Assembly (NCBI GenBank): GCA_964538855.1
Contig: CAZIEY010000001.1
Coordinates: 163,059 to 227,058 of the forward strand
DNA from: an uncultured Candidatus Saccharibacteria bacterium
Lineage (GTDB): Bacteria; Patescibacteriota; Minisyncoccia; Phycocordibacterales; JAACPR01
Direction of reading: 5' to 3'
DNA: 64,000 nt
The notes beneath the pieces are model-generated. The model ran no database searches. It was given only the letters and a program-made list of their open reading frames with translations, and was not told the DNA's origin. A program made the translations under genes and the position numbers. Each line of letters starts with the position of its first letter. Positions within the stretch are counted from its first letter, which is position 1. Of this stretch, positions 1-64,000 are shown one piece after another.

Positions 1-145
1 CCAGCCATCTATCGCATCAAGCACAAGCCAAATTCCACGCCAAATCAAAACCATACCAACGACGACCGAGATGTGTTGTGCGAAATAACTTGTTGAAAAA
101 TATTTTTTGGACATGCGGATTTTATTTAAATAATTAAATTTGAAC

Positions 146-691
146 TTAACCATTATGACACATTCGGCGCATTTTGAAACTGAGGATAACTAAAAGGATT
201 ATAAACGCCGTCAACGACATCATCGGAATAGTCACATAGCCCAATTCCATCACGTAACGCTTGGTACACGAAATGCCCGCACCCAGGGCGTCGCATGCAA
301 ATAAATCGGCACCACCATAGTCAATATAATTGTGATAGAGCGCAATAACCGCACCCACGAGCGACAGCATCCACGCCACCGTATAAGCCCATATTTTTTG
401 AGTTCGCCACGCAATCACTAGGAAAATAATTTGTGGATACAAAAAGTATCTCTGGACCACACACAATATACACGGAGCAAATCCTGCGAAACGAGAATAA
501 AAGAGGCTGAGTACAATCCCGCCGAGCACAATTCCGATCGAGAGCAGGTCGGCACACTTCATCAACAGACGTGCCGGCGCGTGATCCGAATTTTTCCGAT
601 TCACAACGAAATAGACGAGGCCGACCACGAGCACAACATGCGACACCACCACCCCAATCGCAAGCACCATGTTTACAATAGAGAGTAACAT
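146..691 (-). CDS. DsbB-like disulfide bond formation protein (multi-pass membrane)
   Basis: 181 aa, 4-5 hydrophobic segments. Conserved CxLCxxQR motif (CILCVVQR) and a second Cys pair, typical of the DsbB/BdbC family. Confidence 0.6.
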   Translation of the reverse strand: MLLSIVNMVLAIGVVVSHVVLVVGLVYFVVNRKNSDHAPARLLMKCADLLSIGIVLGGIVLSLFYSRFAGFAPCILCVVQRYFLYPQIIFLVIAWRTQKIWAYTVAWMLSLVGAVIALYHNYIDYGGADLFACDALGAGISCTKRYVMELGYVTIPMMSLTAFIILLVILSFKMRRMCHNG

Positions 692-692
692 A

Positions 693-1076
693 TTATTCTG
701 GCAAAACGCAGGATGTTTTTTCGGCTAATGTGTCGAGCCTAACTTCCCCTTCTATGGTTTCACCGTCAGCAAAAATCCAGAATGGATAACCTTTCACACC
801 GGCGTCTTTACAAATTGGTAATTGCGACTGACCATCTGGAGTAGAGCATTCAACATAAGGAAGATTTTTGGCAGCTTTACCAAACATCCCTTTTTGTTTT
901 TGACAATGAGGACACCAGAATGCACCATAGAATTTTGCACCTTTATCGGTGAGACACTGTGCAAATTCATCGTATTTGCCAGGTTTTTTGTTTTCGACAA
1001 CAATAAAGGCGACTGCGGCCGCAATGACGAGTAGAGCGCCAAGCCACATGAGTTTTGTTTTGTTTTTTTCTGACAT
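693..1076 (-). CDS. Membrane-anchored thioredoxin-fold thiol-disulfide oxidoreductase (DsbA/BdbD-like)
   Basis: 127 aa with an N-terminal TM anchor and a WCPHCQ active-site motif. Sits immediately downstream of the DsbB-like gene. Confidence 0.65.
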   Translation of the reverse strand: MSEKNKTKLMWLGALLVIAAAVAFIVVENKKPGKYDEFAQCLTDKGAKFYGAFWCPHCQKQKGMFGKAAKNLPYVECSTPDGQSQLPICKDAGVKGYPFWIFADGETIEGEVRLDTLAEKTSCVLPE

Positions 1077-1080
1077 GCGA

Positions 1081-2706
1081 CTATTTTAGCAGGCTTTGCA
1101 CAATCGGCAAAATAGCAGTAAATTTCGCACCCTTGTCGCGCCCCTCTGATTCTGCCCAAATTTGTCCGTTGTAATTTTCGACAACTTTTTTTGCAATGAA
1201 CAAACCATACCCAGTCGATGATGTGTTGTATTTCACAGACTCTTCACCACGTCCACCGGATTGGAAGAGGCGAGCTTTATCGTTTTCAGTGAGACCAATA
1301 CCAGTGTCTTTCACAACAAATTCAATATTGGAACCGTTTTGCGCAAGTGAAATATTTATACCTCCTTTAAACGTATACAAAATAGCGTTTTGTATGAGGT
1401 TTCGCACAAGATCTTTGATGCGAGCTTCGTCAGCTTTTACATGTACAGGCGCGGTGGTGCAATAATAATTAATCGCAAGATTTTTATTTTTTGCTGAAGC
1501 ATCTAAGTCAGCGATAACTTTCCGCACAGTAGTATCCATATCAAACAGTGCATCGGTAAATTTAATCTTTCCGTTTTTCAAGTTCGCAGCATTCAAAATA
1601 TTTTCAACGAGCTCAATTCCCTCTTTATCTGATCGCAAACCTTCTATCACGAGACGATTTAAGTTCGGAGAAAGTGCCTCTGCATCGTCGCTTATCGTAT
1701 CGAAAATGTTTCGACTCTTTGTAAAGAAGCCTTTGATCTGATGCGTAATGAAGTGCATCAATGTCTGCTGTTCTTCATTTGCCCGTTCGAGCAGCTCACG
1801 CTGGGTGTCGACTTTTTTAACTGAACGAATTAAAGTTGTTCCGGCTACCGCTACGAATACAAACGTAATACCATTCAATACTTTATTTATGTTATTACGA
1901 ATGAAGAAAAATTGAGATCCAATTAAGATAATTAGAATCCAAACCAAAGCCTGTGCACCCAACAATTTTATGTTTAATACTTTGAAACGTACGATCAAAA
2001 ATACAAGTACGATCAGAAAAGCCAGCATCCCAAACAATTTATATTGTTCATATTGCCACTCCCAACCCAACAATAAAGTTATATTACCGGATATAAATAT
2101 AGCTTGGAAAATCGCGACTCCAATCATAAATAAGGCGTGCTGCATATACTTATCATCACTTCGTCTCTTTAAATAAAGATAAAGGCTAGCAATAAGTGTA
2201 ATCACGAATGATCCCACTTCTAGTATATACAGATACGACCACAAAATACCTTCGGATAATCCTCTATCACAATTTGATAAATCGTAATAAGAAATATTTA
2301 ATGATGTATGGGAACTCAAGATAATTGGCAATAACAAAGCAAATGCAGCTAGATTGGTTATAAAATTAAATTCTCGGGCACGAGTAAAGCTATATAACAA
2401 ACTTAATGCCAGATAAAAGATAACGTACTCAACGTAAATTAAAATATTCCAGAAAAACATAATCAACTCACTTTTTTCATCGGCCCATAGAATCAAATCG
2501 AAATACACCCATACAGAAAAAGATACGCACAATAAAAACAACTTAATATTGTTGCTATTTTTATAGTCGTTAATTAATACAAAAAAACCAACTAATAGAG
2601 CAGCGATTGGGGGTAGCAAATGCGAATAGTAAATCAAAGGGTCAAAAACATTTTGAGAAAATATTAAAAATTTAGCATTATCCCAACCGCACTGTAATAT
2701 ATCCAT
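1081..2706 (-). CDS. Sensor histidine kinase with a large multi-TM N-terminal domain
   Basis: 541 aa. N-terminal half is hydrophobic multi-pass. C-terminal H-box (HFITHQIKG) and HATPase_c motifs (DTGIGL, GTGYGLFIAKK). No cognate response regulator adjacent. Confidence 0.8.
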   Translation of the reverse strand: MDILQCGWDNAKFLIFSQNVFDPLIYYSHLLPPIAALLVGFFVLINDYKNSNNIKLFLLCVSFSVWVYFDLILWADEKSELIMFFWNILIYVEYVIFYLALSLLYSFTRAREFNFITNLAAFALLLPIILSSHTSLNISYYDLSNCDRGLSEGILWSYLYILEVGSFVITLIASLYLYLKRRSDDKYMQHALFMIGVAIFQAIFISGNITLLLGWEWQYEQYKLFGMLAFLIVLVFLIVRFKVLNIKLLGAQALVWILIILIGSQFFFIRNNINKVLNGITFVFVAVAGTTLIRSVKKVDTQRELLERANEEQQTLMHFITHQIKGFFTKSRNIFDTISDDAEALSPNLNRLVIEGLRSDKEGIELVENILNAANLKNGKIKFTDALFDMDTTVRKVIADLDASAKNKNLAINYYCTTAPVHVKADEARIKDLVRNLIQNAILYTFKGGINISLAQNGSNIEFVVKDTGIGLTENDKARLFQSGGRGEESVKYNTSSTGYGLFIAKKVVENYNGQIWAESEGRDKGAKFTAILPIVQSLLK

Positions 2707-2746
2707 ACCTTATATAATAGCATCCTCTTTGCAAGTGCAAAGGATA

Positions 2747-3262
2747 TTATTCATGGTCTTCAATATATTTTTTTATGTAGACCTTTTCAAAATAAGGTGG
2801 AATCAATGGGAAATATTTAGCAAAAAAACCTGAAGGTAATTTCTCTATTGATCTAATAACTTTTCGGCAATTGATGGAGCCGCAATTACAATCCATCTCC
2901 CAGTCCGTATGTTCAGATATTGAGTAATCGAATGTAAGTTCCTCACCGGCACTAATGTCTCTAAGAGCAATATAGGTTACACCATCATTACCGACTGCCA
3001 AGTTAGGGTCGCATCTATGATTAATGCACACGTAGGGATAGATCGGATCTATATACAAATCTTTATCCAAACCGACAATATTAGGAAGTGTTAATGACTC
3101 CTCCTTATTCTTTGGATGAAAATTGATTGTGGGACCTTTCATAACGAAAACTGCATCCCCTTTTTTAAAACTGCGGGAAGTAAATAAACCGTTTCCAGCA
3201 ACAGGACTTTGTTTAACGAACAAATGAGGCTCGATATCGTATTTTTCCTTCATACAATACAA
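2747..3262 (-). CDS. SET domain protein (putative lysine methyltransferase)
   Basis: 171 aa. Motifs GxG (AGNGLF), NHRCDPN, ELTFDY, and a post-SET Cys cluster CNCGSINC. Confidence 0.7.
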   Translation of the reverse strand: MYCMKEKYDIEPHLFVKQSPVAGNGLFTSRSFKKGDAVFVMKGPTINFHPKNKEESLTLPNIVGLDKDLYIDPIYPYVCINHRCDPNLAVGNDGVTYIALRDISAGEELTFDYSISEHTDWEMDCNCGSINCRKVIRSIEKLPSGFFAKYFPLIPPYFEKVYIKKYIEDHE

Positions 3263-3319
3263 TATACAACGTATTTAAAATATTATCAAATACTCTATTT
3301 AAAAAAGGCAACGCGTGTT

Positions 3320-3910
3320 TCAGCGTTGCCTCCGTGTGGCCAAGATTGCCACGCTCGCATGGAGAACCATGCAGTTTATGGGGTAAATCACTTCACCCCA
3401 ACCATTCCACTGCGTACAACACAACATAATGTCGAGAAAGTACGCAACAGTCCACACAATCCAAGGATTTGGATCCTCGTTCTGTGGGTCATCCCAGACG
3501 TCCCGAATCATCGGAAAGAATGAGATTAGTGTACTGATCTGCACTGCGATATTGCCTACAAGGGCATCATTTTCTGCCCAAACAATCATCGCCACGACAT
3601 CCGCACTAAAAACGATCACGTCGAGTTTGGTCATTTTCTTGAAACGACCACGCATCAGACATGATACGAAAAGTGAGATGCAGCAGATACTGCACACGAC
3701 CGGCAAAACAGTCTTCGCGTTCCACTCACCCGTAAGGTCACGATACGACCAGACGTTGAGAATGGAGCCGAAAGCCCAAATTGCCCAGGAAGTGGTATTA
3801 GGAACCACATCCTTTTTACTGGCCAGGTAATACATGTAGTAACCTCCTACATGCGCTACCCCAACAAACCACGGGAATGGATTGTCCATGAGACCCCCTA
3901 AGATATGCAC
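3320..3910 (-). CDS. Hypothetical multi-pass membrane protein
   Basis: 196-aa ORF with 5-6 hydrophobic segments. No recognisable catalytic motif. Confidence 0.45.
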   Translation of the reverse strand: MHILGGLMDNPFPWFVGVAHVGGYYMYYLASKKDVVPNTTSWAIWAFGSILNVWSYRDLTGEWNAKTVLPVVCSICCISLFVSCLMRGRFKKMTKLDVIVFSADVVAMIVWAENDALVGNIAVQISTLISFFPMIRDVWDDPQNEDPNPWIVWTVAYFLDIMLCCTQWNGWGEVIYPINCMVLHASVAILATRRQR

Positions 3911-3984
3911 GCTCTAAACGTGCGAGTTACAGATGAAAAAGGACTAAAACACTTATTTTATAATAGCATATTATAAATCAAAGG

Positions 3985-4293
3985 TCAAGAGCATACCACC
4001 TCGTCACCAGAACTACTTTCACACGAGACAATTTCACAACCCAACTCGCCTTCAGGACATGCAAAAATTTCACACTCTCCGGAATCAAAACATTGTTCGA
4101 CTTTGTAGGCTTTGCGATAAATTTCCAAATAATTCCCCTCTTCACCAACAAAACAACCTTCTTGATTTTCTTCGCAAGGAATGTGCATGTAGAGCAAATA
4201 ATCTTTCTGAATCACCAACACATAAAAAGTGTAGGAGATCGAAGCAGCGATAAGCACACACGCAGAAATCAGTAAAACTTTATTATAGTTCAT
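3985..4293 (-). CDS. Small Cys-rich membrane-anchored/secreted protein
   Basis: 102 aa. N-terminal TM/signal anchor followed by 10 Cys in CE/CP contexts. Confidence 0.4.
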   Translation of the reverse strand: MNYNKVLLISACVLIAASISYTFYVLVIQKDYLLYMHIPCEENQEGCFVGEEGNYLEIYRKAYKVEQCFDSGECEIFACPEGELGCEIVSCESSSGDEVVCS

Positions 4294-4325
4294 GAATAGA
4301 GTATAACATTTTTATAAATGAGGTT

Positions 4326-4724
4326 TTACCTCGCCTCCACATCCGTCTGATGCAACCCAAAAGTGTTCCCTTCGGTATCGAGGAAATATCCTTGCCATGC
4401 CATGCCGACAAGCGCGAATTTTGGCATCGCGACAGTGCCGCCGGCAACGAGAATTTTCTTTGAGGTCGCTTCGTAGTCGTCGACTTGGACCGTGCAGACA
4501 AAAGAATTGACGCCGCATTCCTTTGGCAACGTTTTCGTCGGTCGCTTCAAAAGCCCGCCGTTGATGCCCGGCTCTTTACTTTCCTTCGGCGCGGTCATTA
4601 TTCCCCAATATTCCCATCCGAGCCCAGGATATTTTTCAATGCTCCACCCAAACACTTCTCGATAAAATTTCGCGGCACGCTCGGTATCTTCGGCTTGAAT
4701 TTCAAAATGGACGACTCGGTTCAT
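4326..4724 (-). CDS. VOC family protein (glyoxalase/bleomycin-resistance fold)
   Basis: 132 aa. VHFEIQAED...FYREVFGW start and paired beta-alpha-beta-beta-beta modules typical of the glyoxalase superfamily. Confidence 0.75.
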   Translation of the reverse strand: MNRVVHFEIQAEDTERAAKFYREVFGWSIEKYPGLGWEYWGIMTAPKESKEPGINGGLLKRPTKTLPKECGVNSFVCTVQVDDYEATSKKILVAGGTVAMPKFALVGMAWQGYFLDTEGNTFGLHQTDVEAR

Positions 4725-4772
4725 AGGTTTGCGATTAGGTGGATAATATTTGTATTATAACCCATCTCCCAC

Positions 4773-5525
4773 TTACACCACCACCTTCGCGGCATCCCAC
4801 AAAAGCTCAAAAGCCACTTTTTCCATCTCAATAATATTTTTGTTACTAGTTGCAATAATGTGTACGGGTGGAATCGTCTGATGAATACCTACCACCGACG
4901 ATGTGATGGCTTTGCTCACAGACATTAGGGATGGTGATGTGAAAAAACGAACAGTTTTTCCCAAGGCAGGATGTTGCAGTACGAGATTTCGATTTTCTTC
5001 TGTGTCTTGAACGAGCAACGCGACCCTCACCCCCTTCTCGGTTCGACGCTTGATAAAAGATTGAAAATAATCCACATCATCTGAAATAAAAGAATTCGAA
5101 TTGCCGATCGCGTAATAATAATCTCCGACACGTAAATTATTAAGCAACGACTCGTAAAAGTTTTTAATCGGAGTTGTACCCTTCACCACAGAAAACTCGG
5201 TCGCTTCATGGGCTTGAGTGTGCAAAGCCTGCAATTCCGGGATAATGCCGCGAATTTTTGACTTGGTGAACTCGGCCATATTTTCCAATTGATCAGGTGG
5301 AATTGCGACATATTTCTTTTTCAAGCCAACATAGGTCTCTGTCGCGAAACCCTTATCAACTATTTGATGTAAAATCGGGTATACAGCCGTTCTCTCCATG
5401 CCAAGCACACTTGCAATATGAGCAATGGTGCTTGGACCATTAGCGATGAAGGCAGTATAAAGCTTTGCCTCTTGTTCTGAGAGACCTAATAATCCCAATG
5501 TTTCGTGTATATTCCGGTATTTCAT
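4773..5525 (-). CDS. TrmB-family transcriptional regulator
   Basis: N-terminal HTH (LGLSEQEAKLYTAFIANGPSTIAHIASVLGMERTAVYPILHQIVDKG) plus a C-terminal TrmB-like domain. The internal Met is preferred as start; the ORF extends to 5564. Confidence 0.7.
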   Translation of the reverse strand: MKYRNIHETLGLLGLSEQEAKLYTAFIANGPSTIAHIASVLGMERTAVYPILHQIVDKGFATETYVGLKKKYVAIPPDQLENMAEFTKSKIRGIIPELQALHTQAHEATEFSVVKGTTPIKNFYESLLNNLRVGDYYYAIGNSNSFISDDVDYFQSFIKRRTEKGVRVALLVQDTEENRNLVLQHPALGKTVRFFTSPSLMSVSKAITSSVVGIHQTIPPVHIIATSNKNIIEMEKVAFELLWDAAKVVV

Positions 5526-5656
5526 ATATTTGTATAAATATTTCTCACAACTATATAACCACATATAACCTTATAAATCAAGAACATAATGACGTAGATT
5601 CAATTCGATGTAATACATATTTTGACATCACATACGCCAGTGATAGGCTCAACTAT

Positions 5657-6766
5657 ATGAAAATAAACAAGATAATCATAGCGATTTGTGTCGTGATTGC
5701 CACGCTCGGTATTTTTTCCTATAACCACAATCGGGAAGGAACCCTACAAATAGGAGTAGTCGCGTCGCTTACGGGCCCCGGAGCATATTTCGGAGAACAG
5801 TTTGTTTCGGGTTTGTCGATGGCACGTGATGATATCAACGCTCGCGGTGGAGTACGCGGACAAAAAATTGAGCTTATTATAGAAGACAGCCAGACAAAAG
5901 ACACCACTGCCCTTTCGGCTGCCAAAAAGCTAGTCGAGGTCGATCACGTCTCGGTCATCCTAGGAGATTCATGGAATAGCACGACACTCGCAATGCATCC
6001 ATATCTCATGGAACAAAAAGTGATACTTGTTTCTCCGCATATTTCTCTGAACTCGCTTGCGGTAGAAGATTATGCATTCCGCCTGATTCCAAGTACACAC
6101 GAATTTGTCACCCCAATCGCCGACTATGCAGTTGCGCACGATGTACACAAAATTGCAATTGCGCGTGTGCAAAGTCAATTTGGGCAGGAACATGTGGAAT
6201 CTTTTAAGAAAATGTTTGAGGGTGATACCCGTACCATTGTTGCTGACGAAGTTTTCAGTCCATCAGCCACCGACATACGATCTGAGCTCACAAAAATAAA
6301 ATCACAAAATCCTGATGCGGTGTTCAATTTGCACTTATCTGGATTACCTGTCGGATTTCTAATAAAACAGGCGGTCGAAGTTGGTCTAAAGACGCAATGG
6401 TTTGCGGCGTGGAGCTTCGAGAACACAGCACTTCTCAAAGAATACGGCCCTATTCTTGAAGGTGTGATTTACCCTGCTTTTTATGATGAGACGGCTTCGG
6501 CGCGCTCGGAAAATTTTGTTGACCGTGTGAAGAAAATGCAAAAGCCACATGATATGTTTATCGCGCTTGGATATGACACACTCGCAGTGATATCAGATGC
6601 ACTCAACCAGAAAGATGTGCCTAACGCAGACAGTATAAAAAATGCGCTCGAAAATATGCAAGACTTTGAGGGTGTGTCTGGAACTTTTAGCTTCGATAAT
6701 AACGGGGACGCGGTGCGCACTATTTTCTTGAAGACGGTGAGAGACGGTGAGTTCGTGAAATTATAA
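5657..6766 (+). CDS. LivK/Peripla_BP_6-type solute-binding protein, membrane-anchored, orphan
   Basis: N-terminal TM anchor (MKINKIIIAICVVIATLGIF). IGVVASLTGPGAYFGEQ and ELIIEDSQ...SAAKKLV motifs of branched-chain amino-acid binding proteins. No permease or ATPase gene nearby. Confidence 0.8.
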   Translation: MKINKIIIAICVVIATLGIFSYNHNREGTLQIGVVASLTGPGAYFGEQFVSGLSMARDDINARGGVRGQKIELIIEDSQTKDTTALSAAKKLVEVDHVSVILGDSWNSTTLAMHPYLMEQKVILVSPHISLNSLAVEDYAFRLIPSTHEFVTPIADYAVAHDVHKIAIARVQSQFGQEHVESFKKMFEGDTRTIVADEVFSPSATDIRSELTKIKSQNPDAVFNLHLSGLPVGFLIKQAVEVGLKTQWFAAWSFENTALLKEYGPILEGVIYPAFYDETASARSENFVDRVKKMQKPHDMFIALGYDTLAVISDALNQKDVPNADSIKNALENMQDFEGVSGTFSFDNNGDAVRTIFLKTVRDGEFVKL

Positions 6767-6793
6767 AACTCGCTCAACTTCTTCTGTTTGAAA

Positions 6794-7369
6794 TTACTCG
6801 CGATCACGAAACCCTATCGGCTCTTTCTGCTTCTCCTCCTCTATCAAAAATTGCCGAATAGCCTGAAAGACGATTTTGAAATGACTATCGTATTTTTTCT
6901 CGAGCAATTCAATCTTTTCCCGCAATTCTTTGTGCGAGTCGATCATCTCGCGCAGCTTTGTAAAAATTCGAATAATTTGAATGTTGACGCGAATCGCCTT
7001 CTCACTATTGAGCACACTCGAAAGCATTGCGATGCCTTGTTCGGTGAAGACATAGGAACCATATTTTATGTTATGCCCAGACTTATTTTTCAAGGTCGCA
7101 AATTGCGACCTTGGGTCTATTCCGTCGTTTGAGGTCGCAAATTGCGACCTCAAAAACATTTCCGTTTCTTCAACTGACAATTGAAACATGAAATCATCTG
7201 GAAACCGATCATGATTTCTTTTTACTGCTTCGTTGAGACGCTTCGTCACCACCCCATACAGTAACGCCAAATCCCTATCGAACATGACTTTGCGACCGCG
7301 AATATAATAAATTTTGTTTTTAATGTCTTGATGAGTCAAACTTTCGGCGATTCCAATTTCTTTTTTCAT
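6794..7369 (-). CDS. ORF6N-domain protein (KilA-N-like DNA-binding, antirepressor-type)
   Basis: IYYIRGRKVMFDRDLALLYGV.TKRLNEAVKRNHDRFPDDFMFQL matches the ORF6N domain. C-terminal coiled coil. Contains an in-frame duplicated RSQFAT segment. Confidence 0.65.
   Translation of the reverse strand: MKKEIGIAESLTHQDIKNKIYYIRGRKVMFDRDLALLYGVVTKRLNEAVKRNHDRFPDDFMFQLSVEETEMFLRSQFATSNDGIDPRSQFATLKNKSGHNIKYGSYVFTEQGIAMLSSVLNSEKAIRVNIQIIRIFTKLREMIDSHKELREKIELLEKKYDSHFKIVFQAIRQFLIEEEKQKEPIGFRDRE
7093..7150. repeat. Two direct copies of a 19-bp near-palindrome (aggtcgcaaattgcgacct) spaced 39 bp, inside the ORF6N CDS
   Basis: Seen directly. GGTCGC-N5-GCGACC inverted repeat at 7093-7111 and 7132-7150. Encodes the duplicated peptide RSQFAT. 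Confidence 0.8.
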
Positions 7370-7435
7370 GAGCCCTATTATACGGATTGAGTATGAAGTT
7401 TTGTTAAAAAATGTCTAAAGTTTTGACTACACAAA

Positions 7436-7470
7436 AGAAAAACCTCGGCACCACGCCGAGGTTTTTCTAT
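7436..7470 (-). terminator. Rho-independent terminator downstream of the SWIB gene
   Basis: Perfect 9-bp stem aacctcggc/gccgaggtt with a 5-nt loop, flanked by A and T runs on both sides (usable in either direction). Confidence 0.6.
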
Positions 7471-7485
7471 TTCACCTATGTGATA

Positions 7486-7755
7486 TTACGCGCTCAAATG
7501 CTTTGAAACGAGCTTAGTCATTTCGAACATGTTCACCACTTTTTTGCCACCGAATACTACTTCGAGAGCGGCGTCGGCGTTAATATTTCGCTTGTTCTTT
7601 GGATCTTGAAGGTCATTTTTCTTGATGTATGCCCAGAGAGCCTTGACCACTTCTGATCGAGGCATAGGACCTTTGCCTACCACAGCGGCCAATTCGTCGC
7701 TTACTTTCATCGGTTTCATAAATGCAGATGTTGCTTTTCCTGTTTCTTTTGCCAT
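7486..7755 (-). CDS. SWIB/MDM2 domain protein
   Basis: 89 aa. LAAVVGKGPMPRSEVVKALWAYIKKNDLQDP...INADAAL is a typical stand-alone SWIB domain. Confidence 0.7.
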   Translation of the reverse strand: MAKETGKATSAFMKPMKVSDELAAVVGKGPMPRSEVVKALWAYIKKNDLQDPKNKRNINADAALEVVFGGKKVVNMFEMTKLVSKHLSA

Positions 7756-7801
7756 GTGTTTAATTATTTCGTTTATATTATTAATCGAGACTTGAGGGAG
7801 A

Positions 7802-8470
7802 TTATAGCATATTATCTAAAGGAAGTAATTGGCATATCGTGAGTTTCATTTCCTCTGGCGTATAAACCATCTTCTTCAAATTATATAATTGATCTTGCTT
7901 GAAGTAAGATTCATCGTGTGCACCCCACATGACTACCACTGTCGATATACCAGCAATACATGCTTCCCTAACATCTCCTAAAGTATCCGTGACAAAGAGC
8001 ATACTATCTTTCCCTACATCATATTTTTCTTCAATCATTCTAAACTTCTCAACCTTGCTCTTTGCCACATCAGCAGATACTATCCAATCAAACAAATCAA
8101 ATATTTTATTTCGTTGTAGTGCAGGAAGAAAATTTCTCGCAAATGCCGACGTGTTAATAACAAGAGTATACCCATAGGAGTGGAGCATCTGTACGACATC
8201 ACGCACACCTTCATATATTTTGCAATGAGACTTAGTTTCTATCCATGCATCCTCGCGCGCCTGCTTCTCAGATGTAGTTTCTATTTTAGATGGATACAAA
8301 GTCTGAAGTTTTTCAATTTCTTCGAGGAAATTACCACATAGCATTTCTCTATACTTAGAGGCTGGTGCAGTCGGAAATCGCTGACTAAAATATTTTTCAG
8401 CGAGCTCAATAGAGTCGAGAATAACTCCGTCTAAATCGAATATTATTATTTTTTTATGTGAGTCCCTCAC
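7802..8470 (-). CDS. HAD-superfamily hydrolase (beta-phosphoglucomutase-like phosphatase)
   Basis: IIFDLDGVILDS motif I and the downstream HAD motifs. Confidence 0.8.
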   Translation of the reverse strand: MRDSHKKIIIFDLDGVILDSIELAEKYFSQRFPTAPASKYREMLCGNFLEEIEKLQTLYPSKIETTSEKQAREDAWIETKSHCKIYEGVRDVVQMLHSYGYTLVINTSAFARNFLPALQRNKIFDLFDWIVSADVAKSKVEKFRMIEEKYDVGKDSMLFVTDTLGDVREACIAGISTVVVMWGAHDESYFKQDQLYNLKKMVYTPEEMKLTICQLLPLDNML

Positions 8471-8528
8471 TGTGTGATAAATACAAACTCTTCGTTACTA
8501 AGACCACCTCTTCAATTCATCTGTATTT

Positions 8529-8620
8529 GCGGAGACGGAGGGATTCGAACCCTCGAGGCCCTTTTAATGGAGCCTACCTCTTTAGCAAAGAGGCACATTC
8601 GACCACTCTGACACGTCTCC
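8529..8620 (-). tRNA. tRNA-Ser (anticodon GCT)
   Basis: Cloverleaf inferred by eye. Acceptor GGAGACG/CGTCTCC. Anticodon stem CCTCT/AGAGG with loop TTGCTAA. Long variable arm. T-arm GAGGG-TTCGAAT-CCCTC. CCA not encoded. Confidence 0.8.
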
Positions 8621-8683
8621 AAAGACTGGTTTAGATTATCATATTATCGGGCAAAATGAAATGCAATTTGCTAAAATACCCTC

Positions 8684-10864
8684 ATGCATCCACATTCCCC
8701 TCTCACCGAACATTTTCGCCTCAACGAATCGCAAAAGTTAGCGCTCGAAAAATTGCACATCAAAACGATCGAGGACTTGCTCTACTATTTCCCAACGCGT
8801 TACATCAACAGCGCAACCGTGCATTCGATTGGAACCTTGACCGAGAAAACCGAGGCGACTATTTACGGTACCATCAAGAAAATCAAAACTGGCAAAACGT
8901 GGCGTGGAAAAATGCCAATGGCCGAAGCAATTATTACTGATGGAACCAAAACTGTGCGAGCTATTTGGTTTCACCAACCATACATCGCGAAAATGTTTTT
9001 GGAAGGTGCAACAGTGCGACTCGACGGACGGGTTGGCAGCGCGGACAAAACCGGACGATTTACTCTGACGAATCCAAAAATCGAACATGCCGAGGGTGAG
9101 ATGCCGATCGCACCCGACGATTCCCTGTTCGCAGAAGCCGCCGCAAACCCCGCAAAATTCTACCCCGTCTACCCCGAATCGCGTGGAATAACTTCTAATT
9201 GGATGTATCATGCGATGCAAAAGATTTTTAAAAGCGGTTTGCTCGACATTGCCGCCGATCCAATTCCCACCGAAATTCTCGAGCGCTACAAATTACCAGG
9301 AATTAAAACCGCACTCATCTGGATTCATACCCCGCAAAAAGACAGCGACGCGACCGCGGCACGCAAACGCTTTGCGTTTGAAGAAATTTTTTACATTCAA
9401 ATCAGCAAACGTCTTGAGAAAGAAAAAACAGCACAATTAAAGTCATATGCAATTGCCTCAGACGCCGATGACATGCGTGATTCCAAAATCACAAAATTTA
9501 CTGCGAATTTCCCCTTCGAGATGACAGACTCACAACAACGCGCCATAACAGACGTGCTCGATGATATGCGCAAAGGCACACCAATGTCGCGACTACTCGA
9601 GGGTGATGTTGGGTCCGGAAAAACTGCGGTGGCAGCAACAGCAGTTTTCGCCGCAGTCGAAGCAAACCTACAGGCCGCCTATATGGCACCGACTGAAATT
9701 CTGGCCAAGCAACACTTTGAGAGCTTCATTACCTATTTTGAAAATTCGGCAAAAAAATTCGGATTGCAACGCAACATTGAAATCGGACTTCTCACAAGCA
9801 GTGGCTGTCGAAAATTTCCCTCAAAAATCAACCCTCGAGAATCGACGCCAATTTCACGAGCACAACTCTTGAAATGGGTTGCAGCCGGCCAGATTCCAAT
9901 TGTAATCGGCACACACTCGCTCATTCAAAAAGCGGTTGAATTCAAAAATCTCGCACTCGTCATTATCGATGAGCAACACAGGTTCGGTACGGCGCAGCGA
10001 CAAAAATTGGCGAAAAAAGAAGGTTTCGCACCGCACCTTTTGTCGATGACTGCGACGCCGATTCCGCGCACACTCGCGTTGACCATGTATGGAGACCTCG
10101 ACCTATCACTGCTTGATCAAATGCCCACTGGTCGCAAACCAATTATTACCGAGATCATCACACCGAAACGGCGCGCATACGTGTATGAAAAAATCCGAGC
10201 TGAAATAGCTGCTGGGCGCCAAGCCTATGTTATTTGCCCTCGCATCAACGAACCAGACCCAGAAAAAGAATTCGCGATTTTAGCGAAATCTGTTGCAGCC
10301 GAAGCAACCCGTTTGCGACGTGAAGTTTTCCCAGGCCTCGTCATTGCCGAGATGCACAGCAAGATGACACCGAACGAAAAAGACGACACTATGGCACGAT
10401 TCGCCGCAGGTGAAATTCATATTTTAGTTTCAACGTCGGTCGTCGAAGTCGGTGTGAACGTACCAAACGCGACCAATATCATTATCGAAGGTGCCGAACG
10501 TTTCGGTCTCGCACAATTACATCAATTACGCGGGCGCGTCGTGCGCAGTAATCATCAAGCCTACTGTTACGTCTTTACTGACTCGCGCAGCGAACAAACG
10601 CTGGCTCGTCTCAAGGCGCTCGTCACAGCACGAAACGGATTTGAATTGGCCGAACATGATTTGAAATTGCGCGGTGCCGGCGAACTTTCCGGCGGCGTCC
10701 AATGGGGTGTGAGTGACCTTGGTATGGAAGCTATCAAAAATATCAAGATGGTTGAAGCAGCACGTAACGAGGCAACTAAAATTGTCGCAGCCGATACAAC
10801 GCTTGCGCACTTCCCGCTTCTCAAAAAGAAAATCGCCCGCATCGGCGAAATTCATTTCGAGTAA
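8684..10864 (+). CDS. recG: ATP-dependent DNA helicase RecG
   Basis: 726 aa. N-terminal wedge/OB domain. Helicase motifs GDVGSGKT, DEQHRFG, and TATPIPRTL. Confidence 0.9.
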   Translation: MHPHSPLTEHFRLNESQKLALEKLHIKTIEDLLYYFPTRYINSATVHSIGTLTEKTEATIYGTIKKIKTGKTWRGKMPMAEAIITDGTKTVRAIWFHQPYIAKMFLEGATVRLDGRVGSADKTGRFTLTNPKIEHAEGEMPIAPDDSLFAEAAANPAKFYPVYPESRGITSNWMYHAMQKIFKSGLLDIAADPIPTEILERYKLPGIKTALIWIHTPQKDSDATAARKRFAFEEIFYIQISKRLEKEKTAQLKSYAIASDADDMRDSKITKFTANFPFEMTDSQQRAITDVLDDMRKGTPMSRLLEGDVGSGKTAVAATAVFAAVEANLQAAYMAPTEILAKQHFESFITYFENSAKKFGLQRNIEIGLLTSSGCRKFPSKINPRESTPISRAQLLKWVAAGQIPIVIGTHSLIQKAVEFKNLALVIIDEQHRFGTAQRQKLAKKEGFAPHLLSMTATPIPRTLALTMYGDLDLSLLDQMPTGRKPIITEIITPKRRAYVYEKIRAEIAAGRQAYVICPRINEPDPEKEFAILAKSVAAEATRLRREVFPGLVIAEMHSKMTPNEKDDTMARFAAGEIHILVSTSVVEVGVNVPNATNIIIEGAERFGLAQLHQLRGRVVRSNHQAYCYVFTDSRSEQTLARLKALVTARNGFELAEHDLKLRGAGELSGGVQWGVSDLGMEAIKNIKMVEAARNEATKIVAADTTLAHFPLLKKKIARIGEIHFE

Positions 10865-10874
10865 ATACAAAACT

Positions 10875-12713
10875 TTACCAACTTCCACCGCCTCCCCCTC
10901 CGCCACCTCCGCCAGAAGAACCCCCGCCGCCACTACCGCCAGGTGTAGAAGTTAAAGATATCTCGGCGTTTGCGCTAAAAGATGAAAGCGAACTATAAAA
11001 AATGGATGCGTTAAACATCGAACCCGTAGATCCCGAATACCATTGCGGAGCAACATTATAGATACCATCAAATTCCTTCGCCCAAATTTCAGCGACACCA
11101 AGCACCATAGCGTACGGTAAAAGCTTTTCAAAAAATTCTGGTTTTTTATCTGGTGCATTATGAAATTCGAGACGGCTTTTTTCAGCAATTTGTAAATAAT
11201 CTTTTAATCCCAAAATATATTCTTTAAGAGCGACACCCTTTGGAGTTTTCGCGGGACTAAAATAAGTAACGACCGAAATAATCGCACCGCACAAAATCAG
11301 ACTCAAAATAAATACGTCTGTGTGTGCGGGGAAAAATATACTCCCAATAAGTACTCCGAAGACAAGTGACCCAATTACTATCGCGAAAGCAATACCCACC
11401 ACAGAACCATTGAAGCTTAATCCCCCCTTCATTCTGCCAAGATTTCTATAATATCCTTTCTGAACAAGCGAATTCATCGCCTCCTTCGAAACAGTTTGCG
11501 CGTGCATATAAAATACATCTCGCAACTCTGACAAGAGCACAGATTTTTCTCCAACAGTCCCCACATCTACAGAAGTGTTGTGTGACTTACTCTTAAAAAT
11601 ATTTTTTAGAAATTGGGGCGCGAGCGGAAATGGCGAAGTTTGCATATTAAAGAGCGCATCCAAAAGAGTGCGATCAAACTTGTTGAGAGAATCATCCGCA
11701 TCTTTTAATTTCACTAATTTATAATCAAATTGTTTGATAAGCCAGAGTAATTTCGATTCGACTTGCACAATTTTCAAATAACCTCTCGTTGCCAAGTAAA
11801 TAATTTCGGCTGAAATATCCTTAGAAGTAATTTTCTGCTGAGCAAGCGCTGCTACTTCCATCGGTGTTAAATTATCCGGCACATCATATTGAGGCACTAT
11901 CACACCAGTACCACGCGGATCTCGACCGTACTTTTTCCAATACAAAAAAGACAAGACGAGCACAACAATTGGCAAAAGTATCGAGACAATATATCCCAAA
12001 TACATTGTGATAAAAAGTGACCTTTCATCTGAAGGTGTGTAAGGATGTATAACACCCTTATTAATTCCCGCAGCAATGGTTAAACCTTCCCCACTATGTA
12101 ACTCGCGCGGTGCAACAAAATAAAATTTTTCTCCCTTTTTTTCATACGTACATGTATTTGTAGACCCTATCACACCAAAATAACATGCGGCCTGGGTAGA
12201 AATTGCGTTTGACGGAAATGTAACGACAGCGCTCGAATACAGAATCGGCATATTCCAACCATTCCCCGTCACATCCCAATATATTTCATCAAAATTTTCG
12301 AACTGACCAACCGCTTTTGTTGCGCGATAATAAATATTATAAGTTTTCTGACCAGAAAATACTCGATCTGGATCTCCAATTTTTATTCGAAAATAATCAC
12401 CTTCTCTGAAAGTTGTAAAAATATACGGCTTTCCCACCTCATCAGTCACACGCACGTCGTCGATTTCCATCTTTCTCCCTTGGGATGAGTACAGATAAAT
12501 ATCTCTAAAAATTCCGTGATGTGATTCTGTTCCGGTGTTATAGACAATTGATTCCAAAACATTAACAGAGTTATCGACATGTACAGTGATATCTGCAGTG
12601 TAAGAAACGATATGCTCGTACGACAACGTATCAGTTTGAGCATGTGCTGAACGAGAAAAAACAAACCCAAAGGCAATTACAAATAAAAAGACTCGCCAAA
12701 TTCTCTTACGCAT
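10875..12713 (-). CDS. DUF2207-like membrane protein with C-terminal poly-Gly tail
   Basis: Signal peptide (MRKRIWRVFLFVIAFGFVFSRSAHA), an extracytoplasmic domain, 3-4 TM segments, and a C-terminal GGSGGGGSSGGGGGGGGGGSW tail. Internal Met chosen as start; the ORF runs to 12779. Confidence 0.55.
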   Translation of the reverse strand: MRKRIWRVFLFVIAFGFVFSRSAHAQTDTLSYEHIVSYTADITVHVDNSVNVLESIVYNTGTESHHGIFRDIYLYSSQGRKMEIDDVRVTDEVGKPYIFTTFREGDYFRIKIGDPDRVFSGQKTYNIYYRATKAVGQFENFDEIYWDVTGNGWNMPILYSSAVVTFPSNAISTQAACYFGVIGSTNTCTYEKKGEKFYFVAPRELHSGEGLTIAAGINKGVIHPYTPSDERSLFITMYLGYIVSILLPIVVLVLSFLYWKKYGRDPRGTGVIVPQYDVPDNLTPMEVAALAQQKITSKDISAEIIYLATRGYLKIVQVESKLLWLIKQFDYKLVKLKDADDSLNKFDRTLLDALFNMQTSPFPLAPQFLKNIFKSKSHNTSVDVGTVGEKSVLLSELRDVFYMHAQTVSKEAMNSLVQKGYYRNLGRMKGGLSFNGSVVGIAFAIVIGSLVFGVLIGSIFFPAHTDVFILSLILCGAIISVVTYFSPAKTPKGVALKEYILGLKDYLQIAEKSRLEFHNAPDKKPEFFEKLLPYAMVLGVAEIWAKEFDGIYNVAPQWYSGSTGSMFNASIFYSSLSSFSANAEISLTSTPGGSGGGGSSGGGGGGGGGGSW

Positions 12714-12795
12714 ATAATTACAATTCATTTTACCAGACTTATTCAGGAAAGATACTTCTTTACAGGCCCAACGAAACATAATAGAATCAGCGTAT

Positions 12796-12871
12796 TGCGC
12801 GTGTAGCTCAGTTGGTAGAGCGGTCGACTTATACTCGATTGGTCCCAGGTTCGAGTCCTGGCATGCGCACC
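12796..12871 (+). tRNA. tRNA with anticodon UAU (tRNA-Ile2-type, decoding AUA), CCA encoded
   Basis: 76 nt. Acceptor GCGCGTG/CATGCGC. D-arm GCTC-AGTTGGTA-GAGC. Anticodon stem GTCGA/TCGAT with loop CTTATAC. T-arm CCAGG-TTCGAGT-CCTGG. Followed by ACCA. Confidence 0.75.
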
Positions 12872-12897
12872 AATAAAAGATTTGCTACAATACACAC

Positions 12898-13800
12898 ATG
12901 AAAGAAGGTATCAACGAATCAAATTTATTACCACCAGACGCCCACGTCGAATTTCAAGGTCAGGGTGAAGATTCAGACGACTTCCCAAGACGGGTCGAGC
13001 AACCCTTCTTAGAACTTAACATGTGCGAACCTCAGGAAAAAGAGATTCACCCCATTTCAGCACTTCGCAAAAAACTCGATGATGTAAAAATAAGGACCGC
13101 ACAAAAAATCTTTGAGCTCAGAGCAGCGGAAGTACGTAAAGATCCCGCATCGGAAGCACAATTACGTGATGAAATACATAAACTCAGTACTGAGCATGAT
13201 GCGATACAGGATGATTTAGCTAAATTAGTGGCGCAAGCTCAGAAAGAATTAGATCGGCACGCAGGAGAACCTGGCACGGACGAAAAAACAAAAACAGGTC
13301 CAGAGAATGTATTCGCGACTTTGCCGACAGAACGCATAGTCGCTATTCGCGACATAGTAGAAGAAATCCCGCAATTGCGTACGCTCTACTCCTCATACAG
13401 AAATCATGCGAAAACACTACAGAAATCCCCTCTCCGTAGTAACTTATTTGCCCAAGTAGAAGCAACCCTTAGAAGAGGTACCCAAGAAGATATTGAGCGA
13501 GCCGAACTCATGCTGTACGAGGGAGATGACATCGAAATTAATCCTCAGAGCGTCTCAGGACTCAAACCAATAATCAACTCTATACCAAATTTAAAAACGT
13601 TACAGGATAAAATCCATCATGAACTAATTACAAGTAAACAGAAAACTGGGTTGGCGCGATTATTTAGTGGAAAGGTAGCCATTACTAATATTGAACTCGT
13701 CACATCTCTCATCGCACATTTACGTGCGCAACAAGATCGCAGATCGAAAGCACTTCTGAAAATACTATCCTACTATTCTCAAAAACAAAAACCTCGATAA
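12898..13800 (+). CDS. Hypothetical acidic coiled-coil protein
   Basis: 300-aa ORF directly downstream of the tRNA. No TM segment and no recognisable motifs. Confidence 0.5.
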   Translation: MKEGINESNLLPPDAHVEFQGQGEDSDDFPRRVEQPFLELNMCEPQEKEIHPISALRKKLDDVKIRTAQKIFELRAAEVRKDPASEAQLRDEIHKLSTEHDAIQDDLAKLVAQAQKELDRHAGEPGTDEKTKTGPENVFATLPTERIVAIRDIVEEIPQLRTLYSSYRNHAKTLQKSPLRSNLFAQVEATLRRGTQEDIERAELMLYEGDDIEINPQSVSGLKPIINSIPNLKTLQDKIHHELITSKQKTGLARLFSGKVAITNIELVTSLIAHLRAQQDRRSKALLKILSYYSQKQKPR

Positions 13801-13806
13801 GTACCC

Positions 13807-14211
13807 TTGATACAGAGTAGCGCAATTTGCTATGATTATACTATGACACCAGAAACACCAGGAGGTCCTAACGGATCAGAAATAGACAAGGATCTCGATA
13901 TGGAATTACGAGAAGCACAAGAAACATTAGCAGAAAAAAACAAGGAACTAATAGGTTTATTGGATGGCGGCAGATTACTTGAGATTCTCAGACGTATGTG
14001 GTATCGCGACGATTCAAATGCAGTTACAAGACAACACATGGGTATGGAAAAGCCAATGGCAGATGTTATTCTCGCCATCTGCGATACTGTCAGAAAAAAT
14101 GGTGATGTAGCTCTATTCAATGAACTTAGCGGAATAATCACAGAAGAAAGTCGTGCCGAAAGAGAATCGAAAGAAAAATTTGCACCGACAACAGAAATCG
14201 ACCCAGCATAA
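13807..14211 (+). CDS. Hypothetical acidic protein
   Basis: 134-aa ORF co-directional with the previous gene; start uncertain. Confidence 0.4.
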   Translation: MIQSSAICYDYTMTPETPGGPNGSEIDKDLDMELREAQETLAEKNKELIGLLDGGRLLEILRRMWYRDDSNAVTRQHMGMEKPMADVILAICDTVRKNGDVALFNELSGIITEESRAERESKEKFAPTTEIDPA

Positions 14212-14339
14212 CCACAATAAAACTCGACTTGGATGGCTCTGCTGAGTTTGGAAAATTGCGAACGACTTTTGGCGTAGGAGTATATAAACCATACTGATTA
14301 TAATCTCACACCGACTACCCCTTACGGCAACGCGCCATA

Positions 14340-16292
14340 TTACAACGCCTCCTTCTTCACCGGATGTGCAACTTTAATACCATGTGCAGCGAGCAACGCT
14401 TCGTAGTCTTCGCGTTCAATCGTTTCGACGTCGAGAAGGCGTTGCGCCAAAATTTCGAGGACTTTGCGATTTTCAGTGAGGATTTTTTCTGCGCGGGCAC
14501 GGGCTTCGGTCATGATGCGAGACACTTCGGCGTCGATTTTCGTTGAGACAGATTCAGAATATTCTTGACCTTCGATGCCACCGCGTCCGAATAATGTGCG
14601 GCCACTTCCCTCGAGGGCGATTGGTCCGAATGCGTCTGACATTCCATAACGTGTGACCATATCACGAGCAAGCGCTGTTGAAACTTGTAAATCATTGGAA
14701 GGTCCAGTCGTTACATCTCCGAATATCATTTGTTCAGTCACATAACCACCGAGTGACATTGCGAGGTCGTCGAGAAATGCTTTGCGAGATTGCAATTTGC
14801 GTTCTTCGTTTGGCAATTTCATTGTGTAACCACCCGCATGACCGCGCGCGATGATAGAAATTTTGTGCACAGGATCCGCGTCAGGCAAAATTGATGCAAC
14901 GAGTGCATGCCCCGCTTCGTGATATGCAGTAATTTCGCGTTCTTTTTTCGAGAGCAAGTGATTTCGGCGCTCAGGACCGAGCATGACTTTTTCAATCGAA
15001 CGAATCAAATCGAATTGTGCAACAGTTTTTCGATTTTCACGCGCTGCCAAAATTGCAGCTTCGTTCACAAGAGAATATAAATCCGCACCAGAAAATCCTG
15101 GAGTTCGTTGTGCGATAACTTCGAAATTCACGTCTTCAGCGAGCGGTTTGTTTTTCGCCTGCACTTTCAAAATCGCCTCGCGGTCTTTGCGGTCTGGCAA
15201 ATCAATAGTGACACGCCGATCGAATCGGCCTGGTCGCAAAATTGCAGGATCCAAAACGTCTGGACGGTTTGTCGCTGCCATCACAATCACCTTCTCATTC
15301 GGATTAAATCCATCCATCTCCACCAAAATTTGGTTAAGTGTCTGCTCGCGCTCGTCATTCCCTCCACCCGTACCGACACCGCGCGCTCGTCCCACAGCAT
15401 CAATTTCGTCGATAAAAATAATTGCGGGCGCCGCAGCTTTTGCAATTTTAAACAAGTCACGCACACGAGATGCACCAACACCCACAAACATTTCTACGAA
15501 TTCAGAACCAGAAACCGAGAAAAAGTTCACACCCGCCTCGCCCGCTGTTGCACGCGCAAGAAGTGTTTTTCCAGTACCTGGTGAACCCATAAGCAAAATT
15601 CCCTTTGGAATTTGCGCACCGATGTCGATAAACTTTTTCGGATTTTTGAGGAAGTCTACAATTTCCATCAATTCCTGTTTTGCTTCTTCATTACCAGCGA
15701 CGTCTTTGAATGTAACTTTTTTCTTGTCGCTTGGATTAAAGAGGCGCGCATTAGCTTGGCCGAATGTGAAAGCTTGCATGCCGGCACCTTTTACTTGGCG
15801 AGATAAATACCAAATAATGATTCCAATCAAAAGAATTGGGAAAATAAACGGAGCGCTGACCGCGAGCCAGTAGCCAAACCCAGACGGATTTTGAATGTCG
15901 ATTTTAATTGGAGCAAGTTCCGTCGCAGTAATTCCGTAATTCGACAATGTTTCAGACAATGCTGCATCACTTTCTTTTTGAGTTGTCTTTGTGGCTTCGG
16001 TCGGGGTACCCTTTTCATACACCACATTAATTTGATCGCCCGACACCGCGATTTCAGAAACTTTACCCGCGCGAATATCAGCGGCTAATTGCGAGAGCGC
16101 AATCTCTTCGACATTTTTCTTTTGCTCTGCCACAAATGTGTAGAGGAAAATAATCATAATGATAATCAAAAATGTTGTGCTAAGATTTGCAAAAAATCCC
16201 GCCGGCTTTTTTGAGTTGTGCGACTTTTTCATTTTGTGCTGCGGAGCCTGATGTGGCGCCCCACCTGGTGGCGTCTGATTGTGTTTGGTCAT
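14340..16292 (-). CDS. ftsH: ATP-dependent zinc metalloprotease FtsH
   Basis: 650 aa. Two N-terminal TM segments, Walker A ([13 protein letters not shown]), the SRH region, and the HEAGHAL zinc site. Confidence 0.95.
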
Positions 16293-16403
16293 GATGCATA
16301 TTATACATAAAAATCGGGCAGAATCGAATACGTAAATGTCTTTACTTTTTCGTGCACTGAATATAGTCTAATACTCGGATCAACATCCAGAAAGGAGTAC
16401 GTC

Positions 16404-16757
16404 ATGGCATTTCTGCAATGTATGAAGAGAGCCTTTTGCATTGTTGCCACAGTGTGCGCGTTACACATACCAATTGTATACACACCTATATACACTGGGT
16501 CGCGGCGCAGAAAGTCAAAATATTCCGCAGTCGTCGCAAACCGATCGAAACACGGCATCTGCCAAATTAATGACTTAATGGAAGCTATCATCGAAGCTCA
16601 TCAGCTATCTAAAATTTTTGATGCAATAAGCGCCACACCATATACACAAAGGTGCTTCACGATACCCAAAATGGAGGAGCCTCGAGCAAATCGCCCGTAC
16701 CTTCCATGGAAGCACAAGAAGAGACACTGGAATCCAAAGACCGTAGATCAAGTATGA
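16404..16757 (+). CDS. Hypothetical small protein (uncertain)
   Basis: 117-aa ORF with AAAGGAG 7 nt upstream of the ATG and a hairpin plus T-run after it. Composition is atypical and overlapping ORFs exist on the other strand. Confidence 0.3.
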   Translation: MAFLQCMKRAFCIVATVCALHIPIVYTPIYTGSRRRKSKYSAVVANRSKHGICQINDLMEAIIEAHQLSKIFDAISATPYTQRCFTIPKMEEPRANRPYLPWKHKKRHWNPKTVDQV

Positions 16758-16920
16758 GCACCCTAAACACACAAAATGCGGGGTGCTTTTTAATTTTGAC
16801 ATTGTCTAACTATTGACTTTTTATAAAATATCGGCAGAATACGCATCGGATAAGAAGGCTCATTATTTGTATGATGAGGCCTTTCTCACCATTCACCCTA
16901 AACCCCGAAGGAATAATCAG

Positions 16921-17252
16921 TGAAGAAACCTGACCCGATACCGACCCGCATCCGACTGACGGTGGAAGGAAACGACATCTTGATCCATGACCCAGGCGAC
17001 AAAGATATCGACCAATTGAAACCTCAGGCCGGTGTTCATGATGTGTGTACAGGGATAATGAAATGGATCGAGAACACATCCTCCGTGCAACACGCGCTGC
17101 TTTGCACCCGATGTGGTCTGCGATTCGCATTTCCCAGATCTATCCTTACCTTCAGCGGATTGAAGAAGTGGGTTGATGCAGAAGCCCTTGCCGGAGTTGA
17201 GTCAACTGTACGCCTCGACAGGAAGTCTCTTCGTGGCGAGGAACAAGGGTGA
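16921..17252 (+). CDS. Hypothetical GC-rich small protein (GTG start)
   Basis: 110 aa, about 52% GC against the 38% background. Preceded by the C-rich leader aaaccccgaaggaa and followed by a canonical terminator. Confidence 0.35.
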
Positions 17253-17295
17253 CGAAGTAAGTCGAACACAATGCCAGTGTGAAACACCCCGAGGA

Positions 17296-17336
17296 GAGGA
17301 TCCCGGGGTGTTGTTTATTTCACCTACTAGCAAACA
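17296..17336 (+). terminator. Rho-independent terminator
   Basis: 9-bp stem aacaccccg/cggggtgtt followed by gtttatttc. Confidence 0.6.
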
Positions 17337-17354
17337 TCTGGTACGATATACCCA

Positions 17355-17804
17355 ATGACAAACTTGATCGAAAATCGCAAAGCAGGATTCAACTATGAAC
17401 TCGGAGACAAATACGAGGCTGGTATTGAATTGACTGGGCACGAAACGAAATCAATCAAAGCAGGCCGTGGAAATATGACCGGCTCTTTTATTGTGATTCG
17501 TGGTGGCGAGGCGTTTATTTCAGGACTCGAAATTACATCGTTTCAAGCAAACAACTCCCCAATCGATTTCGAACCGCGACGCATGCGCCGGCTGTTGCTC
17601 AAAAAAAGCGATATTTCAAAGCTCCAAATGGCGGAGCAACGCGACCGTTTGACACTCATCCCACTTTCGTTGTATAATAAGGGTAAGTTCGTGAAGCTAT
17701 CCTTTGCGGTAGCTCGCGGAAAAAAGAAGTCCGATAAGCGCGAATCCATTCGCCGCCGCGAAGACAACCGCGACATCGAACGCACCTTGAAATCACGTCG
17801 ATAA
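17355..17804 (+). CDS. smpB: SsrA-binding protein SmpB
   Basis: 149 aa. IENRKA..Y...YEAGIEL.G.E.KS motif family. Lys/Arg-rich C-terminal tail. Adjacent to the tmRNA. Confidence 0.9.
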   Translation: MTNLIENRKAGFNYELGDKYEAGIELTGHETKSIKAGRGNMTGSFIVIRGGEAFISGLEITSFQANNSPIDFEPRRMRRLLLKKSDISKLQMAEQRDRLTLIPLSLYNKGKFVKLSFAVARGKKKSDKRESIRRREDNRDIERTLKSRR

Positions 17805-17825
17805 TATATTCGGTCATTCACTGAA

Positions 17826-17950
17826 AAATATCGAATAAGTCAAAAGACCTGACGCATACTTTTTGAGTCTGGGTCCTCGCTCCAGGCATTGTCGCTGCGG
17901 AGGCCTCAAAAAGCACGCGTCATGTCTTTTATTAAACTTATTCGATATTT
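17826..17950. other. 125-bp nested imperfect palindrome (cruciform-capable hairpin) between smpB and ssrA
   Basis: Outer arms aaatatcgaataagt...acttattcgatattt (15 bp) plus caaaagac/gtctttt. Inner pairs tgacgc/gcgtca, ctttttgag/ctcaaaaag, and ctgg/ccag. Confidence 0.5.
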
Positions 17951-17954
17951 CTCA

Positions 17955-18326
17955 GGGGATGATCGGCTTCGATATACAATCGCCAATATATGTGCAGAAT
18001 AGAGCTCGAGTAACTCTTAAAAAGGCTCGAAACTACAAATGCAAAATCTGTCGTAAGCCCTTACTTTAAGGCAAACAAACTAGCATTCGCGTTCGCGTAA
18101 GCCAACACGACATCCGCGTATCTTACACCTGATACGATAAGGCGGGTGTTACCCCATCAGGTTAGGTGAAGTACACGCTCTTTGTACTTTTCCGAAACTC
18201 AAGGAGATCGGTCGCGCAACATTTCGTTCGCTCTAAGGTGCACGATCCAGAACAAAAAGCGTACTAGATTCTGTAGACTCATATATTGTCCTTGCATACA
18301 CGCGGGTTCGATTCCCGCCATCTCCA
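17955..18326 (+). ncRNA. ssrA: tmRNA (ssrA), one-piece; predicted tag ANKLAFAFA
   Basis: 5' end GGGGATGATCGGCTTCGA resembles the tmRNA 5' consensus. 3' T-arm GCGGG-TTCGATT-CCCGC and acceptor CATCTCC pair with 5' GGGGATG, including a G3-U70 pair. Resume codon GCA at 18071 and TAA at 18098 give the frame GCA AAC AAA CTA GCA TTC GCG TTC GCG. Confidence 0.8.
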
Positions 18327-18379
18327 CATTAAAAAGAAAATCACCCAACATTGGGTGATTTTCTTTTTAATGTGGAGAT
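18320..18379. repeat. Perfect inverted repeat with 29-bp arms and a 2-nt centre, overlapping the last nucleotides of ssrA
   Basis: atctccacattaaaaagaaaatcacccaa-ca-ttgggtgattttctttttaatgtggagat, verified base by base. Confidence 0.85.
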
Positions 18380-18535
18380 AAGAGGAGTAATGCGGAGCAT
18401 TACGACGGGAATCGAAAGCCGGAGCGGGTTACCTGTTTGGAGCGTTAGCGACAAATAGGTCGCGAGGCGGGGTCGCGAACACTTAGATTTTTATGAGCGA
18501 ATGCGAAATAAAAAGCTTAGTGATTTGTGACCGAT
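18372..18535 (+). ncRNA. Candidate structured RNA element, copy 1 (unnamed)
   Basis: Shares conserved blocks with 20139-20313: GTGGAGATAAGA, ACGACGGGAATCGAAAG, GGGGTCGCGAACACTTAGATTTTTATGAGCGAA, GCGAAATAAAAAGCTTAGTGATT.GTGACCGAT. Helix 18387-18403 shows compensatory changes relative to copy 2. Confidence 0.4.
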
Positions 18536-18663
18536 TCAAGACATTTTTCTCCAAAGTGATTCTAAGCTATTGGGATATTACGTAATCATTGACAAACCAC
18601 ACAACATTATGTAATGTACCAAATAGACGATTCATTTCCAACCCCAACCCCGAAGGAACTCTC

Positions 18664-19092
18664 ATGAACGCAACTGCAGATCTCATTCGCGACGACCGCT
18701 GCACCACAGCACTCAAACCGTTAGTCGAAGAGGGTGTCAACCGTCTGAAGACCTTCATCGTCTGCGCAAGCCTGGGCGATTTGAACAATTGGCACCTTCC
18801 CAAAGTCGGTCATGCCACCCTCAACCTAACGGTTCGGGATGGAAATATCGTCGAAGGGACGATTTCCATTCAGGATGGTGAAAACTTCACTGTCAAAGCC
18901 ATAGTCTCGGGACTGACGGGTAACTGCGTGGCGGTGATTGTGAATAAAAGCGAAGGTCCTGTGAAGCTGTATTTGAACATCCCACTCAAGGCTGACAGCA
19001 ACCCAGCTTTGTCAGCACTTTGTGAGATGAGAAAATGCGAGGAGCAGCAGCGAATTGAGAATGTCGCGACCAGGCTCAAAAACCTTCGATAG
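18664..19092 (+). CDS. Hypothetical protein (GC-rich)
   Basis: 142 aa from the ATG after the leader ccaaccccaaccccgaaggaactctc; the ORF opens at 18589. Followed by a terminator. Confidence 0.45.
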   Translation: MNATADLIRDDRCTTALKPLVEEGVNRLKTFIVCASLGDLNNWHLPKVGHATLNLTVRDGNIVEGTISIQDGENFTVKAIVSGLTGNCVAVIVNKSEGPVKLYLNIPLKADSNPALSALCEMRKCEEQQRIENVATRLKNLR

Positions 19093-19149
19093 TGGTAAAC
19101 CCACCCGGTGAAGCAACCGAAGAGTCCGAACCTCTTAAAACTGCCAAAC

Positions 19150-19190
19150 GGCACCTAGCGCTTTTAGCTCCTGGTGCCTTTACTTTTATT
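19150..19190 (+). terminator. Rho-independent terminator
   Basis: ggcacc...ggtgcc stem followed by tttacttttatt. Confidence 0.5.
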
Positions 19191-19198
19191 AACTGTCG

Positions 19199-19330
19199 AT
19201 AGAAGCGCCGGGAATCGAACCAGGAAGGGGTCGGGAAACCTGTGGTTTCCCGTGGAGGAAGGCAGTGAGCGATAGCGAGCGTTGGAAAACCGTGGGTTTC
19301 CAAGTTGATTCAATAGCGAAGCGACCCGCC
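19199..19330. other. GC-rich non-coding segment with two perfect hairpins and a minus-strand tRNA 3'-end-like fragment
   Basis: Hairpins cgggaaacc-tgt-ggtttcccg and ggaaaacc-gtg-ggtttcc. The reverse complement of 19199-19226 reads CCTGG-TTCGATT-CCCGG-CGCTTCT-A (T-arm plus 3' acceptor strand) with no matching 5' acceptor strand. Confidence 0.3.
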
Positions 19331-19377
19331 ATCCCTGCAATTTTAAAAAATCTATCAACATGTAGTATAATTCATTT

Positions 19378-19590
19378 ATGAAAAAGGCTTTTAAAATAAT
19401 ACTCTCGGTGTTGATTATATTTTTACTTTTGTCTGCATTACTAGCTTATCTAGTCTTTAGTGGACATATAGAATGTAATTTCCTAATTACAAACGGGCCT
19501 AGAGTAGAAGATTCGTTTATGTGTCCAATCATCGGTTTTTTGGGGTACATTTGGTATTTCATTTCGCTACCTTTTTCTCCATTCTTTTAG
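19378..19590 (+). CDS. Hypothetical small membrane protein (AT-rich)
   Basis: 70-aa ORF with two hydrophobic segments. Confidence 0.3.
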   Translation: MKKAFKIILSVLIIFLLLSALLAYLVFSGHIECNFLITNGPRVEDSFMCPIIGFLGYIWYFISLPFSPFF

Positions 19591-19809
19591 AATAAGCCTC
19601 TACATCACAAACAAGTCCTGGCCCCATACATTTACCACCTTAAAATAATGGTACAATTATTAGATGAGTAATTATAGAATACATCATTATTTACTAGTAA
19701 TAGTAATCACAATATTAACGATCATCGGTGCCTGGTATTATTTTACTAAAAAAATGTAAGCTGCGCTCGAGACAGCCAAGGTATCAAATCATATATTCTT
19801 AAATCAGAA

Positions 19810-20109
19810 TTGACTGCTTACGAAAATGTAATAAAAAATATCGACGGTAGTCAACATTTTGAAGACTGGAACATATTCCAAAAAATCAAAGATAGCGCGT
19901 CAATTTACGCACAGGACGTAAATAATTGTTACAGTGAACATACTTATCAGATAAAAAAAGGAAATATACTGGTTGAAGTAACCCAAGAGGAATTTCAAGA
20001 TTATTTAATGAGTAGCGCATTTAATAGCAATTTTTGTGAAAGTGCAGTTCAACTTACTAAGTCTGGCCCTAGCCCAGTCTTTATTAAAAATAATTTCTGT
20101 ACAAGATAA
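19810..20109 (+). CDS. Hypothetical protein
   Basis: 99-aa ORF, AT-rich, no motif. Confidence 0.3.
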   Translation: MTAYENVIKNIDGSQHFEDWNIFQKIKDSASIYAQDVNNCYSEHTYQIKKGNILVEVTQEEFQDYLMSSAFNSNFCESAVQLTKSGPSPVFIKNNFCTR

Positions 20110-20138
20110 TACCTTTCTAGTTGGTTCCAAATATTTCT

Positions 20139-20313
20139 GTGGAGATAAGAAGAGGTGCGCGGAGCGTACCGACGGGAATCGAAAGGCGCGGGCGGGGACC
20201 ACTCTGGTCGAGAGTATCGAGACCTGGGGCGCCGAGCCGGGGTCGCGAACACTTAGATTTTTATGAGCGAACGATAGAGAGCGAAATAAAAAGCTTAGTG
20301 ATTCGTGACCGAT
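20139..20313 (+). ncRNA. Candidate structured RNA element, copy 2 (unnamed)
   Basis: Direct, diverged copy (about 70% identity) of 18372-18535. Helix 20154-20170 (ggtgcgc-gga-gcgtacc) covaries with copy 1. Confidence 0.4.
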
Positions 20314-20362
20314 GATTAAAAATCTCTCCTATTTGATTTATACACACGCAAAAACACGCCTC

Positions 20363-20782
20363 TTATTTCACCGGAAATAAATGTTTAACAACTACAAGCA
20401 ACATTGTTGTTATCTGCAAAATAGTTGCAGTAATTAAAGTTCTAAAGTTCCAACTGTCCAAAGAAAAACCCAAATTCTTAAAGCCTTGATAAAAGGTAAT
20501 TGCAAACACTAACCCGGTTTCAACTGCTAAAAATAAAAACAATCTATCTAAAGTATTTCGCTTTAGAGCAATATTTTGTCTTAAATCTTCATTCTCAATT
20601 TCTTTCTTCTCCCGCTCATAGTCTCGTAGTTTATCTGGCACAGACTTACCTGAGCGAGAAAACGAGGATAAATATTTCTTGAAAAATTTGTTATCCGATA
20701 AATCTGAGTTTGATGATGTGATAAAACTCTTAAATAGCGCAATCTGCTCTTCCTGATTATTCTGAGACTTTGTATTTCCCAT
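20363..20782 (-). CDS. Hypothetical membrane protein (cytoplasmic N-domain, C-terminal TM pair)
   Basis: 139-aa ORF, last gene of the 22214-20363 minus-strand operon. Confidence 0.5.
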   Translation of the reverse strand: MGNTKSQNNQEEQIALFKSFITSSNSDLSDNKFFKKYLSSFSRSGKSVPDKLRDYEREKKEIENEDLRQNIALKRNTLDRLFLFLAVETGLVFAITFYQGFKNLGFSLDSWNFRTLITATILQITTMLLVVVKHLFPVK

Positions 20783-20786
20783 AGAT

Positions 20787-21368
20787 TTAACTTTCCAAGA
20801 GTTTTAACCTTTCTAGTCTTATAGACATCGCCAATGGAGAGACATCGAAAATCTCTGCGGTCTCTTCGATGTCCTTCACCTTACCCCACACCTCTCTCAC
20901 TAAATTTTCAGGCATAATTAGCTCGGCAGCAAAATTATTAGCCTCCTTCTCAATCTGACTGCTCTCTTGATCACTTAAACGAAACAACATTTTTGTACTA
21001 TCTAACGAATCCCCTCTGTCAATAATAGCGGATTCTATTTTTAATTTGTCTTGATGTAAAAAATAATGCCCTAATTCGTGAGCTAACGTAAAATGCTGTC
21101 GTGTTTTAGAATCATTTTTATTGATGATAATTGTAAATCTTTGTGCATCCTTCTCAAAAAAGATTACTCCTGATACATTGGACATATCATCAGTAAAATC
21201 GACATATGCAAATTTTAAATCTTGAATTTCACTTTCGATATTTTCATACGGAAAAGGAGACAGGTTTTTTGGATTGTATTTCTGTCTCACTTCTATAGCT
21301 TTAGATATAGCGCGTTCAATTTTTTGATCCATAGTGACAGTATTATATACGATAGGTTGCACACTCAC
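20787..21368 (-). CDS. ImmA/IrrE-family metallo-endopeptidase
   Basis: HELGHYFLH zinc motif and the downstream EANNFAAELIMP motif typical of the ImmA/IrrE (DUF955) family. Confidence 0.8.
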   Translation of the reverse strand: MSVQPIVYNTVTMDQKIERAISKAIEVRQKYNPKNLSPFPYENIESEIQDLKFAYVDFTDDMSNVSGVIFFEKDAQRFTIIINKNDSKTRQHFTLAHELGHYFLHQDKLKIESAIIDRGDSLDSTKMLFRLSDQESSQIEKEANNFAAELIMPENLVREVWGKVKDIEETAEIFDVSPLAMSIRLERLKLLES

Positions 21369-21416
21369 AATAATGCCCGCACAGAGTAACGAAAAATCGT
21401 AATATCTACTCTGAAC

Positions 21417-22214
21417 TTACTCAAGACTGGCTACCCCATCTGTACAAACAAACTTTCCCTCGTCTTTACTAAGCAAAAATGTACTATATATCAAATCTCC
21501 ACATGTTTGATAGTATCTCTTATCGTTAGATACTGTCTTGAATTCATAGTTATCTTTGTTTTTATGTTTTAAATACGAATTACAAACCTTCTGGTCTGCT
21601 TTTTGTAAAAATTTGGAATCACAGTCATTATCTTCAGCATAAATAAGTGCAATTTCGCTAATGCTTATACTTTTTACTTTCTTTTCTGGAATTTTATAAT
21701 CCACAAACATTAAATCCACCAAATCAGAGAGCATCTCTCTACATTTATCACTAGGCGCTTCTCCGCGACACTCTTGATCGTATTTTTTATCTAATTTTAT
21801 ATATTTAGGATTTTTAGAATAATTCAAACCACCTGTATATGTTGAAGGATAAGAAGATGTGTAACTTGGTACATACGTAGGTGTGTAGCTAGGTGTATAT
21901 GTTGGAGTGTAACTTGGAACAGAATACGAATTACTTTCATACAAAGACTTCCCTGTGTAGTAACTTGGATCTGTAATATAAGTTGGAGTATCCCAAGTCG
22001 AGCCTCGAGTACCATACGAACTATTGTATAAACCCTGGCTCGGCTTGTATCCATAATTATCGTACTTCAAACCGTTTGGATTGCTTCTAACATGAGGAGC
22101 AACGTAAGTTCCATTTGATCGATAATACCCTTTAACACTTACATAAGCATCGACATTAAATAACGGTGTAAATGACAATAACAATAAAAATAGACCGATT
22201 AGTAGTTTTTTCAT
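21417..22214 (-). CDS. Secreted Tyr/Ser/Thr/Pro-rich repeat protein with Cys-containing C-terminal domain
   Basis: Signal peptide MKKLLIGLFLLLLSFTPLFNVDA. Tandem PSYTPTYTPSYTPTYVPSYTSSYPSTY repeats (15-bp DNA period at about 21850-21960). Internal Met chosen; the ORF extends to 22313. Confidence 0.6.
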   Translation of the reverse strand: MKKLLIGLFLLLLSFTPLFNVDAYVSVKGYYRSNGTYVAPHVRSNPNGLKYDNYGYKPSQGLYNSSYGTRGSTWDTPTYITDPSYYTGKSLYESNSYSVPSYTPTYTPSYTPTYVPSYTSSYPSTYTGGLNYSKNPKYIKLDKKYDQECRGEAPSDKCREMLSDLVDLMFVDYKIPEKKVKSISISEIALIYAEDNDCDSKFLQKADQKVCNSYLKHKNKDNYEFKTVSNDKRYYQTCGDLIYSTFLLSKDEGKFVCTDGVASLE

Positions 22215-22419
22215 ATAACCCCATCCTACCCCCTTCCAAAAATAAAACAAGCACTCCCTACTCACACCCCACCCCATCACCATCCCTATCCACATCAAAC
22301 ACATCCGCACCAATCACTCGTACCACTCCCGTATAATGAGGTCCGTTACCAGAGCCGCCAGCGCAGTCATATGTCACGTGGTGCCAAGCTATTGAAGGAT
22401 TACGCACCACTTGACATTA

Positions 22420-22448
22420 CTAATATATAAATGTATATTATCAAACGA
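22420..22448 (+). promoter_or_regulatory. Sigma70-like promoter (TTGACA-17-TATATT)
   Basis: -35 at 22420-22425, 17-nt spacer, -10 at 22443-22448, upstream of the 22488 ORF. Confidence 0.45.
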
Positions 22449-22487
22449 CCCCAACCCGTTCTTTACCCACCACATCAGGAGACAGCA

Positions 22488-22763
22488 ATGAAAAACCCCT
22501 CGGAATATTCTGGTCCGTTCATCATCGAAATCTGGAACGAAGCTAAGACGGAACACGTGCCGTCTTCCGCAAGGATTATTGATGGAAATCAGATCAGTGT
22601 CACATCCGGGCGTTTCCACAACTCCTTGGGTGGCATCCAATTCTATTCGGACGGGCAACCCTTCAGCTTTCATGCCTTATATATTCGCAGGATCACCAAT
22701 CCCAGCGGGCAAATTATCTGGAGGAACTGGCATAACAAGGATGAGCCGGTACCCGCCAAATAA
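22488..22763 (+). CDS. Hypothetical protein (GC-rich)
   Basis: 91 aa from the ATG after the RBS caggagacagca. Followed by a strong terminator. Confidence 0.45.
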   Translation: MKNPSEYSGPFIIEIWNEAKTEHVPSSARIIDGNQISVTSGRFHNSLGGIQFYSDGQPFSFHALYIRRITNPSGQIIWRNWHNKDEPVPAK

Positions 22764-22773
22764 CCTCCGCCCA

Positions 22774-22820
22774 CCCCGCTAGTGAACCCCCGTTAGTTCA
22801 CTAGCGGGGTTTCTTTTTAT
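22774..22820 (+). terminator. Rho-independent terminator
   Basis: Perfect 12-bp stem ccgctagtgaac/gttcactagcgg followed by gtttcttttt. Confidence 0.7.
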
Positions 22821-22916
22821 CCTGCCACCTACCTCACACACAATCTTGACTGCGACCCTCACATTGCTATAATACATTTCGTATCCACTCGAAACGTACT
22901 GCATAAGATTCCGTCC

Positions 22917-23426
22917 TTATGTGGTGCGTTTCATTTTATAAGCAAGCTTTTTCTTAAGATCATTCAAAGATTGCAATCTATCATGTGCAGCGAGGCATAA
23001 AATCTTGGCGCAAAAGTTTTTATTAGGACTTACTACCGCCTCAAACTTAGAAACCGAATATAAATACTGGACCAAAGAATAAAAATCACCGTCGTTACTT
23101 ACAATCACCGCGTTTTCATAATCATCGAACTCAAGCATTGCAGTCAAAACCAGATCTGCATCGACATTCCCCTTGCGATGACCTCGTGCATCAAACGTAG
23201 TGGGTTTAAATTTCAAAATAAAACCAGCGTGCTGTAACGTATCATACAAAGACTGATTATTAGGTACAAAACCAATGAATAAGTAAGCTCGTTCAACACC
23301 ATATTTTTCTCTTAAGTACACCCGAAACTTTGCGTAATCCAATTTCCAACCAAGGGACTGAATACCTAAATGTAAGTTCTGACTGTCGATAAAAGCATAA
23401 TTGCGGCGATTAGAAATCACACGCAC
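22917..23426 (-). CDS. NYN-domain (LabA-like) protein
   Basis: AFIDSQNLH, DADLVLTAM, and VIVSNDGDF motifs of the NYN/PIN-like nuclease fold. Confidence 0.75.
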   Translation of the reverse strand: MRVISNRRNYAFIDSQNLHLGIQSLGWKLDYAKFRVYLREKYGVERAYLFIGFVPNNQSLYDTLQHAGFILKFKPTTFDARGHRKGNVDADLVLTAMLEFDDYENAVIVSNDGDFYSLVQYLYSVSKFEAVVSPNKNFCAKILCLAAHDRLQSLNDLKKKLAYKMKRTT

Positions 23427-23793
23427 ATTATACTGACGGGGGTTAAAATATTTTTAAAGAAAGATTAAAGAAATTGTGAGGTTTTTTCTTGTCTTCACTT
23501 GGATAATTACATATAAATAACTTGTGGCATACAATAATCATGATACCCAAAAAAAAATAACAACGAACCAATTATCCATTCTGGAAATATGGAGGAAGAT
23601 TAAAAGAAAAAACACCAACCGAAGTTGATGTGTTTTCGTGTGCCTGGTTACAGTTTTAAAGTGACCGTGAGAGGGTAAATACCCACCAAACACATTTATA
23701 GTATAGCGCGATTTTCATAAAAATCAAGTCCGCGTTTTAACCAATTCCCCCTCCATATTTGCACCACCACCCACCACACGATACTATTACATC

Positions 23794-24282
23794 ATGAACA
23801 TCCAACCACTACGCCCTTGGGAAAAATTATTAGACATTATTCTCATACCAATCATGCGACTCGTTTCCGGTGCACCCGCAGAGGAACCTCAAAGAAGTCA
23901 TGTGTGGAATGTAAAAACTCTCACTCCGCGAGATGTTGAGAACTTAGACAAAAGCCTAATGGTCACAAACAGTGGAATGTCGCGCGGCGTGCAAAGAAGC
24001 AAAATCATACCGAGACATCACATTCCAATTTTTGGCGGATGGAAAAACTATATCGTCATCTCACCCAAAAATCCTGAGGCAGGATGGTTCATTGGCTGGA
24101 ACACACATAAAGTTACCGAACATTCTCGAATCGAATTGAGAACTCCTGTGCGAATGTTAGTTGCTCCCGAACAAGTGCAATTTTTTGCCTTTTCTATATC
24201 CGGAGAGCAAATTCGAATCGAACAAATCGGAGAAGGCGTTGTCGGTGATAAAAGTCAGTATTCGAAATTGCCGTTGTTGTAG
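23794..24282 (+). CDS. Hypothetical protein
   Basis: 162-aa ORF preceded by a C-rich leader (ccccctcc...caccaccacccaccac). Confidence 0.45.
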   Translation: MNIQPLRPWEKLLDIILIPIMRLVSGAPAEEPQRSHVWNVKTLTPRDVENLDKSLMVTNSGMSRGVQRSKIIPRHHIPIFGGWKNYIVISPKNPEAGWFIGWNTHKVTEHSRIELRTPVRMLVAPEQVQFFAFSISGEQIRIEQIGEGVVGDKSQYSKLPLL

Positions 24283-24352
24283 TTACGAACCCGCCCCTAC
24301 CCACATCAAAATTCCATAAAAACCAACCCAAAAATGATAAACTGAAGTAGTT

Positions 24353-24778
24353 ATGGAACCAAACGAAAACAGACCTAAAATCGGTGTAGGAGTAATGATC
24401 TTCAAGGATAATAAAATCCTTTTAGGAAAAAGAAAAGGTTCTCATGGTGCTGGTGAATATACTTGGCCAGGAGGACACATGGAATACATGGAAAGTTTCG
24501 AACAAACAATTCGAAGAGAAACTAAAGAAGAAACAGGACTTGAAATTGAAAACGTAAAATTCTTGCGCCTGCTCAATTTAAAAGCTTACGCCCCAAAACA
24601 TTATGTCGATATTCTGATGACAGCAGATTGGAAAAGTGGTGAGCCAAAAGTATTGGAACCAAACACATGCGAGGGATGGGATTGGTATAATATTAATAAT
24701 CTACCAGAGCCATTATTCAAAGCAGTATATTCTGGTGTTGAAGCACACAAAACAGGTAAGATATTTTTTGACAATTAA
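24353..24778 (+). CDS. NUDIX hydrolase
   Basis: Nudix box GGHMEYMESFEQTIRRETKEETGLEI. Confidence 0.8.
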   Translation: MEPNENRPKIGVGVMIFKDNKILLGKRKGSHGAGEYTWPGGHMEYMESFEQTIRRETKEETGLEIENVKFLRLLNLKAYAPKHYVDILMTADWKSGEPKVLEPNTCEGWDWYNINNLPEPLFKAVYSGVEAHKTGKIFFDN

Positions 24779-24922
24779 ATCTAGTCTGACGAGTAACCTT
24801 ATAATAATGACTACGCTTTTATGAACAAGTATGATATATATAATCTGGATCAGTTTCGAAGAACAGTTTCTTCGAGTCCACAAATGGCCGTAGTGAGCCA
24901 CTACCAAACGGAGTAAATCACG

Positions 24923-25273
24923 ATGAAAAGTCTGAGCATCAACCACTCGAAAGACCTGCTTCTGCGGTTGAGTTTAGATGGCGCCAGTGTCGGGGCGAAA
25001 AAAATGCACACGTTCATCTCCGCATTGTGGTTTGGACTAATGATAGATACAAATGCAAAAACGAGCATCCCCGATATTGATACGATCTTGCGCAAGGAGC
25101 TCTTTAACCTCAGAGGCCGCCATCGTGTAACGATCGGACTCTCTATTCACGTCCAAAATCCGGGACATGATGGATGGATTAGAGTAAATCTCTGTGGCTA
25201 TGTAAAAAACTCTGGAGGTCCTGTCTATCGCAACAATGTTCTATTCAAAATCGACACTGGAGAAATAAAATAA
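24923..25273 (+). CDS. Hypothetical protein
   Basis: 116-aa ORF, no motif. Confidence 0.35.
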   Translation: MKSLSINHSKDLLLRLSLDGASVGAKKMHTFISALWFGLMIDTNAKTSIPDIDTILRKELFNLRGRHRVTIGLSIHVQNPGHDGWIRVNLCGYVKNSGGPVYRNNVLFKIDTGEIK

Positions 25274-25341
25274 GAATCTAAGCCCACCAACCGCAACACG
25301 GAAGAAACCCATCCGTCGCGAGATAGGTGGGTTTTTTCTTT

Positions 25342-27132
25342 TTAACGAAACTCCACTTCCTCCCCCTTATGACTCAACACGAATTCCTCCCACGATTTTT
25401 TGAATTCGGCGTCGCGTGCGAGCAGCTCATTAAACGAACCTTGATTGCGAATCGCGCCCTTGTCCAAAATCACAATGCGATCAAAATATTTGAGCAAGTT
25501 CATTTTATGAATTGATGCAATAATTGTGGCATCGCGAAAATTCTCGAAAATGTGTTTGTAAATTTTCACTTCGTTAACAGGATCAACTGAGCTGGTCGAT
25601 TCGTCGAGCAACATGATTTTCTTGTCCTTCGAGAACAACAACGCACGCGTTAACGCGAGACGTTGTTTCTGCCCTCCTGATAAATTCACACCTTTTTCAT
25701 TCACCACCGATTCGATTTTACGTGGTAATTGCTCAATCACATCAGTAAACATCGCAGCATCAGATGCACGGCGAATTTCCTCGTCGGTGAAGTCGAGCAA
25801 AAGTGTGATGTTTTCGCGAATACTTGCAGAAAAAACTTCGGGTTCCTGTGGCACCAATGTTGATTCCAAATCGAGGTCCGCAAAATTTGTTGTGATTGGT
25901 GTCGCACCGTCGATTGAAACCTTGGCAGAAGCCATTTCATACATACCGTGCAATATCTTCAACAATGTCGATTTACCAGAACCACTTTCCCCGATGAAGG
26001 CGATTTTTTCGCCGCGCTGTAATGCGAAATTAAAATCAACAAATTCTTTACGCACGCCAGTCGTGTCATAGGCAAAATTCAAATTAGAGATTGAAAGCGT
26101 ATTCCAATTTTCAATATGTCGCTTGTATGCACGTATATTTTTATCAAATGCAGCTTCGATAGGTTCAACGTTTTGCAGACGTGCTTTGTCCATGATCAAA
26201 TCGGCATACATATGCGTAAACGTATAATACACACCTATCAAGTTAGATAAATACAAATAAAGTGTGCTCAATGTACCAATCAATACAGTCCCTGTCGTGT
26301 GATATTGATTCCATACATAATATGCGAGAGGTACCGAGACAATACACGCAAATAATATTCCGCCAAGTGCCCATTTGGCCTCGATCCACTGATATTTGAT
26401 TTTAAAATTACCGAATGAAGCCCAGCTCGATTTCATGATGCTCTGTAAAATAGAAGATTCGATACCCAATACTTTCACTGTGGTGACATTTGAAAGACCA
26501 TCAAACACCTTCGCTGAAGCCTTATTTTCTAGTTCATTAATAATTTTATACTGCGGAATAATCTTCTTATCAAAACAAAAAATAATGAAAAGTGATAACG
26601 CCAACAATACTATCGCAATAGCGCCCACCGTCACATCAAAATACATGAGTGCGATTGTCGTACCGATTGCACGCACCCACACATACAAAAATGTAGATAC
26701 GTTACCTGCTGCTTGCGACAATGCTTCTGTTGATTTATTTACTTTGTCGATAGTATCTCCCGAATCGTGATCAGTGTGCCATGAAAGTGGTAAAGATAAT
26801 ACACCTTGGTATAAAAACTTTTTATAATTTCTATCGATACGAAATTGATTGTACATTTCAAGCAACGCACCAGGTGCACCAACGGCGCGCGCAATCAATT
26901 CAACAAAAACAGAACTTGCAATCAACAGGAAAATGAATGGCATGTTTTGCAAACCATTCACTTGGATTTCATTAATGAGCATTCCAAACGTCACAGGTGT
27001 AACTAACCACATTGCCTGGTTAATCAAAATAAGCACCGCAGACGCAATGAATTGAGGTTTAAACGCGCCAATAAAGCGCCAGATTTTACGTAGCAAAAAT
27101 ATCGTTGGCTCCTTTTTGAGAATAGAAAACAT
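25342..27132 (-). CDS. ABC exporter, fused permease/ATP-binding protein
   Basis: 596 aa. Six TM segments in the N-terminal half. Walker A GESGSGKST, signature LSGGQKQRLALTRAL, Walker B IMLLDEST. Confidence 0.9.
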   Translation of the reverse strand: MFSILKKEPTIFLLRKIWRFIGAFKPQFIASAVLILINQAMWLVTPVTFGMLINEIQVNGLQNMPFIFLLIASSVFVELIARAVGAPGALLEMYNQFRIDRNYKKFLYQGVLSLPLSWHTDHDSGDTIDKVNKSTEALSQAAGNVSTFLYVWVRAIGTTIALMYFDVTVGAIAIVLLALSLFIIFCFDKKIIPQYKIINELENKASAKVFDGLSNVTTVKVLGIESSILQSIMKSSWASFGNFKIKYQWIEAKWALGGILFACIVSVPLAYYVWNQYHTTGTVLIGTLSTLYLYLSNLIGVYYTFTHMYADLIMDKARLQNVEPIEAAFDKNIRAYKRHIENWNTLSISNLNFAYDTTGVRKEFVDFNFALQRGEKIAFIGESGSGKSTLLKILHGMYEMASAKVSIDGATPITTNFADLDLESTLVPQEPEVFSASIRENITLLLDFTDEEIRRASDAAMFTDVIEQLPRKIESVVNEKGVNLSGGQKQRLALTRALLFSKDKKIMLLDESTSSVDPVNEVKIYKHIFENFRDATIIASIHKMNLLKYFDRIVILDKGAIRNQGSFNELLARDAEFKKSWEEFVLSHKGEEVEFR

Positions 27133-27163
27133 TATGTAATCCTATCATAAGACCTCACAAAAA

Positions 27164-27778
27164 TCAGGCGCGGGGACGACGCAACCACGCATACCAGACA
27201 GCAACCACTGCTCCGAGCGTATTAAAAACTAAATCAAGCGACGTGTTCACATACCCACCTACCCCATTTCCTGGGAATAATAATGTCGCAATAAATTCGA
27301 CAATCTCGTTAATAACACCAAGTCCCATACCCGCAAGCACTGCAATGATGTACACACCGACCTTATTTCTATCTGGCTGATAGCGACGTAAAAAGTGCAG
27401 CATAGTACGCGCCGCGAGACCAAAACCAAATGCATGCACAACCTGATCATACTTCAACAAAATCATCTCACCACCACCGTTATAAAGCGGGATTAATTGC
27501 ACACCATACAAAACTGTTCCACCGACTTTGACACTTCCCCCTGCAAGATGGAGCAATGCCCACACCGATAATCCCCACACGACACCGCGCGACAATTGCG
27601 ACTTTGGCAAAGTTCCGATCACAAGTACAATCAGTAAAATCACCACCGCGATATACCAAATAAATTCACCGTTGTCCTGCAACAAAAAATACGCAGTGAA
27701 AGGAACGAGATACGCGAGCGTAAACACGACAAGCCATTTGTAATCCCTGAGTGATTGGACAAAACTTTTCATGAGCAC
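27164..27778 (-). CDS. Conserved multi-pass membrane protein (paralog of 37934-38377)
   Basis: 204 aa. Shared motif pattern VINEIVEF...SLDLVFNTLGAVVA versus LAWEVWELF...ILDIIMDTLGGIAA. Confidence 0.5.
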   Translation of the reverse strand: MLMKSFVQSLRDYKWLVVFTLAYLVPFTAYFLLQDNGEFIWYIAVVILLIVLVIGTLPKSQLSRGVVWGLSVWALLHLAGGSVKVGGTVLYGVQLIPLYNGGGEMILLKYDQVVHAFGFGLAARTMLHFLRRYQPDRNKVGVYIIAVLAGMGLGVINEIVEFIATLLFPGNGVGGYVNTSLDLVFNTLGAVVAVWYAWLRRPRA

Positions 27779-27781
27779 ATC

Positions 27782-28045
27782 TTAGCACAAATACCCCTCT
27801 TGTTTCAAAATCTTTTTCTTTTCCTCTGCCCCGCGATTGTACTGACCGAGCTTCCCATCCGACCGAATCACACGATGACATGGCACGTCGGGGCGATAAT
27901 TTTTCGATAAAATCGTTCCGACGGCACGAACCGCACGCGGTGAACCAACACAACGTGCCACTTCTGCGTACGTGAATACCGAGCCACGCGGGATTTGTGC
28001 GACCACTGCAAGGACCTTTTCAGTAAATTGGTTTTTGTTATTCAT
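27782..28045 (-). CDS. MGMT-family protein (methylated-DNA-protein-cysteine methyltransferase DNA-binding domain only)
   Basis: 87 aa with the PCHRVI active-site motif and a helix-turn-wing. Confidence 0.75.
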   Translation of the reverse strand: MNNKNQFTEKVLAVVAQIPRGSVFTYAEVARCVGSPRAVRAVGTILSKNYRPDVPCHRVIRSDGKLGQYNRGAEEKKKILKQEGYLC

Positions 28046-28129
28046 ATTGACTTTTATTCACAATACAATAATATTGTGCAGGCTCTTGTTCATTTCGTCA
28101 AATCACACCCCTAACTCAAGGAGAAGTGC

Positions 28130-28403
28130 CGTGCCAAAACCAAAGCAGAAATTAGCACAACTGCAACTGAAAGTAGTGCGTCCGATTAACGCCACAAACA
28201 TTCAAACGAACACGCATGTGTCGCTACGCCCTGGAACATACATCGTTGAGTATATTGAACGCGCATGGGAGCCAGGAAGCATACGAACATGGATTGTTGA
28301 TACCAAAACTCAAATTGGAGTTCTTCTGGAACAGCTCAAACACGAACGCAATGCGACGCTATATGAAAATGGAGTAAGCATCAAGAAAAAGAAGAAGTCA
28401 TAA
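28130..28403 (+). CDS. Hypothetical protein (GTG start after AAGGAG)
   Basis: The ORF opens at 27972 but overlaps the MGMT gene. GTG at 28130 has an RBS 7 nt upstream. About 91 aa, Lys-rich tail. Confidence 0.4.
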
Positions 28404-28423
28404 TTTCAACCACTACTATCCAC

Positions 28424-28450
28424 ACGCACCCAATGTTGTTGGGTGCGTGT
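28424..28450. terminator. Hairpin terminator between convergent genes
   Basis: Perfect 11-bp stem cacgcacccaa/ttgggtgcgtg with loop tgttg. Confidence 0.5.
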
Positions 28451-28451
28451 C

Positions 28452-30284
28452 TCACTTATTCTTCATTAATCGTTCTAACTCAGCAATATCTGCTTCGATT
28501 TGAGCGAGGCCTTCTTCAAAAAATTTCGGGTGACGCACGTCGATGCCGACTGACGCAAAAATATCCTCGGGACTCGCACTGCCACCTGCTGACAAAAATT
28601 GTTCAATTTTTGCTCTATACGTAGCATCTTTTTTATACTTTGCAAATAATGCATCGCTCACTAATTCCCCGAACGCATACGAGTACACATAGAAATGTTT
28701 CCGAATATGTGACCAACCCACGAAAAAATACCCATCCTCTGGTTTGATTTTGAATACAGGACCGAGATATGCCGACATATGTTTGTTCATTAACTGTGCT
28801 AAATCTTCTTTTGATGCAAAACCTTTTGATCGCACCAACATGTGTGCATCATGTTCAAAATTGAAACACGCAATTTGACGAAACACAGAACTTATCTTTC
28901 CAGAAATTTTATCATGAAGTGCAATGATTTTTTCTGCTTCAGATAAACGACCGAACGCCTCTTCAAATACAAGATTCTCAAAAAACGTACTCGCCACTTC
29001 AGCAACAGCAATTGTATAATCATTGTACAGCGGTCTCTGAGCCTTTGAAAGTTCGCTATGAAAGGCATGTCCCATTTCGTGTCCGAATGTCATCACTGAA
29101 TTGAAATTGTTCGCGTGATTAAGCAACACAAAATTCGGGATATTGTATGCACCCCAACAATATGCTCCACCTCTTTTACCCTTTTTCGCAAACACATCAA
29201 TTTGACCATTTAATAGATACGAATTCAAAATCTTCACGTATTTTTTATCAAATGGCGCAAATGCTTTTTGCAAAATATCGACAGCATCTGCAAATAGAAA
29301 CGGTGTTTTTGTGTCTCCAATTTCAGCACCACGATCTGCATATTCCAAATATTTCTCCTTCATCATACGCGCCTTAAGTTTAAAAAAACGATGTGAAATT
29401 GGAAAATGTTTCGTCACCACTGACACAAGTGTATCGACGGTCGCTTCCTCATTTTGATACGACATCACAGTGTTTGAATACGGTTTTTTGAAACCACGCA
29501 ATTCATCAATGACATTTTTTCGATAGAACAACGCATTGATTTCTGCCTCCGCAAAATCCGATATCTCAATCATCTTTTGCATCAACATATTCCACATCAT
29601 ACGACGCTCTGTGATGGGTAAGCTATAATATCGTCCAAAAGCTTCGGTGACAGGCATCAACACCCCTTTCCACATTATTTCCTGCTTATTTAAAACTTTT
29701 TGAAGCCCGTCGATCCACATTTCTCGAGCTGGCTGATTGAGGCGAGTCAAGATCTTTTCTTCCGCCTCCGACAAATCGTGTTGAGCAGTGTTCCAAATTA
29801 CATGTAGAAAGTAACTGTACGGCGCAAGCACTTTCTCTTTTCTAAACTTCTGTTGAATTGCCACGGAAATACGGCCGATATCCAACGTAAAAAATATAAA
29901 CCTATTCAAAATTTTGTCATAGCGATTTTCTATATCGGTCATACGAGCACGAATAGTAGTGTCACCATGATTTGTATCTCGCCGGAAATAAAAATAAATA
30001 CGAGGACGAATACAACCAGGGTGTGAAATTAAAATCTCGTAATCTTTACAGGCGCTCGCAAGCGTTTTTGCAGTTGTAAGCCATTTCTTATTTATGCTGT
30101 ATTTTCTCTCGAATACTGCAACAGCTAACTCGAAATCTGCAACATCGCGCATAATCTGAGGATCATTATCACCTTTATATATAAGCCCTAAATTCCATTC
30201 AGTTTGCATGCGTGGCTGTTTCGGGATGCGAGGTTGTGATGCGTTGTTTTTCATGGGTTTTATCATAGCAAGTGGCTTTATCAA
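28452..30284 (-). CDS. pepF: Oligoendopeptidase F (M3B family)
   Basis: 610 aa with the HEMGHAFHS zinc motif and a downstream E. Confidence 0.85.
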   Translation of the reverse strand: MIKPLAMIKPMKNNASQPRIPKQPRMQTEWNLGLIYKGDNDPQIMRDVADFELAVAVFERKYSINKKWLTTAKTLASACKDYEILISHPGCIRPRIYFYFRRDTNHGDTTIRARMTDIENRYDKILNRFIFFTLDIGRISVAIQQKFRKEKVLAPYSYFLHVIWNTAQHDLSEAEEKILTRLNQPAREMWIDGLQKVLNKQEIMWKGVLMPVTEAFGRYYSLPITERRMMWNMLMQKMIEISDFAEAEINALFYRKNVIDELRGFKKPYSNTVMSYQNEEATVDTLVSVVTKHFPISHRFFKLKARMMKEKYLEYADRGAEIGDTKTPFLFADAVDILQKAFAPFDKKYVKILNSYLLNGQIDVFAKKGKRGGAYCWGAYNIPNFVLLNHANNFNSVMTFGHEMGHAFHSELSKAQRPLYNDYTIAVAEVASTFFENLVFEEAFGRLSEAEKIIALHDKISGKISSVFRQIACFNFEHDAHMLVRSKGFASKEDLAQLMNKHMSAYLGPVFKIKPEDGYFFVGWSHIRKHFYVYSYAFGELVSDALFAKYKKDATYRAKIEQFLSAGGSASPEDIFASVGIDVRHPKFFEEGLAQIEADIAELERLMKNK

Positions 30285-30421
30285 AATCCATCCTTAGAAC
30301 TTCTTTACAAAGATCTCAACCCGATAGAACATCATAATTCCTCGTGCAGGCAAATATACACTGATGTGTTCAGGCATACAGCAGCACCCCCGCAGACTCC
30401 CACAGAGTCTGCGGTTCTTTT

Positions 30422-31408
30422 TTATTCTCCTAACACATTCCACACCCGCGGATCACCCTGTCCCAAAGCCCATGCAGACATTCCCCGTAAACCGCGATCT
30501 TCCACTATTTTCTGCTTCAGCTCAATACTGTCGATATTGTCGCACCAAATTTTCATCTCGGCTTTCCCTTGTATAAAGCTAAAAAACTCCGCGCCGAGAG
30601 CTTTATCAAATCCAGTTTCGCGATCCGCACCCTTCTTATAATTTTTCTTGGCAAGATAATAGGTAGTCGCTCCCATGCGCACACCGTTCTGCCACTGCCA
30701 ACAATACATCGGAATTCCGAGTGACATTTTTTCAGCAGGCACCAGTTTCACCAAATAATCGAGGGCCGCGTTCACATACGGCAAAGACGCAACGGGACCA
30801 ACTGATCGCGGATCATCGTATGTCATAAGCGACAAAAAATCGACATGAGATGCGAGGTTTTTATAGTCATACGCACTCGACCAATCCTGATATGCTGAAT
30901 TTGGGTTGTAGTCGTTGTTACGCACAATCACTGCCACACTAAATTGCAAATTATTTTTCTTCATCTCAGCGCCAGCCTTTGCCACGAACGCGGTGTACAA
31001 ATTTCGATCACGATGGTTGATATTTTCAAAATCAAATTGCCAACCAATGTATTTATACTTTTTTGCTTCATCAAGCATAAAATCAATGATCGAGTCTTGA
31101 ACCTCCGGAGAGGTGAGAATCTTTGTCATGAGAGCCCGATCGAAATTGTCTTGCACCAGAAGAGGCATAGTTGGCACGCGTTTTTTCTCGATTTCGCGAT
31201 GAATTTTTTTTGAAACGTTCATCGTAATCTTGAAATCGGGTCCGACTTCATATATTTGCGGAGCAAAGATCCCGATATCTTTTGCATGTTTCTTAAATTC
31301 TTTGAGTCCGTCTTTATTACTGTAGAAATAAAATAAATTTTCAGCACCCACGGTCAAAGGCATAGTCACAAAAGTAATCGCGAGAAGGATTGCAGTAATG
31401 CGTTTCAT
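30422..31408 (-). CDS. Secreted glycoside hydrolase family 18-like protein
   Basis: Signal peptide. A (beta/alpha)8-like layout with IGWQFDFENI, a variant of the GH18 DxxDxDxE catalytic motif. Confidence 0.5.
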   Translation of the reverse strand: MKRITAILLAITFVTMPLTVGAENLFYFYSNKDGLKEFKKHAKDIGIFAPQIYEVGPDFKITMNVSKKIHREIEKKRVPTMPLLVQDNFDRALMTKILTSPEVQDSIIDFMLDEAKKYKYIGWQFDFENINHRDRNLYTAFVAKAGAEMKKNNLQFSVAVIVRNNDYNPNSAYQDWSSAYDYKNLASHVDFLSLMTYDDPRSVGPVASLPYVNAALDYLVKLVPAEKMSLGIPMYCWQWQNGVRMGATTYYLAKKNYKKGADRETGFDKALGAEFFSFIQGKAEMKIWCDNIDSIELKQKIVEDRGLRGMSAWALGQGDPRVWNVLGE

Positions 31409-31424
31409 ATATTACCATTCTAAC

Positions 31425-32369
31425 ATGCATGAAATATTGTTGTACTATAAATACACGAAAATCGCCGATCCCAAGCAATTAACACAGGATCAGCTCGCGC
31501 TTTGCAAATCCCTTGGACTCAAGGGGCGAATTTTGATTTCTCACGAAGGCATCAACGGAACGCTTGGTGGCTTACCAGAAAATACACAAAAATACATCGA
31601 CGCGATGAAGGCCGATGCAAGGTTTCAAGATATACACTGGAAAAGAAGCACTGGCCCAGCCGACGCATTCCCCCGCCTCTCGGTTCGTGCTCGCAAAGAA
31701 ATTGTTACAGGACGTCTAAGTACTCACGAGGTTGACCCAAACCAAATCACAGGAAAACGTCTCACACCCGACGAGTTACATCGCTGGTTCCAGGAGAAAA
31801 AAGATTTTGTCATTATCGACATGCGCAACAGCTACGAATATCGCTTCGGACATTTTCGCAATTCAATTGATCCAGGAATGGAGAACTTTTACGACCTTCC
31901 CAAAAAAGTCGCAGATCTCAAAAAGAAATACAAAGACAAAACGGTTCTGACTGTATGCACAGGTGGTGTACGTTGCGAAAAAGCGTCCGGCGTCCTAGTC
32001 AAAAATGGTTTTGGCGATGTCTACCAATTGGATGGTGGAATGGTCAGTTACATGGAAAAATATCCAGCTGAAAATTATGACGGGTCCCTTTTCGTGTTCG
32101 ATAAACGCCAAAACGTCTATTTCGAAAGCCCAGAAAAACACGTCGTGATCAGTCACTGCGATTACTGTAATGCTAAAAGTGAAATCATGCGCAACTGTCG
32201 CGACTCATTCTGCAACGGCAGAATGGTTTCATGCGAAAAATGTATGCCCACAGATCGCTGTCGTGAATGTCCAAAATGTGAAAAGCTCCCCGCCTTTTTC
32301 AAATCACTTCGTCGAGTCTATAAAAGAGTTCTTCAGTGGTGGAAAACAGTCGTGATAAAGAATACCTAA
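31425..32369 (+). CDS. trhO: tRNA uridine(34) hydroxylase TrhO (rhodanese domain, UPF0176/YceA family) with Cys-rich C-terminus
   Basis: LLYYKY...GRILISHEGINGTLGG N-domain. Rhodanese active site CTGGVRCEKAS. C-terminal CxxC clusters. Internal Met chosen because the ORF start at 31398 overlaps the divergent gene. Confidence 0.75.
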   Translation: MHEILLYYKYTKIADPKQLTQDQLALCKSLGLKGRILISHEGINGTLGGLPENTQKYIDAMKADARFQDIHWKRSTGPADAFPRLSVRARKEIVTGRLSTHEVDPNQITGKRLTPDELHRWFQEKKDFVIIDMRNSYEYRFGHFRNSIDPGMENFYDLPKKVADLKKKYKDKTVLTVCTGGVRCEKASGVLVKNGFGDVYQLDGGMVSYMEKYPAENYDGSLFVFDKRQNVYFESPEKHVVISHCDYCNAKSEIMRNCRDSFCNGRMVSCEKCMPTDRCRECPKCEKLPAFFKSLRRVYKRVLQWWKTVVIKNT

Positions 32370-32806
32370 ATTTTGCCCGCTAGAAATTCTTTGGATGCGT
32401 CGACTAAAAAATTACTCGAAAGCACCACTCGACCGATTAAAACAGGATTGTGCATATTTGTGCGATTGTTCAAACCGATTTTTATATGCATTTCGCGTGA
32501 ACCAATCACAAGCGGTGTCCTGATAATGTAACGTGGTGATGTTACCCCATTCGCATCGCGAACCCGCTTTTTTGTGTAATCAGGCGTCTCATGAACAGTG
32601 TCTTTATATTCTGGGTGCGAAGTATCTAAAAGTGAAAATTGGAGGAACTTTTTTCCGTCGCGCTCGACTTCACCAATGATATCAGCATGAATGCATCCGT
32701 TATATGCACCGGAATCAATTTTTGCAACCACGTTACGTATATTAAACTGAGGGAATGAAACATATTCCCGACGTCCAACCATCATTTTGAGATCTGCTTT
32801 TTCCAT
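32366..32806 (-). CDS. Retropepsin-like putative protease (DUF785, RimK-associated)
   Basis: 146 aa with the VAKIDSGAY motif (Asp-Ser-Gly of the acid-protease fold). Immediately downstream of a RimK-like ligase. Confidence 0.6.
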   Translation of the reverse strand: MEKADLKMMVGRREYVSFPQFNIRNVVAKIDSGAYNGCIHADIIGEVERDGKKFLQFSLLDTSHPEYKDTVHETPDYTKKRVRDANGVTSPRYIIRTPLVIGSREMHIKIGLNNRTNMHNPVLIGRVVLSSNFLVDASKEFLAGKI

Positions 32807-32810
32807 CTTT

Positions 32811-33677
32811 TTATCCTAGCATATTCTGTTGTCGAACCACAGATTCAAAATACTCTGCCATCACATCAGATATATCGACGCCGGTCACCTCTTTAACTTG
32901 CTTTATACCGGGAATTTCATTTGTCTCGATAAAATATAGATCCCCAGTATTCTTGTCTTGCATTAGATCAACTCCCACAATTTCACAACCGATAAACGAA
33001 GATGCCACTTTTTCTGCCATAAGAAATATTTGTTGCAATAACGCAGCGTCAGTAACTTTTTCCATGCTACCACCCTGGGAGACATTGGCTTTAAAACTGT
33101 CACCTGATGGCACTCGTTTATACGCACAGACTGCCTTGCCTCCAACCACATGAATACGAAAATCGCCATCGTTTGGGATAAATTGCTGATACAGCAATTC
33201 GGAACTACTCATTGTCTGCCGTGCATTATCGTATTCTTCCTTGCTTTTTATCAAATATACTTTTTTGCCACGACTTCCAAATGCCGCTTTCATCACAAAA
33301 GGAGTACCGAGTAATTCAATCAATCGTTCATATGAAGCATCTCTCTGAACAATAGTTTTCGGAGTGCGAATATTATTGTTCGCCACTACATATGTTTGAG
33401 TAATTTTGTTCAAGGCTCGTGTATCTTCCAAGAAGAGACGGTTCACAAAAGGAATTTTGTGAGCTTTCAAATAATCCAAGAGACACATTCGACCAGTAAT
33501 TCCGGCGCTATTCCAATAATACACAAGATCAATCCCTGACACATCAAATTTTTCTGGATGCGTAATATCGAAATACAAATAATTATTTGTCGTGACTGTA
33601 TGCCCCCTGTTCTCGAGCGCGATACGCAACAACCTCGTGGTCAAGGTTTCCTTATTTTGAAAGATATGAATATTCAT
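32811..33677 (-). CDS. RimK-family ATP-grasp ligase
   Basis: ATP-grasp motifs (VMKAAFGSRGKKVYL, IVGVDLMQDKNTGDLYFIETNEIPG). Internal Met MNIHIF chosen; the ORF runs to 33749. Confidence 0.75.
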   Translation of the reverse strand: MNIHIFQNKETLTTRLLRIALENRGHTVTTNNYLYFDITHPEKFDVSGIDLVYYWNSAGITGRMCLLDYLKAHKIPFVNRLFLEDTRALNKITQTYVVANNNIRTPKTIVQRDASYERLIELLGTPFVMKAAFGSRGKKVYLIKSKEEYDNARQTMSSSELLYQQFIPNDGDFRIHVVGGKAVCAYKRVPSGDSFKANVSQGGSMEKVTDAALLQQIFLMAEKVASSFIGCEIVGVDLMQDKNTGDLYFIETNEIPGIKQVKEVTGVDISDVMAEYFESVVRQQNMLG

Positions 33678-33780
33678 AAATATCATTACAAGATAACATC
33701 TTTTGAACACATTGCAATGCAAAACCGACTTTAACCCCAACATTTTCATTCGGCTGGACTAATGCTACAATGCAATTTAT

Positions 33781-34644
33781 ATGAATCAAAAAATTTGCCT
33801 ATTCACATCAAATGTTCAATATTATTCGACGCAACGTTTTGTTGAGGAAGCCAAAAAAATTCCAGTCGAACTCTCGATTGCAACATACGAAGATCTTCAT
33901 ATCGATCTCAACAACGAGACTTCATGGATGCGTGCTGGTGCAGAATCTCTGGATAATTACACCCATTTCATTTTTCGAAATAGCAAAGGCATGAGAGACA
34001 TTCGAAAAACAGTTGCAGGTTTTCTCAAAGACAAAACAATTTTGAATAAAGAAATTCTTTCTGCGACAGATATTTCTACAAAATTGTATAAGACAATGCT
34101 CCTAGGACAGGCGAACCTCCCTATCGTCGGATCAATCACCGCAACCTCAGACGAAAATTTCAAAGAGTTGGCTCGGCACACGCTTCGTACATACGGAAAA
34201 ATAATTATCAAACCAACTGATGGCACACACGGAAAAGGAATTTCTCTCATCACAAGCGAGGCGGAACTCGACGCATGGAAAAAAGAATCCCACGATTACA
34301 TAATTCAGGAATACATCGAATCTGATTCGGATGTACGCATTTTAGTGCTCGGTGATACGGTGCTCGGTGGAATGAAACGAATTAAAAAAGCCGGAGAATT
34401 TCGAGCCAACGTTTCTCAGGGTGCACACACAGAAATTTTTGATGTTTCGGCTGACTTACAAAAAATTGCGATCGCTGCGACAAAATGTTTAAAATTAGAT
34501 TTTGCTGGTGTCGACATTATTTTCGATCGCAACAACACACCATTTATATTGGAAGTTAACTCTGCTCCACAATTTGAAGGGTTTGAAAAAGCGACAGGTG
34601 TAAATGTTGCGGGGATGATATTGAAGTTTTTGTTAAGTAAATAA
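33781..34644 (+). CDS. RimK-family ATP-grasp ligase (second copy, divergent)
   Basis: IIKPTDGTHGKGISLI and FAGVDIIFDRNNTPFILEVNSAPQF motifs. Confidence 0.75.
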   Translation: MNQKICLFTSNVQYYSTQRFVEEAKKIPVELSIATYEDLHIDLNNETSWMRAGAESLDNYTHFIFRNSKGMRDIRKTVAGFLKDKTILNKEILSATDISTKLYKTMLLGQANLPIVGSITATSDENFKELARHTLRTYGKIIIKPTDGTHGKGISLITSEAELDAWKKESHDYIIQEYIESDSDVRILVLGDTVLGGMKRIKKAGEFRANVSQGAHTEIFDVSADLQKIAIAATKCLKLDFAGVDIIFDRNNTPFILEVNSAPQFEGFEKATGVNVAGMILKFLLSK

Positions 34645-34700
34645 AAAAGGCCTGAAGCGCGATGCGTGTGTTTGTGTCCACGCATCGCAACCTCAGAGCC

Positions 34701-34883
34701 TCACGGGAGATTGGGGTCATGACCCCAGCCATGTCCGACCGCTTCGGAAAGCGGCTTTTTGTAGCCGGGATTGCCTACAGCCTCCTGGATCACTGGCGCG
34801 AGCAACGCGACCAGCAAAATGACGATCACGACTACAATGAGGAAGAACAGAAATGCCTCCCCCTTCTTTTTTTGGAACTTCAT
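34701..34883 (-). CDS. Small single-TM protein with Pro/Gly-rich tail
   Basis: 60 aa. Lys-rich N-terminus, one TM segment, PGYKKP...GHGWGHDP tail. Confidence 0.4.
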   Translation of the reverse strand: MKFQKKKGEAFLFFLIVVVIVILLVALLAPVIQEAVGNPGYKKPLSEAVGHGWGHDPNLP

Positions 34884-35055
34884 GCAGTTCTCCTTATGGA
34901 CTATGGATTGAAGGATCGAATCAATCGATCTTTATTATAATAGCACAAATATATTATTTGGTCAATAACCGAAATGTCTGCCCTTACCGAATAAATAAAA
35001 CAAGAGGTTGAGGCGCGAACTTAATCACACCACAACCTCTGTACCCCCCAGACCT

Positions 35056-35223
35056 TTAACGGCTGGGTGTATTGGGATGAGGTACCCCGCCGTCCGGACT
35101 CTGGTCCGTTGGCTGCTGATTGACCACCGCAAAGATGAAGATCAATAGCATGAGCAGAATCAGCATTTCGAAGAAAATGATGACCGGTGCTCCACCACTC
35201 TTTTTCCCGCTTACCTTTTTCAC
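35056..35223 (-). CDS. Small single-TM protein, paralog of 34701-34883 (below the ORF-track size cut-off)
   Basis: Hand translation gives VKKVSGKKSGGAPVIIFFEMLILLMLLIFIFAVVNQQPTDQSPDGGVPHPNTPSR. GTG start with AGGAG 7 nt upstream. Same architecture as the 34701-34883 protein. Confidence 0.35.
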   Translation of the reverse strand: MKKVSGKKSGGAPVIIFFEMLILLMLLIFIFAVVNQQPTDQSPDGGVPHPNTPSR

Positions 35224-35301
35224 GTCAGAACTCCTGATTTCGGTTTTTTCAGATGAGGTTCATTCCGCTGCCAAAACACACTCTATCACAACCTCAAAAC
35301 A

Positions 35302-35330
35302 TTGCAAAACAGCCATAAACATGGTAATAT
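35302..35330 (+). promoter_or_regulatory. Sigma70-like promoter upstream of infC (TTGCAA-17-TAATAT)
   Basis: -35 at 35302-35307, 17-nt spacer, -10 at 35325-35330. Confidence 0.45.
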
Positions 35331-35374
35331 CTTTGACACGATTGCTTATGCGGCAACGTTTTTAATTACCCACT

Positions 35375-35911
35375 TTGTTCGAGAATAAATTCATAAAACG
35401 CAGAGAAAGTCGCGCCCGCTACAACGGGCAAATTCGGGCTAAAGAATTGCGAGTTGTCGGTCCTGCCGGCGAAAACCTCGGAATTCTGTCGCTTGCAGAC
35501 GCATTGTCTGCGGCACATCAAGCCGGACTTGACCTCATTGAAATTTCAGCCACTTCCATTCCAGCGGTTGCAAAAATCGCAGATTATGGTAAATTTCTCT
35601 ACGAACAAAAGAAAAAGCAAAAGGTAGCAAAAGCCAAGGCTACTACAGTAGAAGTCAAGAACATTCAGGTAAAAGTAGGTACAGACGACAATGACCTTGG
35701 TATCAAAGCCAAAAAGGCGTCGGAATGGCTCGCCGAAGGTCACAGATTGAAAGTCGATCTCTTCCTCCCTGGCCGAACGAAATACATGGATAAAACCTTC
35801 CTTGAAAGTCGAATCGATCGCCTTCTGAAACTTCTCACTGTTGAATACAAAATCGCAGAGCCAGCGAAAAAGAGCCTCAAAGGTCTGACGATGATTGTTG
35901 AAAAGAAATAG
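35375..35911 (+). CDS. infC: Translation initiation factor IF-3
   Basis: INGQIRAKELRVVGPAGENLGIL N-domain and C-domain motifs. Non-ATG start (TTG), as is usual for infC. Confidence 0.85.
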   Translation: MFENKFIKRRESRARYNGQIRAKELRVVGPAGENLGILSLADALSAAHQAGLDLIEISATSIPAVAKIADYGKFLYEQKKKQKVAKAKATTVEVKNIQVKVGTDDNDLGIKAKKASEWLAEGHRLKVDLFLPGRTKYMDKTFLESRIDRLLKLLTVEYKIAEPAKKSLKGLTMIVEKK

Positions 35912-35938
35912 CCTACGAAAAAGCGAAATAACAAAAAC

Positions 35939-36133
35939 ATGAAAAAGACACACAAATCATTTGCAAAGAGACTTAAAGTTACCAAAAAAGGTAAAGTTAT
36001 TGCGCGTAATCCTGGCCAAAACCACTTCAATGCAAAAGAAAGCCGCCGAAGCCAACTTGCCGACAAACGTTCAGTTGATTTGCGAGACCGTCTCAGCAAA
36101 AAAGAAATTAATCACTTTATTACTAACCTTTAA
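35939..36133 (+). CDS. rpmI: 50S ribosomal protein L35
   Basis: 64 aa, MKKTHKSFAKRLKVTKKGK. Confidence 0.9.
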   Translation: MKKTHKSFAKRLKVTKKGKVIARNPGQNHFNAKESRRSQLADKRSVDLRDRLSKKEINHFITNL

Positions 36134-36155
36134 TTATTAAGTAACCGCCACACAT

Positions 36156-36503
36156 ATGTCACGAGTAAAACGAGGAGTTATGGCCAACAAGAAGCGCAAA
36201 AATGTGCTTGCGATGACCAAAGGTTATCGATTCGGCCGAAGCAAAAAAGAAGCTCAAGCAAAAGAAGCCATTCGACACGCTGGTCGTTACGCATTCCGAG
36301 ACCGACGAGCAAAGAAACGAACTGCACGCCAAGTTTGGACAATTAAAATCAACGCGGCGCTCGATGCAGCAGGTATCAGCTACAGCAAATTCATCGGTGC
36401 AATGAAAAAGAAAAACATTGAACTCGATCGAAAAGTGCTCGCACAACTCGCCGAAACTCACGCAACTGCGTTTGCAAAAGTGGTAGAAGCGGTTAACAAG
36501 TAA
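36156..36503 (+). CDS. rplT: 50S ribosomal protein L20
   Basis: 115 aa, RVKRGV.A.KRRK..L..TKGYRG. Confidence 0.9.
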   Translation: MSRVKRGVMANKKRKNVLAMTKGYRFGRSKKEAQAKEAIRHAGRYAFRDRRAKKRTARQVWTIKINAALDAAGISYSKFIGAMKKKNIELDRKVLAQLAETHATAFAKVVEAVNK

Positions 36504-36517
36504 GACTCAAATAAAAT

Positions 36518-36572
36518 AAAAAGCCTCTAGTTTCTCTCTTCCGAACCGAAACTAGAGGCTTTTTATTTTATT
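36518..36572. terminator. Bidirectional rho-independent terminator
   Basis: Perfect stem agcctctagttt/aaactagaggct flanked by A-rich and T-rich runs, between convergent rplT and the 36568-37980 gene. Confidence 0.7.
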
Positions 36573-37980
36573 TGAGCTCGACAGTCTCCCCCTCCTCTGG
36601 ATGCACCGCATCAACGCCTAATTCGTCTCGCAATCGCTGTGCTAAAAAGAGCGCGGTTTTCGGCTCACCCATCACAACAAAAACTTTTTTGAGCGTCTTT
36701 GCGGTATGCTCGACAAATTGCACTAAATGATCAGAATCCATGTGCGAAGAATATCCGTTAATCACAATCACTTCTGCATTCACAGGAATTCGATCGCCAT
36801 CAATAGACACAGACGCGTTTTTCTCTAGAATTGCGCGACCAAGCGATCCAGCTACTTGATACCCAATAAACAAAATGGCATTGCGCGCTTCGGGCAAATA
36901 AATTTTCTCGTGATCCATAATGCGACCACCCGCAGACATTCCCGCGCCCGCGATGATAATTTTTGGACCTAGGACACGCTCGATTTGATGAGAATCTTTT
37001 ACATCCGGCGTGCGAATCAATTTCGGAAAGTTAAAAATATCATCACCGGCTTTAATCCGAGCCTGCACTTTTTCATTAAAACAATCTGTGTTTTGAGCAT
37101 ATACATTCGTCAATTTAATCCCGAGTGGTGAATCAAAATATGTCGGCACCACAGGCACTCGCCCCGCTTCAATCATTTCATTCATCTCATGCAATAGCAC
37201 CTGTGATTTCTCGAGTGAAAATGAGGGAATCAGCATCGTTCCCTTTCGTGCGATAATGCGGTTCAAAGCTTCCTCCAATTTTATTTTTCGCGTCTCTTTA
37301 CCTTCGTGATTTCGATCCCCGTACACACTTTCCATGATCATGTAATCTGCATCATCAAAAAATTCAGCGTCACGAATCAGAGGTGTCGGAGAATTTCCGA
37401 GGTCACCCGTAAACACCACTTTTTTATTCTCCGGCTTATAGGTGATTTTAAACATCGAAGAACCTAAAATATGGCCCGCGTCTTTCAAAAAAACTTCGAA
37501 ATCATCATTCAAAAGAAATGGCGTATGATATGGAATGTCGTGCCACAATGTCATCGCAAGAGCCACATCATTTCGCTCGAATGTCTGTGACATGCCACAA
37601 CGTTTCGCCTCGTGCTCGTTAATAGTAAGCGCGTCGGCAAACATATATTCAGTCAATTGACGTGTCTGTGGAGTCGAGTAAATCTTTCCACGAAAACCAT
37701 CTCGTACCAATTTGGGGATTCGTCCAATGTGATCGGCGTGCGCATGTGTCACAAGCAATATATCCATCTCCGCCGGATTATATGGAAACGGCAGACGATT
37801 CGGATCATTTTCACATGTTGCATGGCGCCCCTGCTCTAATCCACAATCTATCAGTATCCGCGTTTTCCCATCCGACAAGAAGAAATTCGCCCCTGTGACC
37901 GACCCTACTCCACCATGAAATGTGACGGATAATTTACTCATTGATGTTTCTTTTAACATAATAAAATGCTGCGATTCCAC
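36568..37980 (-). CDS. MBL-fold metallo-hydrolase, beta-CASP family ribonuclease (RNase J/CPSF-like)
   Basis: 470 aa with HAHADHIGRIP (HxHxDH), a beta-CASP region, and a C-terminal RNA-metabolising MBL domain. Confidence 0.7.
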   Translation of the reverse strand: MESQHFIMLKETSMSKLSVTFHGGVGSVTGANFFLSDGKTRILIDCGLEQGRHATCENDPNRLPFPYNPAEMDILLVTHAHADHIGRIPKLVRDGFRGKIYSTPQTRQLTEYMFADALTINEHEAKRCGMSQTFERNDVALAMTLWHDIPYHTPFLLNDDFEVFLKDAGHILGSSMFKITYKPENKKVVFTGDLGNSPTPLIRDAEFFDDADYMIMESVYGDRNHEGKETRKIKLEEALNRIIARKGTMLIPSFSLEKSQVLLHEMNEMIEAGRVPVVPTYFDSPLGIKLTNVYAQNTDCFNEKVQARIKAGDDIFNFPKLIRTPDVKDSHQIERVLGPKIIIAGAGMSAGGRIMDHEKIYLPEARNAILFIGYQVAGSLGRAILEKNASVSIDGDRIPVNAEVIVINGYSSHMDSDHLVQFVEHTAKTLKKVFVVMGEPKTALFLAQRLRDELGVDAVHPEEGETVELK

Positions 37981-38377
37981 CCAAAGTGTCCATGATTATA
38001 TCCAAAATAGTATCTGGTAATTCATTAAACCTATCAGTGAAGCCTGCAAATAATTCCCACACTTCCCACGCAAGACCAACAACGAGCACTGAAAAAATCA
38101 TTACGAGCACGATAAGTGAGAAGTTACGTATCTTGCTCGTCACAGGAATGTAACCAGAAGTAAAAAATACAAACGCAGCACCTAATCCAATCACTGCTCC
38201 ACCCAGGAAGTGCATCAAGATATCAAACCAATCCGTGGTCCAATACAATGAGAAGGTCAGTGCGACATAATGCAACCCGGCCACTACAACTGCACTAAAG
38301 AATAATTCCACAAGTAATGGTCGCCGCGTAAGATTTTGTAACATGCCATTATTATACCAAGAATACAAAAAACACAT
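37934..38377 (-). CDS. Conserved multi-pass membrane protein (paralog of 27164-27778)
   Basis: 147 aa with shared ExxE and DxxxDTLGG motifs. Confidence 0.5.
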   Translation of the reverse strand: MCFLYSWYNNGMLQNLTRRPLLVELFFSAVVVAGLHYVALTFSLYWTTDWFDILMHFLGGAVIGLGAAFVFFTSGYIPVTSKIRNFSLIVLVMIFSVLVVGLAWEVWELFAGFTDRFNELPDTILDIIMDTLGGIAAFYYVKRNINE

Positions 38378-38598
38378 ACCGAGATGGCATGCGTTCTTTG
38401 TGGGAGAATGAATGGACCTAGATTTATTCTAGGTGGGCAGCCGCAATTCTGTACCGAGGCACAAAACGATGTAGGCCGAGCCCTTAAAAATTTTTAACTA
38501 GAATCATTCATCCGCCCACATGAATTATACTCCCCTCTTTTTCTTTGTCCAGAAAACAATCTATTCTTTCTTTATATTTGATTTAGAAAAACTTTAGA

Positions 38599-39198
38599 CT
38601 ATTCGAAAATCCCGTCTAGGTTAACATCGTAGAGAATTTGCTCTTGCACTAATCGATAATTGATGATGTCTTTCTTATCAAACCAGAGATCGATTTCCGA
38701 CTCAGCTTCTTTTGGTGAAGTCGACGCATGAACAAGATTTCGCACAGCACGCTTGTCTTTATCAGCAAGCTCGTAGGAATCAATCACGAAATCTCCACGT
38801 AAAGTCCCAACATCAGATGAAAGTGGTTCTGTTGCTCCAACAACCTTACGAACAATCGTCACGGCGTGCGCACCTTGCCATACCATAATAATAACTGGAC
38901 CAGCGCTCAGATATGCCACGTTCTTTGCAAGGACCGATTCGCCAACCGTTTTTGGATCCTTACCAGAAACATCAACCCCGCTAGCCACTAACCCCCGGAT
39001 TGATTTTGCGCCAACTTTTTCAATCCACCCTTCTTCTAATAGATAATGTTTCTTAATTTGTTCTGCATCCGCCACGATAAATTTCATCGCCACTAATTTA
39101 AGACCGGTTCGTTCAATACGTTTAATAGTTTCTCCAATAAGACCACGCTGTACACCATCCGGCTTTATTAAAACAAATGTACGTTCTTTATTCATCAT
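38599..39198 (-). CDS. ndk: Nucleoside diphosphate kinase (long form with insertion)
   Basis: ERTFVLIKPDGVQRGLIGE start and the NLVHAS catalytic-His region. Confidence 0.8.
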   Translation of the reverse strand: MMNKERTFVLIKPDGVQRGLIGETIKRIERTGLKLVAMKFIVADAEQIKKHYLLEEGWIEKVGAKSIRGLVASGVDVSGKDPKTVGESVLAKNVAYLSAGPVIIMVWQGAHAVTIVRKVVGATEPLSSDVGTLRGDFVIDSYELADKDKRAVRNLVHASTSPKEAESEIDLWFDKKDIINYRLVQEQILYDVNLDGIFE

Positions 39199-39199
39199 A

Positions 39200-39541
39200 T
39201 TATTGTAAAGTTTTTAAAAATTTAAACATAGACTGTTCGTCCTCGAGATCAAAACGAGTAGCTTTTATAACATTCTCGAACTCGCCCCTCAAAATATAGT
39301 ACGCGGCACAATTCTCGAGAGTCTCGGGAGAAGTTTTATAATCTAATTCTTTCAAAAATCTCTGTATTTGATCCTCTAAATCCAAGACATTACCCGATTT
39401 TGCAAAAATCTCATTTCTCAAATCAATCATCGCTGGAATATTCTCAAAACCTTCCCCGTAAAATTCTAATTCATCGACACCCTCCCCATCTTCTGCGGAG
39501 TGAACAGGATTTCTATCGTAAAAATTAAAGCCTTCAAACAT
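39200..39541 (-). CDS. Hypothetical acidic protein
   Basis: 113-aa ORF translationally coupled to ndk. Confidence 0.45.
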   Translation of the reverse strand: MFEGFNFYDRNPVHSAEDGEGVDELEFYGEGFENIPAMIDLRNEIFAKSGNVLDLEDQIQRFLKELDYKTSPETLENCAAYYILRGEFENVIKATRFDLEDEQSMFKFLKTLQ

Positions 39542-39565
39542 GCGCAGATTATATCACGCCGAAAA

Positions 39566-40333
39566 TTATTTTGTCATGATAACAGGACCCTTTTCTGTGA
39601 TGGCGATAGTGTGTTCGACCTGGACGGCGATGGAACCGTCCGTGGTCATATACGTATAACCATCTTTTGCCAATTTAATCCCCGAATAACCGAGCCCAAA
39701 CATCGGCTCAATCGCAAGAACCATGCCCGGCACAATCTCTTCACCCTCACCAGGATTGCCGTAATTTGGCACATAAGGGTCCTCGTGCACCGCAAAACCC
39801 ACACCATGCCCAGCGAGGTGCTGAATAACGCAAAATCCGTGCTGTTTCGCAACGTTTGAAATCGCGTAACCAATGTCCCCAATGCGATTCCCTGGACGAG
39901 CCTGATCAATACCCGCCTGAAGCGCCTCCTTCGCCGCCTTGAGTAATTCGCGCACTTTCTTGTCCACCTTGCCTACAAGAAACGTCACCGCATGATCTGT
40001 GTACAACCCCTTATAAATTAAACCAGCATCAAGCGTCACTACATCGCCCGTTTTAATGGTCTTAGGATTTTCGTTTGGAATACCGTGCACAATCTCGTCA
40101 TTAAGTGCAATGCACGAAGCCGCTGGATAAGGCCGCTTGGCCCCATCAGGCGTGTAATTCAAAAACGATGGGATCCCGCCCGCCTCTATCATCATTTTAT
40201 GTATCATCTCGTCCAAAAAAGCAGTAGTGACGCCGGGTTTAATCTCAGCACCAACCACCTTCAAAATATGCGCGAGTATTTTCCCACCCTCTCGAATAGT
40301 CTTGATTTGTTCTTTGGTTTTGAGTTTAATCAT
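39566..40333 (-). CDS. map: Methionine aminopeptidase type I
   Basis: 255 aa with M24A metal ligands in D/D/H/E/E contexts (TGDVVTLD, HGIGHG-like, LAIEPM). Confidence 0.9.
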   Translation of the reverse strand: MIKLKTKEQIKTIREGGKILAHILKVVGAEIKPGVTTAFLDEMIHKMMIEAGGIPSFLNYTPDGAKRPYPAASCIALNDEIVHGIPNENPKTIKTGDVVTLDAGLIYKGLYTDHAVTFLVGKVDKKVRELLKAAKEALQAGIDQARPGNRIGDIGYAISNVAKQHGFCVIQHLAGHGVGFAVHEDPYVPNYGNPGEGEEIVPGMVLAIEPMFGLGYSGIKLAKDGYTYMTTDGSIAVQVEHTIAITEKGPVIMTK

Positions 40334-40335
40334 GC

Positions 40336-40932
40336 TTATTTATCAAGCCCCAACACACTCATTATATTTTTATGAACCATTTCAATAGATTGTTCTCCAT
40401 TCACTTCGTGGAAATTATGATGCGGATGTGTACGATATAAATCGATGACAGGAACTACAGATGATTCGAACCAATCCATTCGTGTATTAATACTGTTCAT
40501 ACTCTTGTCATCCATACGTCCACGCGCCTGCATTCTATCTACTGCCCACTGTCGTGACACATTGATATACACAATCTCGATATTTTCTCTCTGGAAGAAT
40601 TCAAAAACTGATTCGAGAGTCCTAGCCTCACCCAATCGTCGTGGTGTACCGTCAATAATCAAATGTTCGTCTTCCTGCAACTGTTCTAGTAAAACACTCA
40701 CCCAGCCCCAAATTGAAAGAAATTCGGGCTGTAATTTACCTTGCACAGCGTTTTCATAAGCCAGTTTACTTGAATAAAACTTTTCCTTTATAAAAGAGCG
40801 AAATTTTTCTCCAGCATCCAAAGAAAATACTGGGCGGGAATCATTCTTCTTCAGATAATCAATGAGTAATTCAACCTGTGTACCCTTTCCGCAACCAGAC
40901 CGTCCTATAAATATTATTGTTTTTAAGTTCAT
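40336..40932 (-). CDS. adk: Adenylate kinase (short, LID-less)
   Basis: P-loop GRSGCGKGTQ and DGTPRR motifs. Position between secY and map. Confidence 0.85.
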   Translation of the reverse strand: MNLKTIIFIGRSGCGKGTQVELLIDYLKKNDSRPVFSLDAGEKFRSFIKEKFYSSKLAYENAVQGKLQPEFLSIWGWVSVLLEQLQEDEHLIIDGTPRRLGEARTLESVFEFFQRENIEIVYINVSRQWAVDRMQARGRMDDKSMNSINTRMDWFESSVVPVIDLYRTHPHHNFHEVNGEQSIEMVHKNIMSVLGLDK

Positions 40933-40955
40933 ACGACAGTAATTGTATACTGTGT

Positions 40956-42230
40956 TTAGTATTCTCGCAAAGAAATCTGTGAATCCAATTTCTTGACCAA
41001 GTCAGTTGCTACTGAAACTGCGATGAGAAGTGATGTACCTCCGAGTGTGAGTGATGTAATACCAGAGAGTGACTGCACCACAATAGGCAAGATTGCGATC
41101 AAACCAAGGAAGATTGCCCCGACGAGAGTAATTCGAGCCAAAATGTGTCCGATGTGTTTTGTGGTTGATTCTCCAGGTCGAACTCCAGGGATAAAAGCAC
41201 CGGTTTTTTGTAGATTCTTTGACATTGCATCTGGATCAAATGTAACTGCAGTATAGAAATATGTAAGAAGCACTACGAGCACGAAGTAAGTAATTCCATA
41301 GTAAAGCTGATTCGCAAGAAATCCTGAAACATGGGAGGCAATAGCTGCAACGGTTGCATTTGCAGAGTTAATAAATACGTTTGCGACTAGTCGTGGCAAA
41401 AGCAACACTGAAAGTGCGAAAATGATTGGAATAACACCAGCCATGTTCAATCGGAGAGGCAAATAAGTTGACGTACCGCCCATAACTGAATTACCCCGAA
41501 CTTGTTTAGGGTGAGTAACAGGAATCGGACGCTCTGCCTCGGTAATAAAGACGACGCTCGTTATAATCACAATCGCGACAAGCACGAAAGCGACATATGA
41601 CACGATCTGAGTCGCATCGTACGCAAAGATCGCCTGTTGAATATGGCCTGGAATACCGGCTACGATACCAGCAAAAATGATGACTGAAGTACCGTTACCA
41701 ATACCGAATTCTGAAATCAATTCACCAATCCAGAGCAAGAGGAATGCACCAGCAGTGATAACAAGAATGTTCAACCCCATTTGGAATCGAGTCAGATCAG
41801 GCAAAATATTTTGTTGTTGAAGAATCAATAGAAAGCTCAGACCTTGTAATACTGCGATTGGCAAAGTGAGTAAACGTGAATATTGTGCGAACTTTTTCTT
41901 GCCTGCCTCCCCCTCTTCTGAATACATTGATTTCAATTTCGGTGACACCATTGTAAACACCTGCATAATAATCGAAGCAGTAATATAAGGACCTACACCA
42001 AGCATTACAATCGAAAGACTGGATAAACCACCTCCTGAAAATACATTCAAGAGACCGAAAAATTGATTACTAGCGAAAAACTGTTGGAGCGCTACTGTGT
42101 CAATTCCTGGAATTGGAATCGCAGCAAATAGTCTAAACACAACGAGTGCACCCAAAACAAAAAATATTTTACTGGATAAATTTCTATCTTGGAAGATTAA
42201 TTTGAGCTTTTGAAAGAAATTTGAAATCAT
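40956..42230 (-). CDS. secY: Preprotein translocase subunit SecY
   Basis: 424 aa, 10 TM segments, follows rplO in spc-operon order. Confidence 0.9.
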   Translation of the reverse strand: MISNFFQKLKLIFQDRNLSSKIFFVLGALVVFRLFAAIPIPGIDTVALQQFFASNQFFGLLNVFSGGGLSSLSIVMLGVGPYITASIIMQVFTMVSPKLKSMYSEEGEAGKKKFAQYSRLLTLPIAVLQGLSFLLILQQQNILPDLTRFQMGLNILVITAGAFLLLWIGELISEFGIGNGTSVIIFAGIVAGIPGHIQQAIFAYDATQIVSYVAFVLVAIVIITSVVFITEAERPIPVTHPKQVRGNSVMGGTSTYLPLRLNMAGVIPIIFALSVLLLPRLVANVFINSANATVAAIASHVSGFLANQLYYGITYFVLVVLLTYFYTAVTFDPDAMSKNLQKTGAFIPGVRPGESTTKHIGHILARITLVGAIFLGLIAILPIVVQSLSGITSLTLGGTSLLIAVSVATDLVKKLDSQISLREY

Positions 42231-42239
42231 GTTTTTGAC

Positions 42240-42680
42240 TTATTCTACCTTTCCACCTGCCTTTTCGATTTGTGCGAGAGCTGTCTTTGAGACCCAGCAA
42301 TTTCGTATTGTTAATTTCTTATCGAGCGCCTTGCCTGACAAAATTTTCACTGGTAATAGTTTACCATTAAATGTGGTAACGAGTTTCTTGTCGAGTAAAA
42401 CTTTTGGGGTGACCATTTCACCGCTCTTAAAATTTGCATTCAATGTGTCGATTGAAATCGGAGTCGCAGAAACCTGAATAGATTTATTGCTATTAACACC
42501 TCGTCCTCGCATTTTCGGGATCTTTTTGATCATGTCACGAATTTCTGGTCGCTTTTTGTGACCGGCTCGAGAGTTTTGACCTTTTTGACCTCGTCCACCC
42601 GTTCGGCCTCGTCGTCCACCACGTCCAACAAGCTTGCTCTTTCGATTTGGTGTTTTTCTTTTTAGTTCATGAATTTGCAT
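42240..42680 (-). CDS. rplO: 50S ribosomal protein L15
   Basis: 146 aa, Gly/Arg-rich N-terminus (RGGRRGRTGGRGQKGQ). Confidence 0.9.
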   Translation of the reverse strand: MQIHELKRKTPNRKSKLVGRGGRRGRTGGRGQKGQNSRAGHKKRPEIRDMIKKIPKMRGRGVNSNKSIQVSATPISIDTLNANFKSGEMVTPKVLLDKKLVTTFNGKLLPVKILSGKALDKKLTIRNCWVSKTALAQIEKAGGKVE

Positions 42681-42696
42681 AGGATTTTGAGTTAGA

Positions 42697-43281
42697 TTAT
42701 CGTTGTAACAAGTTCAAAGCCTGGACTGCAGCTCGGGCAATGTTCAATTTGTTCTTACTACCAGAGAAAATTTTTGCGTTGATATCATTAAGACCAGCTA
42801 GTTCAATCACGTCTTTGACGGCGCTACCTGCAATAACACCTCGGCCAGGAGCTGGCATGAGCATAATTCGTGCGCTTGAATATTTTGTTTCAACACCATG
42901 TCGAATTGAGTTTGCTTTTGTTCGCTTTACATCGATCATGTTTTTCTTAGCGTTTCGAACAGCTTTATCAATAGCAACTGAAGTATCACCTGCTTTGGCA
43001 ATACCTACACCAACTTTACCCTTTCGATTACCAATAATGACAGCTACAGAGAAAGTAAATCGTCGTCCGCCTGAAGAAACTCGAGTTACGCGTCGTACAG
43101 AAATAGTTTTCTGGTCAAATTCTGACTTAACTCGTTCTGGTCGCTTTGAAGTTCGGCGCTTATTTTTGCGGAATTCACGCTTGTCACCTTCTTGAGGGGC
43201 AAAGCTTTTTGGAGCTGCAGCCGTTGTAACTGGCGCTGCGCTTGGTACTGTGTTTTCTGTTTTGATGTCTGGTGTATCCAT
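42697..43281 (-). CDS. rpsE: 30S ribosomal protein S5 (N-terminal extension)
   Basis: 194 aa, RVTRVSSGGRRFTFSV.VIIGN core. No L30 gene between rpsE and rplO. Confidence 0.9.
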   Translation of the reverse strand: MDTPDIKTENTVPSAAPVTTAAAPKSFAPQEGDKREFRKNKRRTSKRPERVKSEFDQKTISVRRVTRVSSGGRRFTFSVAVIIGNRKGKVGVGIAKAGDTSVAIDKAVRNAKKNMIDVKRTKANSIRHGVETKYSSARIMLMPAPGRGVIAGSAVKDVIELAGLNDINAKIFSGSKNKLNIARAAVQALNLLQR

Positions 43282-43285
43282 AGTA

Positions 43286-43636
43286 TTAAAATTCTAAACC
43301 GTTAGTTCGAGCTGAATCAGCTACGACTTTAATATTACCTCGGAAAAGGTAACCTCCTCGATCAAAGATTACTTTGACGATTTTTTTAGCTTTTGCCAAT
43401 TCCGCGATTGCTTTGCCGGCTGAAACAGATTTTTCTTTAAGAGTCTTACCGTCTAGATTTTTAGTCCACACGTAAGCAATTGTTTCTGCTTTTACATCGT
43501 CAATCAACTGCACAGTAATGTGTTTGTTTGATCTGAAAACAGACAATCGAGGTTTTTCTGCGCTACCGATAACACGCGCTCGAATTCGATTTCGTCGTGC
43601 TGTTCTTTTTGCTAGTTTTGAAGTTAATTTAGCCAT
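43286..43636 (-). CDS. rplR: 50S ribosomal protein L18
   Basis: 116 aa. Confidence 0.9.
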   Translation of the reverse strand: MAKLTSKLAKRTARRNRIRARVIGSAEKPRLSVFRSNKHITVQLIDDVKAETIAYVWTKNLDGKTLKEKSVSAGKAIAELAKAKKIVKVIFDRGGYLFRGNIKVVADSARTNGLEF

Positions 43637-43646
43637 GGGTTTTTAA

Positions 43647-44180
43647 TTATACGTTTTTCTTACCTTCTTTTCGGCGAATCGTTTCGGTGCTGTATCGAAT
43701 TCCCTTGCCCTTGTAAGGTTCAGGTTTCTTTTGCGCTCGCAATTTCGCTGCAAAATGTCCGACGACTTGTTTGTCGATGCCTGAAATTGTGATAGTTCCC
43801 TTTTCGCTAGTTACTTTGAGACCCTCTGGAATCTCGAGCTCGACTGGGTGTGAAAAACCAATTTTGAGAACCATTTTTTTACCTGCGACGTCGGCTTTGT
43901 AACCAACACCTTCGATCATGAGAACTTTTTCAAAAGCCTTGTTCACACCAGCAATCATATTGTCGATAATTGATGTGTAAGTCCCCCAGAGCACCAATGT
44001 TTGTGCGTCTTGATTTTTTGGTTTAACCACAACTGTTTCGCCCTCCTTTACGATTTCAACTGATGAATCATAATTCATCTTTAATTCTCCAAGTGGTCCT
44101 TTTACGGTAACAGTTTCTGCTGAAATAGTGATTTCAGTTTTTGGAATAATTTGTACTGGTTTTTTTCCGATTCGTGACAT
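43647..44180 (-). CDS. rplF: 50S ribosomal protein L6
   Basis: 177 aa, MSRIGKKPV start. Confidence 0.9.
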   Translation of the reverse strand: MSRIGKKPVQIIPKTEITISAETVTVKGPLGELKMNYDSSVEIVKEGETVVVKPKNQDAQTLVLWGTYTSIIDNMIAGVNKAFEKVLMIEGVGYKADVAGKKMVLKIGFSHPVELEIPEGLKVTSEKGTITISGIDKQVVGHFAAKLRAQKKPEPYKGKGIRYSTETIRRKEGKKNV

Positions 44181-44189
44181 ATATTTTTA

Positions 44190-44579
44190 TTACCAAATTT
44201 CAAACATTACTTCTCCACCGACTTTCTTTTCGCGGGCAGTTCGACCAGCCATAATTCCAAGAGGAGTTGAAACAACTGCGATTCCTAAACCATTCAAAAC
44301 TGGGTTGATGTATTGTGAACCTCGGTAAATTCTCTTTGAAAGTTTTGAAACGCGTTTTACGTCTGTAATCGCTGAATCACCGTCTGCATTATAAGCCAAA
44401 GTAACAGTAATAGTTCGCTTTTTCTTATCTGCATCAAATTCAGTGATAAATTTCTCTTTCTTCAAAAGTTTTAAAATCTCCACATTCAAGTTTGAGAGAG
44501 CCACTTCGACAGTCGGTTTACCAGACATAGAAGCGTTCTTCATCTTGATTATTAAGTTTGAAATTTTGTCGCCTACCAT
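44190..44579 (-). CDS. rpsH: 30S ribosomal protein S8
   Basis: 129 aa. Confidence 0.9.
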
Positions 44580-44758
44580 GATGATTTTTTAATACCAGGA
44601 ATCTGGCCTTCGTTAGCTAATTCTCGGAAACAAATACGGCACATATCGAAATCTCGCATATAACCACGCTTTCGACCACATTTAAAACATCGTCGAACGA
44701 CTCGACATGCGTATTTTGGTGTTTTTTGTGATCTTGCGATGACTGATGTTTTTGCCAT
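44573..44758 (-). CDS. rpsN: 30S ribosomal protein S14 type Z (zinc-binding)
   Basis: 61 aa, CRVVRRC...CRIC. Confidence 0.9.
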
Positions 44759-44805
44759 AAAAGTTTGCCTATATTATCAATTTGACCTTGATAAGTCAAT
44801 CGATT

Positions 44806-45345
44806 TTAACCTTTTTTAAAAGGTATACCAATAAATTCAAGATATGCCAATGTTTCAGCCGGTGAATTAGACTTTACTCCAATTGTAATACCGAGACCAA
44901 ATGAGTCTTTTACATCTTGGTCAGCAGTTTCTGGAAAGATACCATTTTCCTTGATTCCAATAGTGAAATTCCCCATCTCATCAACACTTGTCTTTGAAAT
45001 TCCTAAAAAGTCTCGGGTTCGAGGAAGTGCAATGTGAATCAATTTATCGATGAAACTACGAGCCTTTTCACCGCGCAATGTAACTCGATAACCAGACAAT
45101 TGACCAGCGCGGACCTTGAAAGTCGCGATTGATTTCTTTGCTAATTGATGTGAAGGTTTCTGACCAGCAATCAAAGCGATGTTTTTCTCGATCAATTTGA
45201 TCTTGTTTTTGTCTTGGATTGAACCAACTCCAGATCCGATGACTACTTTTGTAAGTCGTGGAGCTTGCATTGGGTTTGTATAACCAAACTGTTCTTTCAA
45301 AGCCTTGAAAACCAATTTTTCTTTTTCTGTGAGAGTAGTAAACAT
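44806..45345 (-). CDS. rplE: 50S ribosomal protein L5
   Basis: 179 aa. Confidence 0.9.
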   Translation of the reverse strand: MFTTLTEKEKLVFKALKEQFGYTNPMQAPRLTKVVIGSGVGSIQDKNKIKLIEKNIALIAGQKPSHQLAKKSIATFKVRAGQLSGYRVTLRGEKARSFIDKLIHIALPRTRDFLGISKTSVDEMGNFTIGIKENGIFPETADQDVKDSFGLGITIGVKSNSPAETLAYLEFIGIPFKKG

Positions 45346-45349
45346 ATGA

Positions 45350-45592
45350 TTATTTCTTAGAAACCTTAGCAGCTTTTGTGACTAACGCAACATTTGAAAC
45401 GTCGATTGGAACCGCTCGTTCAATTCGCTCCCCCGCCTTGCCATTGCTTCGGGCTTTGACATGCTTTTTTGCCATATTAACACCTTCAACCAAAACTTTG
45501 TTTTTCTTTGGGAAAGCTCGGAGAACTTTTGCTTTTGTTCCCTTATCCTTTCCTGTGAGCACTATTACGTTGTCGTTTTTCTTGATTTTCAT
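45350..45592 (-). CDS. rplX: 50S ribosomal protein L24
   Basis: 80 aa, KIKKND.V.V..GKDKG. Confidence 0.9.
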   Translation of the reverse strand: MKIKKNDNVIVLTGKDKGTKAKVLRAFPKKNKVLVEGVNMAKKHVKARSNGKAGERIERAVPIDVSNVALVTKAAKVSKK

Positions 45593-45596
45593 GGTA

Positions 45597-45971
45597 TTAA
45601 ATTATTTCAGGAGCAAGTGACACGATTGATTGATAACCGAGTTCTCCGATTTCTCGTGGAATTGGTCCAAACACACGGTTTGCAGTCGGTTCAACAGTTT
45701 TACCAATAGTTACGCATACTACTGAGTTTTCATCGAATCGAATATAAGAACCATCCTTTCGACGGAAAGGTTTCTTTTGTCGAACAACAATTCCGATCAA
45801 AACGTCTTTCTTTTTAACTGCTTTTCGAGGTTGTGCTTTTTGAACTGAAAACACAATGAGATCACCAATTTCAGCGTATCGCTTCTTTGTAGAACCGAGG
45901 ATTTTGAAAACTCGCCCAATTTGAGCTCCGGTGTTATCTGTAATGGTAATGATTGATCGGTCTTGTATCAT
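45597..45971 (-). CDS. rplN: 50S ribosomal protein L14
   Basis: 124 aa, MIQ..S.L...DN.GA. Confidence 0.9.
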   Translation of the reverse strand: MIQDRSIITITDNTGAQIGRVFKILGSTKKRYAEIGDLIVFSVQKAQPRKAVKKKDVLIGIVVRQKKPFRRKDGSYIRFDENSVVCVTIGKTVEPTANRVFGPIPREIGELGYQSIVSLAPEII

Positions 45972-45977
45972 AAATTT

Positions 45978-46256
45978 TTATTTAACGATTGAAGTTAAAG
46001 TGAATCGCTTGTCCTTTGAAATAGGTTTGCATTCATAAATAGTAACTCGGTCACCGATTTTTGCAGTATTACCAGCATCGTGCGCCTTGTGCTTCTTTCG
46101 AGTTTGAATGAATTTTTCGTATTTAGGGTGTTTTGTAAAACGAGAAACCATTACAACGATTGTATCTTTCATTTTGTCAGATACAACAACTCCTGCGAGG
46201 GTTCGGCCCTTGCGCACTGGTTGTACTTTTTTTGTTGTTGTTTTGACAGTTGTCAT
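45978..46256 (-). CDS. rpsQ: 30S ribosomal protein S17
   Basis: 92 aa. Confidence 0.9.
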   Translation of the reverse strand: MTTVKTTTKKVQPVRKGRTLAGVVVSDKMKDTIVVMVSRFTKHPKYEKFIQTRKKHKAHDAGNTAKIGDRVTIYECKPISKDKRFTLTSIVK

Positions 46257-46267
46257 GTTTTTTAAAA

Positions 46268-46447
46268 TTATCTGCTGTTTTTCTCGGTCAAGATTCGAGC
46301 AACGTTTTTTCGTTGTTCTCTCATAGCTTTGACATTTTTTGTCGTAGCACCAGAAAGATTGAAACGGGTCTTTCGAATATCCTCTCGCGCTTCAGCGAGG
46401 ATTTTGTTTAATTCTTTGTCTGTTTTTGTTTTAAGTTCTTTTGACAT
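46268..46447 (-). CDS. rpmC: 50S ribosomal protein L29 (below the ORF-track cut-off)
   Basis: Hand translation gives MSKELKTKTDKELNKILAEAREDIRKTRFNLSGATTKNVKAMREQRKNVARILTEKNSR. Expected slot between rplP and rpsQ. Confidence 0.8.
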   Translation of the reverse strand: MSKELKTKTDKELNKILAEAREDIRKTRFNLSGATTKNVKAMREQRKNVARILTEKNSR

Positions 46448-46483
46448 AACTTTGATTCGTTACTCTATCAGATTTTTCCAGAA

Positions 46484-46909
46484 TTACAATCGCGCGACGA
46501 TTTTTGTCTTCACTCCTAATTTTGTTCCAGCCTTTCGCAACGCCTCTTTTGCGACATCATCCGCAACACCATCGACTTCAAAAAGGATCCGACCTGGATA
46601 AATTTCTGCGACATAACCCTGCAAATCCCCCTTACCCTTTCCCAATTTTACTTCGGCTGGCTTTTGGGTATAAGGTCGATCTGGGAAAATTCGAATCCAT
46701 GAACGACCTGTTTTACCGAGCTGTCGTGACATTGCCTTTCGAGCAGCTTCGATTTGATTCGATTTAACTCGATAATATGTAAGCGCCTTCAATCCAAATG
46801 AACCAAAATCAACATTGACTCCTCGAGTTGCGTGTCGAAGTTCTTTGAGTGGATTCTGTCGTCCTGTTTGCCACTTTCGGTGTTTTACTTTTTTTGGAAA
46901 TAATGTCAT
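46484..46909 (-). CDS. rplP: 50S ribosomal protein L16
   Basis: 141 aa. Confidence 0.9.
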   Translation of the reverse strand: MTLFPKKVKHRKWQTGRQNPLKELRHATRGVNVDFGSFGLKALTYYRVKSNQIEAARKAMSRQLGKTGRSWIRIFPDRPYTQKPAEVKLGKGKGDLQGYVAEIYPGRILFEVDGVADDVAKEALRKAGTKLGVKTKIVARL

Positions 46910-46914
46910 ACGTT

Positions 46915-47583
46915 TTATTTTTTATCTGTATCAAAAATTTCACCTCGGTAAATCCACACTTTGATACCGAGCACTCCCTGTGCGATATTTGCTCGTGTTC
47001 GAGCGTAATCAATATCAGCTCGGAAAGTTTGGAGTGGAACACGACCTCGTTTTACTTGTTCTGTTCGGGCCATATCAGCACCGTTCAAACGACCACCGAC
47101 TCGAATTCGAACTCCCTGAACATTTCGGTTCGCAGCTACTTTTTCAACCAATTGTTTCAAGACACGTCGGAAAGGCATTCGCTTTTCCAAACCATCCTTG
47201 ACCAAAAGTGACACAATTCGAGCGTCGCTCTCTGCAGAGTGAATTTCTTCGACATCGATTTTTAATTCGATTTTATCATTCGCGATCTTGTTCTTGATCA
47301 TGAATTTCGTCAAATCTGCACGCAATTTTGTCATTCCTTCGCCACTTCGGCCAACAATAAGTCCAGGACGTGAGCTCTTGATGATGATTCGGAAAGCCTT
47401 GTCACTGCGTTCTATTTCGATGTTACCAACAAACATACCTTCGGTTTTTGCCATCAAGTAGTCGCGCACCAAAACATCTGCCTTGAGGTAGTCTCGGTAT
47501 TTTTTGTTATCACCAAACCAGCGAGATTTCCAACCTCGAATGATTCCTAGTCTGTGTGAATATGGGTGAACTCGGTGTGACAT
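46915..47583 (-). CDS. rpsC: 30S ribosomal protein S3
   Basis: 222 aa, KH domain. Confidence 0.9.
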   Translation of the reverse strand: MSHRVHPYSHRLGIIRGWKSRWFGDNKKYRDYLKADVLVRDYLMAKTEGMFVGNIEIERSDKAFRIIIKSSRPGLIVGRSGEGMTKLRADLTKFMIKNKIANDKIELKIDVEEIHSAESDARIVSLLVKDGLEKRMPFRRVLKQLVEKVAANRNVQGVRIRVGGRLNGADMARTEQVKRGRVPLQTFRADIDYARTRANIAQGVLGIKVWIYRGEIFDTDKK

Positions 47584-47584
47584 G

Positions 47585-47980
47585 TTATTTTTTCTTTGCG
47601 GTTACTTCTTTGACGACTTTCTTTGCAACTTTTGCTTTTGCGACTGTTTCCCCCTTTTCAGCAAGTACAAGATGAATGTGACTTGTGTGTTTATGGATTG
47701 GGAAAGCTCGTCCGCGTGCACGTGGCATACTGCGTTTGATAATGGCACCCTGATTGACACTGATTGATTTTATGAAAAGATTTTCTGGCTTGAGGTTGAA
47801 ATTGTGAGTTGCGTTTGCGATTGCAGATTCAAGGAGCTTTTTAATTGGGTTAGAAGCTTTTTTAGGGACGAATGTCAAATGATTCAATGCAATGATTACA
47901 TTTTTACCGCGTACTGTATCCGTAACGAGTCGGACCTTTCGTGGAGCTTGTCTATAGTTGTTGAGTTTAGCGGTAATCAT
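47585..47980 (-). CDS. rplV: 50S ribosomal protein L22
   Basis: 131 aa. Confidence 0.9.
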   Translation of the reverse strand: MITAKLNNYRQAPRKVRLVTDTVRGKNVIIALNHLTFVPKKASNPIKKLLESAIANATHNFNLKPENLFIKSISVNQGAIIKRSMPRARGRAFPIHKHTSHIHLVLAEKGETVAKAKVAKKVVKEVTAKKK

Positions 47981-47985
47981 ATATT

Positions 47986-48327
47986 TTATTTAGCAGGGGC
48001 TGTAGCAGCTTTTGCAGATTTAGAAGCAGCAATTTCAGCTTCTTTCTTTGCAACGTCCATATCTTTTTGCATTTTACCTCCGTGGTGTGTGAATTTAGTT
48101 GTTGGAGAAAATTCGCCAAGTCGATGACCCACCATGTCTTCTGTAACTAACACTTCGATGTGATTTTTTCCGTTATGAACACCAAATTTAAAACCGACCA
48201 TTTCAGGAGCGATAGTGCAATCTCGTGACCAAGTCTTAATCACGCCAGCTTGTGCTGGTTTTTTGCCTTCGATTTTCTTCATTAATTTCGGATCCAAGTA
48301 TGGTCCTTTTTTGAGTGATCGTGTCAT
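47986..48327 (-). CDS. rpsS: 30S ribosomal protein S19 (Ala/Lys-rich C-terminal extension)
   Basis: 113 aa, core [17 protein letters not shown]-like. Confidence 0.9.
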
Positions 48328-48365
48328 GTGATTAACGGAAAAAGCTCACCATGAGCTTGGGTGCT

Positions 48366-48393
48366 ATATTAGCAAATCGTCGTTAATTGTCAA
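48366..48393 (-). promoter_or_regulatory. Sigma70-like promoter for rpsS and downstream genes (TTGACA-16-TAATAT on the minus strand)
   Basis: Reverse complement reads TTGACAattaacgacgatttgcTAATAT. -35 at 48388-48393, -10 at 48366-48371. A hairpin plus T-run follows in the leader (48340-48358). Confidence 0.45.
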
Positions 48394-48433
48394 ATGGGTT
48401 TTGATGAATCAATATTAATTCGTGCAAAAAGTG

Positions 48434-48462
48434 TTGACATATGTGCATACGAAATGTATTGT
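48434..48462 (+). promoter_or_regulatory. Sigma70-like promoter for the antisense small-ORF cassette (TTGACA-17-TATTGT)
   Basis: -35 at 48434-48439, 17-nt spacer, -10 at 48457-48462. Confidence 0.45.
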
Positions 48463-48505
48463 GAATATGTACCGATCTTTCCACAAACCAACCGGAGACA
48501 GATTC

Positions 48506-48643
48506 ATGAAGGAATTATTTGTCACCCACCCCTTCTTAGCATGGGGAGGAGTACTGGGAGCACTGCTGTTAGTCGGACTCGTCATAACCGTCGTCGTTCT
48601 CTGCTCGAGAAGCTATCTCAGTGGAGCTGGCTATAAACCCTGA
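48506..48643 (+). CDS. Small single-TM protein (45 aa)
   Basis: MKELFVTHPFLAWGGVLGALLLVGLVITVVVLCSRSYLSGAGYKP. GGAGA RBS 7 nt upstream. Part of the 73-aa ORF 48422-48643. Confidence 0.4.
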   Translation: MKELFVTHPFLAWGGVLGALLLVGLVITVVVLCSRSYLSGAGYKP

Positions 48644-48679
48644 TCGATATCTCGACTAACTAACCCTGGAGGACTTCGC

Positions 48680-48808
48680 ATGATCGCATGGATTTCAAAC
48701 CACTGGTTCGGATTCAGCCTCTTTGTCGGGTTCGTCATCGTGATCAACACTATCGCGATACGCCGCGACAAAGCACAAGAACAGGCTGACCGTGAAGTTG
48801 CTGAGTAA
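48680..48808 (+). CDS. Small single-TM protein (42 aa, below the ORF-track cut-off)
   Basis: Hand translation MIAWISNHWFGFSLFVGFVIVINTIAIRRDKAQEQADREVAE. GGAGG RBS 7 nt upstream. Confidence 0.4.
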   Translation: MIAWISNHWFGFSLFVGFVIVINTIAIRRDKAQEQADREVAE

Positions 48809-48821
48809 AACGCGCAGCAAC

Positions 48822-48860
48822 AAAAAAGACGGGCCCTCACGGACCCGCCTTTTTCCTTTT
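48822..48860. terminator. Bidirectional rho-independent terminator between rplB and the antisense cassette
   Basis: 7-bp GC stem cgggccc/ggacccg with loop tcac, flanked by an A-run (5') and T-runs (3'). Perfect (with one G-U) when read on the minus strand after rplB. Confidence 0.55.
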
Positions 48861-48864
48861 TATA

Positions 48865-49719
48865 TTAAGCTGTCTTATTTTTCCCAACCTTTCGTCTTGA
48901 AACAATGAAATTGTTAGAGTATTTCTTTGGTTTTCGAGTTTTTTGGCCTTTACCTGTTGGCTTACCCCAGAGAGACTTGGCTCGTCGGAGTCCTCGACCC
49001 TGACGACCTTCACCACCTCCGTGTGGGTGATCAACTGGGTTCATAGCTGTACCACGAACTGTTGGGCGAATACCTCGGTGTCGGTTTCGACCCGCTTTAC
49101 CAATGTTTACAAGTCGGTATTCAGCGTTTGAAACTTCACCAAGTGAAGCCCAAGCAGTGCTGATGATTTTGCGAATCTCAGTTGAAGGCATTTTGATGTG
49201 AGTCATACCCATGTCCTGGGCGATAACTTCTGCAAAAATACCTGCTGCTCGCGCAATTTTCGCACCTTCGTTAGGACGAATCTCGATATTATAAACAAAC
49301 GCTCCTACTGGCATTTTGCCAAGTGGTAAACGGTTACCAGGCTTAATTTCAGCAGTTTCGCTCGCAATAATCGTATCCCCAACTTTCAAAGATTTTGAAA
49401 GCAATACATATCGGCGCACACCGTCGGCGTAACACACGAGTCCGATGAAACCAGATCGGTTTGGATCGTATTCCACACTTTCGATTTTCGCAGGAATGTC
49501 TTTTTTGTCGTATTTGAAGTCCACTTCTCGGAAACTTCGCTTCACACCGCCACCCTTGTGACGAACTGTGATACGACCGAGGTTGTTTCGACCGACAGAT
49601 CGGCGGAAACCTCCTACCAATGATTTGTGCGGCTCGCTCGCAGTCAAAATGCCTCGATAGTTAATCGATGACATGTCTCGTCGACCGGCGCTTGTTGGTT
49701 TATGATGTTTGATGCTCAT
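48865..49719 (-). CDS. rplB: 50S ribosomal protein L2
   Basis: 284 aa, G.GRN..G.ITVRH.GGG. Confidence 0.95.
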   Translation of the reverse strand: MSIKHHKPTSAGRRDMSSINYRGILTASEPHKSLVGGFRRSVGRNNLGRITVRHKGGGVKRSFREVDFKYDKKDIPAKIESVEYDPNRSGFIGLVCYADGVRRYVLLSKSLKVGDTIIASETAEIKPGNRLPLGKMPVGAFVYNIEIRPNEGAKIARAAGIFAEVIAQDMGMTHIKMPSTEIRKIISTAWASLGEVSNAEYRLVNIGKAGRNRHRGIRPTVRGTAMNPVDHPHGGGEGRQGRGLRRAKSLWGKPTGKGQKTRKPKKYSNNFIVSRRKVGKNKTA

Positions 49720-49729
49720 ATATTTTTAA

Positions 49730-50137
49730 TTAAACGAATTCGATTTTATCTCCCTTTTTCAAAAAGACCATAGCCTTTTTGCCGCCACCAACCAAAATCT
49801 TGCGAACTCGGTTGTGAGAAGATTTTCGAGCGAGATTGATAATGTTTACTTTGACTGGAGACACTTTGTAAATGTGCTTGATTGCTGATTTTACAAGTGT
49901 TTTTGTCGCATAAGATGCTACATCAAAGCAATACGAGTTGTTTTCGTCGGCCTTGATCGCAGCTTTTTCCGTAATTCGTGGCTTCACAATAACTGAAGAC
50001 ATATCGATGTTTGGATTTTGTTCTGCGTCGCCAGATTTAGCAACAGCTTTAACAGCTTTTACCACTTTGGCTTTCTTTTCGACTTTGACGTCTGCCTTTG
50101 CATCGTCTTTCTTTGTTTTTCTGCTGAATAGAGCCAT
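49730..50137 (-). CDS. rplW: 50S ribosomal protein L23 (Lys/Ala-rich N-terminal extension)
   Basis: 135 aa. Core SVIVKPRITEKA... The extension is translationally coupled to rplD. Confidence 0.85.
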   Translation of the reverse strand: MALFSRKTKKDDAKADVKVEKKAKVVKAVKAVAKSGDAEQNPNIDMSSVIVKPRITEKAAIKADENNSYCFDVASYATKTLVKSAIKHIYKVSPVKVNIINLARKSSHNRVRKILVGGGKKAMVFLKKGDKIEFV

Positions 50138-50141
50138 GGGA

Positions 50142-50816
50142 TTATTTGTTAGTAACTGTTAATCGTGAAGCAAGCGCTTTCATCGCCTCTTCTGCGTTTT
50201 CAATCACAAGGTATTTGTGGTTAAGCACGTTTGCAGGATTGATGTTTCGCACTTCTTCGACAAGCATGTTGTTGAAGTTAGCAAAGCTCTTCTCAACATT
50301 TGCATTTCGACCTGAAAGACCGATGATTGCAGTGTTTTTTCGCTTTGTCGCGAGCTTGTTTGCATTTTCAACCTTTGAAAGTGCAAGAATGATTTTCTTG
50401 GCATCTACTGTCTTTGGTTTTTCAAAAGACATAGCTTCAACCAAAATTAATTCGTTGTCTCGGATTTTTTGTGACAAAACTGTCGCAAGTGCCTTTGATC
50501 GCATCTTTCGATTGACCTTTCGACCATAATCTTTCTCATTTCGAGGACCAAATGTGATACCTCCACCTACCCAAATTGGAGAACGTCGTGAACCATGACG
50601 AGCCTGTCCAGTTCCCTTTTGCTGCCATGGTTTCTTACCACCTCCACGCACTTCACCGCGGTTTTTGGTATGAGCAATCGGTGTTCGAGCATTCGACATA
50701 ATCGAAGTCACAACTTGATGCACAAGGTCAGGATTCCATTTCAAGCCGAAGATTTCATCAGCAAGTTCAATTTTCTTTATTTCAACACCTTTGGTGTTAT
50801 ATACAGGTAATTTCAT
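50142..50816 (-). CDS. rplD: 50S ribosomal protein L4
   Basis: 224 aa. Confidence 0.9.
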   Translation of the reverse strand: MKLPVYNTKGVEIKKIELADEIFGLKWNPDLVHQVVTSIMSNARTPIAHTKNRGEVRGGGKKPWQQKGTGQARHGSRRSPIWVGGGITFGPRNEKDYGRKVNRKMRSKALATVLSQKIRDNELILVEAMSFEKPKTVDAKKIILALSKVENANKLATKRKNTAIIGLSGRNANVEKSFANFNNMLVEEVRNINPANVLNHKYLVIENAEEAMKALASRLTVTNK

Positions 50817-50827
50817 ATATTTGTGTA

Positions 50828-51445
50828 TTAGTTATTGCCTTGTATTTCTACTAATGTGCCCCTTCGACCTGGGACTGCACCTTGAACATACAATTCGCCT
50901 TTTGCGGCGTCGACAGCGACAACTGCGACATCTTTTAATGTCACACGATCGCTACCCATTCGGCCGGCCATACGCTTGCCCTTTGGTACGCGAGTACGTA
51001 GACCTCCACCGATAGAACCAGGTTCTCGTTCAGAGTGTTTCTGACCGTGTGTTCGTGGACCTCCGGCAAAGCCGTGTCGCTTGACCACACCTTGGAAACC
51101 CTTACCTTTTGAAATTGAAGAGATTCTGACTTTGTCACCCGCAACGAATGCAGATAATTCAATCTTGTCTCCGATTTTTACACCTTCTGGTAAGGTTTCG
51201 TAACGAAACTCCTTTAGATATCGGAAATTGCCGAGACCTTTCATGTGACCAAGAAGAGCTTTGGTGATGTTTTTTTCTTTTCTCTCACCAAAACCAACCT
51301 GAATCGCATTGTATCCGTCCGCCTCTTTTGTTCGAATAAGAACGATTGTAGCTGGTCCAGTCTTGATAATTGTTGCTGGATGGACTACACCGTTTTCATC
51401 GAAAACTTGTGTCATTTTTTCTTTTAGTCCAAGTAATGCTTTCAT
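50828..51445 (-). CDS. rplC: 50S ribosomal protein L3
   Basis: 205 aa. Confidence 0.9.
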   Translation of the reverse strand: MKALLGLKEKMTQVFDENGVVHPATIIKTGPATIVLIRTKEADGYNAIQVGFGERKEKNITKALLGHMKGLGNFRYLKEFRYETLPEGVKIGDKIELSAFVAGDKVRISSISKGKGFQGVVKRHGFAGGPRTHGQKHSEREPGSIGGGLRTRVPKGKRMAGRMGSDRVTLKDVAVVAVDAAKGELYVQGAVPGRRGTLVEIQGNN

Positions 51446-51536
51446 AATTAATTAACGGTTTTTGGGTAATCCCATAGCCCAACTCTCCGTGAGGAAAGCT
51501 GGGCTTGGGCGTATAGAGGGACTATTGTCCGTATAC

Positions 51537-51866
51537 TTAAATCATTTTTACGTCGATGTTCACTCCTGATGGCAAACTTAAGTTTGTCAGAGCTTCGATT
51601 ACCTTAGCATCAGGATTTAAAATGTCAATGAGTCGCTTGTGTACTCTCATCTCGAATTGTTCTCGTGCATTTTTGTACACGAAGGCGGCTCGGTTAACAG
51701 TATATTTCTTGATTTCTGTTGGCAATGGAATCGGACCGCTGATTTTTGCGTCAAAACGCAATGCGGTATCGATAATTTGCTTTACAGATGCGTCTAGTAT
51801 CTTGCTTTCGTATGCACGAACCCTTATTCTCAGCTTCGTCATACTGTTATCTTTTTTTTCTGTCAT
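51537..51866 (-). CDS. rpsJ: 30S ribosomal protein S10
   Basis: 109 aa, KIRIRVRAYES..LD. Confidence 0.9.
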   Translation of the reverse strand: MTEKKDNSMTKLRIRVRAYESKILDASVKQIIDTALRFDAKISGPIPLPTEIKKYTVNRAAFVYKNAREQFEMRVHKRLIDILNPDAKVIEALTNLSLPSGVNIDVKMI

Positions 51867-51951
51867 GTGGGTTGATTATCTCTCGTGCAACCAGTGGTTG
51901 AAGTGACCCGGAGGCTGACTTCAATAACCTGTCTGCAGAAAGTGTAGTAAT

Positions 51952-53142
51952 TTAGGCAATAACCTTTGTGATAACACCAGCTCCAACTGTTTTACCACCC
52001 TCTCGGATAGCAAAGTGTTGCTGATCTTCAAGTGCAACTGGACATACCAATTTCACTGTGAATGTTGCTGTATCTCCTGGCATAACCATTTCTACTCCCG
52101 CCTTCAAAGTAACATCTCCTGTTACGTCTGTAGTTCGCATGTAGAATTGTGGCTTGTAACCAGTGAAGAATGGTGTGTGACGACCTCCTTCTTCTTTCTT
52201 CAACACGTACACTTCAGCTTCAAATTCTGTGTGAGGTGTAACTGAACCTGGGAGACACAAAACCTGACCTCGGTGAACATCTTCTTTCTTCAAACCTCGG
52301 AGGAGGAGACCTGCGTTGTCGCCGGCGATTCCTTCTTGCAATTGTTTGTTGAACATTTCAATACCAGTCACAGTTGTCTTCATTGTAGGTTTGATACCAA
52401 CAAGTTCGATGTCTTGACCGATTTTGATTGAACCTCGTTCAATACGACCAGTAACTACAGTTCCTCGACCTTCGATTGAGAAAACGTCTTCAACTGGCAT
52501 GAGGAAAGGCTTAGCCAAATCTCGAACTGGTTCTGGAACATATGTGTCCAAAGCGTTGATAAGGTCGAGAATTTTCTTTGCCCATTCATCAGATGCAGAT
52601 GTTGCTTCGAGAGCTTTCAAAGCTGAACCTCGAATAACAGGAGCGTTTGAACCGTCGTAACCGTGTTTATCGAGCAATTCTCGAATTTCAGCTTCAACGA
52701 GTTCGATCATTTCTGCGTCGTCAACCATGTCGCATTTGTTAATAAAGACCACGATCTTTGGAACACCAATTTGTTTTGCAAGCAAAACGTGTTCACGAGT
52801 TTGTGGCATCATACCGTCTGTTGCAGCAACCACAAGAATAGCACCGTCCATTTGAGCGGCACCAGTAATCATGTTTTTGATGTAGTCGGCGTGACCTGGA
52901 GCGTCAATGTGCGCGTAGTGGCGAACATTTGATTCGTATTCCTGGTGAGACAATGAAATAGTAATACCTCGAGCTTTTGACTCTGGTGATTTATCAATTT
53001 CATCAACTGACTTCTTGCTGGCCATTTTTCCGTCCAATGCAAGGACGTTCAAAATAGCGGCAGTAAGAGTAGTCTTACCGTGGTCAACGTGACCGATGGT
53101 ACCGACGTTGACGTGCGGTTTGCTTCGATTAAATTCTGCCAT
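51952..53142 (-). CDS. tuf: Elongation factor Tu
   Basis: 396 aa with [18 protein letters not shown], and NKCD motifs. Confidence 0.95.
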
Positions 53143-53339
53143 TGTTTTTAAATTAATTTAATAAAGATTCTAAATAACTCTGTCTTGATTCTCTTCAGGG
53201 CGACCTTAGCAGAAGGCACGAGAACGCGAGCCTCTGCCCAGATCACCCTACCCATTTCCGATTTTTTGCAATACAAAAAAGCGCAAAATGCGTAGGAATT
53301 ATATTATCAGAGTTTTTCCGTGTTTGCAAATAAATATGA

Positions 53340-54080
53340 CTAAGAGAGAAGGCTCCAAATCATCTTAAACCAAGTGCGAAAGCTGTCGGCGACATTTTTA
53401 TTAATGATCACGGTTAGCGTCGCGTTCTCGTCGATAATTTGACCATTCACATTAGAAAAGATCACTACCCTATCCCCAAAAATGTCTATCGTTGAGTTAC
53501 TAGAAAATCCTTTAGGTAAAAATTTATGTGTACCTTGGCTTGTCTCTAAGACACTTGCAGGAATAGTCTCTTTGCTTCCATCAAACAGAATGTGAAATGA
53601 GAGTTTTTTAGCCTTAGCCTCTTTTACGAATTTTGCGAAAACTGTCTCGATTTTATTATCCGACCAAGCACCCTTCCCTCCAATAGTATACAAATCCTCT
53701 CCAACATTCAAAATATCCTGCATATAATTTTTCCACCCCTCTATACCTTTGTAAATGTAAACTGCCTCGGAGACAGGTTCCTCTATAAACATTGCCTGCA
53801 AATTGGGCATGATTTTATTCAAAGCTACTTCTTTTTCCTGAATCTTTTCTTTCAATTTATTCGGATTAACAGCGTTATACTTGTTCTCTTTTCCACCCTT
53901 AATTTCGAAGACAAGCCCTTTTTCTGTTAGACGGTTTAAGGAATCGTAAATATTTCGTCTGTGAATATCTGTGTGAATAGAAAGTTCCCCCACAGTTGAT
54001 TCACCCCATTTTAAGAGCGATTCATAGAGAATCGCCTCGTTTTTCGCTAAATCCAGTTGGGTCAAAATATGGCTGTACAT
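53340..54080 (-). CDS. TrmB-family transcriptional regulator
   Basis: N-terminal HTH (EAILYESLLKWGESTVGELSIHTDIHRRNIYDSLNRLTEKGLV) plus a TrmB C-domain. Confidence 0.7.
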   Translation of the reverse strand: MYSHILTQLDLAKNEAILYESLLKWGESTVGELSIHTDIHRRNIYDSLNRLTEKGLVFEIKGGKENKYNAVNPNKLKEKIQEKEVALNKIMPNLQAMFIEEPVSEAVYIYKGIEGWKNYMQDILNVGEDLYTIGGKGAWSDNKIETVFAKFVKEAKAKKLSFHILFDGSKETIPASVLETSQGTHKFLPKGFSSNSTIDIFGDRVVIFSNVNGQIIDENATLTVIINKNVADSFRTWFKMIWSLLS

Positions 54081-54155
54081 AAGGAAATTGTTGTTAAAAG
54101 TTAATTAAATTTGATGTGGTGGTATTTGCCACTCGTTTAACATAGCACAGAATAT

Positions 54156-55235
54156 ATGGGTAGTCAAATTAATCAAACCCATATGCAAAAACAACAAAAA
54201 TTCTTAGTGGCGGTATTGATCGTAGCGACTGTAGCAATATTGACCCTTAATTCTAAAGTGGATAATACAGAAAGTATTAAAATCGGAGTAATAAGCGACT
54301 TTACTGGTCCAGCAGCGTATTGGGGCGAATCTTCCAAAGTTGGTGTAAACGTCGCGGTTAAAGAGTTAAAGGCAGAAGGATACAACGTTGATGTGACTTT
54401 TGAAGATTACAAGCTTGATGCACCGCGAGCAGCGACAGCAGCACAGAAATTGTCGAACATTGATAAGGTCTCTGCGATATACTCAGAATTCAATCCCGGT
54501 GCGATTGCAGCAAACTCTGTTTTAAAAGATACAGATGTATTTCACATGTATCTCGCAGCGATTACTTCCCCACTTAAAGACAACCCAAATGCATACAAAA
54601 CATATTTGGACTATGAGGCGGGATGTAAATTAATTGCACAGGAATTCAAAAATAGCGGAGTTGCTAAAATCGGCGTACTAAAAGCGAATCAAGAATTTGG
54701 AGAATTGTGTTTAGATGGGGTACGAGAAATATACGGTGACAAAATTGTTTTGGACTCATACAACCTCGGTGATACCAACTTCAAAACTCAGTTGTTAAAA
54801 ATCAACGCAGAAAAAGTAGAGGCGGTCATTAATGTCGGTTTCGAAGGAGACACGTTCAACACCTTAAAAGTTATGAACGAATTGGGATACTCATTAAGAT
54901 TAGGGACCGTAGAAGACACTATGAGCGACAAAGTAAAAACTACTTTCCCTAACCAAATTAAAAATGCTCTTACTTTTGGTTTCCAAGAAGTAAACAAAGA
55001 ATTCGTTAAGAAAGTCACTGCGGAAAACGGTGGTAAGTCTCTCGCAAGCAATTATGCAGCAGCCGAAGCTTACACCCACATCAAGCAAATCGTTAAGGCT
55101 CTAGATGCGTGTGATGAAGGCGATATGGAATGTACTAAGAAGCACATTGACATGTCTGCGCCAGATACGACTTTTGGATTTAAAAAGTTCAATGGACGTA
55201 TCGCGGACATTGGGATGCAGATATATAAGTACTAA
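54156..55235 (+). CDS. LivK/Peripla_BP_6-type solute-binding protein, membrane-anchored, orphan
   Basis: TM anchor. KIGVISDFTGPAAYWGESSKVG and VTFEDYKLDAPRAATAAQKL motifs. Confidence 0.8.
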   Translation: MGSQINQTHMQKQQKFLVAVLIVATVAILTLNSKVDNTESIKIGVISDFTGPAAYWGESSKVGVNVAVKELKAEGYNVDVTFEDYKLDAPRAATAAQKLSNIDKVSAIYSEFNPGAIAANSVLKDTDVFHMYLAAITSPLKDNPNAYKTYLDYEAGCKLIAQEFKNSGVAKIGVLKANQEFGELCLDGVREIYGDKIVLDSYNLGDTNFKTQLLKINAEKVEAVINVGFEGDTFNTLKVMNELGYSLRLGTVEDTMSDKVKTTFPNQIKNALTFGFQEVNKEFVKKVTAENGGKSLASNYAAAEAYTHIKQIVKALDACDEGDMECTKKHIDMSAPDTTFGFKKFNGRIADIGMQIYKY

Positions 55236-55277
55236 GGTTTAAAGCAAAAAACCACCCTCTCGAGTGGTTTTTTGCTT

Positions 55278-56345
55278 TTACTGCAACTGCTCAACGACCC
55301 ATTCCCCGCCAACAAGATCATTATTCTCGTCAAATGAATAGGTACCCGTGTACCCCCTATAATTCATTTCTCGAACATACTTGTTCAAATCGTCACCAGA
55401 CTTTCCTTCACGCATAGCCTGAACTAACATCATTGTTCCATCATATGCACGATCTGCGTACGATCCAGGATATCGACCATACTCTTTCTTGAAATCTTCT
55501 CTGAATTTTTGGGAAGCTCCGGGAATAACTACATACACATTATCTTTTGCGGCCACATTAATTTTGCCATCTTCGTCATGCTTTTTGGCAATCTCTGTGG
55601 CAGCTAAAAATGGTAGACCTGGGTGCAATTCTTGCACCTTATTAATAATGACAGCTGTTGAAGTGTCGAAACCTGTAAATAGAACTGAGTCCGCGCCAGC
55701 ACTGATAGTCTTGCTAACAATTGTCTGAATATCTTGACCAGAAGCGCCGTATGGAATCCTCTCGGTGATGACAAGATTTGCTCCGGCATTTGAGATGGCC
55801 TTTTCAAAAGGCTGTATGTGACTGTCTCCCCAAGCCCCCTGCTCGAGCACTATAGCGACCTTTTTGGCGCCGGTCTTTTTCAACCATTCTGTTGCTGACC
55901 CTTCTTTCAAAGCGTTCTTTGGGGCACCGAACAAAAAATAATCACTCTCTCCTTCAACATGTTCTGAGGTATTCGCTGGGTTAAATGATACGATACGTTT
56001 CTCTTGGATAGAGTCCGCAGCAGCTGCCGAGAGAAAACTCCATGTCGGTCCGATAATAGCCGCAACATGATCAATGTCTACTAATTTACTAACCGCACTA
56101 ACAGTTTTAATTGGTTCTGTTCCATCATCTTCATAGACGACTTCTAGGGTGATGCCATCTTTTTTTAATACAGACTTTGCGAATTCGATACCGTCTTTTA
56201 TATTCTGACCATCAACTGCGGCCATACCGGTAAGCGAAAGTACGGCGCCGATTTTAACATCGTGCACTTCTCCTGAATAATTGTTTGAAATAATAAAACC
56301 GATGATAACGACTACGATTGCGACAATTGATAAGGTTTTTTTCAT
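55278..56345 (-). CDS. LivK/Peripla_BP_6-type solute-binding protein, membrane-anchored, orphan
   Basis: TM anchor. KIGAVLSLTGMAAVDGQN and VVYEDDGTEPIKTVSAVSKLV motifs. Confidence 0.8.
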   Translation of the reverse strand: MKKTLSIVAIVVVIIGFIISNNYSGEVHDVKIGAVLSLTGMAAVDGQNIKDGIEFAKSVLKKDGITLEVVYEDDGTEPIKTVSAVSKLVDIDHVAAIIGPTWSFLSAAAADSIQEKRIVSFNPANTSEHVEGESDYFLFGAPKNALKEGSATEWLKKTGAKKVAIVLEQGAWGDSHIQPFEKAISNAGANLVITERIPYGASGQDIQTIVSKTISAGADSVLFTGFDTSTAVIINKVQELHPGLPFLAATEIAKKHDEDGKINVAAKDNVYVVIPGASQKFREDFKKEYGRYPGSYADRAYDGTMMLVQAMREGKSGDDLNKYVREMNYRGYTGTYSFDENNDLVGGEWVVEQLQ

Positions 56346-56459
56346 AATTTATTTTTTACTATGCATATAACCATACGACACTTTTTTGTCTTTATCAACA
56401 TATTTTTATGATGAAAATATGATACACTACACTATGTAAATAAACGTTAAATTAACCAT

Positions 56460-57221
56460 ATGTCAGACACTATTGATAAAAACAAAGATATCAAGCAGGA
56501 GCTTTCTTCACTTGGAATGGACGAAAACGAAGCCACTGTATACCTCTCCCTCCTCAAATTAGGAGAAGTGGGTGCATCAAAAATAGTCAGAGACACAGGA
56601 CTTCATGGGCAAACTGTATATGACGCATTACACAAACTCGAGACAAAAAATTTGGTCAGGTTTAATTTAATCAAAGGTCGAAGGAAATTTATTTCGCAAA
56701 ACCCATCCATTCTCTTGAATTTGGTTAATAAGCAGCAACAGATCGTCGAAAGTGTTTTGAATAAGATAGAAAAAAGATTCTCGATCATCGACACAGACAA
56801 TATTGAGATAATAAAAGGTAAAGATTCTTTTGTTATTAACGAATTCAAAATGTTGCAGGAAGTTCCAAAAGGTAGTGAATTACTCATTCTCGGAGGCAGC
56901 GGAGATTCTTTCATCGCCAATTTTGGAAATAAGTTTAACGAATATGATTATCAGAGAACGAAAAAAGGTATCTCGGTAAAATATCTCGGAAGCGAGACGC
57001 AAAAGAAATATTTGACCGATTCTGTAGACAGCCGACACAACTTTGAATACCGGGTTATTCCGCAAGTGTTTTCTGGTGTCACAAATATCACTATTTTTAA
57101 GAATCACGCAATAGTTATATATCTCTTTGATGAAAACACGACTTCTATAGTCATTAGAAATAAAAAGATAGTCGAGAGTTATGAAGGATTTTTTGAAAGC
57201 TTGTGGGGTTTGGGAAAGTAG
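56460..57221 (+). CDS. TrmB-family transcriptional regulator
   Basis: HTH (EATVYLSLLKLGEVGASKIVRDTGLHGQTVYDALHKLETKNLV) plus a TrmB C-domain. Confidence 0.7.
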   Translation: MSDTIDKNKDIKQELSSLGMDENEATVYLSLLKLGEVGASKIVRDTGLHGQTVYDALHKLETKNLVRFNLIKGRRKFISQNPSILLNLVNKQQQIVESVLNKIEKRFSIIDTDNIEIIKGKDSFVINEFKMLQEVPKGSELLILGGSGDSFIANFGNKFNEYDYQRTKKGISVKYLGSETQKKYLTDSVDSRHNFEYRVIPQVFSGVTNITIFKNHAIVIYLFDENTTSIVIRNKKIVESYEGFFESLWGLGK

Positions 57222-57284
57222 TTAGTCAAAAGAAATAACTCACAACATGCGCGAAATGTTGCAGGAAATCTTGTCTGCTAATAA

Positions 57285-57427
57285 ATAAGCAAAATAAAAC
57301 ACCTCTAAAGAGGCTTTCGGAGGACACTTGGTTTCTCCCAATTAGTGTCCGAGAACGAACTGAAATTTCCTGAGAAGGAAATTTACAGTGTACTCTTTAG
57401 AGGTGTTTTATTTTGCTTATTTCAATT
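57285..57427. repeat. Perfect 30-bp inverted repeat with an 82-bp spacer that contains two internal hairpins (composite bidirectional terminator or MITE-like element)
   Basis: aaataagcaaaataaaacacctctaaagag ... ctctttagaggtgttttattttgcttattt. Internal hairpins ggacact/agtgtcc and gaaatttcc-tgagaa-ggaaatttc. Sits between convergent TrmB and rplL. Confidence 0.7.
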
Positions 57428-57815
57428 CAACCTTCGCACCAGCTTCTTCCAATTTCTTCTTGATCGCTTCAGCGTCTTCCTTCTTTACGCCAGCTTTCAA
57501 GTCTTTTGGAGCGCCATCAACGAGGTCTTTCGCTTCTTTAAGACCGAGTCCGAGAGCTTCCTTCACCACCTTAATAACGGCGATTTTTTGTGCGCCAGCG
57601 TCTTTGAGGTGGACGATGAAGTCAGTTTTTTCTTCACCAGCCGCAGCCGCAGCAACTGGAGCAGCCGCAGCCGCAACAGCGCTCACACCAAATTTCTTTT
57701 CTAATACTTTTACGAGTTCGTTTAATTCAAGAACGCTCATTGCTTCAATTTTTGAAACGAGGTCCTGGAATTTTGCAGGAACTTCAACTGCATCAACTTT
57801 TACTTCGTCTGCCAT
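57417..57815 (-). CDS. rplL: 50S ribosomal protein L7/L12
   Basis: 132 aa with an Ala-rich hinge and a C-terminal EAGAKVELK. Confidence 0.9.
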
Positions 57816-57860
57816 AAATTTGTTTAGATTTAATGAATTAATAATTTGAGTAAACCGTGA

Positions 57861-58349
57861 TTATGCTGTCTTTTTGTCCGCAATTGCCTGAAGACCAACA
57901 ACGAGGCCTTGAATTGGCGAATTGATAACGTTGACAAACATGCCACGCAATACATCGAGTGAAGGAATGAGAGCAATACCCTCGATTCCAGCTTTGTTCA
58001 TGAATGATTTTTCGAAAACTCCACCAACGATACTGATATTATCTTTGAATTTCTTTTGGAAGGCAAAGATTTCTCGAGCTGGTGCAGTTGCATCATCACC
58101 ATATACCAAAGCAAGTTCACCTGACATTTCTGGCAATGTTCCTGCGATTTTTGATTCGCCGAACGCCTTTTGAAGCAAGCTTTTCTTGGTGACAAAGTAA
58201 GTGACTTTGCTTTCGCGAAGTTTCTTACGAAGTTCCACTGTATCGGCCGCTTTCAAACCCTTGAAATTGACGAAGACTACAGACGCTTTGTCGGTAACTT
58301 CGTTCAATTTAACAAGAATGTCTTTCTTTTGTGCTTTTGTAAGTGCCAT
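57861..58349 (-). CDS. rplJ: 50S ribosomal protein L10
   Basis: 162 aa, MALTKAQKKDILVKL start. Confidence 0.9.
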   Translation of the reverse strand: MALTKAQKKDILVKLNEVTDKASVVFVNFKGLKAADTVELRKKLRESKVTYFVTKKSLLQKAFGESKIAGTLPEMSGELALVYGDDATAPAREIFAFQKKFKDNISIVGGVFEKSFMNKAGIEGIALIPSLDVLRGMFVNVINSPIQGLVVGLQAIADKKTA

Positions 58350-58690
58350 TTTGTTTCCGATTGTAACCCTTTAATAAAAAATCGACCATGTAAGGCAATG
58401 GTCGAGGAGTATTCACAACAATGCGCCGAAGCGTACTGTGATGTGAGACCTCGAGAGGGCTTATGCTGCAATGCTTTTTCAAGCTTTACCGCGCCTCTTG
58501 TCTTGAGCCTTACGAGAATTACTTTAGCAGAAATAAGGGTCAAAGTCAAAACTAAAAAGTCACACTTTGGAAAGTCTGGTTGGGCATTAACACGAAAAAA
58601 ATTATTACAGAGCGTGCATGATGTGACCCAAGGACCCTCCTCAAATTGTGACTTTTTAGTTTTGACTTAAACCAATTTTCTATATCCCTG
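58350..58690 (-). promoter_or_regulatory. rplJ 5' leader region (candidate L10-leader autoregulatory structure)
   Basis: 340-bp non-coding region upstream of rplJ containing a 21-bp long-range inverted repeat, agtcaaaactaaaaagtcaca ... tgtgactttttagttttgact. Confidence 0.35.
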
Positions 58691-58691
58691 A

Positions 58692-59870
58692 CTAGATCTC
58701 GTTCAGAGTACCTTTTTTAATACACGAAAGGAATTCCGACTGAACTATTCCAATTTGTTGTTCTTTATTTTCTGGATCAGGTGCAGATTCACAGACAATT
58801 TTGTACTTATTATTCGGCTCTACATCTTTAGATCCATCTTTGAGACCAGAGATATCACCCTTCATTTCACCTTGTTCGTTGTATATCTTACATACAGGTG
58901 TTGCAACAGGATCGATATTTTCCCAATTCAAACGACATGTCTCATCTGACTCGACAATGGGTTTGTTAAACGTCGCAGTAATACCTTTTACAAAGGAAGC
59001 TGATGGGCAGAACGCAGTTTGATCAGGAAATCCGGAAGCGCGGGCGGTTACCGAAATTTCACCCCTCAGTAATTTAACCAGATTCGTCGATGTCATTGTA
59101 ACGGCCGCGTTATTTGAATCATTAAAGACTGTACCATTAGAAAATACTGGGTGATTCCAAGTAAAATCATATCCATTGGAACTTGAACCATCTGGATCAA
59201 ATGCTGTCCAAACAATCATGTCGGTTCCGTTGCTGACTGCGACATTATCCTCGCGTGCAACACAAACCAATTTAAAATTAGGGTCAATATTTGTTGTTGT
59301 TCCTCCGTCAGGCCTATTGCTTCCTCCGCCGCCATTCTTATCTAAAGAACACTGCGCAGCTGCACCGCCTTGAGAACCAGGACATTCCCACGTAAATTCG
59401 GATGAAGTCTCTCCTCTATTAACAGATTCTCCTGGAGTAGAGCACGTATTTTTTGCTACCGAACAAACACCGTTCACTGCTGGTGCGGGAGTAGATTTTG
59501 TATATGTGTGTGTATTACCACAACTCAAGTATCGAGACCATGAATTTTTATTTTCTGCCCAAAATGCTCCAGCATCAGAGTTGTACATCCAGTCCATACG
59601 TTCTGTAAATTCAGCAGGTGTATCACAATATCCAGTACTTGGACCAGAAAATGAAATTGTTATATTCGATCCGGTGTTTGTCCAATTATTGAACACAACC
59701 GTACCAGTTGAATACGGATCAGCACCAGCAGGTCTAAAAACTTCGTAATTCCAAGTTTTTCCTCCCCATGAGCCAGAACAAGTATACGCATCTGCAGTAT
59801 GAGGATTAGTAAGTACTACGCACAATAGGGCCATAACAACCAGCGATGTAAATTTAAAAAGTTTGTTCAT
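58692..59870 (-). CDS. Secreted Cys-rich protein, family A (paralog of 61042-62424)
   Basis: Signal peptide MNKLFKFTSLVVMALLCVVLTNPHTADA. Shared motifs SCGNTHTYT, EFTWEC, ETCRLNWE, and a conserved C-terminal 60 aa (CKIYNE...GTLNEI). Confidence 0.6.
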   Translation of the reverse strand: MNKLFKFTSLVVMALLCVVLTNPHTADAYTCSGSWGGKTWNYEVFRPAGADPYSTGTVVFNNWTNTGSNITISFSGPSTGYCDTPAEFTERMDWMYNSDAGAFWAENKNSWSRYLSCGNTHTYTKSTPAPAVNGVCSVAKNTCSTPGESVNRGETSSEFTWECPGSQGGAAAQCSLDKNGGGGSNRPDGGTTTNIDPNFKLVCVAREDNVAVSNGTDMIVWTAFDPDGSSSNGYDFTWNHPVFSNGTVFNDSNNAAVTMTSTNLVKLLRGEISVTARASGFPDQTAFCPSASFVKGITATFNKPIVESDETCRLNWENIDPVATPVCKIYNEQGEMKGDISGLKDGSKDVEPNNKYKIVCESAPDPENKEQQIGIVQSEFLSCIKKGTLNEI

Positions 59871-59871
59871 A

Positions 59872-60981
59872 TTAGTTTTCAGTTAATGATTGCGAGTACC
59901 CAATAATTGCTCGATCTAAAACTTCTTTCATCGTTTTCTTTTCATTCACACCCAATGTAATGTCTTTTGATACTACATCCAAACCAGCGTTGAGAACCGC
60001 AATTGACTCTTGAACTTTGTCAGAGAAAAATAATGCTTTCGCCTCTGTCGCATATGCCGAAGTCAAATTCGGATTTATAGTAAGAGCGGTATCTGTTAAT
60101 TGTATCGCTTCGGCCAACACCTGATCTCTCTTTTGAATATACGTCGCCACACCTGCAACACCAGGTGAAATCTCTGTCATTTTTACATCAGCAAGTGCAA
60201 CATACACATTCGCCAATTTTGGATCTGCCTCGCTCGCATGAGTCAAAGCAACAATAGCTTCAGCAAATTTTTCTTGTGAAGCGTTGTGCAGACCAACCAT
60301 CAAATTTGCTTCTGCAACAAACCGGTGATTCGCTGATGTTTTTATCACTTCATTTGCCCTTGCAATCGCCGCATCAGTTTTACCTAATCGATACAACAAT
60401 TTCGCGAGATTGTACGATGCGAAATCGAGTTTTGAATCGATAGTGAGTGCCTTGGTATAATTAGCTTCTGCCTTTACAGTATCACCCATCAAATCGTAGG
60501 CATGCCCCAATCCGCTATATGCCACAGCGTTATTTGGATCAAGTGCAATTGATTTTTCATAAGCTGGAATTGCTTTTTCATAGTCCTGCATAATTTCATA
60601 TGCATAAGCCATCACGCGGTATGCGTTCGAATTATTTGCACTGATATCGAGAGCCTGATTCGCTGCTGCAATTGCCAAATTACCGTACTCCATTTCCTTG
60701 AATTCTAAGCTCCCCTTTTGAGCATACGCAGAAGCGAGTGCGATGAGCACATCCATCCGATACATATCAGATATGTTTTTCGTAAGCAAATCTTCTAGCT
60801 CTGAAATAGACAAGTCTACGTTTCCGTCATTGAATGATTCTTCGGCAGTATTTATTCTTTCAACCAAAACAGCTTCATCAATAAATTCGTGCTTAAATAC
60901 AAAAAACGAAAGAAGTATTGCGACAATGGCAGTCAAACCGAGCACAATCCAAATATATTTCTTACTGTGTAAAGTTTCCAT
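59872..60981 (-). CDS. TPR-repeat protein with N-terminal TM anchor (paralog of 62426-63541)
   Basis: 369 aa. TM segment then about 7 TPR units (AYSGLGHAYDLMGD..A...Y..AL.). Conserved SKDITLG motif near the C-terminus. Confidence 0.75.
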   Translation of the reverse strand: METLHSKKYIWIVLGLTAIVAILLSFFVFKHEFIDEAVLVERINTAEESFNDGNVDLSISELEDLLTKNISDMYRMDVLIALASAYAQKGSLEFKEMEYGNLAIAAANQALDISANNSNAYRVMAYAYEIMQDYEKAIPAYEKSIALDPNNAVAYSGLGHAYDLMGDTVKAEANYTKALTIDSKLDFASYNLAKLLYRLGKTDAAIARANEVIKTSANHRFVAEANLMVGLHNASQEKFAEAIVALTHASEADPKLANVYVALADVKMTEISPGVAGVATYIQKRDQVLAEAIQLTDTALTINPNLTSAYATEAKALFFSDKVQESIAVLNAGLDVVSKDITLGVNEKKTMKEVLDRAIIGYSQSLTEN

Positions 60982-61041
60982 TTTTGATAATTAATTTAAT
61001 AAATAAAGGTTGCTTAAATTATAGCACCTAAATAAAATTCA

Positions 61042-62424
61042 TTAAATTTCTATCAACGTCCCACTTTTCATACACGCAAGGTGCTCTGATTCCACAAAAC
61101 CTGTCGGTTGGGTCATTAATTCACAACCAATATAATATTTATTTCCAGGTGTGACTTCACGACTACCTGCTGGCAAACCTGAAATATTTTTAACCGAAAC
61201 ACCTTCTTCGTTATATATACTGCATTGAGAAGCAGACGGGGCTTTAGACCAAGTCAGGGTACATGTCTCATTCTCATCTACAATTGGTGGGTCCATTTCT
61301 ACGATAATTTCATCGACAAATTTTGCAGTAGGACAAATTATTGTGGGTGCTGGAACCACGAATGGATTCAGAATAGTAACCATGAGATTTATAAATGAGA
61401 CTGAATTAGGAGAAGTAATCTGAACAGTCTGACCATGTTGAGATTCCACGTCAAAAGGATCATTTGCCCCGTACATATCAAACCATGAAAATCCAAAATT
61501 AGCGGAGGAACTGCCTAATCCTTCTACTGACCAAGTAATTGGACTATTAACTTTTGCAACCAAAGGAGAAACGCGACAGACAGGATCAAAACCACCATCG
61601 TCGTAATCATCTTTATCCATGGAACACATGTCCAAATTTCCTGGAACCTCTCTGCCGTACGTATTACTGCCACGACAATTCCATAAAAATTCAGTAGTTG
61701 AATCAGGAACATATTCTAGATTACCCACACGACATTGATCCGGTTCGGTTCCACACTCACCAGGAATAAGCGGCTCTGGTGCAACTGAAGCAAAACAGCT
61801 TCTATCATAAAGCCTATTGGTGCCAGCGGCTTCGCAAATCCACATAGCACCCGCATTAGTTGGAAACGCTGGATTCGATCCTCTCAACGTACCGATGGCA
61901 CAAAAATCAATGTTTTCACTTCCTAAATATTGAGTAGTACCGTAACTATATGCAGCGGAATTCCGTCCACACATCGCATAGACAGGTGTTGGATTTTCAG
62001 GTATCTCGGGAATCACAGGGACTTGGACAATATCTCTTGTATACGTGTGAGTATTACCGCAACTCATAGCTAATGGATCCTGCCAACTACTCAGGCCCGA
62101 CGAGAGAAAATTGGGAATACGAGAATAAGCAAATGCCATATGAGTCACCATGGTGCTTGGTGATGCACAACTATTATCCAAGGCCAGGTTCGTACCAAAA
62201 AAGTTCATCACAACTTCGTACGTCGTGTTACCATATCCATAGGTTCCAAAATCATAACTACCATTTCTAAGATTGCCTGTTCCTCCCCCTACGATATCGT
62301 ACTGGAACGACCCATATACTGTCGAACCCATACAACGGATAGCAAATGTTGTTTTTGGGGCAAGAAAAATCATCGCAACAATGCACACAACATAAAGTAT
62401 ATTTTTATTAAGCAAAAATTTCAT
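61042..62424 (-). CDS. Secreted Cys-rich protein, family A (paralog of 58692-59870)
   Basis: Signal peptide. Motifs MSCGNTHTYT, EFLWNC, ETCTLTWS, C-terminal CSIYNE...GTLIEI. Confidence 0.6.
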   Translation of the reverse strand: MKFLLNKNILYVVCIVAMIFLAPKTTFAIRCMGSTVYGSFQYDIVGGGTGNLRNGSYDFGTYGYGNTTYEVVMNFFGTNLALDNSCASPSTMVTHMAFAYSRIPNFLSSGLSSWQDPLAMSCGNTHTYTRDIVQVPVIPEIPENPTPVYAMCGRNSAAYSYGTTQYLGSENIDFCAIGTLRGSNPAFPTNAGAMWICEAAGTNRLYDRSCFASVAPEPLIPGECGTEPDQCRVGNLEYVPDSTTEFLWNCRGSNTYGREVPGNLDMCSMDKDDYDDGGFDPVCRVSPLVAKVNSPITWSVEGLGSSSANFGFSWFDMYGANDPFDVESQHGQTVQITSPNSVSFINLMVTILNPFVVPAPTIICPTAKFVDEIIVEMDPPIVDENETCTLTWSKAPSASQCSIYNEEGVSVKNISGLPAGSREVTPGNKYYIGCELMTQPTGFVESEHLACMKSGTLIEI

Positions 62425-62425
62425 A

Positions 62426-63541
62426 TTATTTTTTAATTAAATTTTGATAATTTTTTGCGTAATCTTTCATACTAATCATCATGTTTTGTTTTTCTAGCGC
62501 GCCAAGAGTTATATCCTTACTGACAGCAGAGCTACCCTGCTGAATCGCGGCGAGAGCACCCACAAAATCACCTGACATTTGTAAAATTTTTGCTTTTGTA
62601 ATGTAAGCGACTGACAAATTCGGATTTAAACTGAGAGCTTTTTCTATCAAAGGAACCGCCTCTTGGATAAACAATTCGGTATTTTTAATAATTTGGTTTA
62701 TATCAGCATCTGGTCCATTCGATTCAATCATGGCAAATCGCACCTGCACAAGACCGACGTAATTATTCGCAAGGCGCTCATCTGCCTTAATGGCATTCTC
62801 AAAAGAAGTTTCGGCTTCACTTAATTTGTTTTCTCTAAGAGAAATTACACCCAATACATTGTAAGCTTCTGAGATGAACCTGTTGTTTTTAGAAAATTTG
62901 ACCGTTTGTTCCGCATACATTCGTGCATCGTCCATATCATTGTTTCTGACATAGACTCGGGCAAGATTTAAAAGAGCGTGATCTAAATCATTCTGTATAA
63001 GAAGAGCATGTTTATAGTTTTGTGCCGCTAACATCAAATCACCTTGTAAATCATATGCGTGGCCGAGATTGCTATACGCCATAGCATTATTCAGATCAAA
63101 TTCGATCGCCATTTCATAATAAGCAGTTGCGGCTGCATAGTCTTCTGAAATTTCGTGTGCATACCCCATCACTCGAGCGGCTTCAGAATTATTTGGATTC
63201 AATCGCAAAGCTTCTTCTAATAAAAGAATAGCTTTTGCCGCAGACTCTTTCTCGTCAAAATTCAAACTGCCCTGTTGAGAATAAAGAGTGGCGAGAGCAA
63301 TCAAAATACGCACTCGATCATCATTAGATAAATTCTGAGTGAGTATTTTTTCCAACGATTCAATAGAGGGATTTAAATCCCCGATTGCAAAATTTTCAGA
63401 AACTATTTGCATTTCCCGCTCTATTACAGCCTTACGAACAGGGGCAACGAAATAATACACAGAAACAGCTACCGCGCCAATAACTAACGCTCCTGTAATT
63501 ATAATGAGACGGGGCCGCAGTAAATTCATAAATGATACCAA
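62426..63541 (-). CDS. TPR-repeat protein with N-terminal TM anchor (paralog of 59872-60981)
   Basis: 371 aa, TM plus TPRs (AYSNLGHAYDLQGD), SKDITLG motif. Confidence 0.75.
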   Translation of the reverse strand: MVSFMNLLRPRLIIITGALVIGAVAVSVYYFVAPVRKAVIEREMQIVSENFAIGDLNPSIESLEKILTQNLSNDDRVRILIALATLYSQQGSLNFDEKESAAKAILLLEEALRLNPNNSEAARVMGYAHEISEDYAAATAYYEMAIEFDLNNAMAYSNLGHAYDLQGDLMLAAQNYKHALLIQNDLDHALLNLARVYVRNNDMDDARMYAEQTVKFSKNNRFISEAYNVLGVISLRENKLSEAETSFENAIKADERLANNYVGLVQVRFAMIESNGPDADINQIIKNTELFIQEAVPLIEKALSLNPNLSVAYITKAKILQMSGDFVGALAAIQQGSSAVSKDITLGALEKQNMMISMKDYAKNYQNLIKK

Positions 63542-63571
63542 GATTATATCACTTAAAAATTTACAGATGGA

Positions 63572-64000
63572 CTACTTCTTCACTTTTCCTGCTTTGATTT
63601 CTTCCGCAACGTTGTTTGGCACAACTTCGTAGTGATCAAATTCCATTGTAGATTGCGCGCGACCTTCTGTCATAGAACGCAATGTAGTTGTGTAACCGAA
63701 CATTTCTGAGAGAGGTACCTTTGAGTGGATGCAAGTAATGCCGTTTCCAATATCATCCATACCATCAATTTGAGCACGTTTTGATGACAAGTTACCTGTT
63801 ACGTCACCAGTGAATTTTTCTGGAGTTGTAACTTCAACTTTCATAATCGGTTCAAGAAGTACTGGCTTCGCTTTGAGAGCAGCTTCCCTGAACGCCATAG
63901 ATGCAGCCAATTTGAAGGCAATTTCTGAAGAGTCCACATCGTGATATGAACCGTCATACAATTCAACTGAAATATCTGTCATCTTGTAACCGGCAGACAC
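63572..64000 (-). CDS. fusA: Elongation factor G, C-terminal fragment (gene continues beyond the window end)
   Basis: Domains IV/V signature ([11 protein letters not shown]...G.V.GDL..RRG, TEGRA.S.MEF..Y). No start codon inside the window. Confidence 0.9.

Follow-up and report, generated by a model that had tools for sequence, protein, structure and literature searches.

A conserved, folded family of ORF-less elements framed by copies of tRNA and tmRNA 3' ends in tiny-genome bacteria

Two diverged repeats downstream of a tmRNA gene in the 64,000-nucleotide stretch of DNA analysed here (the window) belong to a large family that neither Rfam 15 nor the literature searched contains. The hosts of the family are tiny-genome, CPR/Patescibacteria-like bacteria, and its fold of ~130 nt is multi-copy and conserved across deep divergence. 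Being framed by copies of tRNA 3' ends, the family looks like a new ORF-less insertion element and not an ordinary small RNA gene. Our best explanation, held tentatively and at somewhat less than an even chance, is a miniature, ORF-less, site-specific insertion element of tRNA and tmRNA T-loops, the folded single strand of which would be the recombination substrate or a cofactor.

The two copies, with the parts listed in the table, align block by block over ~190 columns, with identity concentrated in named blocks, as the first-pass annotation had proposed in describing a diverged direct repeat. These blocks are far beyond chance, since a single 18-mer, GGGGTCGCGAACACTTAG, occurs twice against 0.02 occurrences expected. 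The structural differences claimed earlier between the copies are likewise found: hairpin GTAATGC-GGA-GCATTAC in copy 1 becomes GGTGCGC-GGA-GCGTACC in copy 2, with three fully compensatory pairs and one A-T to G.T change; the long-range helix GGTCGCGAA / TTYGTGACC pairs, with the Y position forming G.U in copy 1 but G-C in copy 2; and an AT-rich hairpin keeps its stem while its loop goes from 13 nt to 21 nt. The plus strand of both copies folds much better than the minus strand, with energies of -67.8 and -72.0 kcal/mol (z -6.0 and -4.1) versus -45.2 and -51.8 kcal/mol (z -3.9 and -2.0). Indels of 2, 1 and 8 nt separate the copies, so a coding reading of the repeats was rejected and a conserved tag frame is excluded. 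We also rejected a Csr/Rsm-type sponge, the many GGA motifs of copy 1 not being conserved in copy 2, and a canonical kink-turn in P2, where the 3 x 2 nt loop is two nucleotides short of a K-turn. A candidate third copy at 19190-19345 proved to be a separate repeat: the family covariance model did not match it even with filters off (6.6 bits), and its fold does not outdo that of shuffles (z +0.41). Between copies 1 and 2 there are small ORFs on the same strand that differ in GC.

Table. Features of the tmRNA locus and of the two element copies, in window positions
Feature	Start	End	Strand	Description
SmpB gene	17355	17804		upstream of tmRNA
tmRNA gene (ssrA)	17955	18329	+	Rfam RF00023, 96.6 bits; 3' end is the anchor of copy 1
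tmRNA by ARAGORN	17955	18327		tag AKSVVSPYFKANKLAFAFA
X	18309	18327	+	CGATTCCCGCCATCTCCAC; tmRNA T-loop C56 to one base beyond the discriminator
Spacer S	18328	18371	+	palindromic, terminator-like: A-tract, hairpin ATCACCCAA-CA-TTGGGTGAT, T-tract
Copy 1 of repeat	18372	18553	+	
X'a	18372	18379	+	GTGGAGAT; reverse complement of tmRNA acceptor 3' strand and discriminator; outer 5' strand of P1
P1.1 hairpin	18387	18403	+	GTAATGC-GGA-GCATTAC; optional, between 5'-strand halves; C-GNA-G triloop
X'b	18404	18416	+	GACGGGAATCGAA; inner 5' strand of closing helix P1
Core K, copy 1	18417	18531	+	junction AAAG, P2, P3-P4; model R1 18396-18549, 114.6 bits, E 3e-27
Degenerate right X, copy 1	18532	18553	+	CGATTCAAGACATTTTTCTCCA; decayed P1 3' strand
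Copy 2 of repeat	20139	20330	+	
5' part, copy 2	20139	20183	+	X'a GTGGAGAT 20139-20146; P1.1 20154-20170; X'b GACGGGAATCGAA 20171-20183
Core K, copy 2	20184	20309	+	model R1 20163-20327, 93.2 bits, E 9e-22
Degenerate right X, after copy 2	20310	20329	+	CGATGATTAAAAATCTCTCC

The family was gathered by a metagenome scan seeded with the conserved 19-mer TTAGTGATTYGTGACCGAT, which matched at least 120 contigs; because all family data stem from this one scan, the 3' block is fixed by ascertainment. Covariance model R1 gave 126 + 26 = 152 matches in the loci listed from the scan, and within the window 2 matches, copies 1 and 2 only. The element is thus not confined to the two copies first described, the family having at least 150 covariance-model matches in metagenomes. 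Pairing is seen in 89.6% of cells at the paired positions of the family alignment, compared with 74% for shuffles and ~40% for slid controls, and 34 of the 37 pairs vary on both sides; a sequence-only MAFFT alignment agrees, with 89.2% paired against a control of ~38%. A single G.U pair is kept in 98 of 105 sequences, next to a pair that shows a GC/GU/AU series, and together the two identify the plus strand as the folded one, the orientation earlier deduced from the G.U pairs of the two copies. The family core folds into a conserved three-way junction, in which joining nucleotides and non-canonical positions are highly conserved, and GA/GAA-type internal loops occur three times per unit. These alignments support a structured, strand-specific, conserved element with real covariation, and the further homologues keep the compensatory changes, which the first-pass annotation had allowed might not be maintained.

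Neither copy matched an Rfam 15 covariance model at the gathering threshold or at E<=10, in keeping with the initial impression that the element belongs to no known RNA family. At the gathering threshold the whole window returned the tmRNA and two tRNAs and nothing else; at E<=10, no match fell on either core in the region 17800-20900; and at E<=0.1, seven other loci gave tRNA, tmRNA and, on the palindrome only, sub-threshold miRNA-like hairpin matches. The element was not found in the published literature, searched by sequence strings and by topic, and neither scans of viral contigs nor phage and plasmid BLAST produced a match to it. A genome-collection search with the pattern CGGGAATCGAAAGN{30,60}GGGTCGCGAAC was too strict, its sole match being a chance one inside a Verrucomicrobiia coding region.

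Each unit is built around a tRNA 3' end. It opens with X, the tRNA 3' segment from T-loop C56 to position 74, followed by spacer S, then X', an exact reverse complement of the tRNA 3' segment placed between S and the core, then core K, which measures ~115 nt and is unrelated in sequence to tRNA, and lastly a right X downstream of K, which repeats the tRNA 3' segment directly over 19-20 nt. The unit X-S-X'-K spans ~175-230 nt and contains no ORF. In copy 1, X is both the left direct repeat and the target segment, and the equivalent 19-20 nt segment is exactly repeated in many members. Copy-1 S folds with X and X' as a single long interrupted hairpin (z -12.5 as RNA, -14.1 as DNA). The copy-1 core comprises P2, with a GNC/GN'C stem, a G-N-A/G-A internal loop and a variable hairpin, and P3-P4 (GGTCGCGAACACTTAG ... 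CTTAGTGATTTGTGACC), with the conserved G.U, a bulged A, a U.U and a variable tip. The P1.1 hairpin shows compensatory changes relative to copy 2 and to the relatives L128, L062, L032 and L095. Upstream of copy 2, neither spacer S nor a left X was found. The right X has decayed in many loci, both window copies among them; in copy 1 just 6 nt are exact relative to the tmRNA 3' end, and this decayed segment and its flank are common to relative L007.

This anatomy revises two details of the first-pass annotation. A block that had been likened to the tmRNA D-loop/P2 junction, GACGGGAATCGAA, corresponds instead to the T-loop and T-stem 3' strand of the neighbouring tmRNA gene, of which it is nearly the reverse complement (GGCGGGAATCGAACC, minus strand, 18305-18319), and the acceptor 3' strand of this tmRNA has its reverse complement in GTGGAGAT. 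The proposed closing of a 5' GGAGA against a 3' UCUCC stands as far as the sequences go, TCTCC lying at 18548-18552 in copy 1 and 20325-20329 in copy 2, and the two are explained as inverted and direct copies of the tmRNA gene 3' end.

The link to tRNA genes recurs across the family. Among the matches listed, 57 of 117 distinct copies sit 27-89 nt downstream of a same-strand tRNA (49) or tmRNA (8); the remainder include 12 later array units and 23 copies with a contig end too close to judge, and several seemingly solitary copies carry tRNA or tmRNA 3' ends uncalled by ARAGORN, or decayed X-S remnants. The terminator-like palindrome S lies directly upstream of nearly every copy and is present in all tRNA-adjacent members. 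The direct repeats begin exactly at T-loop C56 and measure 19-20 nt in many loci (exact in nine of them) and 56 nt in another, so that across the range of 19-56 nt the left boundary is fixed and the right boundary variable. Family-wide, the 5' strand of the element is the Watson-Crick complement of the tRNA 3' strand, with complementarity covering tRNA positions 54-74 and flanks matching at least 15 different tRNA types; the tetranucleotide GTAG often precedes this strand. Where the T-stem of the tRNA has a G.U pair, the base in the element exactly complements the tRNA 3' strand in 19 cases and repeats the tRNA's own base in 3, on which count we rejected an origin of the 5' strand as a decayed tRNA duplicate. 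On contigs selected for carrying the element, 55 of 126 tRNA/tmRNA genes are occupied and 71 are without it, and a downstream reverse complement of the gene's own 3' end is absent from all 71 element-free genes.

S and K travel jointly between tRNA isotypes. One spacer frame occurs behind Gly(tcc), Glu(ttc) and Arg(cct), another behind Gly(tcc), Gly(gcc) and Arg(gcg), and identical core subtypes likewise occur behind different tRNAs. The element forms arrays, with two complete X-S-X'-K units arranged head to tail at a period of 176 nt in one locus, and it shows presence/absence polymorphism. The region 3' of ssrA varies among relatives: the site is empty in L015, and among the closest relatives the tmRNA-adjacent unit is of copy-2 type in L062, L032 and L095 and of copy-1 type in L128. 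Against insertion, the loci yielded neither an excised circle nor a clean pair of empty and filled alleles. Exact-protein look-ups with SmpB, ORF142 and the M78 peptidase returned the same population only, with contigs breaking at the repeats, and the contigs of closer SmpB relatives (94%, 76% and 74%) end before or at the tmRNA 3' end.

From this pattern a mechanism can be sketched. The mobile unit would be X-S-X'-K, non-autonomous and with the T-loop and 3' end of a tRNA or tmRNA gene as its specific target. Insertion would take place between tRNA positions 55|56, with the element's own X rebuilding the tRNA gene and S supplying it with a terminator, while the original X would be pushed beyond K, there to be kept as the 19-20 nt direct repeat or to decay. 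Repeated insertion would then give head-to-tail arrays and shift older units away from the gene, as may have happened to window copy 2. We speculate that the element recombines as a folded single strand, either DNA or a transcript, that the X/X' helix mimics the double-stranded target in the way of the folded CTX phage attP and of integron attC sites, and that K binds an unlinked recombinase or cofactor. That this amounts to a new class of ORF-less, T-loop-colonising mobile element, with the closing helix as a built-in target mimic and a core that recruits an unlinked host or phage recombinase or acts as an RNA cofactor, is a possibility we put forward with some reserve.

Several points count against insertion. 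No recombinase, transposase or reverse transcriptase is linked to the element in ~100 loci, which leaves the recombining enzyme purely hypothetical; no recurrent recombinase was found among 431 neighbouring ORFs, and no integrase domain in window ORFs near the copies. The neighbours are housekeeping genes, the top clusters being HtrA-like, SmpB-sized, LepA, RNase Y, HU and MscS; for the insertion reading, these neighbours and the indels between the copies agree with an element that has neither coding capacity nor a linked enzyme. A target-specific X and X' would be required for each of at least 15 tRNA types, and insertion gives no account of how new target specificity arises. The element also has no match in phage, plasmid or viral collections.

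Of the claim of a novel structured RNA, the conserved fold stands; its RNA nature is called into question by the terminator-like palindrome upstream and by the dominance of C-GNA-G triloops. Among 257 terminal loops we counted 115 triloops, 47 C-GNA-G, 4 GNRA and 0 UNCG, and C-GNA-G triloops are more typical of DNA mini-hairpins. This loop spectrum and the terminator-like hairpin just upstream of the units hint at single-stranded DNA. The conserved G.U pair and GA-type internal loops, which are classic RNA features, count against the insertion reading.

Such RNA features are what a host-beneficial structured non-coding RNA would be expected to show, and we regard this explanation as unlikely overall. 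The RNA would be co-transcribed with the tRNA or tmRNA by read-through, with P1, part acceptor-like and part T-stem-like and identical to the tRNA in its 3' strand, serving as a tRNA-like handle that lets RNase P, RNase Z and the CCA-adding enzyme cut out the core and make it stable; the core in turn would bind a protein or another RNA; its spread across tRNA loci would be old, with concerted evolution keeping the flanks matched. The strong covariation, the conserved G.U and the GC/GU/AU series on the tRNA-sense strand agree with this, as do the GA/GAA-type loops repeated in every unit and a position always near, and in the same orientation as, highly expressed RNA genes. P1 moreover reproduces the 12-bp acceptor/T minihelix, which is the smallest substrate of tRNA-processing enzymes. 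Copy 1 has remained intact since it diverged from L007, whose SmpB is only 71% identical, and the layout tRNA-Gly, element, HU gene recurs in five loci; this long retention and these conserved housekeeping neighbourhoods fit a host-beneficial RNA at least as well as a mobile element. However, a palindrome with a T-tract stands between nearly every unit and its tRNA, with no space for a promoter, and in the minimum-free-energy fold that includes the tRNA the element's 5' strand pairs with the 3' half of the tRNA itself, a pairing that would misfold the tRNA. In many loci, both window copies included, decay has reached the 3' strand, GNRA and UNCG loops are nearly absent, and the insertion signature, shared spacers and head-to-tail units require mobility anyway.

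The fixed boundary at C56 admits a further, rather improbable explanation, a guide-RNA-like transcript in which scaffold K is followed by a 19-nt guide (the right X) that directs homing by an unlinked RNA-guided nuclease or recombinase, in the manner of TnpB/IscB omega RNA or IS110 bridge RNA. The guide would match the tRNA gene right after T-loop GTTCGAT, which would act as the TAM or PAM. A scaffold followed by a target-identical segment is indeed present, the element end ...ACCGAT resembles the target ...TTCGAT, and since the flank matches at least 15 different tRNA types, specificity looks programmable. Nevertheless, TnpB, IscB, IS110 and Cas genes are absent near all copies examined, Rfam gave no matches to HEARO or other omega RNA families, and a terminator lies upstream; a perfect helix with X' would tie up the guide, which has moreover decayed in many otherwise intact copies.

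A small self-cleaving or catalytic RNA, whose 5' strand would be a substrate-binding arm on the tRNA 3' end, with a part in maturing the 3' ends of tRNA/tmRNA or in moving into T-loops at the RNA level, would suit the conserved three-way junction with its joining nucleotides and non-canonical positions, the guide-like complementarity to positions 54-74 and the tandem units. We consider it very improbable, as no Rfam 15 ribozyme family was matched, pairing would call for the acceptor and T arms of the tRNA to unfold, there is no reverse transcriptase through which an RNA-level insertion could be inherited, and the terminator again lies upstream. The absence of any function, with the copies being decaying tRNA/tmRNA 3' duplicates, palindromic terminators or a chance local duplication, could draw on the degenerate second arms of both window copies and on partial deletions in L007 and L062, but is effectively refuted by a family of at least 120 contigs with 34/37 covarying pairs, a core unrelated to tRNA sequence and a 5' strand not copied from the tRNA's own 5' strand.

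CPR/Patescibacteria genomes, at ~1 Mb, are thought poor in mobile DNA and regulatory RNA. If mobile, the element would target essential RNA genes without an enzyme of its own, by way of a target-mimicking hairpin, a strategy that would interest work on recombination mechanisms and on programmable insertion; if an RNA, it would be a major undescribed non-coding RNA class tied to tRNA/tmRNA biology. In either case its long perfect palindromes cause short-read assemblies to break at tRNA/tmRNA genes, and the extra copies of tRNA 3' ends can lead to wrong annotation of tRNAs, introns and islands.

Among known systems, the element shares with 3' external transcribed spacer RNAs and mascRNA-type handles a place in the 3' trailer of tRNA or tmRNA, with P1 resembling the acceptor/T minihelix, and with permuted tmRNA a layout of 3' end, loop and complement; RF04321 scored a sub-threshold 21.8 and 30 bits against a gathering value of 47, the 21.8-bit match in the window covering the tmRNA 3' end and spacer. 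Unlike these RNAs, it has a terminator between gene and element and no tag reading frame, its complement has A-U in place of the tmRNA G3.U70, and its core is unrelated. Identity with tmRNA or permuted tmRNA was rejected, there being no RF00023 match on the element and an A in the 5' strand at tmRNA G3. A retron msr-msd was rejected as well: P1 could pass for a1/a2, but no reverse transcriptase lies in the window neighbourhood or the neighbour clusters. The Intron_gpI catalytic core takes at least 200 nt. A group I intron in the T-loop was rejected, with no RF00028 match, a complete upstream gene and a core of only ~115 nt. The Patescibacteria tRNA group I introns reported in PMC13011429 lie in the anticodon loop, at position 35/36.

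Like omega and bridge RNAs, the element joins a structured scaffold of ~100-180 nt to segments identical or complementary to the insertion target; unlike them, it lies neither in nor beside a nuclease or recombinase gene, its target-matching segments pair mutually, and it has no Rfam similarity. REP/REPIN-RAYT systems, IS200/IS605 palindrome elements and MITEs, which depend on a single-copy enzyme elsewhere, are similarly short, ORF-less, multi-copy, hairpin-forming and intergenic; GTAG often precedes the 5' strand as in REP-type elements, and a rickettsial palindromic element is known from a tmRNA gene. Here, in contrast, the inverted repeats copy each target and differ by locus instead of forming fixed ends, the direct repeats of 19-56 nt have a variable right boundary unlike those of MITEs, linkage to tRNA is strict, and an internal core fold is conserved. 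No RAYT or TnpA was found near element copies.

Integron attC sites are recombined by IntI as folded single strands, and their R''/R' sites, RYYYAAC ... GTTRRRY, close a single imperfect hairpin, 57-141 nt long, at its foot. In the variable parts of our element, too, structure is conserved above sequence, P3-P4 forms a long imperfect hairpin in which one base is bulged, the centre is mismatched and the tip varies, and the small ORFs between the window copies recall integron cassettes. The strand-specific fold and the C-GNA-G triloops give indirect hints that the element, like attC, may recombine as a folded strand of DNA. However, RYYYAAC/GTTRRRY core sites are absent from both copies and from the family alignment, the base of P3 being GGTCGCGAAC / GTGATTYGTGACC; the element is a multi-helix three-way junction anchored at tRNA genes instead of attI, IntI was not seen, and most copies are without a cassette.

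A parallel in position is offered by the tyrosine-integrase islands and prophages that target tRNA/tmRNA genes, including at the T-loop, and which share the site at the 3' part of these genes, a direct repeat spanning T-loop to gene end with the gene restored, tandem arrays at one gene and a variable region downstream of ssrA. Unlike such islands, the element measures only ~175-230 nt, lacks an integrase or any ORF, carries an inverted target copy and has a covarying folded core, for which dsDNA att sites have no need. As to mechanism, CTX phage attP and other Xer-exploiting elements (IMEX) offer a counterpart in which two inverted target-like segments pair and so mimic a double-stranded target, with tandem arrays and an enzyme supplied in trans, hypothetical in our case. 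The target here is the tRNA T-loop and not dif, the element is 30-fold smaller than the phage, and its single-stranded DNA stage and enzyme are proposals; integration of a CTX-attP-like hairpin nonetheless predicts the order X-S-X'-K-X that we observe.

Both copies of the element lie directly downstream of the tmRNA gene of the window, and the identity between them is clustered in named blocks (repeat families D1, D3 and D6). The first-pass annotation had described them as diverged copies of a candidate structured RNA, and its details proved correct on alignment: identity is block-wise; between the hairpin at 18387-18403 and its counterpart at 20154-20170, three pairs have changed on both sides in a compensatory way and one A-U has become G.U; the Y position of GGTCGCGAA/TTYGTGACC alternates between G.U and G-C; and an AT-rich stem is conserved as its loop lengthens from 13 to 21 nt. 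TCTCC is found at 18548-18552 and 20325-20329, as described. The annotation had recognized no RNA family, and Rfam 15 likewise gave no match to either copy, whether the gathering threshold or E ≤ 10 was applied. For the 18-mer GGGGTCGCGAACACTTAG, 0.02 occurrences are expected and there are two. The plus strand folds far more stably than the minus strand, at -67.8 and -72.0 kcal/mol for the two copies versus -45.2 and -51.8 kcal/mol.

Features of the window around the two copies (X, tRNA or tmRNA 3' segment; S, palindromic spacer; X', reverse complement of X; K, conserved folded core)
Feature	Coordinates	Strand	Remark
SmpB gene	17355-17804		
tmRNA gene (ssrA)	17955-18329		standard; Rfam 96.6 bits; ARAGORN tag AKSVVSPYFKANKLAFAFA
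X	18309-18327	+	
S	18328-18371	+	
X'	18372-18379 and 18404-18416	+	hairpin P1.1 between the halves
K, copy 1	18417-18531	+	
Decayed X, copy 1	18532-18553	+	
Copy 2	20139-20330	+	X', K and decayed X; S missing
Small ORF region	18664-19092	+	GC ~50%
Small ORF regions	19378-19590 and 19810-20109	+	GC ~32%
139-aa ORF		-	follows the small ORFs
M78/IrrE-like peptidase	20787-21368	-	
298-aa ORF		-	
NYN-domain protein	22917-23426	-	

When the tmRNA 3' end is included, RNA and DNA folding both pair X' with a segment of the tmRNA itself, from T-loop to 3' end, in one long interrupted hairpin (z -12.5 for RNA, -14.1 for DNA). The tmRNA 3' end, spacer and 5' strand of the element (18309-18416) form a near-perfect palindrome of ~100 nt, with an unbroken 27-bp stem at 18320-18380. 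This palindrome breaks assemblies, since Logan short-read contigs of the window's and related populations stop exactly at or before it. The tag of the tmRNA terminates in AFAFA and not in the usual ALAA-type end, and the gene, ending in ...CTCCACAT, does not encode CCA.

The nearest named relatives of the SmpB protein belong to Pacebacteria, Vogelbacteria, Nomurabacteria and Parcubacteria, which makes the organism CPR/Patescibacteria-like; the taxonomic breadth of the family is read from such SmpB names only. In a syntenic relative (L007; SmpB 71% identical), the tmRNA is followed directly by no more of the element than its last 32 nt, at 94-97% identity. From this retained 3' block we took a conserved 19-mer, TTAGTGATTYGTGACCGAT, as the seed of a single metagenome scan, the source of all homologues, which matched at least 120 stretches, nearly all of them complete elements. 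Three candidates were set aside: the seed matches in L028 (2163-2181) and L033 (938-956) are probably fortuitous, lying in coding regions homologous to each other, and L003 2226-2301 is a chance match of the search pattern in a Verrucomicrobiia ORF. A covariance model, R1 (61 sequences, 138 positions, 37 pairs), with rough E-values owing to shortened calibration, matched 126 times in L017-L116, 26 times in other loci and exactly twice in the window (114.6 and 93.2 bits), its matches including diverged copies that lack the seed.

The fold of the element is real and strand-specific. In the model-fitted alignment 89.6% of cells are paired, against 74.0% in shuffled and ~40% in slid controls, with a covariation score of 0.367 versus ~0.06 when slid; a sequence-only MAFFT alignment gave 89.2% versus 77.8% and ~38%, and 0.311 versus ~0.07. 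Changes on both sides occur in 34 of the 37 pairs of the model-fitted alignment, and RNAalifold, a check suggested in the first-pass annotation, picked out the strongest covarying pairs (for one pair, CG 21, GC 18, AU 14 and UA 3); within P3, whose 3' strand is fixed by the search seed, covariation rests on diverged copies only. The fold comprises a closing helix, P1; a first junction, AAAG; P2, with a 3-bp GNC/GN'C stem, a G-N-A/G-A internal loop and a variable hairpin; a second junction, GG; and the long P3-P4 hairpin, whose tip varies. In this hairpin a G.U pair is conserved in 98 of 105 sequences, the pair next to it shows a GC/GU/AU series, and there are a bulged A and a U.U mismatch. Since the G.U pairs would turn into C.A mismatches on the minus strand, it is the plus strand that folds, and this strand is sense for the neighbouring tRNA.

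Whether this strand folds as RNA or as DNA is answered differently by different features. Among 257 predicted terminal loops we counted 115 triloops, 47 C-GNA-G, 4 GNRA and no UNCG loops. The C-GNA-G triloop is characteristic of DNA mini-hairpins of very high stability, d(GCGAAGC) among them, and this predicted loop spectrum leans towards single-stranded DNA, as does the terminator-like hairpin ahead of each unit; the conserved G.U pair and the repeated GA-type internal loops lean towards RNA. Two independent partial deletions (L007 10868-10910 and L062 1590-1630), both with endpoints in the P4 loop, have left only the P4-P3 3' half (AAATAAAAAG.TTAGTGATTYGTGACCGATTC), the most conserved part of the family. 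Being both retained and most conserved, this block may serve a separate function, such as binding a protein or providing a crossover site.

ARAGORN, run over all loci, places the element immediately downstream of tRNA or tmRNA genes that share its strand. Among 117 distinct copies, 49 have a tRNA and 8 a tmRNA 27-89 nt upstream, 12 are later units of an array, 23 lie too near a contig end to tell and 25 have no called tRNA; several of these last have an uncalled tmRNA or tRNA 3' end or a decayed remnant. By type, 21 of the tRNAs are Gly, 5 are Arg, Leu, Ala, Asp and Phe have 3 each, and the rest fall into nine other types. Upstream of seemingly solitary elements at L042 (~1880-1925), L030 and L084 we observed tRNA- or tmRNA-like 3' ends uncalled by ARAGORN, possibly because the tmRNA genes are truncated or the tRNAs contain introns, as has been reported for Patescibacteria. 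One layout is constant across loci: the tRNA through position 74; S, a palindromic, terminator-like A-tract, GC-containing hairpin and T-tract; X', the reverse complement of tRNA positions 54-74, at times split by P1.1; K, ending in ...GTGAC; X, a direct repeat of tRNA positions 56-74; and unrelated flank. The direct repeat begins exactly at T-loop C56 and spans 19-20 nt in many loci and 56 nt in L026, where it comprises X and part of S; elsewhere it is decayed. In tRNA-linked members (family alignment A3/A4) TGTAG usually stands ahead of the 5' strand. Its GT pairs with the AC at positions 73-74, an extra bulged A comes next and G1 follows, giving GTAG, a tetranucleotide like that required by REP-associated transposases; tmRNA-linked members, including the window's, have GTGG and no extra A.

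We rejected the idea that the 5' strand arose by decay from a duplicate of the tRNA's own 5' strands: where the T-stem has a G.U pair, it shows the exact complement of the 3' strand 19 times and the tRNA's own base 3 times. Nor are such palindromes general to the tRNA genes of these organisms, since in the 71 of 126 tRNA and tmRNA genes without the element a downstream reverse complement of the 3' end was not above chance. The apparent exceptions all carry the element by motif searches: four outside the first model search (L118, L128, L129 and L133), which carry it also by a second, and two (L054 and L105) without a close match in the first. One spacer frame recurs behind tRNA-Gly(tcc), Glu(ttc) and Arg(cct), another behind Gly(tcc), Gly(gcc) and Arg(gcg), and the same core subtypes stand behind different tRNAs; judged from these sequences, S is part of the element and not of the locus. 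In L072 two X-S-X'-K units, both complete, repeat at an interval of 176 nt, and in other arrays units are joined by an X/X' hairpin or a CGAT-GAACC junction. The ssrA site of one relative (L015) is empty, with a plain terminator there, and that of L007 retains the 3' block only. In the relatives nearest to the window, the unit beside the tmRNA is of copy-2 type in L062, L032 and L095 and of copy-1 type in L128; the window has its copy-2 type 1.8 kb farther away. Copy 1 has stayed whole through a deep divergence.

The region downstream of ssrA (18554-24300) is island-like and variable between relatives, ssrA and the M3 peptidase gene lying ~10 kb apart in the window versus 3.4 kb in L007. A separate conserved repeat, cand3 (19190-19345, plus strand, and L062 1525-1590; GAAGCGCCGGGAATCGAACCAGGAAGGGGTCGGGAAACCTGTGGTTTCCC...GACCCGCCATCCCTGC), begins with a T-loop complement and ends with a tmRNA-like 3' strand, and in L062 it and the 3' block of the main element are directly fused; as a third copy it was rejected, with no R1 match (6.6 bits) and a fold no better than shuffles. 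An intergenic stretch after copy 1 (18556-18625; L007 10925-10985), CCAAAGTG.T.C.AAGCTATTG ... TTGAC, is common to both loci although their downstream genes differ, and may be a promoter or operator.

Among 431 neighbouring ORFs we found no linked protein; the recurrent clusters were housekeeping (HtrA-like protease, SmpB-sized proteins, LepA, RNase Y, HU, MscS and prephenate dehydratase). Some recombination sites act as folded single strands whose hairpin stem mimics a double-stranded target; the attC of integrons is one, and the folded attP of CTX phage another. The present unit has no ORF, a fold that covaries and is strand-specific, and an internal inverted copy of its target; because it most resembles such sites, we tentatively favour a miniature, non-autonomous, T-loop-specific insertion element. 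A unit X-S-X'-K would insert at tRNA position 55|56, predicting exactly the order X-S-X'-K-X: its X would restore the tRNA gene, S would provide a terminator and the original X would be pushed behind K. Repeated insertion would yield head-to-tail units, the oldest furthest from the gene. The X/X' helix would act as target mimic, and K would bind a putative unlinked enzyme or cofactor. X and X' would have to be refitted to at least 15 different tRNAs.

Covariation, co-orientation with the tRNA and long retention would also fit a host-beneficial RNA processed through P1 as a tRNA-like handle, an explanation we consider unlikely, as the upstream terminator, decayed 3' strands and insertion signature do not fit it. 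Improbable, too, is a scaffold and guide RNA serving an unlinked RNA-guided enzyme: the fixed C56 boundary beside GTTCGAT fits, but no RNA-guided enzyme gene is nearby and the 'guide' would sit base-paired. A ribozyme, with no specific support, is very improbable, and a functionless relic is excluded by family size and covariation.

Set against known systems, the proposed insertion element shares the full defining features of none. The family has the direct-repeat signature of tRNA-integrating elements but not their integrase, and it lacks the core sites of integron attC, the fixed ends of MITEs, the reverse transcriptase of retrons, the adjacent enzyme of omega and bridge RNAs, the core of group I introns and the features of tmRNA. 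Literature searches by sequence and topic found no description of the element. With the reservation that its folded strand may be RNA or single-stranded DNA, we rate the family as outside every known kind; its nearest likeness is to the recombination sites named above, which act as folded single strands.

Follow-up and report, generated by a model that had tools for sequence, protein, structure and literature searches.

A three-copy array of small structured elements behind the tmRNA gene of a Patescibacteria genome belongs to an element family that may target the T-loop of tRNA and tmRNA genes

Integration within tRNA and tmRNA genes has reportedly been sorted into sublocation classes (Williams, 2002). 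Short, folded recombination sites are known from two other systems. The attC sites of integrons are marked by R''/R' (RYYYAAC/GTTRRRY) and L boxes and by the integrase IntI, and CALIN arrays lack an integrase. CTX-phi-type IMEX use an attachment site formed from folded single-stranded DNA, with two inverted sites. The tycheposons of Prochlorococcus are integrative islands that target tRNA genes (bioRxiv 10.1101/2020.12.28.424599).

In this study, a 64,000-nt stretch of DNA from an uncultured Candidatus Saccharibacteria bacterium (hereafter the window) was analysed around its tmRNA gene (ssrA). The 1.6 kb that follow this gene are a lineage-specific pile-up of small cargo genes among three copies (E1, E2 and E3) of a structured element, here named E. 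The family E is apparently an undescribed, non-coding, folded DNA or RNA element of Patescibacteria; full-text searches of the literature found no description of elements of this type. For the origin of the region we favour, at a probability of about one half, tandem accretion of miniature, non-autonomous integrative elements that target the T-loop, two of them with orphan cargo genes.

Table 1. Features of the tmRNA-trailing region (positions are those of the window).
Feature	Position	Strand	Basis or remark
tmRNA gene (ssrA)	17955..18327	+	ARAGORN; Rfam RF00023, 96.6 bits
tmRNA T-loop to 3' end, TTCGATTCCCGCCATCTCCACA	18307-18328	+	part of ssrA
Perfect palindrome, 29-nt arms and 2-nt centre	18320..18379	+	repeat search, 100% complementary
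E1, proximal copy of the structured element	18371..18535	+	nhmmer, family profile, E = 4.8e-17
E1 inverted acceptor part	18371-18379	+	
E1 P1 hairpin	18387-18403	+	
E1 inverted T-stem plus T-loop	18404-18416	+	
E1 body P2/P3/P4, last bases GTGACCGAT	18417-18535	+	
Tail after E1, TCAAGACATTTTTCTCCAAAG	18536..18556	+	read from sequence
ORF142, orphan cargo gene, ATG start	18664..19092	+	142 aa; ORF list
tRNA-like fragment	19200..19224	-	T arm, acceptor 3' strand and discriminator, contiguous
E3, divergent element subtype	19200..19327	+	blastn to L038, 83% over 53 nt
Direct tmRNA 3'-end copy, CCGCCATCCCTGCA, displaced, slightly decayed	19326..19339	+	11/14 identical to 18315-18328
AT-rich segment with ORF70, ORF31 and ORF99	19340..20137	+	32% GC
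ORF70	19378-19590	+	70 aa; orphan
ORF31	19664-19759	+	31 aa; presumed orphan
ORF99	19810-20109	+	99 aa; orphan, singleton
E2, distal copy	20138..20313	+	P1 at 20154-20170
Heavily decayed tail after E2, GATTAAAAATCTCTCCTA	20314-20331	+	displaced tmRNA 3'-end copy

The palindrome at the end of ssrA joins the acceptor 3' strand of the tmRNA, a hairpin resembling a terminator and the initial 9 nt of E1; a perfect palindrome of different sequence is found at the tmRNA end of relatives too. The tmRNA 3' end, the terminator and E1 fold jointly at -121 kcal/mol (z = -12.5), and E1 itself at -60.5 kcal/mol on the + strand (z = -6.4) versus -37.2 kcal/mol on the - strand. E1 and E2 are 84-88% identical, and the reverse complement of the T-loop (GGGAATCGAA) occurs three times on the + strand (at 18407, 19210 and 20174), with about 0.2 occurrences expected on both strands. 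The original prediction had taken two element copies as direct repeats bounding an inserted segment. Both copies are real, but they are not plain att duplications and belong to a widespread family.

The predicted switch from GC-rich to AT-rich DNA between these copies was borne out (0.50 to 0.32): the GC content is 0.49-0.54 over 18600-19300 and 0.32-0.34 over 19300-20100, the drop lying at about 19340. The repeats do not mark the limits of this composition, because the AT-rich tract crosses E2 and runs on to about 22150. The gene in the GC-rich part and the small AT-rich ORFs that had been read from the sequence are all present. On the + strand, ORF142 precedes E3, and ORF70, ORF31 and ORF99 precede E2. 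The insert looks composite and would contain no fewer than two distinct small insertions, a GC-rich one (ORF142 with E3) and an AT-rich one (the small ORFs).

An alternative TTG start at 18589 would extend the ORF142 product to 167 aa; a promoter-like TTGACA-17-TAATGT lies ahead of the gene (18589-18617), and a conserved T-arm-like hairpin (19120-19136) and a terminator-like hairpin with a T run (19150-19188) lie 3' of it. A search of 5.8 billion clusters returned a single ORF142 homologue (62% identity), which also sits in an E-type array, trailing tRNA-Leu and flanked by tRNA-Leu 3'-end copies. ORF142 has no Pfam, PHROG or PADLOC match, and a fold search with its predicted structure was dropped, the model being too poor (pLDDT 52.8). 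No family matches were obtained for ORF70 and ORF99, and the homologue search with ORF99 was empty.

Comparison with relatives revealed an insertion polymorphism. Loci L116 and L170 are about 80% identical to the window across smpB-ssrA, and there the tmRNA and its terminator are followed directly by an E2-type element, the sole element trailing the tmRNA, to which E2 is 91-92% identical. Positions 18371-20137 of the window are absent from both and are therefore a lineage-specific insertion. As these relatives lack the segment, the synteny check recommended with the original prediction did not find in them the same content that would mark it as ancestral. From these alignments, E2 appears to be the ancestral copy, common to the relatives, and the segment is accessory DNA at an ssrA hot spot.

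The tRNA 3'-end-like fragment described originally on the - strand is present, with boundaries within 1-2 nt of the earlier reading. On the + strand, 19200-19224 reads TAGAAGCGCCGGGAATCGAACCAGG (reverse complement CCTGG-TTCGATT-CCCGG-CGCTTCT-A), and its T stem has one T.C mismatch. ARAGORN called only tRNA-Ser, tRNA-Ile and tmRNA in the window, not this fragment, and an Rfam search with E values up to 10 gave no tRNA match within 18330-20400. The fragment had been interpreted as a tRNA remnant of an att site; a relation to an attachment site is retained here, but a displaced gene end is not. Its acceptor sequence differs from the tmRNA of this genome, and an inverted-copy module occupies the same place in E3-type homologues after the tmRNA in L038 and after tRNA-Ile in L045 (a third member), where it matches the respective tmRNA or tRNA. 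The fragment is a built-in inverted copy that marks the 5' boundary of E3, a structured element that recurs elsewhere.

The motif order of E3 is GGGGTCGGG, hairpin, CCCGTGGAGGAA, hairpin, AGCGAAGCGAC, and its alignment with L038 contains a compensatory change in the first hairpin. The surrounding non-coding block (19199-19330) had been singled out as hairpin-dense. In itself it shows no excess of folding, the whole block (19190-19340) folding no better than shuffled sequence (z = +0.15); its significance comes from the homologues in L038 and L045, and 19200-19339 represents a third, divergent member of the family. The true displaced copies of the tmRNA 3' end are those in direct orientation after E3 (19326-39) and E2 (20314-31). 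The tail after E1 may be either another decayed direct copy or only a TC (18536-37) that completes the copy after E3; TC plus CCGCCATCCCTGCA matches the tmRNA (18313-18328) at 13 of 16 positions.

Family E was located by a pattern for its conserved 3' module, at no fewer than 120 (>=120) metagenome loci. Among the matches listed, about 95 of 125 copies lie on the same strand as a tRNA or tmRNA gene and 65-137 nt downstream of it. Genes of 14 tRNA amino-acid types, plus tmRNA, are trailed by E. The family is thus not confined to ssrA, and the two element copies of the original prediction turn out to be the principal feature of the region. In a census that ignored the body, covering 81 tRNA and tmRNA genes of Patescibacteria loci chosen only through SmpB, 13 genes (16%) had an inverted T-loop plus T-stem and/or a direct 3'-end copy just downstream. 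Several subtypes of the body occur, and the main type was found at only 5-6 of about 60 tmRNA loci.

A unit is composed of a gene 3'-end copy starting from the T-loop, a terminator or cargo, an inverted 3'-end copy (often split by the small hairpin P1), the conserved body with its helices P2, P3 and P4, and a displaced direct copy. Most units are empty, with the terminator inside, and measure about 200 nt. The inverted T-loop follows even the rare variants TGCGATT, TCCGATT, TTCAATT and TTCGAGC of the target (0.08 mismatches per 7 nt). Exact direct repeats of at least 14 nt are present in 31 of 76 units; the repeats comprise 15 to 60 nt of the target and reach past the mature 3' end to include part of the trailer. 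In many units the tail has decayed completely beside an intact body. Heterogeneous tandem arrays with a separate terminator for every unit were found in L173, L080 and the window, and in all three the gene-proximal 3'-end copy is intact and the most distal one decayed. On one contig (L186), the P2-P3 core, about 70 nt long, is identical in two units, yet their inverted copies perfectly match different tRNAs, Met in one and Asp in the other; since these copies are only 350 nt apart, gene conversion could account for the identical cores, rather than recent transposition. A mirror-image arrangement, an inverted 5'-end copy upstream of tRNA genes, was rejected, showing no enrichment over the control.

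Among the closest known counterparts are the islands that integrate at the T-loop, a group with cases of tandem accretion and integrase-less derivatives (CIMEs; tycheposons). As in these islands, E units are found at tRNA and tmRNA gene 3' ends and provide a substitute 3' end that starts from the T-loop, the former end being left further out as a direct repeat; build-up of arrays behind a single gene, small and variable cargo and presence or absence among relatives are also shared. Unlike T-loop islands, E units measure about 200 nt with no integrase inside or nearby, have a conserved, multi-helix, strand-specific fold and a built-in inverted target copy in every unit, and form one family over at least 14 tRNA types.

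The fold is backed by covariation in 68 aligned copies: 94.5% of the cells are paired (71.4% in shuffles, at most 40% with slid partners), and the covariation score is 0.56 versus 0.14, a value of 0.56 being reached by 0 of 500 shuffles. With very few exceptions among 99 copies, the N:N' pair is Watson-Crick, and all four combinations are used. The + strand is the better folder in 68/68 copies, G.U pairs exceed A.C (129 vs 5), and the base of P4 is an invariant G.U. This strand-specific fold with its strong covariation and G.U pairs, together with the constant sense orientation of E relative to the tRNA, would suit an RNA that is transcribed when the promoter of the tRNA or tmRNA gene is read through and that functions as a small RNA or as a domain acting in cis; the arrays would then be local duplications and the cargo ORFs unrelated insertions. 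As the ends of such an RNA would pair as a tRNA-like acceptor plus T helix, tRNA enzymes might cleave it and add a CCA tail, or it might modulate how the adjacent tRNA matures. The 5' inverted copy can indeed pair with the 3' tail, P1 branching off where a tRNA would have its D and anticodon arms; for the 5' strand of L082, its own tail is a better partner than the tRNA; one subclass has no terminator between tRNA and E and a tail ending exactly at an encoded CCA; and mobility genes were not found near E. We consider this reading unlikely, given the patchy occurrence at about 16% of the census genes and the rarity of the main type at tmRNA loci, the position of most units behind a terminator with no promoter between, the decayed tails beside intact bodies and the direct repeats that pass the mature 3' end, which point to a DNA-level event. 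Selection at the RNA level to keep the inverted copy paired with the tRNA was rejected, the mismatches showing no enrichment of G.U (G.U 37 vs A.C 55).

Rfam 15 was searched with the window and seven further E loci, at gathering and permissive thresholds, and nothing but tRNA and tmRNA genes reached the gathering threshold; E belongs to none of its families, among them group I introns, permuted tmRNA, HEARO and the IS605-orfB RNAs. Over an E, the highest-scoring match is tmRNA_permuted, at 27.5 bits against a threshold of 47, and it runs from the tmRNA end through the terminator into the 5' part of E; a permuted tmRNA or tRNA was discarded, this sub-threshold match being caused by the palindrome. 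A group I intron was rejected as well: the gene ahead of E is complete, no possible splice site shows a U.G, and Rfam gives no match. The published tRNA introns of Patescibacteria lie in the anticodon loop (PMC13011429).

The original prediction had suggested a degraded integrated element and recommended a search for integrase remnants; none was found in the segment, and recombinase domains were detected neither in the six ORFs between 18664 and 22313 nor in the 23 other window ORFs tested (29 in total). Clustering of the ORFs neighbouring E at about 120 loci returned housekeeping families only, with no recurrent recombinase, and TnpA, TnpB, IscB and reverse transcriptase were not found near E copies. 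A conventional integrase-borne island (prophage or ICE) that inserted at ssrA and decayed, leaving the repeats as attL/attR-type remnants and E as an attP arm, would agree with the ssrA location, the direct 3'-end copies, a composition unlike the rest of the window and the adjoining ImmA/IrrE (CapP-like) gene. In locus L013, a genuine island of 5.1 kb that carries a large serine recombinase does lie between tmRNA and E. Comparison with L133 places its junctions, TCCAC repeats, between the tmRNA end and the terminator preceding E. As these junctions are its own and lie upstream of the terminator, the island looks independently inserted, and a link between E and its recombinase was rejected. Besides the missing integrase, the regularity of the units tells against a decayed island, which we regard as distinctly improbable: units of some 200 nt that enclose nothing but a terminator and share one full architecture recur behind many tRNA genes, which is too regular for remnants of random deletion. 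A phage or plasmid origin was rejected, the pattern having no match in IMG/VR viral contigs and nothing being found in INPHARED or PLSDB. A circular 1765-nt Logan contig (L003) is not evidence for an excised circle, because its ends fall at a 33-mer shared by E1 and E2; no excised circle and no exact empty site of a simple unit were observed.

E also resembles MITEs and REP/BIME sequences with their RAYT in being short, non-coding, structured, multicopy and intergenic downstream of genes, and it would likewise need a trans-acting enzyme. Unlike these, it has no short fixed target duplication and no terminal inverted repeats (it starts with TGTGGAGAT and ends with GTGACCGAT), and it is strictly tied to tRNA and tmRNA 3' ends, in one orientation and with target-specific sequence inside. 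The lack of terminal inverted repeats is in line with a further reading, in which E is a retro-element product or a non-autonomous element resembling the peel-and-paste, single-stranded DNA elements of the IS200/IS605 type and inserts 3' of TTCGAT in the T-loop, with the 3'-end copy and inverted copy as left-end hairpin and P4 as right-end hairpin. Strand-specific hairpins whose stems tolerate G.T wobble, a fixed short target of the TTCGAT type and CGAT at the end of both body and target would agree with this, as would the strand bias of GCGNAGC, an extremely stable DNA mini-hairpin, which in 101 units occurs 65 times on the + strand and once on the - strand (more than 12-fold above the flanks). 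Such an origin seems very improbable: TnpA, TnpB and reverse transcriptase are absent near the copies, and E has a target duplication, whereas to our knowledge IS200/IS605 elements make none. Repeats beyond the mature tRNA end argue against priming by mature tRNA. An Omega/reRNA-like scaffold with the tail as guide was rejected, since no TnpB or IscB lies nearby and the guide would target the unit's own restored gene.

The anatomy of the units, the one-strand fold, the insertion polymorphism, the arrays and the decay order are direct observations; from these we infer that E is mobile through site-specific recombination and relies on a recombinase whose gene lies elsewhere. The region would be a three-unit tandem array of E with the T-loop of Patescibacteria tRNA and tmRNA genes as target. 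An incoming unit would supply the gene 3' end from the T-loop onward and leave the gene intact, because its 3'-end copy starts in the T-loop; the live gene's T-loop would be the entry point of new units, by which older ones are moved outward. In the window, E2 would be the old unit and E1 a later arrival, and the old 3' end and terminator between them would have been broken by two small insertions, one GC-rich with ORF142 and E3 (about 18538-19325), the other AT-rich with the small ORFs (about 19340-20137). This history is one of several readings; ORF142 plus E3 does not fit the ideal unit plan, because the inverted copy of E3 mismatches this tmRNA.

The folded + strand could serve as recombination site or cofactor, the relevant fold being either the hairpin of 3'-end copy and inverted copy or the closing helix GGAATCG:CGATTCC. 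Here the integron comparison applies. E shares with attC sites and CALIN arrays its short arrays, structure conserved above sequence, a one-strand fold and small co-oriented orphan ORFs upstream; as in CALINs, no integrase neighbours the arrays, and as in attC, the crossover point would lie within the closing helix, whose 3' part would therefore belong to the next unit. R/L boxes (GTTRRRY) are absent from the E consensus, as judged by eye, and no tyrosine recombinase was found among the tested ORFs. Unlike in integrons, the arrays are anchored on a tRNA T-loop instead of attI and most units are empty with a terminator; the body is a multi-helix junction, unlike the single bulged hairpin of attC. 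As in CTX-phi IMEX, the inverted target-like copies with their short spacer could form a duplex site from one strand, tandem arrays occur and the recombinase would be host-supplied; in contrast, the target of E is a T-loop and not dif, E is wholly gene-free, and there is no evidence of Xer or a single-stranded life stage. By these analogies, E might be the recombination module of an undescribed cassette system on tRNA and tmRNA T-loops, in which the folded + strand, as ssDNA or RNA cofactor, rebuilds a mimic of the target duplex and a recombinase elsewhere inserts, stacks and excises empty or gene-carrying cassettes; we advance this tentatively, as a possible but rather unlikely specification. 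The multi-helix body exceeds what a double-stranded att arm would need, and a functional RNA would fit it equally well.

E is a well-defined structured nucleic acid that would act with a partner enzyme. The partial tRNA 3' ends and long perfect palindromes of its units break assemblies (Logan contigs end exactly at these points) and may confuse the annotation of tRNA genes and islands. Patescibacteria have tiny genomes, and little is established on how their genes are gained and lost. If the proposed explanation is true, an element of about 200 nt has settled at roughly one in six sampled tRNA and tmRNA genes, sparing the gene, stacking and sometimes carrying orphan genes, and would represent a widespread, overlooked route of genome change in Patescibacteria.

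The chromosome carrying the window is that of a Paceibacteria-like member of the Patescibacteria, and the best GTDB species-representative matches of its SmpB (56% identity) are found in Paceibacterota and Vogelbacteria MAGs.

Features of the ssrA region, in window coordinates
Feature	Positions	Strand
ftsH	14340-16292	-
smpB	17355-17804	+
tmRNA	17955-18327	+
Repeat E1	18371-18535	
ORF142	18664-19092	
Non-coding block	19200-19339	
AT-rich stretch, three small ORFs	19340-20137	
Repeat E2	20138-20313	
AT-rich minus-strand genes incl. ImmA/IrrE (CapP-like) protease	20363-22313	-

The segment between repeats E1 and E2 had been read, from the sequence alone, as a degraded integrated element or cargo locus next to ssrA, carrying a tRNA 3' fragment. 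The switch from GC-rich to AT-rich sequence and the ORFs are present, as is the minus-strand CCTGG-TTCGATT-CCCGG-CGCTTCT-A (exactly at 19200-19224); GGGAATCGAA, which is a T-loop plus stem in reverse complement, is found at three places on the plus strand, with approximately 0.2 occurrences expected over both strands. The repeats do not form a compositional boundary, as the AT-rich tract runs beyond E2 to ~22150, and the supposedly hairpin-dense block (19190-19340) folds no better than shuffled sequence (z = +0.15). The synteny check suggested with that reading, run against two relatives, L116 and L170 (approximately 80% identity across smpB-ssrA), showed that both are devoid of 18371-20137 (1767 bp): their tmRNA is followed by a perfect palindromic terminator and then by a single element 91-92% identical to E2. 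The insert is thus small and specific to this lineage, made up of orphan cargo that accreted at an ssrA hot spot. The observation behind the original prediction was confirmed and its interpretation is partly supported: the accretion stands, and no integrase is linked to the elements.

In L170, unrelated genes, including a 375-aa ORF judged by eye to be periplasmic-binding-protein-like, separate the element from an NYN gene common to the window, and therefore the entire ssrA-to-NYN stretch is a variable hot spot. In the window, the AT-rich block beyond E2 (20363-22313, up to ~22840) encodes a 139-aa ORF, an ImmA/IrrE M78 protease (CapP-like by PADLOC, 5e-30) and a 298-aa ORF.

E1 and E2 share 84-88% identity, with compensatory differences in a hairpin (GTAATGC/GCATTAC vs GGTGCGC/GCGTACC), and belong to a family (E) of non-coding folded elements. 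BLASTn searches with E against SmpB-selected loci revealed copies after tmRNA in L010 and L014, and farther off in L013. The family search pattern, the conserved 3' module (GAGNCGGGGTCGCGA, a hairpin and GTGACCGAT), matched at least 120 metagenome loci and no viral contig. Among the matches listed, the module lies 65–137 nt downstream of a tRNA or tmRNA gene, on the same strand, in approximately 95 of 125 copies, and copies without such a gene are mostly located at contig starts. The genes concerned are tmRNA and tRNAs for Pro, Gly, Phe, Arg, Lys, Trp, Ala, Ile, Met, Glu, Thr, His, Leu and Cys; among Patescibacteria tmRNA loci, main-type E occurs in just 5-6 of approximately 60, a patchiness in line with units that were inserted rather than ancestral. 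A census blind to the element body covered 81 tRNA/tmRNA genes of Patescibacteria loci picked solely via SmpB, and scored an inverted T-loop plus T-stem copy (at least 11/12 within 200 nt) and/or a direct 3'-end copy (at least 14/16 within 430 nt downstream). Thirteen genes (16%) were positive, with a chance expectation for the 12-mer of ~1e-5 per gene, and these exposed more body subtypes, e.g. one with an NNNCC-TGTAA-GGNNN hairpin. E matches no Rfam family and no description of it was found in the literature searched.

Each unit opens with a spacer after the gene, usually an intrinsic terminator, and an inverted copy of the gene's 3' end. In the latter, the acceptor 3' strand with its discriminator comes first, as reverse complement, and the T-stem 3' strand and T-loop come last, likewise reverse-complemented; a P1 hairpin may lie between them (missing in 20 cases, ~25 nt in many). 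The inverted T-loop tracks rare variants present in the local gene (TGCGATT, TCCGATT, TTCAATT, TTCGATC, TTCGAGC) with 0.08 mismatches per 7 nt. Then follow AAG, helix P2a (G-N-C with G-N'-C; in almost every one of 99 copies N:N' forms a Watson-Crick pair, and all four combinations occur), the internal loop GGA/GA, the covarying helix P2b, the variable P3 hairpin, CGGGG, P4 (base GGTCGCGA/TYGTGACC, an invariant G.T pair and a variable top) and GAT. Next to this stands the gene's 3' end once more, copied in direct orientation and beginning with the last base of the T-loop.

This fold is real and strand-specific. Across 68 non-redundant bodies (P2/P3/P4), 94.5% of cells are paired, compared with 71.4% after shuffling and at most 40% with slid partners, and the covariation score of 0.56 (vs 0.14) was reached by none of 500 shuffles. 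The tRNA-sense strand folds better in all 68 copies (mean -47.5 vs -36.1 kcal/mol), and the consensus pairs include 129 G.U vs 5 A.C. The main rival explanation of the family, a functional tRNA-like small RNA, seems to us improbable, if the least so of the alternatives. GCGNAGC, which we take to be an exceptionally stable DNA mini-hairpin, occurs in 101 non-redundant metagenome units 65 times on the plus strand and once on the minus strand, over 12-fold above flanks and mostly at the P3 tip; this motif hints at a DNA fold. Often the direct repeats do not stop at the mature 3' end but reach into the trailer (up to 60 nt), a sign of an event at the DNA level.

Tandem arrays were found at 19 loci, and terminators and body subtypes can differ between units of one array (L173, L193, L080). 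In L173, L080 and the window, the gene-proximal unit has an intact 3'-end copy next to it and decay is seen in the tail farthest from the gene, a pattern consistent with insertion of new units at the live gene's T-loop. In L186, elements behind tRNA-Met and tRNA-Asp, 350 nt apart (5826-5943 and 6180-6290), share an identical ~70-nt P2-P3 core and differ in their P4 tops, each having a perfect 22–24-nt inverted copy of its own tRNA (that of the tRNA-Asp unit ends in CGAG, matching the Asp T-loop); this reflects either recent retargeting or gene conversion on the core alone between nearby copies. Intact direct repeats are anti-correlated with good inverted copies, presumably through survivorship, as units keeping both parts may excise. 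Elsewhere (L137 513-907, L138 ~6990-7290), tandem 272-nt repeats each combine an E unit with a gene resembling tRNA-Gln, whose T arm is odd and which ARAGORN does not call; here duplication seems to have affected gene and element together.

Like classical T-loop-targeting integrative elements, E provides the gene with a new 3' end, from the T-loop onwards, and brings in its own terminator, displacing the old end; unlike them, it is very small and has a folded body and a built-in inverted copy. On these features, our preferred explanation is a miniature integrative element that is non-autonomous and depends for its movement on an enzyme encoded elsewhere; we assign it a probability of about 0.5. 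No integrase, transposase or reverse transcriptase was linked to the elements; a degraded conventional island is considered unlikely, and an IS200/IS605-like or retro-type mechanism slightly more so. In L013, the gene for a 535-aa large serine recombinase (10269-11876, minus strand) overlaps with its final codons the 3' end of the oppositely oriented tmRNA gene and heads a 5.1-kb island placed between tmRNA and the terminator plus E unit.

For a miniature integrative element, a single-strand fold might serve as recombination site or cofactor. One candidate is the hairpin of 3'-end copy, terminator and inverted copy, which is perfect over 29 nt in the window and perfect, with different sequences, in L116 and L170; another would be the universal closing helix GGAATCG:CGATTCC. 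Template switching within quasi-palindromes is a known mutational process that could maintain perfect palindromes, and it would explain why mismatches show no G.U bias. Immediately 5' of ssrA there is a very long hairpin (17810-17966; arms 17811-17867 and 17905-17965; -70.1 kcal/mol, z = -9.2), whose right arm takes in the first 11 nt of tmRNA, so both tmRNA termini can be sequestered by flanking complements; in a separate census, inverted copies of the 5' end were not generally enriched upstream of tRNA genes. E elements fragment assemblies: short-read Logan contigs of the same organism (L001, L002, L003) break exactly at the tmRNA-end palindrome and at a 33-nt stretch identical in E1 and E2, and L003 (1765 nt) equals one repeat period.

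A third and divergent family member, E3, makes up the non-coding block in which the tRNA-like fragment lies. E3 opens with that fragment, a T arm plus acceptor copied whole in inverted orientation, followed by GGGGTCGGG, a hairpin, CCCGTGGAGGAA, a second hairpin and the end AGCGAAGCGAC. Homologues with the same motifs lie behind tmRNA in L038 and tRNA-Ile in L045, each opening with the 3' end of its own gene in inverted form; the inverted copy in the window mismatches the local tmRNA acceptor (CGCTTCT vs CATCTCC). Directly after E3 comes CCGCCATCCCTGCA, 11/14 identical to the tmRNA 3' end of its own genome. E1's GACCGAT is followed by TC, and TC plus CCGCCATCCCTGCA gives TCCCGCCATCCCTGCA, 13/16 identical to tmRNA 18313-18328. 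Since the two pieces together resemble the tmRNA end, ORF142 plus E3 (18538-19325) looks like a secondary insertion. E2 is read as the old unit and E1 as the newer one, with ORF142 plus E3 inserted into the displaced old 3' end; alternatively, 18536-18556 may itself be a decayed 3'-end copy, a reading that fits the data equally well. The AT-rich ORFs occupy the expected place of the old terminator.

ORF142 has one homologue (62% identity) among 5.8 billion clusters, located in an E-type array behind tRNA-Leu (L198) and flanked by tRNA-Leu 3'-end copies. Their common 3' flank (window 19093-19188; L198 4518-4600) contains a T-arm-like hairpin (AAGAG-TCCGAAC-CTCTT and AGAGG-TTCAAGT-CCTCT, respectively), then AAAACT and a terminator, and the L198 loop has the same sequence as the T-loop of the local tRNA-Leu. 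ORF99 is a singleton, and ORF142, ORF70 and ORF99 gave no match in Pfam, PHROG or PADLOC. More important than the insert is the family that frames it, which is widespread in Patescibacteria, strongly structured and matched to its targets.

Follow-up and report, generated by a model that had tools for sequence, protein, structure and literature searches.

A structured sequence that occurs twice in the 64-kb stretch of DNA analysed here (the window) raises the question of whether its second copy, at 20138-20313 of the + strand, represents an RNA gene, the scar of an integration event or part of a mobile DNA element. It had been read from the sequence as copy 2 of a candidate structured RNA at 20139-20329, essentially the same boundaries. 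Copy 2 belongs to a large and apparently undescribed family situated behind most tRNA and tmRNA genes of Patescibacteria (CPR); the literature searched holds no account of the element.

The two copies at the ssrA locus

Copy 1 (E1) is found at 18371-18535 of the + strand by repeat comparison, fold and a match to R1, a covariance model built from relatives. In the repeat comparison of the window, positions 20138-20207 of copy 2 (E2) form a direct repeat with 18371-18440 of copy 1; further matches pair 20233-20271 with 18463-18501 and 20281-20313 with 18503-18535. The copies are 1767-1778 nt apart. R1 matches the window at two places only, 18404-18544 (114 bits) and 20171-20322 (104.5 bits). A second copy ∼1.77 kb away in the same orientation, as first read, is thus borne out by both the alignment and the model. 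The identical cores of 33 and 23 nt, for which a search for further occurrences had been proposed, are present exactly twice each in the 64 kb, with a chance expectation of 0. The alignment likewise confirms that copy 2 exceeds copy 1 in the length of its middle segment and of its AT-hairpin loop. The first hairpin reads GTAATGC/GCATTAC in copy 1 and GGTGCGC/GCGTACC in copy 2, and the changes are compensatory. The + strand of each copy folds better than shuffled sequences (z = -3.6 for copy 2, z = -6.0 for copy 1), and the - strand of both folds worse than the + strand.

The locus is anchored by smpB (17355-17804, + strand; Pfam SmpB, E = 5e-46), which is followed by the tmRNA gene ssrA (17955-18329, + strand; ARAGORN, and Rfam RF00023 at 96.6 bits over the full length, model positions 1-374). 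Copy 1 lies directly 3′ of this gene and its terminator, a position that the sequence-only reading did not mention. The last 22 nt of ssrA, segment T (18307-18328, + strand; TTCGATTCCCGCCATCTCCACA), occur once in the window and represent the putative insertion target. The terminator is a perfect 29-bp palindrome (inverted repeat I1, 18320-18379, 100% complementary), whose left arm contains the 3′ strand of the tmRNA acceptor and whose right arm terminates in TGTGGAGAT, with which an inverted copy of T, termed T′, begins. Copy 1 continues on the + strand with this acceptor complement (18371-18379), a hairpin P0 (18387-18403), a complement of the T-arm (18406-18416) and the core of a three-way junction, and has its right end, ...GTGACCGAT, at 18535. 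Assembly breaks are seen at this locus: contigs L001 and L002 end at 18327, and L096 covers exactly E1 to E2.

Between the copies is an orphan open reading frame of 142 amino acids (ORF142; 18664-19092, + strand), which has no Pfam match. Its sole distant homologue, P0002 (62% identity), stands behind a tRNA-Leu gene with a module of its own (L094/L095), so that the ORF142 family recurs behind tRNA-Leu in L094. It is followed by a degenerate or variant module, 'mid' (19196-19340, + strand; repeat family D4), with CGCCGGGAATCGAA at the 5′ side, then GGGGTCG...CGACC and then CCCGCCATC-CC (19325-19336), a remnant of T*, as direct copies of T are termed (alignment score 19, null p about 0.01). 'Mid' displays no R1 match, its fold is no better than that of shuffled sequences, and its membership of the family, judged from sequence, is uncertain. 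Two further putative cargo frames from the ORF list, both without a Pfam match, precede copy 2 on the + strand: ORF70 (70 amino acids, 19378-19590) and ORF99 (99 amino acids, 19810-20109).

The - strand ORFs to the right end just beyond copy 2, which had correctly been placed at the 3′ end of a - strand operon with no + strand gene after it; no credible + strand ORF follows. They are an ORF at 20363-20782, whose stop codon is 50 nt from the element, a Peptidase_M78 ORF (Pfam) at 20787-21368 and an ORF from the ORF list at 21417-22313. The closeness of that stop codon would suit a local regulatory or terminator element, either a 3′ end signal for the - strand genes at 22313-20363 or, failing a gene to lead, a + strand leader. 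The element folds on the + strand, however, not on the - strand, and a scan for terminators detects none on the relevant strand of either copy, the true terminator being the palindrome at 18320-18379. The family, moreover, follows tRNA genes and not any particular neighbour gene; this context effectively refutes the local reading, which is hardly credible.

Component parts of copy 2

Both copies start at the 5′ side with the reverse complement of the tmRNA 3′ end, TGTGGAGAT ... CGGGAATCGAA in the copies standing opposite TTCGATTCCCG-CC-ATCTCCACA in the gene. In copy 2 the acceptor complement of T′, TGTGGAGAT, is at 20138-20146 of the + strand; it is the reverse complement of the tmRNA end ATCTCCACA and has two sites only in the window. 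The P0 hairpin, GGTGCGC-GGA-GCGTACC (20154-20170, + strand), is supported by folding and by the compensatory changes relative to copy 1, and its tip, GCGGAGC, is a C(GNA)G triloop. By sequence comparison, CGGGAATCGAA at 20173-20183 (+ strand) is complementary to the tmRNA T-loop and T-stem.

According to alignment A2 and the pair counts, 20185-20238 of the + strand comprises helix P2 (GGC/GCC), a CGNAG/CGAG internal loop and a variable GC-rich hairpin; the near-invariant A of the CGSAG motif is replaced by G in copy 2. Helix P3, a long irregular hairpin with strands GGTCGCGAA/TTCGTGACC, occupies 20241-20310 (+ strand; folds, pair counts and R1) and displays a conserved G.T, a bulged A, CACT/AGTG, a T.T mismatch and a variable AT-rich tip. 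The right end is a conserved 20-mer, CTTAGTGATTCGTGACCGAT (20294-20313, + strand), for which a pattern scan yields 74 Patescibacteria loci. In relatives T* begins after the ...CGA of this 20-mer. No recognisable T* follows copy 2, where it is lost, and after E1 there is a weak T* only; to the left of copy 2 there is neither a terminator nor T.

ARAGORN and Rfam find no tRNA or tmRNA at 18371-18535 or 20138-20313, and only the 11-nt T-arm complement is held in common. A tRNA-like or tmRNA-like gene on the - strand, where TTCGATTCCCG...ATCTCCACA is read, was considered and rejected, as it has no ARAGORN or Rfam match and the G.U pairs and the folding energy favour the + strand. Hammerhead and other small ribozymes were rejected by eye since the joining strands do not fit. 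Neither copy has the features of an intrinsic terminator; the features of MITEs, IS200/IS605 elements and integrons are compared separately below.

A family behind tRNA and tmRNA genes

Pattern scans and the covariance model detect about 110 relatives, all in Patescibacteria, as are the 74 genome matches of the pattern scan. Of these relatives, 77 start within 160 nt downstream of a tRNA or tmRNA gene on the same strand. Such an R1 element is present at 77 of the 130 tRNA/tmRNA genes in the loci examined, among them every tmRNA gene (19/19), and about 24 further tRNA/tmRNA genes carry the same 5′ module fused to other core types. Occupancy of tRNA genes is 60-80%, in streamlined genomes. In the window, no element is found behind either tRNA gene, Ser-GCU or Ile-UAU.

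The folded element measures 130-180 bases, and its surroundings have a common order: the gene 3′ segment T, a terminator palindrome, T′, the three-way-junction core ending ...CTTAGTGATTYGTGACCGA, and T*. T′ co-varies with each tRNA; T* is often decayed. Near-invariant blocks of 20-35 nt are common to Saccharibacteria and Paceibacteria. The closest relative, L018, is 94-97% identical and loses homology at 18538, so the 3′ end of the module is also the start of variable DNA. In L005, L008 and L014 a module of the copy-2 type adjoins the tmRNA gene; these are 90-92% identical to copy 2, with flanks at 80-83%.

No described RNA family covers these sequences in the scans made. An Rfam 15 scan of the window at gathering thresholds returns the tmRNA and two tRNAs only, and Rfam scans of eight relatives' loci return tmRNA and tRNA only. 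E-value scans of 18300-20400 and of L029 at 2650-3000 give generic hairpin (miRNA-model) matches on the terminator palindrome only.

A conserved fold, as DNA or as RNA

An intrastrand fold is under selection. In the alignment 91.8% of cells are paired, as against 31-40% in slid controls, and the covariation score is 0.362 versus 0.05-0.08 in controls, a value that 0/500 shuffles attain. Changes on both sides are seen in 17 of 34 pairs. The consensus is a three-way junction (P1, P2, P3) with P0. Because a G.U/G.T pair is conserved at columns 93/162 and columns 95/160 alternate between GC and GU, the + strand is the folding strand. The search pattern fixed TTAGTGATTYGTGACCGAT in the 3′ strand, and covariation at the base of P3 is thus not observable in this set.

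This part of the sequence-only reading, a fold maintained by structure-preserving substitutions, is upheld, with strong covariation across the family; a free-standing RNA gene is not. A functional non-coding RNA of tRNA/tmRNA transcription units, made by read-through or from an unrecognised promoter, would be tRNA-like with an expanded T-loop; a T′/T* minihelix could form P1, P0 could stand for the central arms, and the RNA could act in maturation, sensing or quality control of tRNA and tmRNA. The strong covariation and the far better fold of the + strand, with its conserved G.U, would be expected of such an RNA, and the CGNAG/CGAG purine-rich internal loops and the three-way junction would also suit it. 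So would the very high occupancy of tRNA genes and of 19/19 tmRNA genes in reduced genomes, together with neighbours that are housekeeping genes and not genes of mobile elements. However, a strong terminator always precedes the element in family loci, standing between gene and element, and no promoter-like site was found upstream of either copy. Hairpin tips are of the C(GNA)G type (30 observed, 4.5 expected), as in stable DNA mini-hairpins, and not GNRA (7 versus 10.5) or UNCG. T*, which P1 needs, is decayed in about two thirds of loci and absent at copy 2, there is no Rfam family match, and an RNA gene would not be expected to form tandem arrays, to take up cargo or to leave solitary right ends (L020, L050, L091). 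An RNA of this kind is a possibility that we rate well short of likely.

The module also folds under DNA energy parameters (z = -3.3), and d(GCGNAGC) mini-hairpins are, according to Hirao and colleagues, reportedly of exceptional stability. Because of the upstream terminator, the lack of a promoter and the C(GNA)G rather than GNRA tips, a folded single-stranded DNA recombination site, loosely like attC, is favoured over an RNA gene.

Target-derived flanks, arrays and cargo

The flanks of the element are copies of the 3′ end of the gene that it follows. Against the T-loop and T-stem of the adjoining gene, the T-arm portion of T′ averages 0.9 mismatches out of 12 positions, and even an aberrant T-loop is tracked, TGCAATT of tRNA-Met being matched by AATTGCA; in many loci T′ complements the target perfectly over 21 nt. 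About 20 of 63 loci have T* as an 18/18 copy; elsewhere it is partial, decaying from the 3′ side. A terminator is found after T* in 12 of 85 loci, compared with 16 of 430 random windows. T and T* form a direct duplication of 17-20 nt and T′ and T* inverted repeats, both copied from the target gene. An interruption of the tmRNA T-loop by a group I intron or other intervening sequence was rejected, since the upstream gene is complete (positions 1-374) and T* decays. A retroviral-type primer-binding site or reverse-transcription origin, suggested by the start of T* at position 59, is not supported: T′ runs seamlessly into the genomic terminator palindrome, and T*, behind which the old terminator stands, matches the gene and not a CCA-ended mature tRNA.

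Tandem arrays of the form E - T* - terminator - T′ - E are present in L026, L031, L057 and L076, L050 has four direct copies of T with cargo between them, and solitary right ends are seen in the three loci named above. About 90% of units contain a terminator only and no cargo. Where cargo is present at other loci, it includes DNA methylases, a TrmB-like regulator, a GIY-YIG ORF and orphan ORFs. Read from sequence, the arrays, the cargo units and the T* repeats suggest that insertions occurred one after another at T-loop position 58|59.

Repeats of att type flanking an insert had been mentioned at the outset and disfavoured. That alternative holds, inasmuch as members are bounded by inverted and direct copies of the gene end. 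It is nevertheless quite unlikely that the two copies are just the decaying attL/attR scars or the integrase arm regions of conventional islands at ssrA, with a structure that is incidental. The tmRNA 3′ end is a classical site of island integration, and direct repeats of it with variable DNA and cargo beyond are present here; yet compensatory changes in three helices over two Patescibacteria classes, and the near-invariant blocks shared by them, would remain unexplained, most units hold just a terminator, and no integrase is adjacent.

No recombinase or transposase is detected by Pfam among 150 ORFs flanking elements at 74 loci, and there is no recombinase and no Phage_integrase among the window ORFs scanned, which lie within the first 48 kb. 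Genes neighbouring the elements are of the housekeeping type; UPF0102 is found in 6 of the 150 neighbouring ORFs, which is probably synteny. No pair of empty and filled sites was obtained among close relatives, and no free or circular form of the element was found. Scans of viral contigs and blastn comparisons with phage and plasmid collections gave no matches, and thus no autonomous phage or plasmid carrier.

The layout also resembles that of RNA-guided mobile elements, in which the module would be a guide or scaffold RNA (omega-RNA of TnpB/IscB, or bridge RNA of IS110) with T* or T′ as guide. A structured core of ∼130 nt abuts an 18-nt target-derived segment, as in a right-end omega-RNA, the perfect 21-nt T′ could serve for pairing, and the T-loop TTCGAT resembles short TAM-like or target motifs. 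Against this, no element contains or adjoins a tnpB, iscB, IS110 or tnpA-like ORF among the 150 neighbouring ORFs, neither HEARO nor IS605-orfB is matched in Rfam, IS200/IS605 insertion proceeds without target duplication whereas T is duplicated here, and the terminator and promoter pose the same problem as for any RNA. We consider a guide RNA improbable.

Proposed origin of copy 2

We give an even chance to the reading that a small DNA unit entered the tmRNA T-loop by site-specific recombination and that copy 2, folded as single-stranded DNA, forms the structured module at its right-hand end. Such a unit would open with T, which replaces the 3′ end of the gene from T-loop position 59 onwards; behind T would stand a terminator (in about 90% of units) or else cargo genes. 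Then would come T′, the inverted copy of the 3′ end, often split by P0, and the unit would close with the three-way-junction core (P2, P3) ending ...CTTAGTGATTYGTGACCGA. The displaced original 3′ end, T*, would stay after the unit and decay.

Three units may accordingly be placed in series behind ssrA: unit 1, [T - terminator - T′ - E1]; unit 2, [T* - ORF142 - 'mid']; and unit 3, [T* - ORF70 - ORF99 - T′ - E2]. Copy 2 is assigned to unit 3 because a T* remnant follows 'mid', and, as the three units would stand in series, E2 would close the outermost and presumably oldest one, with ORF70 and ORF99 as its cargo.

In the module as folded single-stranded DNA, T′ would pair with T and rebuild the target duplex, and the irregular, conserved P3 would be stacked on the T/T′ duplex beside the crossover point, where a recombinase encoded elsewhere in the genome would recognise the fold. 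In a circular or free form the unit junction would read ...GTGACCGA|TTCC-T-terminator. What is observed comprises the anatomy, the link to tRNA and tmRNA genes, covariation, arrays and the relations of T, T′ and T*. As no recombinase was found, the mechanism is inferred, as are the mobility of the units, the single-stranded DNA substrate and the type of enzyme. The missing recombinase tells against this reading, as does the failure to find an empty and filled pair of sites or a free form; so do the lost T* of copy 2, the lack of a terminator or T to its left and the weak membership of 'mid'. A further difficulty is that every unit has to bring T and T′ fitting its own tRNA, although more than 14 tRNA types are colonised, perhaps through gene conversion of the core between loci, a guess only.

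Comparison with known recombination systems

The integron attC site is similar in several respects. Both are structured 3′ modules of 100-180 nt in which the fold is conserved more than the sequence, and both have paired inverted ends, R″/R′ in attC and T′/T* here. In both the crossover is within the 3′ repeat, and the linear unit therefore opens with the repeat tail and closes with the rest of the site. Arrays grow at a single fixed site, through which new units come in; one strand folds, and the ORFs carried as cargo are small, mostly orphan and share one orientation. The element differs from attC in that it lacks RYYYAAC/GTTRRRY boxes; both copies run from TGTGGAGAT... to ...GTGACCGAT, and in relatives the ends are tRNA-specific, being copies of the target gene. 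It has a three-way junction with P0 and not a single bulged hairpin, although P3 has a bulged A and mismatches. Entry is at the T-loop of a tRNA or tmRNA gene and not at attI beside intI, units with a terminator only predominate, and no integrase was found in the scanned ORFs.

The attP(+) site of CTX phage, used by Xer, shares an inverted target-like pair in single-stranded DNA that creates a duplex copy of the target in a forked hairpin of ∼150 nt. Here, in contrast, there is no dif-like sequence and no phage genome, the target is a tRNA T-loop, and the integrated form keeps both arms side by side.

Islands integrated in tRNA and tmRNA genes, for which K. Williams in 2002 is said to have described a T-loop sublocation, resemble the element in their insertion in the 3′ part of a gene, the replacement 3′ end, the original end kept as a direct repeat and the formation of tandem arrays. 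The direct repeat of the gene 3′ end at the far boundary is present in the family as T*. Units here, however, are ∼200 nt and not kilobases, and they possess an inverted target copy and a covarying structured core. No integrase gene is found inside the element, the contents being methylases, regulators, orphan ORFs or nothing.

MITEs, REPINs and palindromes derived from IS200/IS605 are also short, multicopy, hairpin-forming and without an ORF, with the enzyme supplied in trans. Many scattered copies with random substitutions had been named as what would indicate a MITE; many copies do exist, but they are at one type of site and their substitutions preserve structure. The inverted pair (T′/T*) and the duplication (T/T*) might recall a MITE, yet both derive from the target gene, and every copy of the element stands behind a tRNA or tmRNA gene. 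The element differs further in its single orientation relative to tRNA/tmRNA 3′ ends, in the regeneration of the gene end and in that no matching transposase is known. Finally, tRNA-linked non-coding RNAs (3′ external transcribed spacers, the tRNA-like domain of tmRNA, Y-RNA-like mimics) share proximity to tRNA and a possible P1 pairing, whereas the element is behind a terminator, its P1 is usually decayed and it has no Rfam family.

Significance for Patescibacteria

A large part of bacterial diversity belongs to Patescibacteria (CPR), whose genomes are small (∼1 Mb) and carry little spare DNA. An element of 130-200 nt behind most tRNA genes and all examined tmRNA genes would amount to ∼0.5-1% of such a genome, and the 60-80% occupancy of tRNA genes could reflect a host function instead of a selfish one. 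In practical terms, T* fragments can mislead the annotation of tRNAs and islands, and assemblies break at these repeats.

Should the element be an RNA, it would represent a new and very abundant class linked to tRNA/tmRNA biology. Should it be a recombination site, it would define a new mode of DNA insertion at tRNA genes that leaves the genes unharmed, would mark hot spots for the entry of orphan and defence-type genes, and would possibly belong to a pairing-directed integration system. A bolder and more doubtful extension is a hitherto unrecognised, integron-like gene-capture system of Patescibacteria, with T-loops as entry sites and, as recombination sites, folded single strands that include a complement of the target, T′. 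Target choice in such a system would involve nucleic-acid pairing and not protein-DNA recognition alone; in it, terminator-only units of ∼200 nt would be the commonest cassettes and cargo units such as that of copy 2 would be rare gene cassettes.

Two copies of the element

Two copies of a structured element, copy 1 at 18371-18535 and copy 2 at 20138-20313, form a direct repeat, spaced 1767-1778 nt apart. As the sequence-only reading had proposed, they share identical cores of 33 nt and 23 nt, each present exactly twice in the 64 kb where none is expected by chance, and alignment bears out the longer middle segment and longer AT-rich hairpin loop of copy 2. The first hairpin displays compensatory changes, GTAATGC-GGA-GCATTAC in copy 1 versus GGTGCGC-GGA-GCGTACC in copy 2. 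Both copies fold better than shuffled sequence on the + strand (z = -6.0 for copy 1, z = -3.6 for copy 2) and more poorly on the - strand.

Anatomy and fold

From left to right, a locus consists of a complete tRNA or tmRNA gene, whose 3' segment from the T-loop to the end is termed T, a terminator palindrome, an inverted copy of T (T'), the core, and a direct copy of T (T*). In about half of the loci the acceptor and T-arm complements of T' are separated by a ~25-nt hairpin, P0. T' is followed by AATCGAA-RG, by P2, whose variable hairpin has CGNAG and CGAG on its two sides, by GG, and by the P3 hairpin, which consists of GGTCGCGAA/TTYGTGACC, a bulged A, CACT/AGTG, a T.T mismatch and a variable tip. 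The right end is GA|T, and T* then repeats T, starting at position 59.

The T-arm part of T' differs from the neighbouring gene by a mean of 0.9 mismatches in 12, and T' also tracks an aberrant T-loop (TGCAATT of a tRNA-Met, present as AATTGCA). About 20 of 63 loci have a perfect T*, and elsewhere it is decayed from the 3' side; it agrees with the gene, not with the CCA-ended mature tRNA. A terminator follows T* four times more commonly than it occurs in random windows (12/85 vs 16/430).

RNAalifold, applied to an alignment of 54 cores (A2), predicts P2, an extension of P2, and P3, with two-sided changes in 11 of the 21 pairs. In a 34-pair structure that includes P1, the pairing of T' with T*, standard pairs fill 91.8% of cells, as against 31-40% with slid partners. 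The covariation score is 0.362 versus 0.05-0.08 in slid controls, a value reached by 0 of 500 shuffles; the search pattern fixed the 3' strand of the P3 base, so these covariation figures do not bear on that base. Two features are strand-specific: a G.U pair at columns 93/162 (51 of the 54 sequences), and alternation of GC and GU at columns 95/160. Covariation and these conserved pairs together show that the fold is under selection, on the + strand.

Distribution

A metagenome scan with a two-block pattern gave nine true matches. In those with upstream DNA the element lies 50-80 nt behind a tmRNA gene, with one exception (L019; L numbers denote fetched relative loci). The genome scan used TTAGTGATTYGTGACCGAT, the 3' strand of the long hairpin, which is common to all metagenome matches and had not been selected there. 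It returned 74 loci, with titles that are all Patescibacteria or unclassified MAG, among them Paceibacteria groups, Minisyncoccia and many Saccharibacteria; several genomes gave two or three contigs. L092 was rejected as a chance match within a coding region.

A covariance model built from relatives (R1) has about 110 matches in 81 loci; within the window it matches copies 1 and 2 only. With few exceptions the elements come immediately after a tRNA or tmRNA gene predicted by ARAGORN, on the same strand; the tRNA genes represent at least 14 isoacceptor types. An R1 element stands behind 77 of the 130 tRNA/tmRNA genes with at least 300 nt of downstream sequence, and behind 19 of 19 tmRNA genes, frequencies that are biased upward because each locus was picked for having at least one element. 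Besides these 77, about 11 elements follow another element in tandem and the rest are mostly at contig edges. Behind about 24 of the remaining 65 genes, the same module of terminator, T', P0 and T-arm complement is joined to other cores, so that the whole is a superfamily.

At least 3-4 other core types, not covered by R1, follow this module behind tRNA genes, at L094 3647-3836 and in L025, L083, L047, L086, L055 and L022 (tRNA-Ser, Asp, Arg and Gly genes), for example ...CGAAGCCCRATTGAGC... and ...CGAAGCTGTTG.... At 12797-12872, a few kb upstream of smpB-ssrA, is a gene for tRNA-Ile whose anticodon, TAT (UAU), is unusual in bacteria. Its synteny is also seen in L013, L020, L053, L057 and L062; of these tRNA-Ile(TAT) genes, 0 of 4 have the element. 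Among the 150 neighbouring ORFs scanned in the 74 genome loci, 6 encode UPF0102, a YraN-like predicted nuclease, at ~1 kb or less from the element, which probably represents synteny with particular tRNA genes.

No matching family is present in Rfam, and the element is not described in the literature that could be searched. It is real and non-random, and belongs to a large, apparently undescribed family.

RNA or folded DNA

The sequence-only reading favoured a structured RNA gene. Structure is borne out by fold and covariation; the RNA gene is unproven and on balance disfavoured. The conserved G.U pair, the purine-rich internal loops and the three-way junction formed with P2 and P3 would suit an RNA, but a strong terminator always separates the gene from the element, and a promoter-like site is absent. 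Hairpin tips of the C(GNA)G triloop type, such as the GCGGAGC of copies 1 and 2 and the GCGAAGC of L005 and L014, number 30 where 4.5 are expected, versus 7 GNRA tetraloops where 10.5 are expected. The sequence d(GCGNAGC) is a classic extra-stable DNA mini-hairpin. Copy 2 folded with DNA energy parameters has z = -3.3. Taken together, terminator, lack of a promoter, triloops and DNA-parameter fold favour, only moderately, a folded single-stranded DNA site.

Proposed insertion units, cargo and arrays

The best reading of the element is as the structured module at the end of small insertion units that target the T-loop and have the form [T - terminator or cargo - T' - core]; the att-type interpretation set aside in the sequence-only reading is largely right. 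Tandem arrays are the expected outcome if a unit [T(59-end) - terminator - T' - core] enters the T-loop of the functional gene again and again, and arrays of the form E - T* - terminator - T' - E, where E is the element, are found in L026, L031, L057 and L076. In 49 of 56 units (about 90%) only a terminator lies between T and T'. A few carry cargo: in L050 a TrmB-like gene and other ORFs lie between four direct copies of T, DNA methylases lie upstream of the module in L045 and L019, and L020 has an 88-aa GIY-YIG-type ORF and two 120-nt direct repeats at 5240-5530. This ORF and the two repeats occupy the place of the core, between the tmRNA gene and a retained right-end 20-mer plus T*. Solitary right ends, consisting of this 20-mer and T* only, occur in L020, L050, L091 and at a second site in L008, which suggests that the block may be the minimal cis element.

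The defining boxes and single-hairpin shape of attC are absent, as is the integrase of conventional islands; the MITE description applies formally only. No recombinase was found near any element or among the window ORFs scanned, and no phage or plasmid carrier was found.

The ssrA locus

Behind smpB (17355-17804) lies the complete tmRNA gene (17955-18329), followed by a perfect 29-bp terminator palindrome (18320-18379), and copy 1 starts within its right arm. Both copies open with TGTGGAGAT ... CGGGAATCGAA, the reverse complement of the tmRNA 3' end TTCGATTCCCG-CC-ATCTCCACA, split by a small hairpin. The region is read as three units in series. Unit 1 comprises T (18307-18329), terminator, T', P0 and copy 1, to 18535; unit 2, a weak T*, ORF142 and a variant module, 'mid' (19196-19325); and unit 3, a T* remnant (19325-19336), ORF70, ORF99, T' from 20138, P0 and copy 2, to 20313. 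The remnant after 'mid', CCCGCCATC-CC, has p about 0.01, and no T* is recognisable after copy 2.

The 'mid' module (19196-19340 with the remnant) displays a tmRNA-type T-arm complement, GCCGGGAATCGAA, GGGGTCG...CGACC and the T* remnant. It has no R1 match and folds no better than shuffles, and its family membership is uncertain. A hybrid of the 'mid' 5' part and the R1 right end is found at L008 1534-1631. The only homologue of ORF142 is distant (62% identical) and lies, in L094 and L095, behind a tRNA-Leu(CAA) gene with its own module. The 60 nt 3' of ORF142 (19093-19154) are conserved with L094 4520-4584, behind tRNA-Leu, and resemble a tRNA 3' half, GAAGAG(G)TTCAAGTCCTCTTAAAAC, with T-arm and acceptor-like tail; they may be another target-derived fragment of the cargo unit.

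Between smpB and ssrA, 17810-17965 forms a ~155-nt hairpin (fold z = -9.15), in which the inverted repeats 17842-17867/17905-17930 are nested within 17811-17840/17936-17965. The 3' arm of the hairpin runs into the first bases of the tmRNA gene, so that long palindromes enclose this gene on both sides. Conservation of the inner part extends to L005, L008 and L014; L013 has no room for the hairpin.

The closest relative, L018 (94-97% identical), has copy 1 in common and loses homology at 18538. In the more distant L005, L008 and L014 (80-83% identical), an element of the copy-2 type, 90-92% identical to copy 2, adjoins the tmRNA gene. From this comparison, copy 2 looks to have been exchanged or displaced rather than duplicated on the spot. 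It has lost its T* partner. At 20189-20191 (A2 column 21) copy 2 has G in place of the CGSAG internal-loop A of at least 90% of family members, a possible sign of decay in a displaced copy.

The ssrA-infC distance is ~17 kb in the window (18330-35375, with infC at 35375), versus 1.7 kb in L013, and the intervening stretch may be a large variable region with ssrA as its anchor. The additional DNA contains Peptidase_M78, NYN, NUDIX, ABC-transporter, M3 peptidase, GH18, rhodanese and two RimK-like genes. The NYN-domain ORF (22917-23426) is missing from an otherwise syntenic stretch of L008 (gap at 3181-3185); the indel is ~380 nt, with 22839-22973 and 23356-23492 matching L008 3051-3317.

Implications

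In short-read assemblies of the same organism, contig breaks fall precisely on the tmRNA-end palindrome and on both element copies: L001 and L002 end at 18327, and L096 (1765 nt) corresponds to the stretch from copy 1 to copy 2. CPR (Patescibacteria) assemblies are fragmented by these repeats.

In the proposed mechanism, a unit that became circular would have ...GTGACCGA joined to T(59-end); T would pair with T', the resulting stem would reproduce the target as a duplex, and P3 would be stacked on the T/T' stem beside the crossover. The topology would match that of attC-bearing integron cassettes or of the attP(+) hairpin of CTX phage. If true, this model would explain the co-variation of T' with the gene and the place of the newest unit beside that gene. 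It would also explain why the first position is taken by terminator-only units: any unit lacking a terminator would, at that position, spoil the tRNA 3' end.
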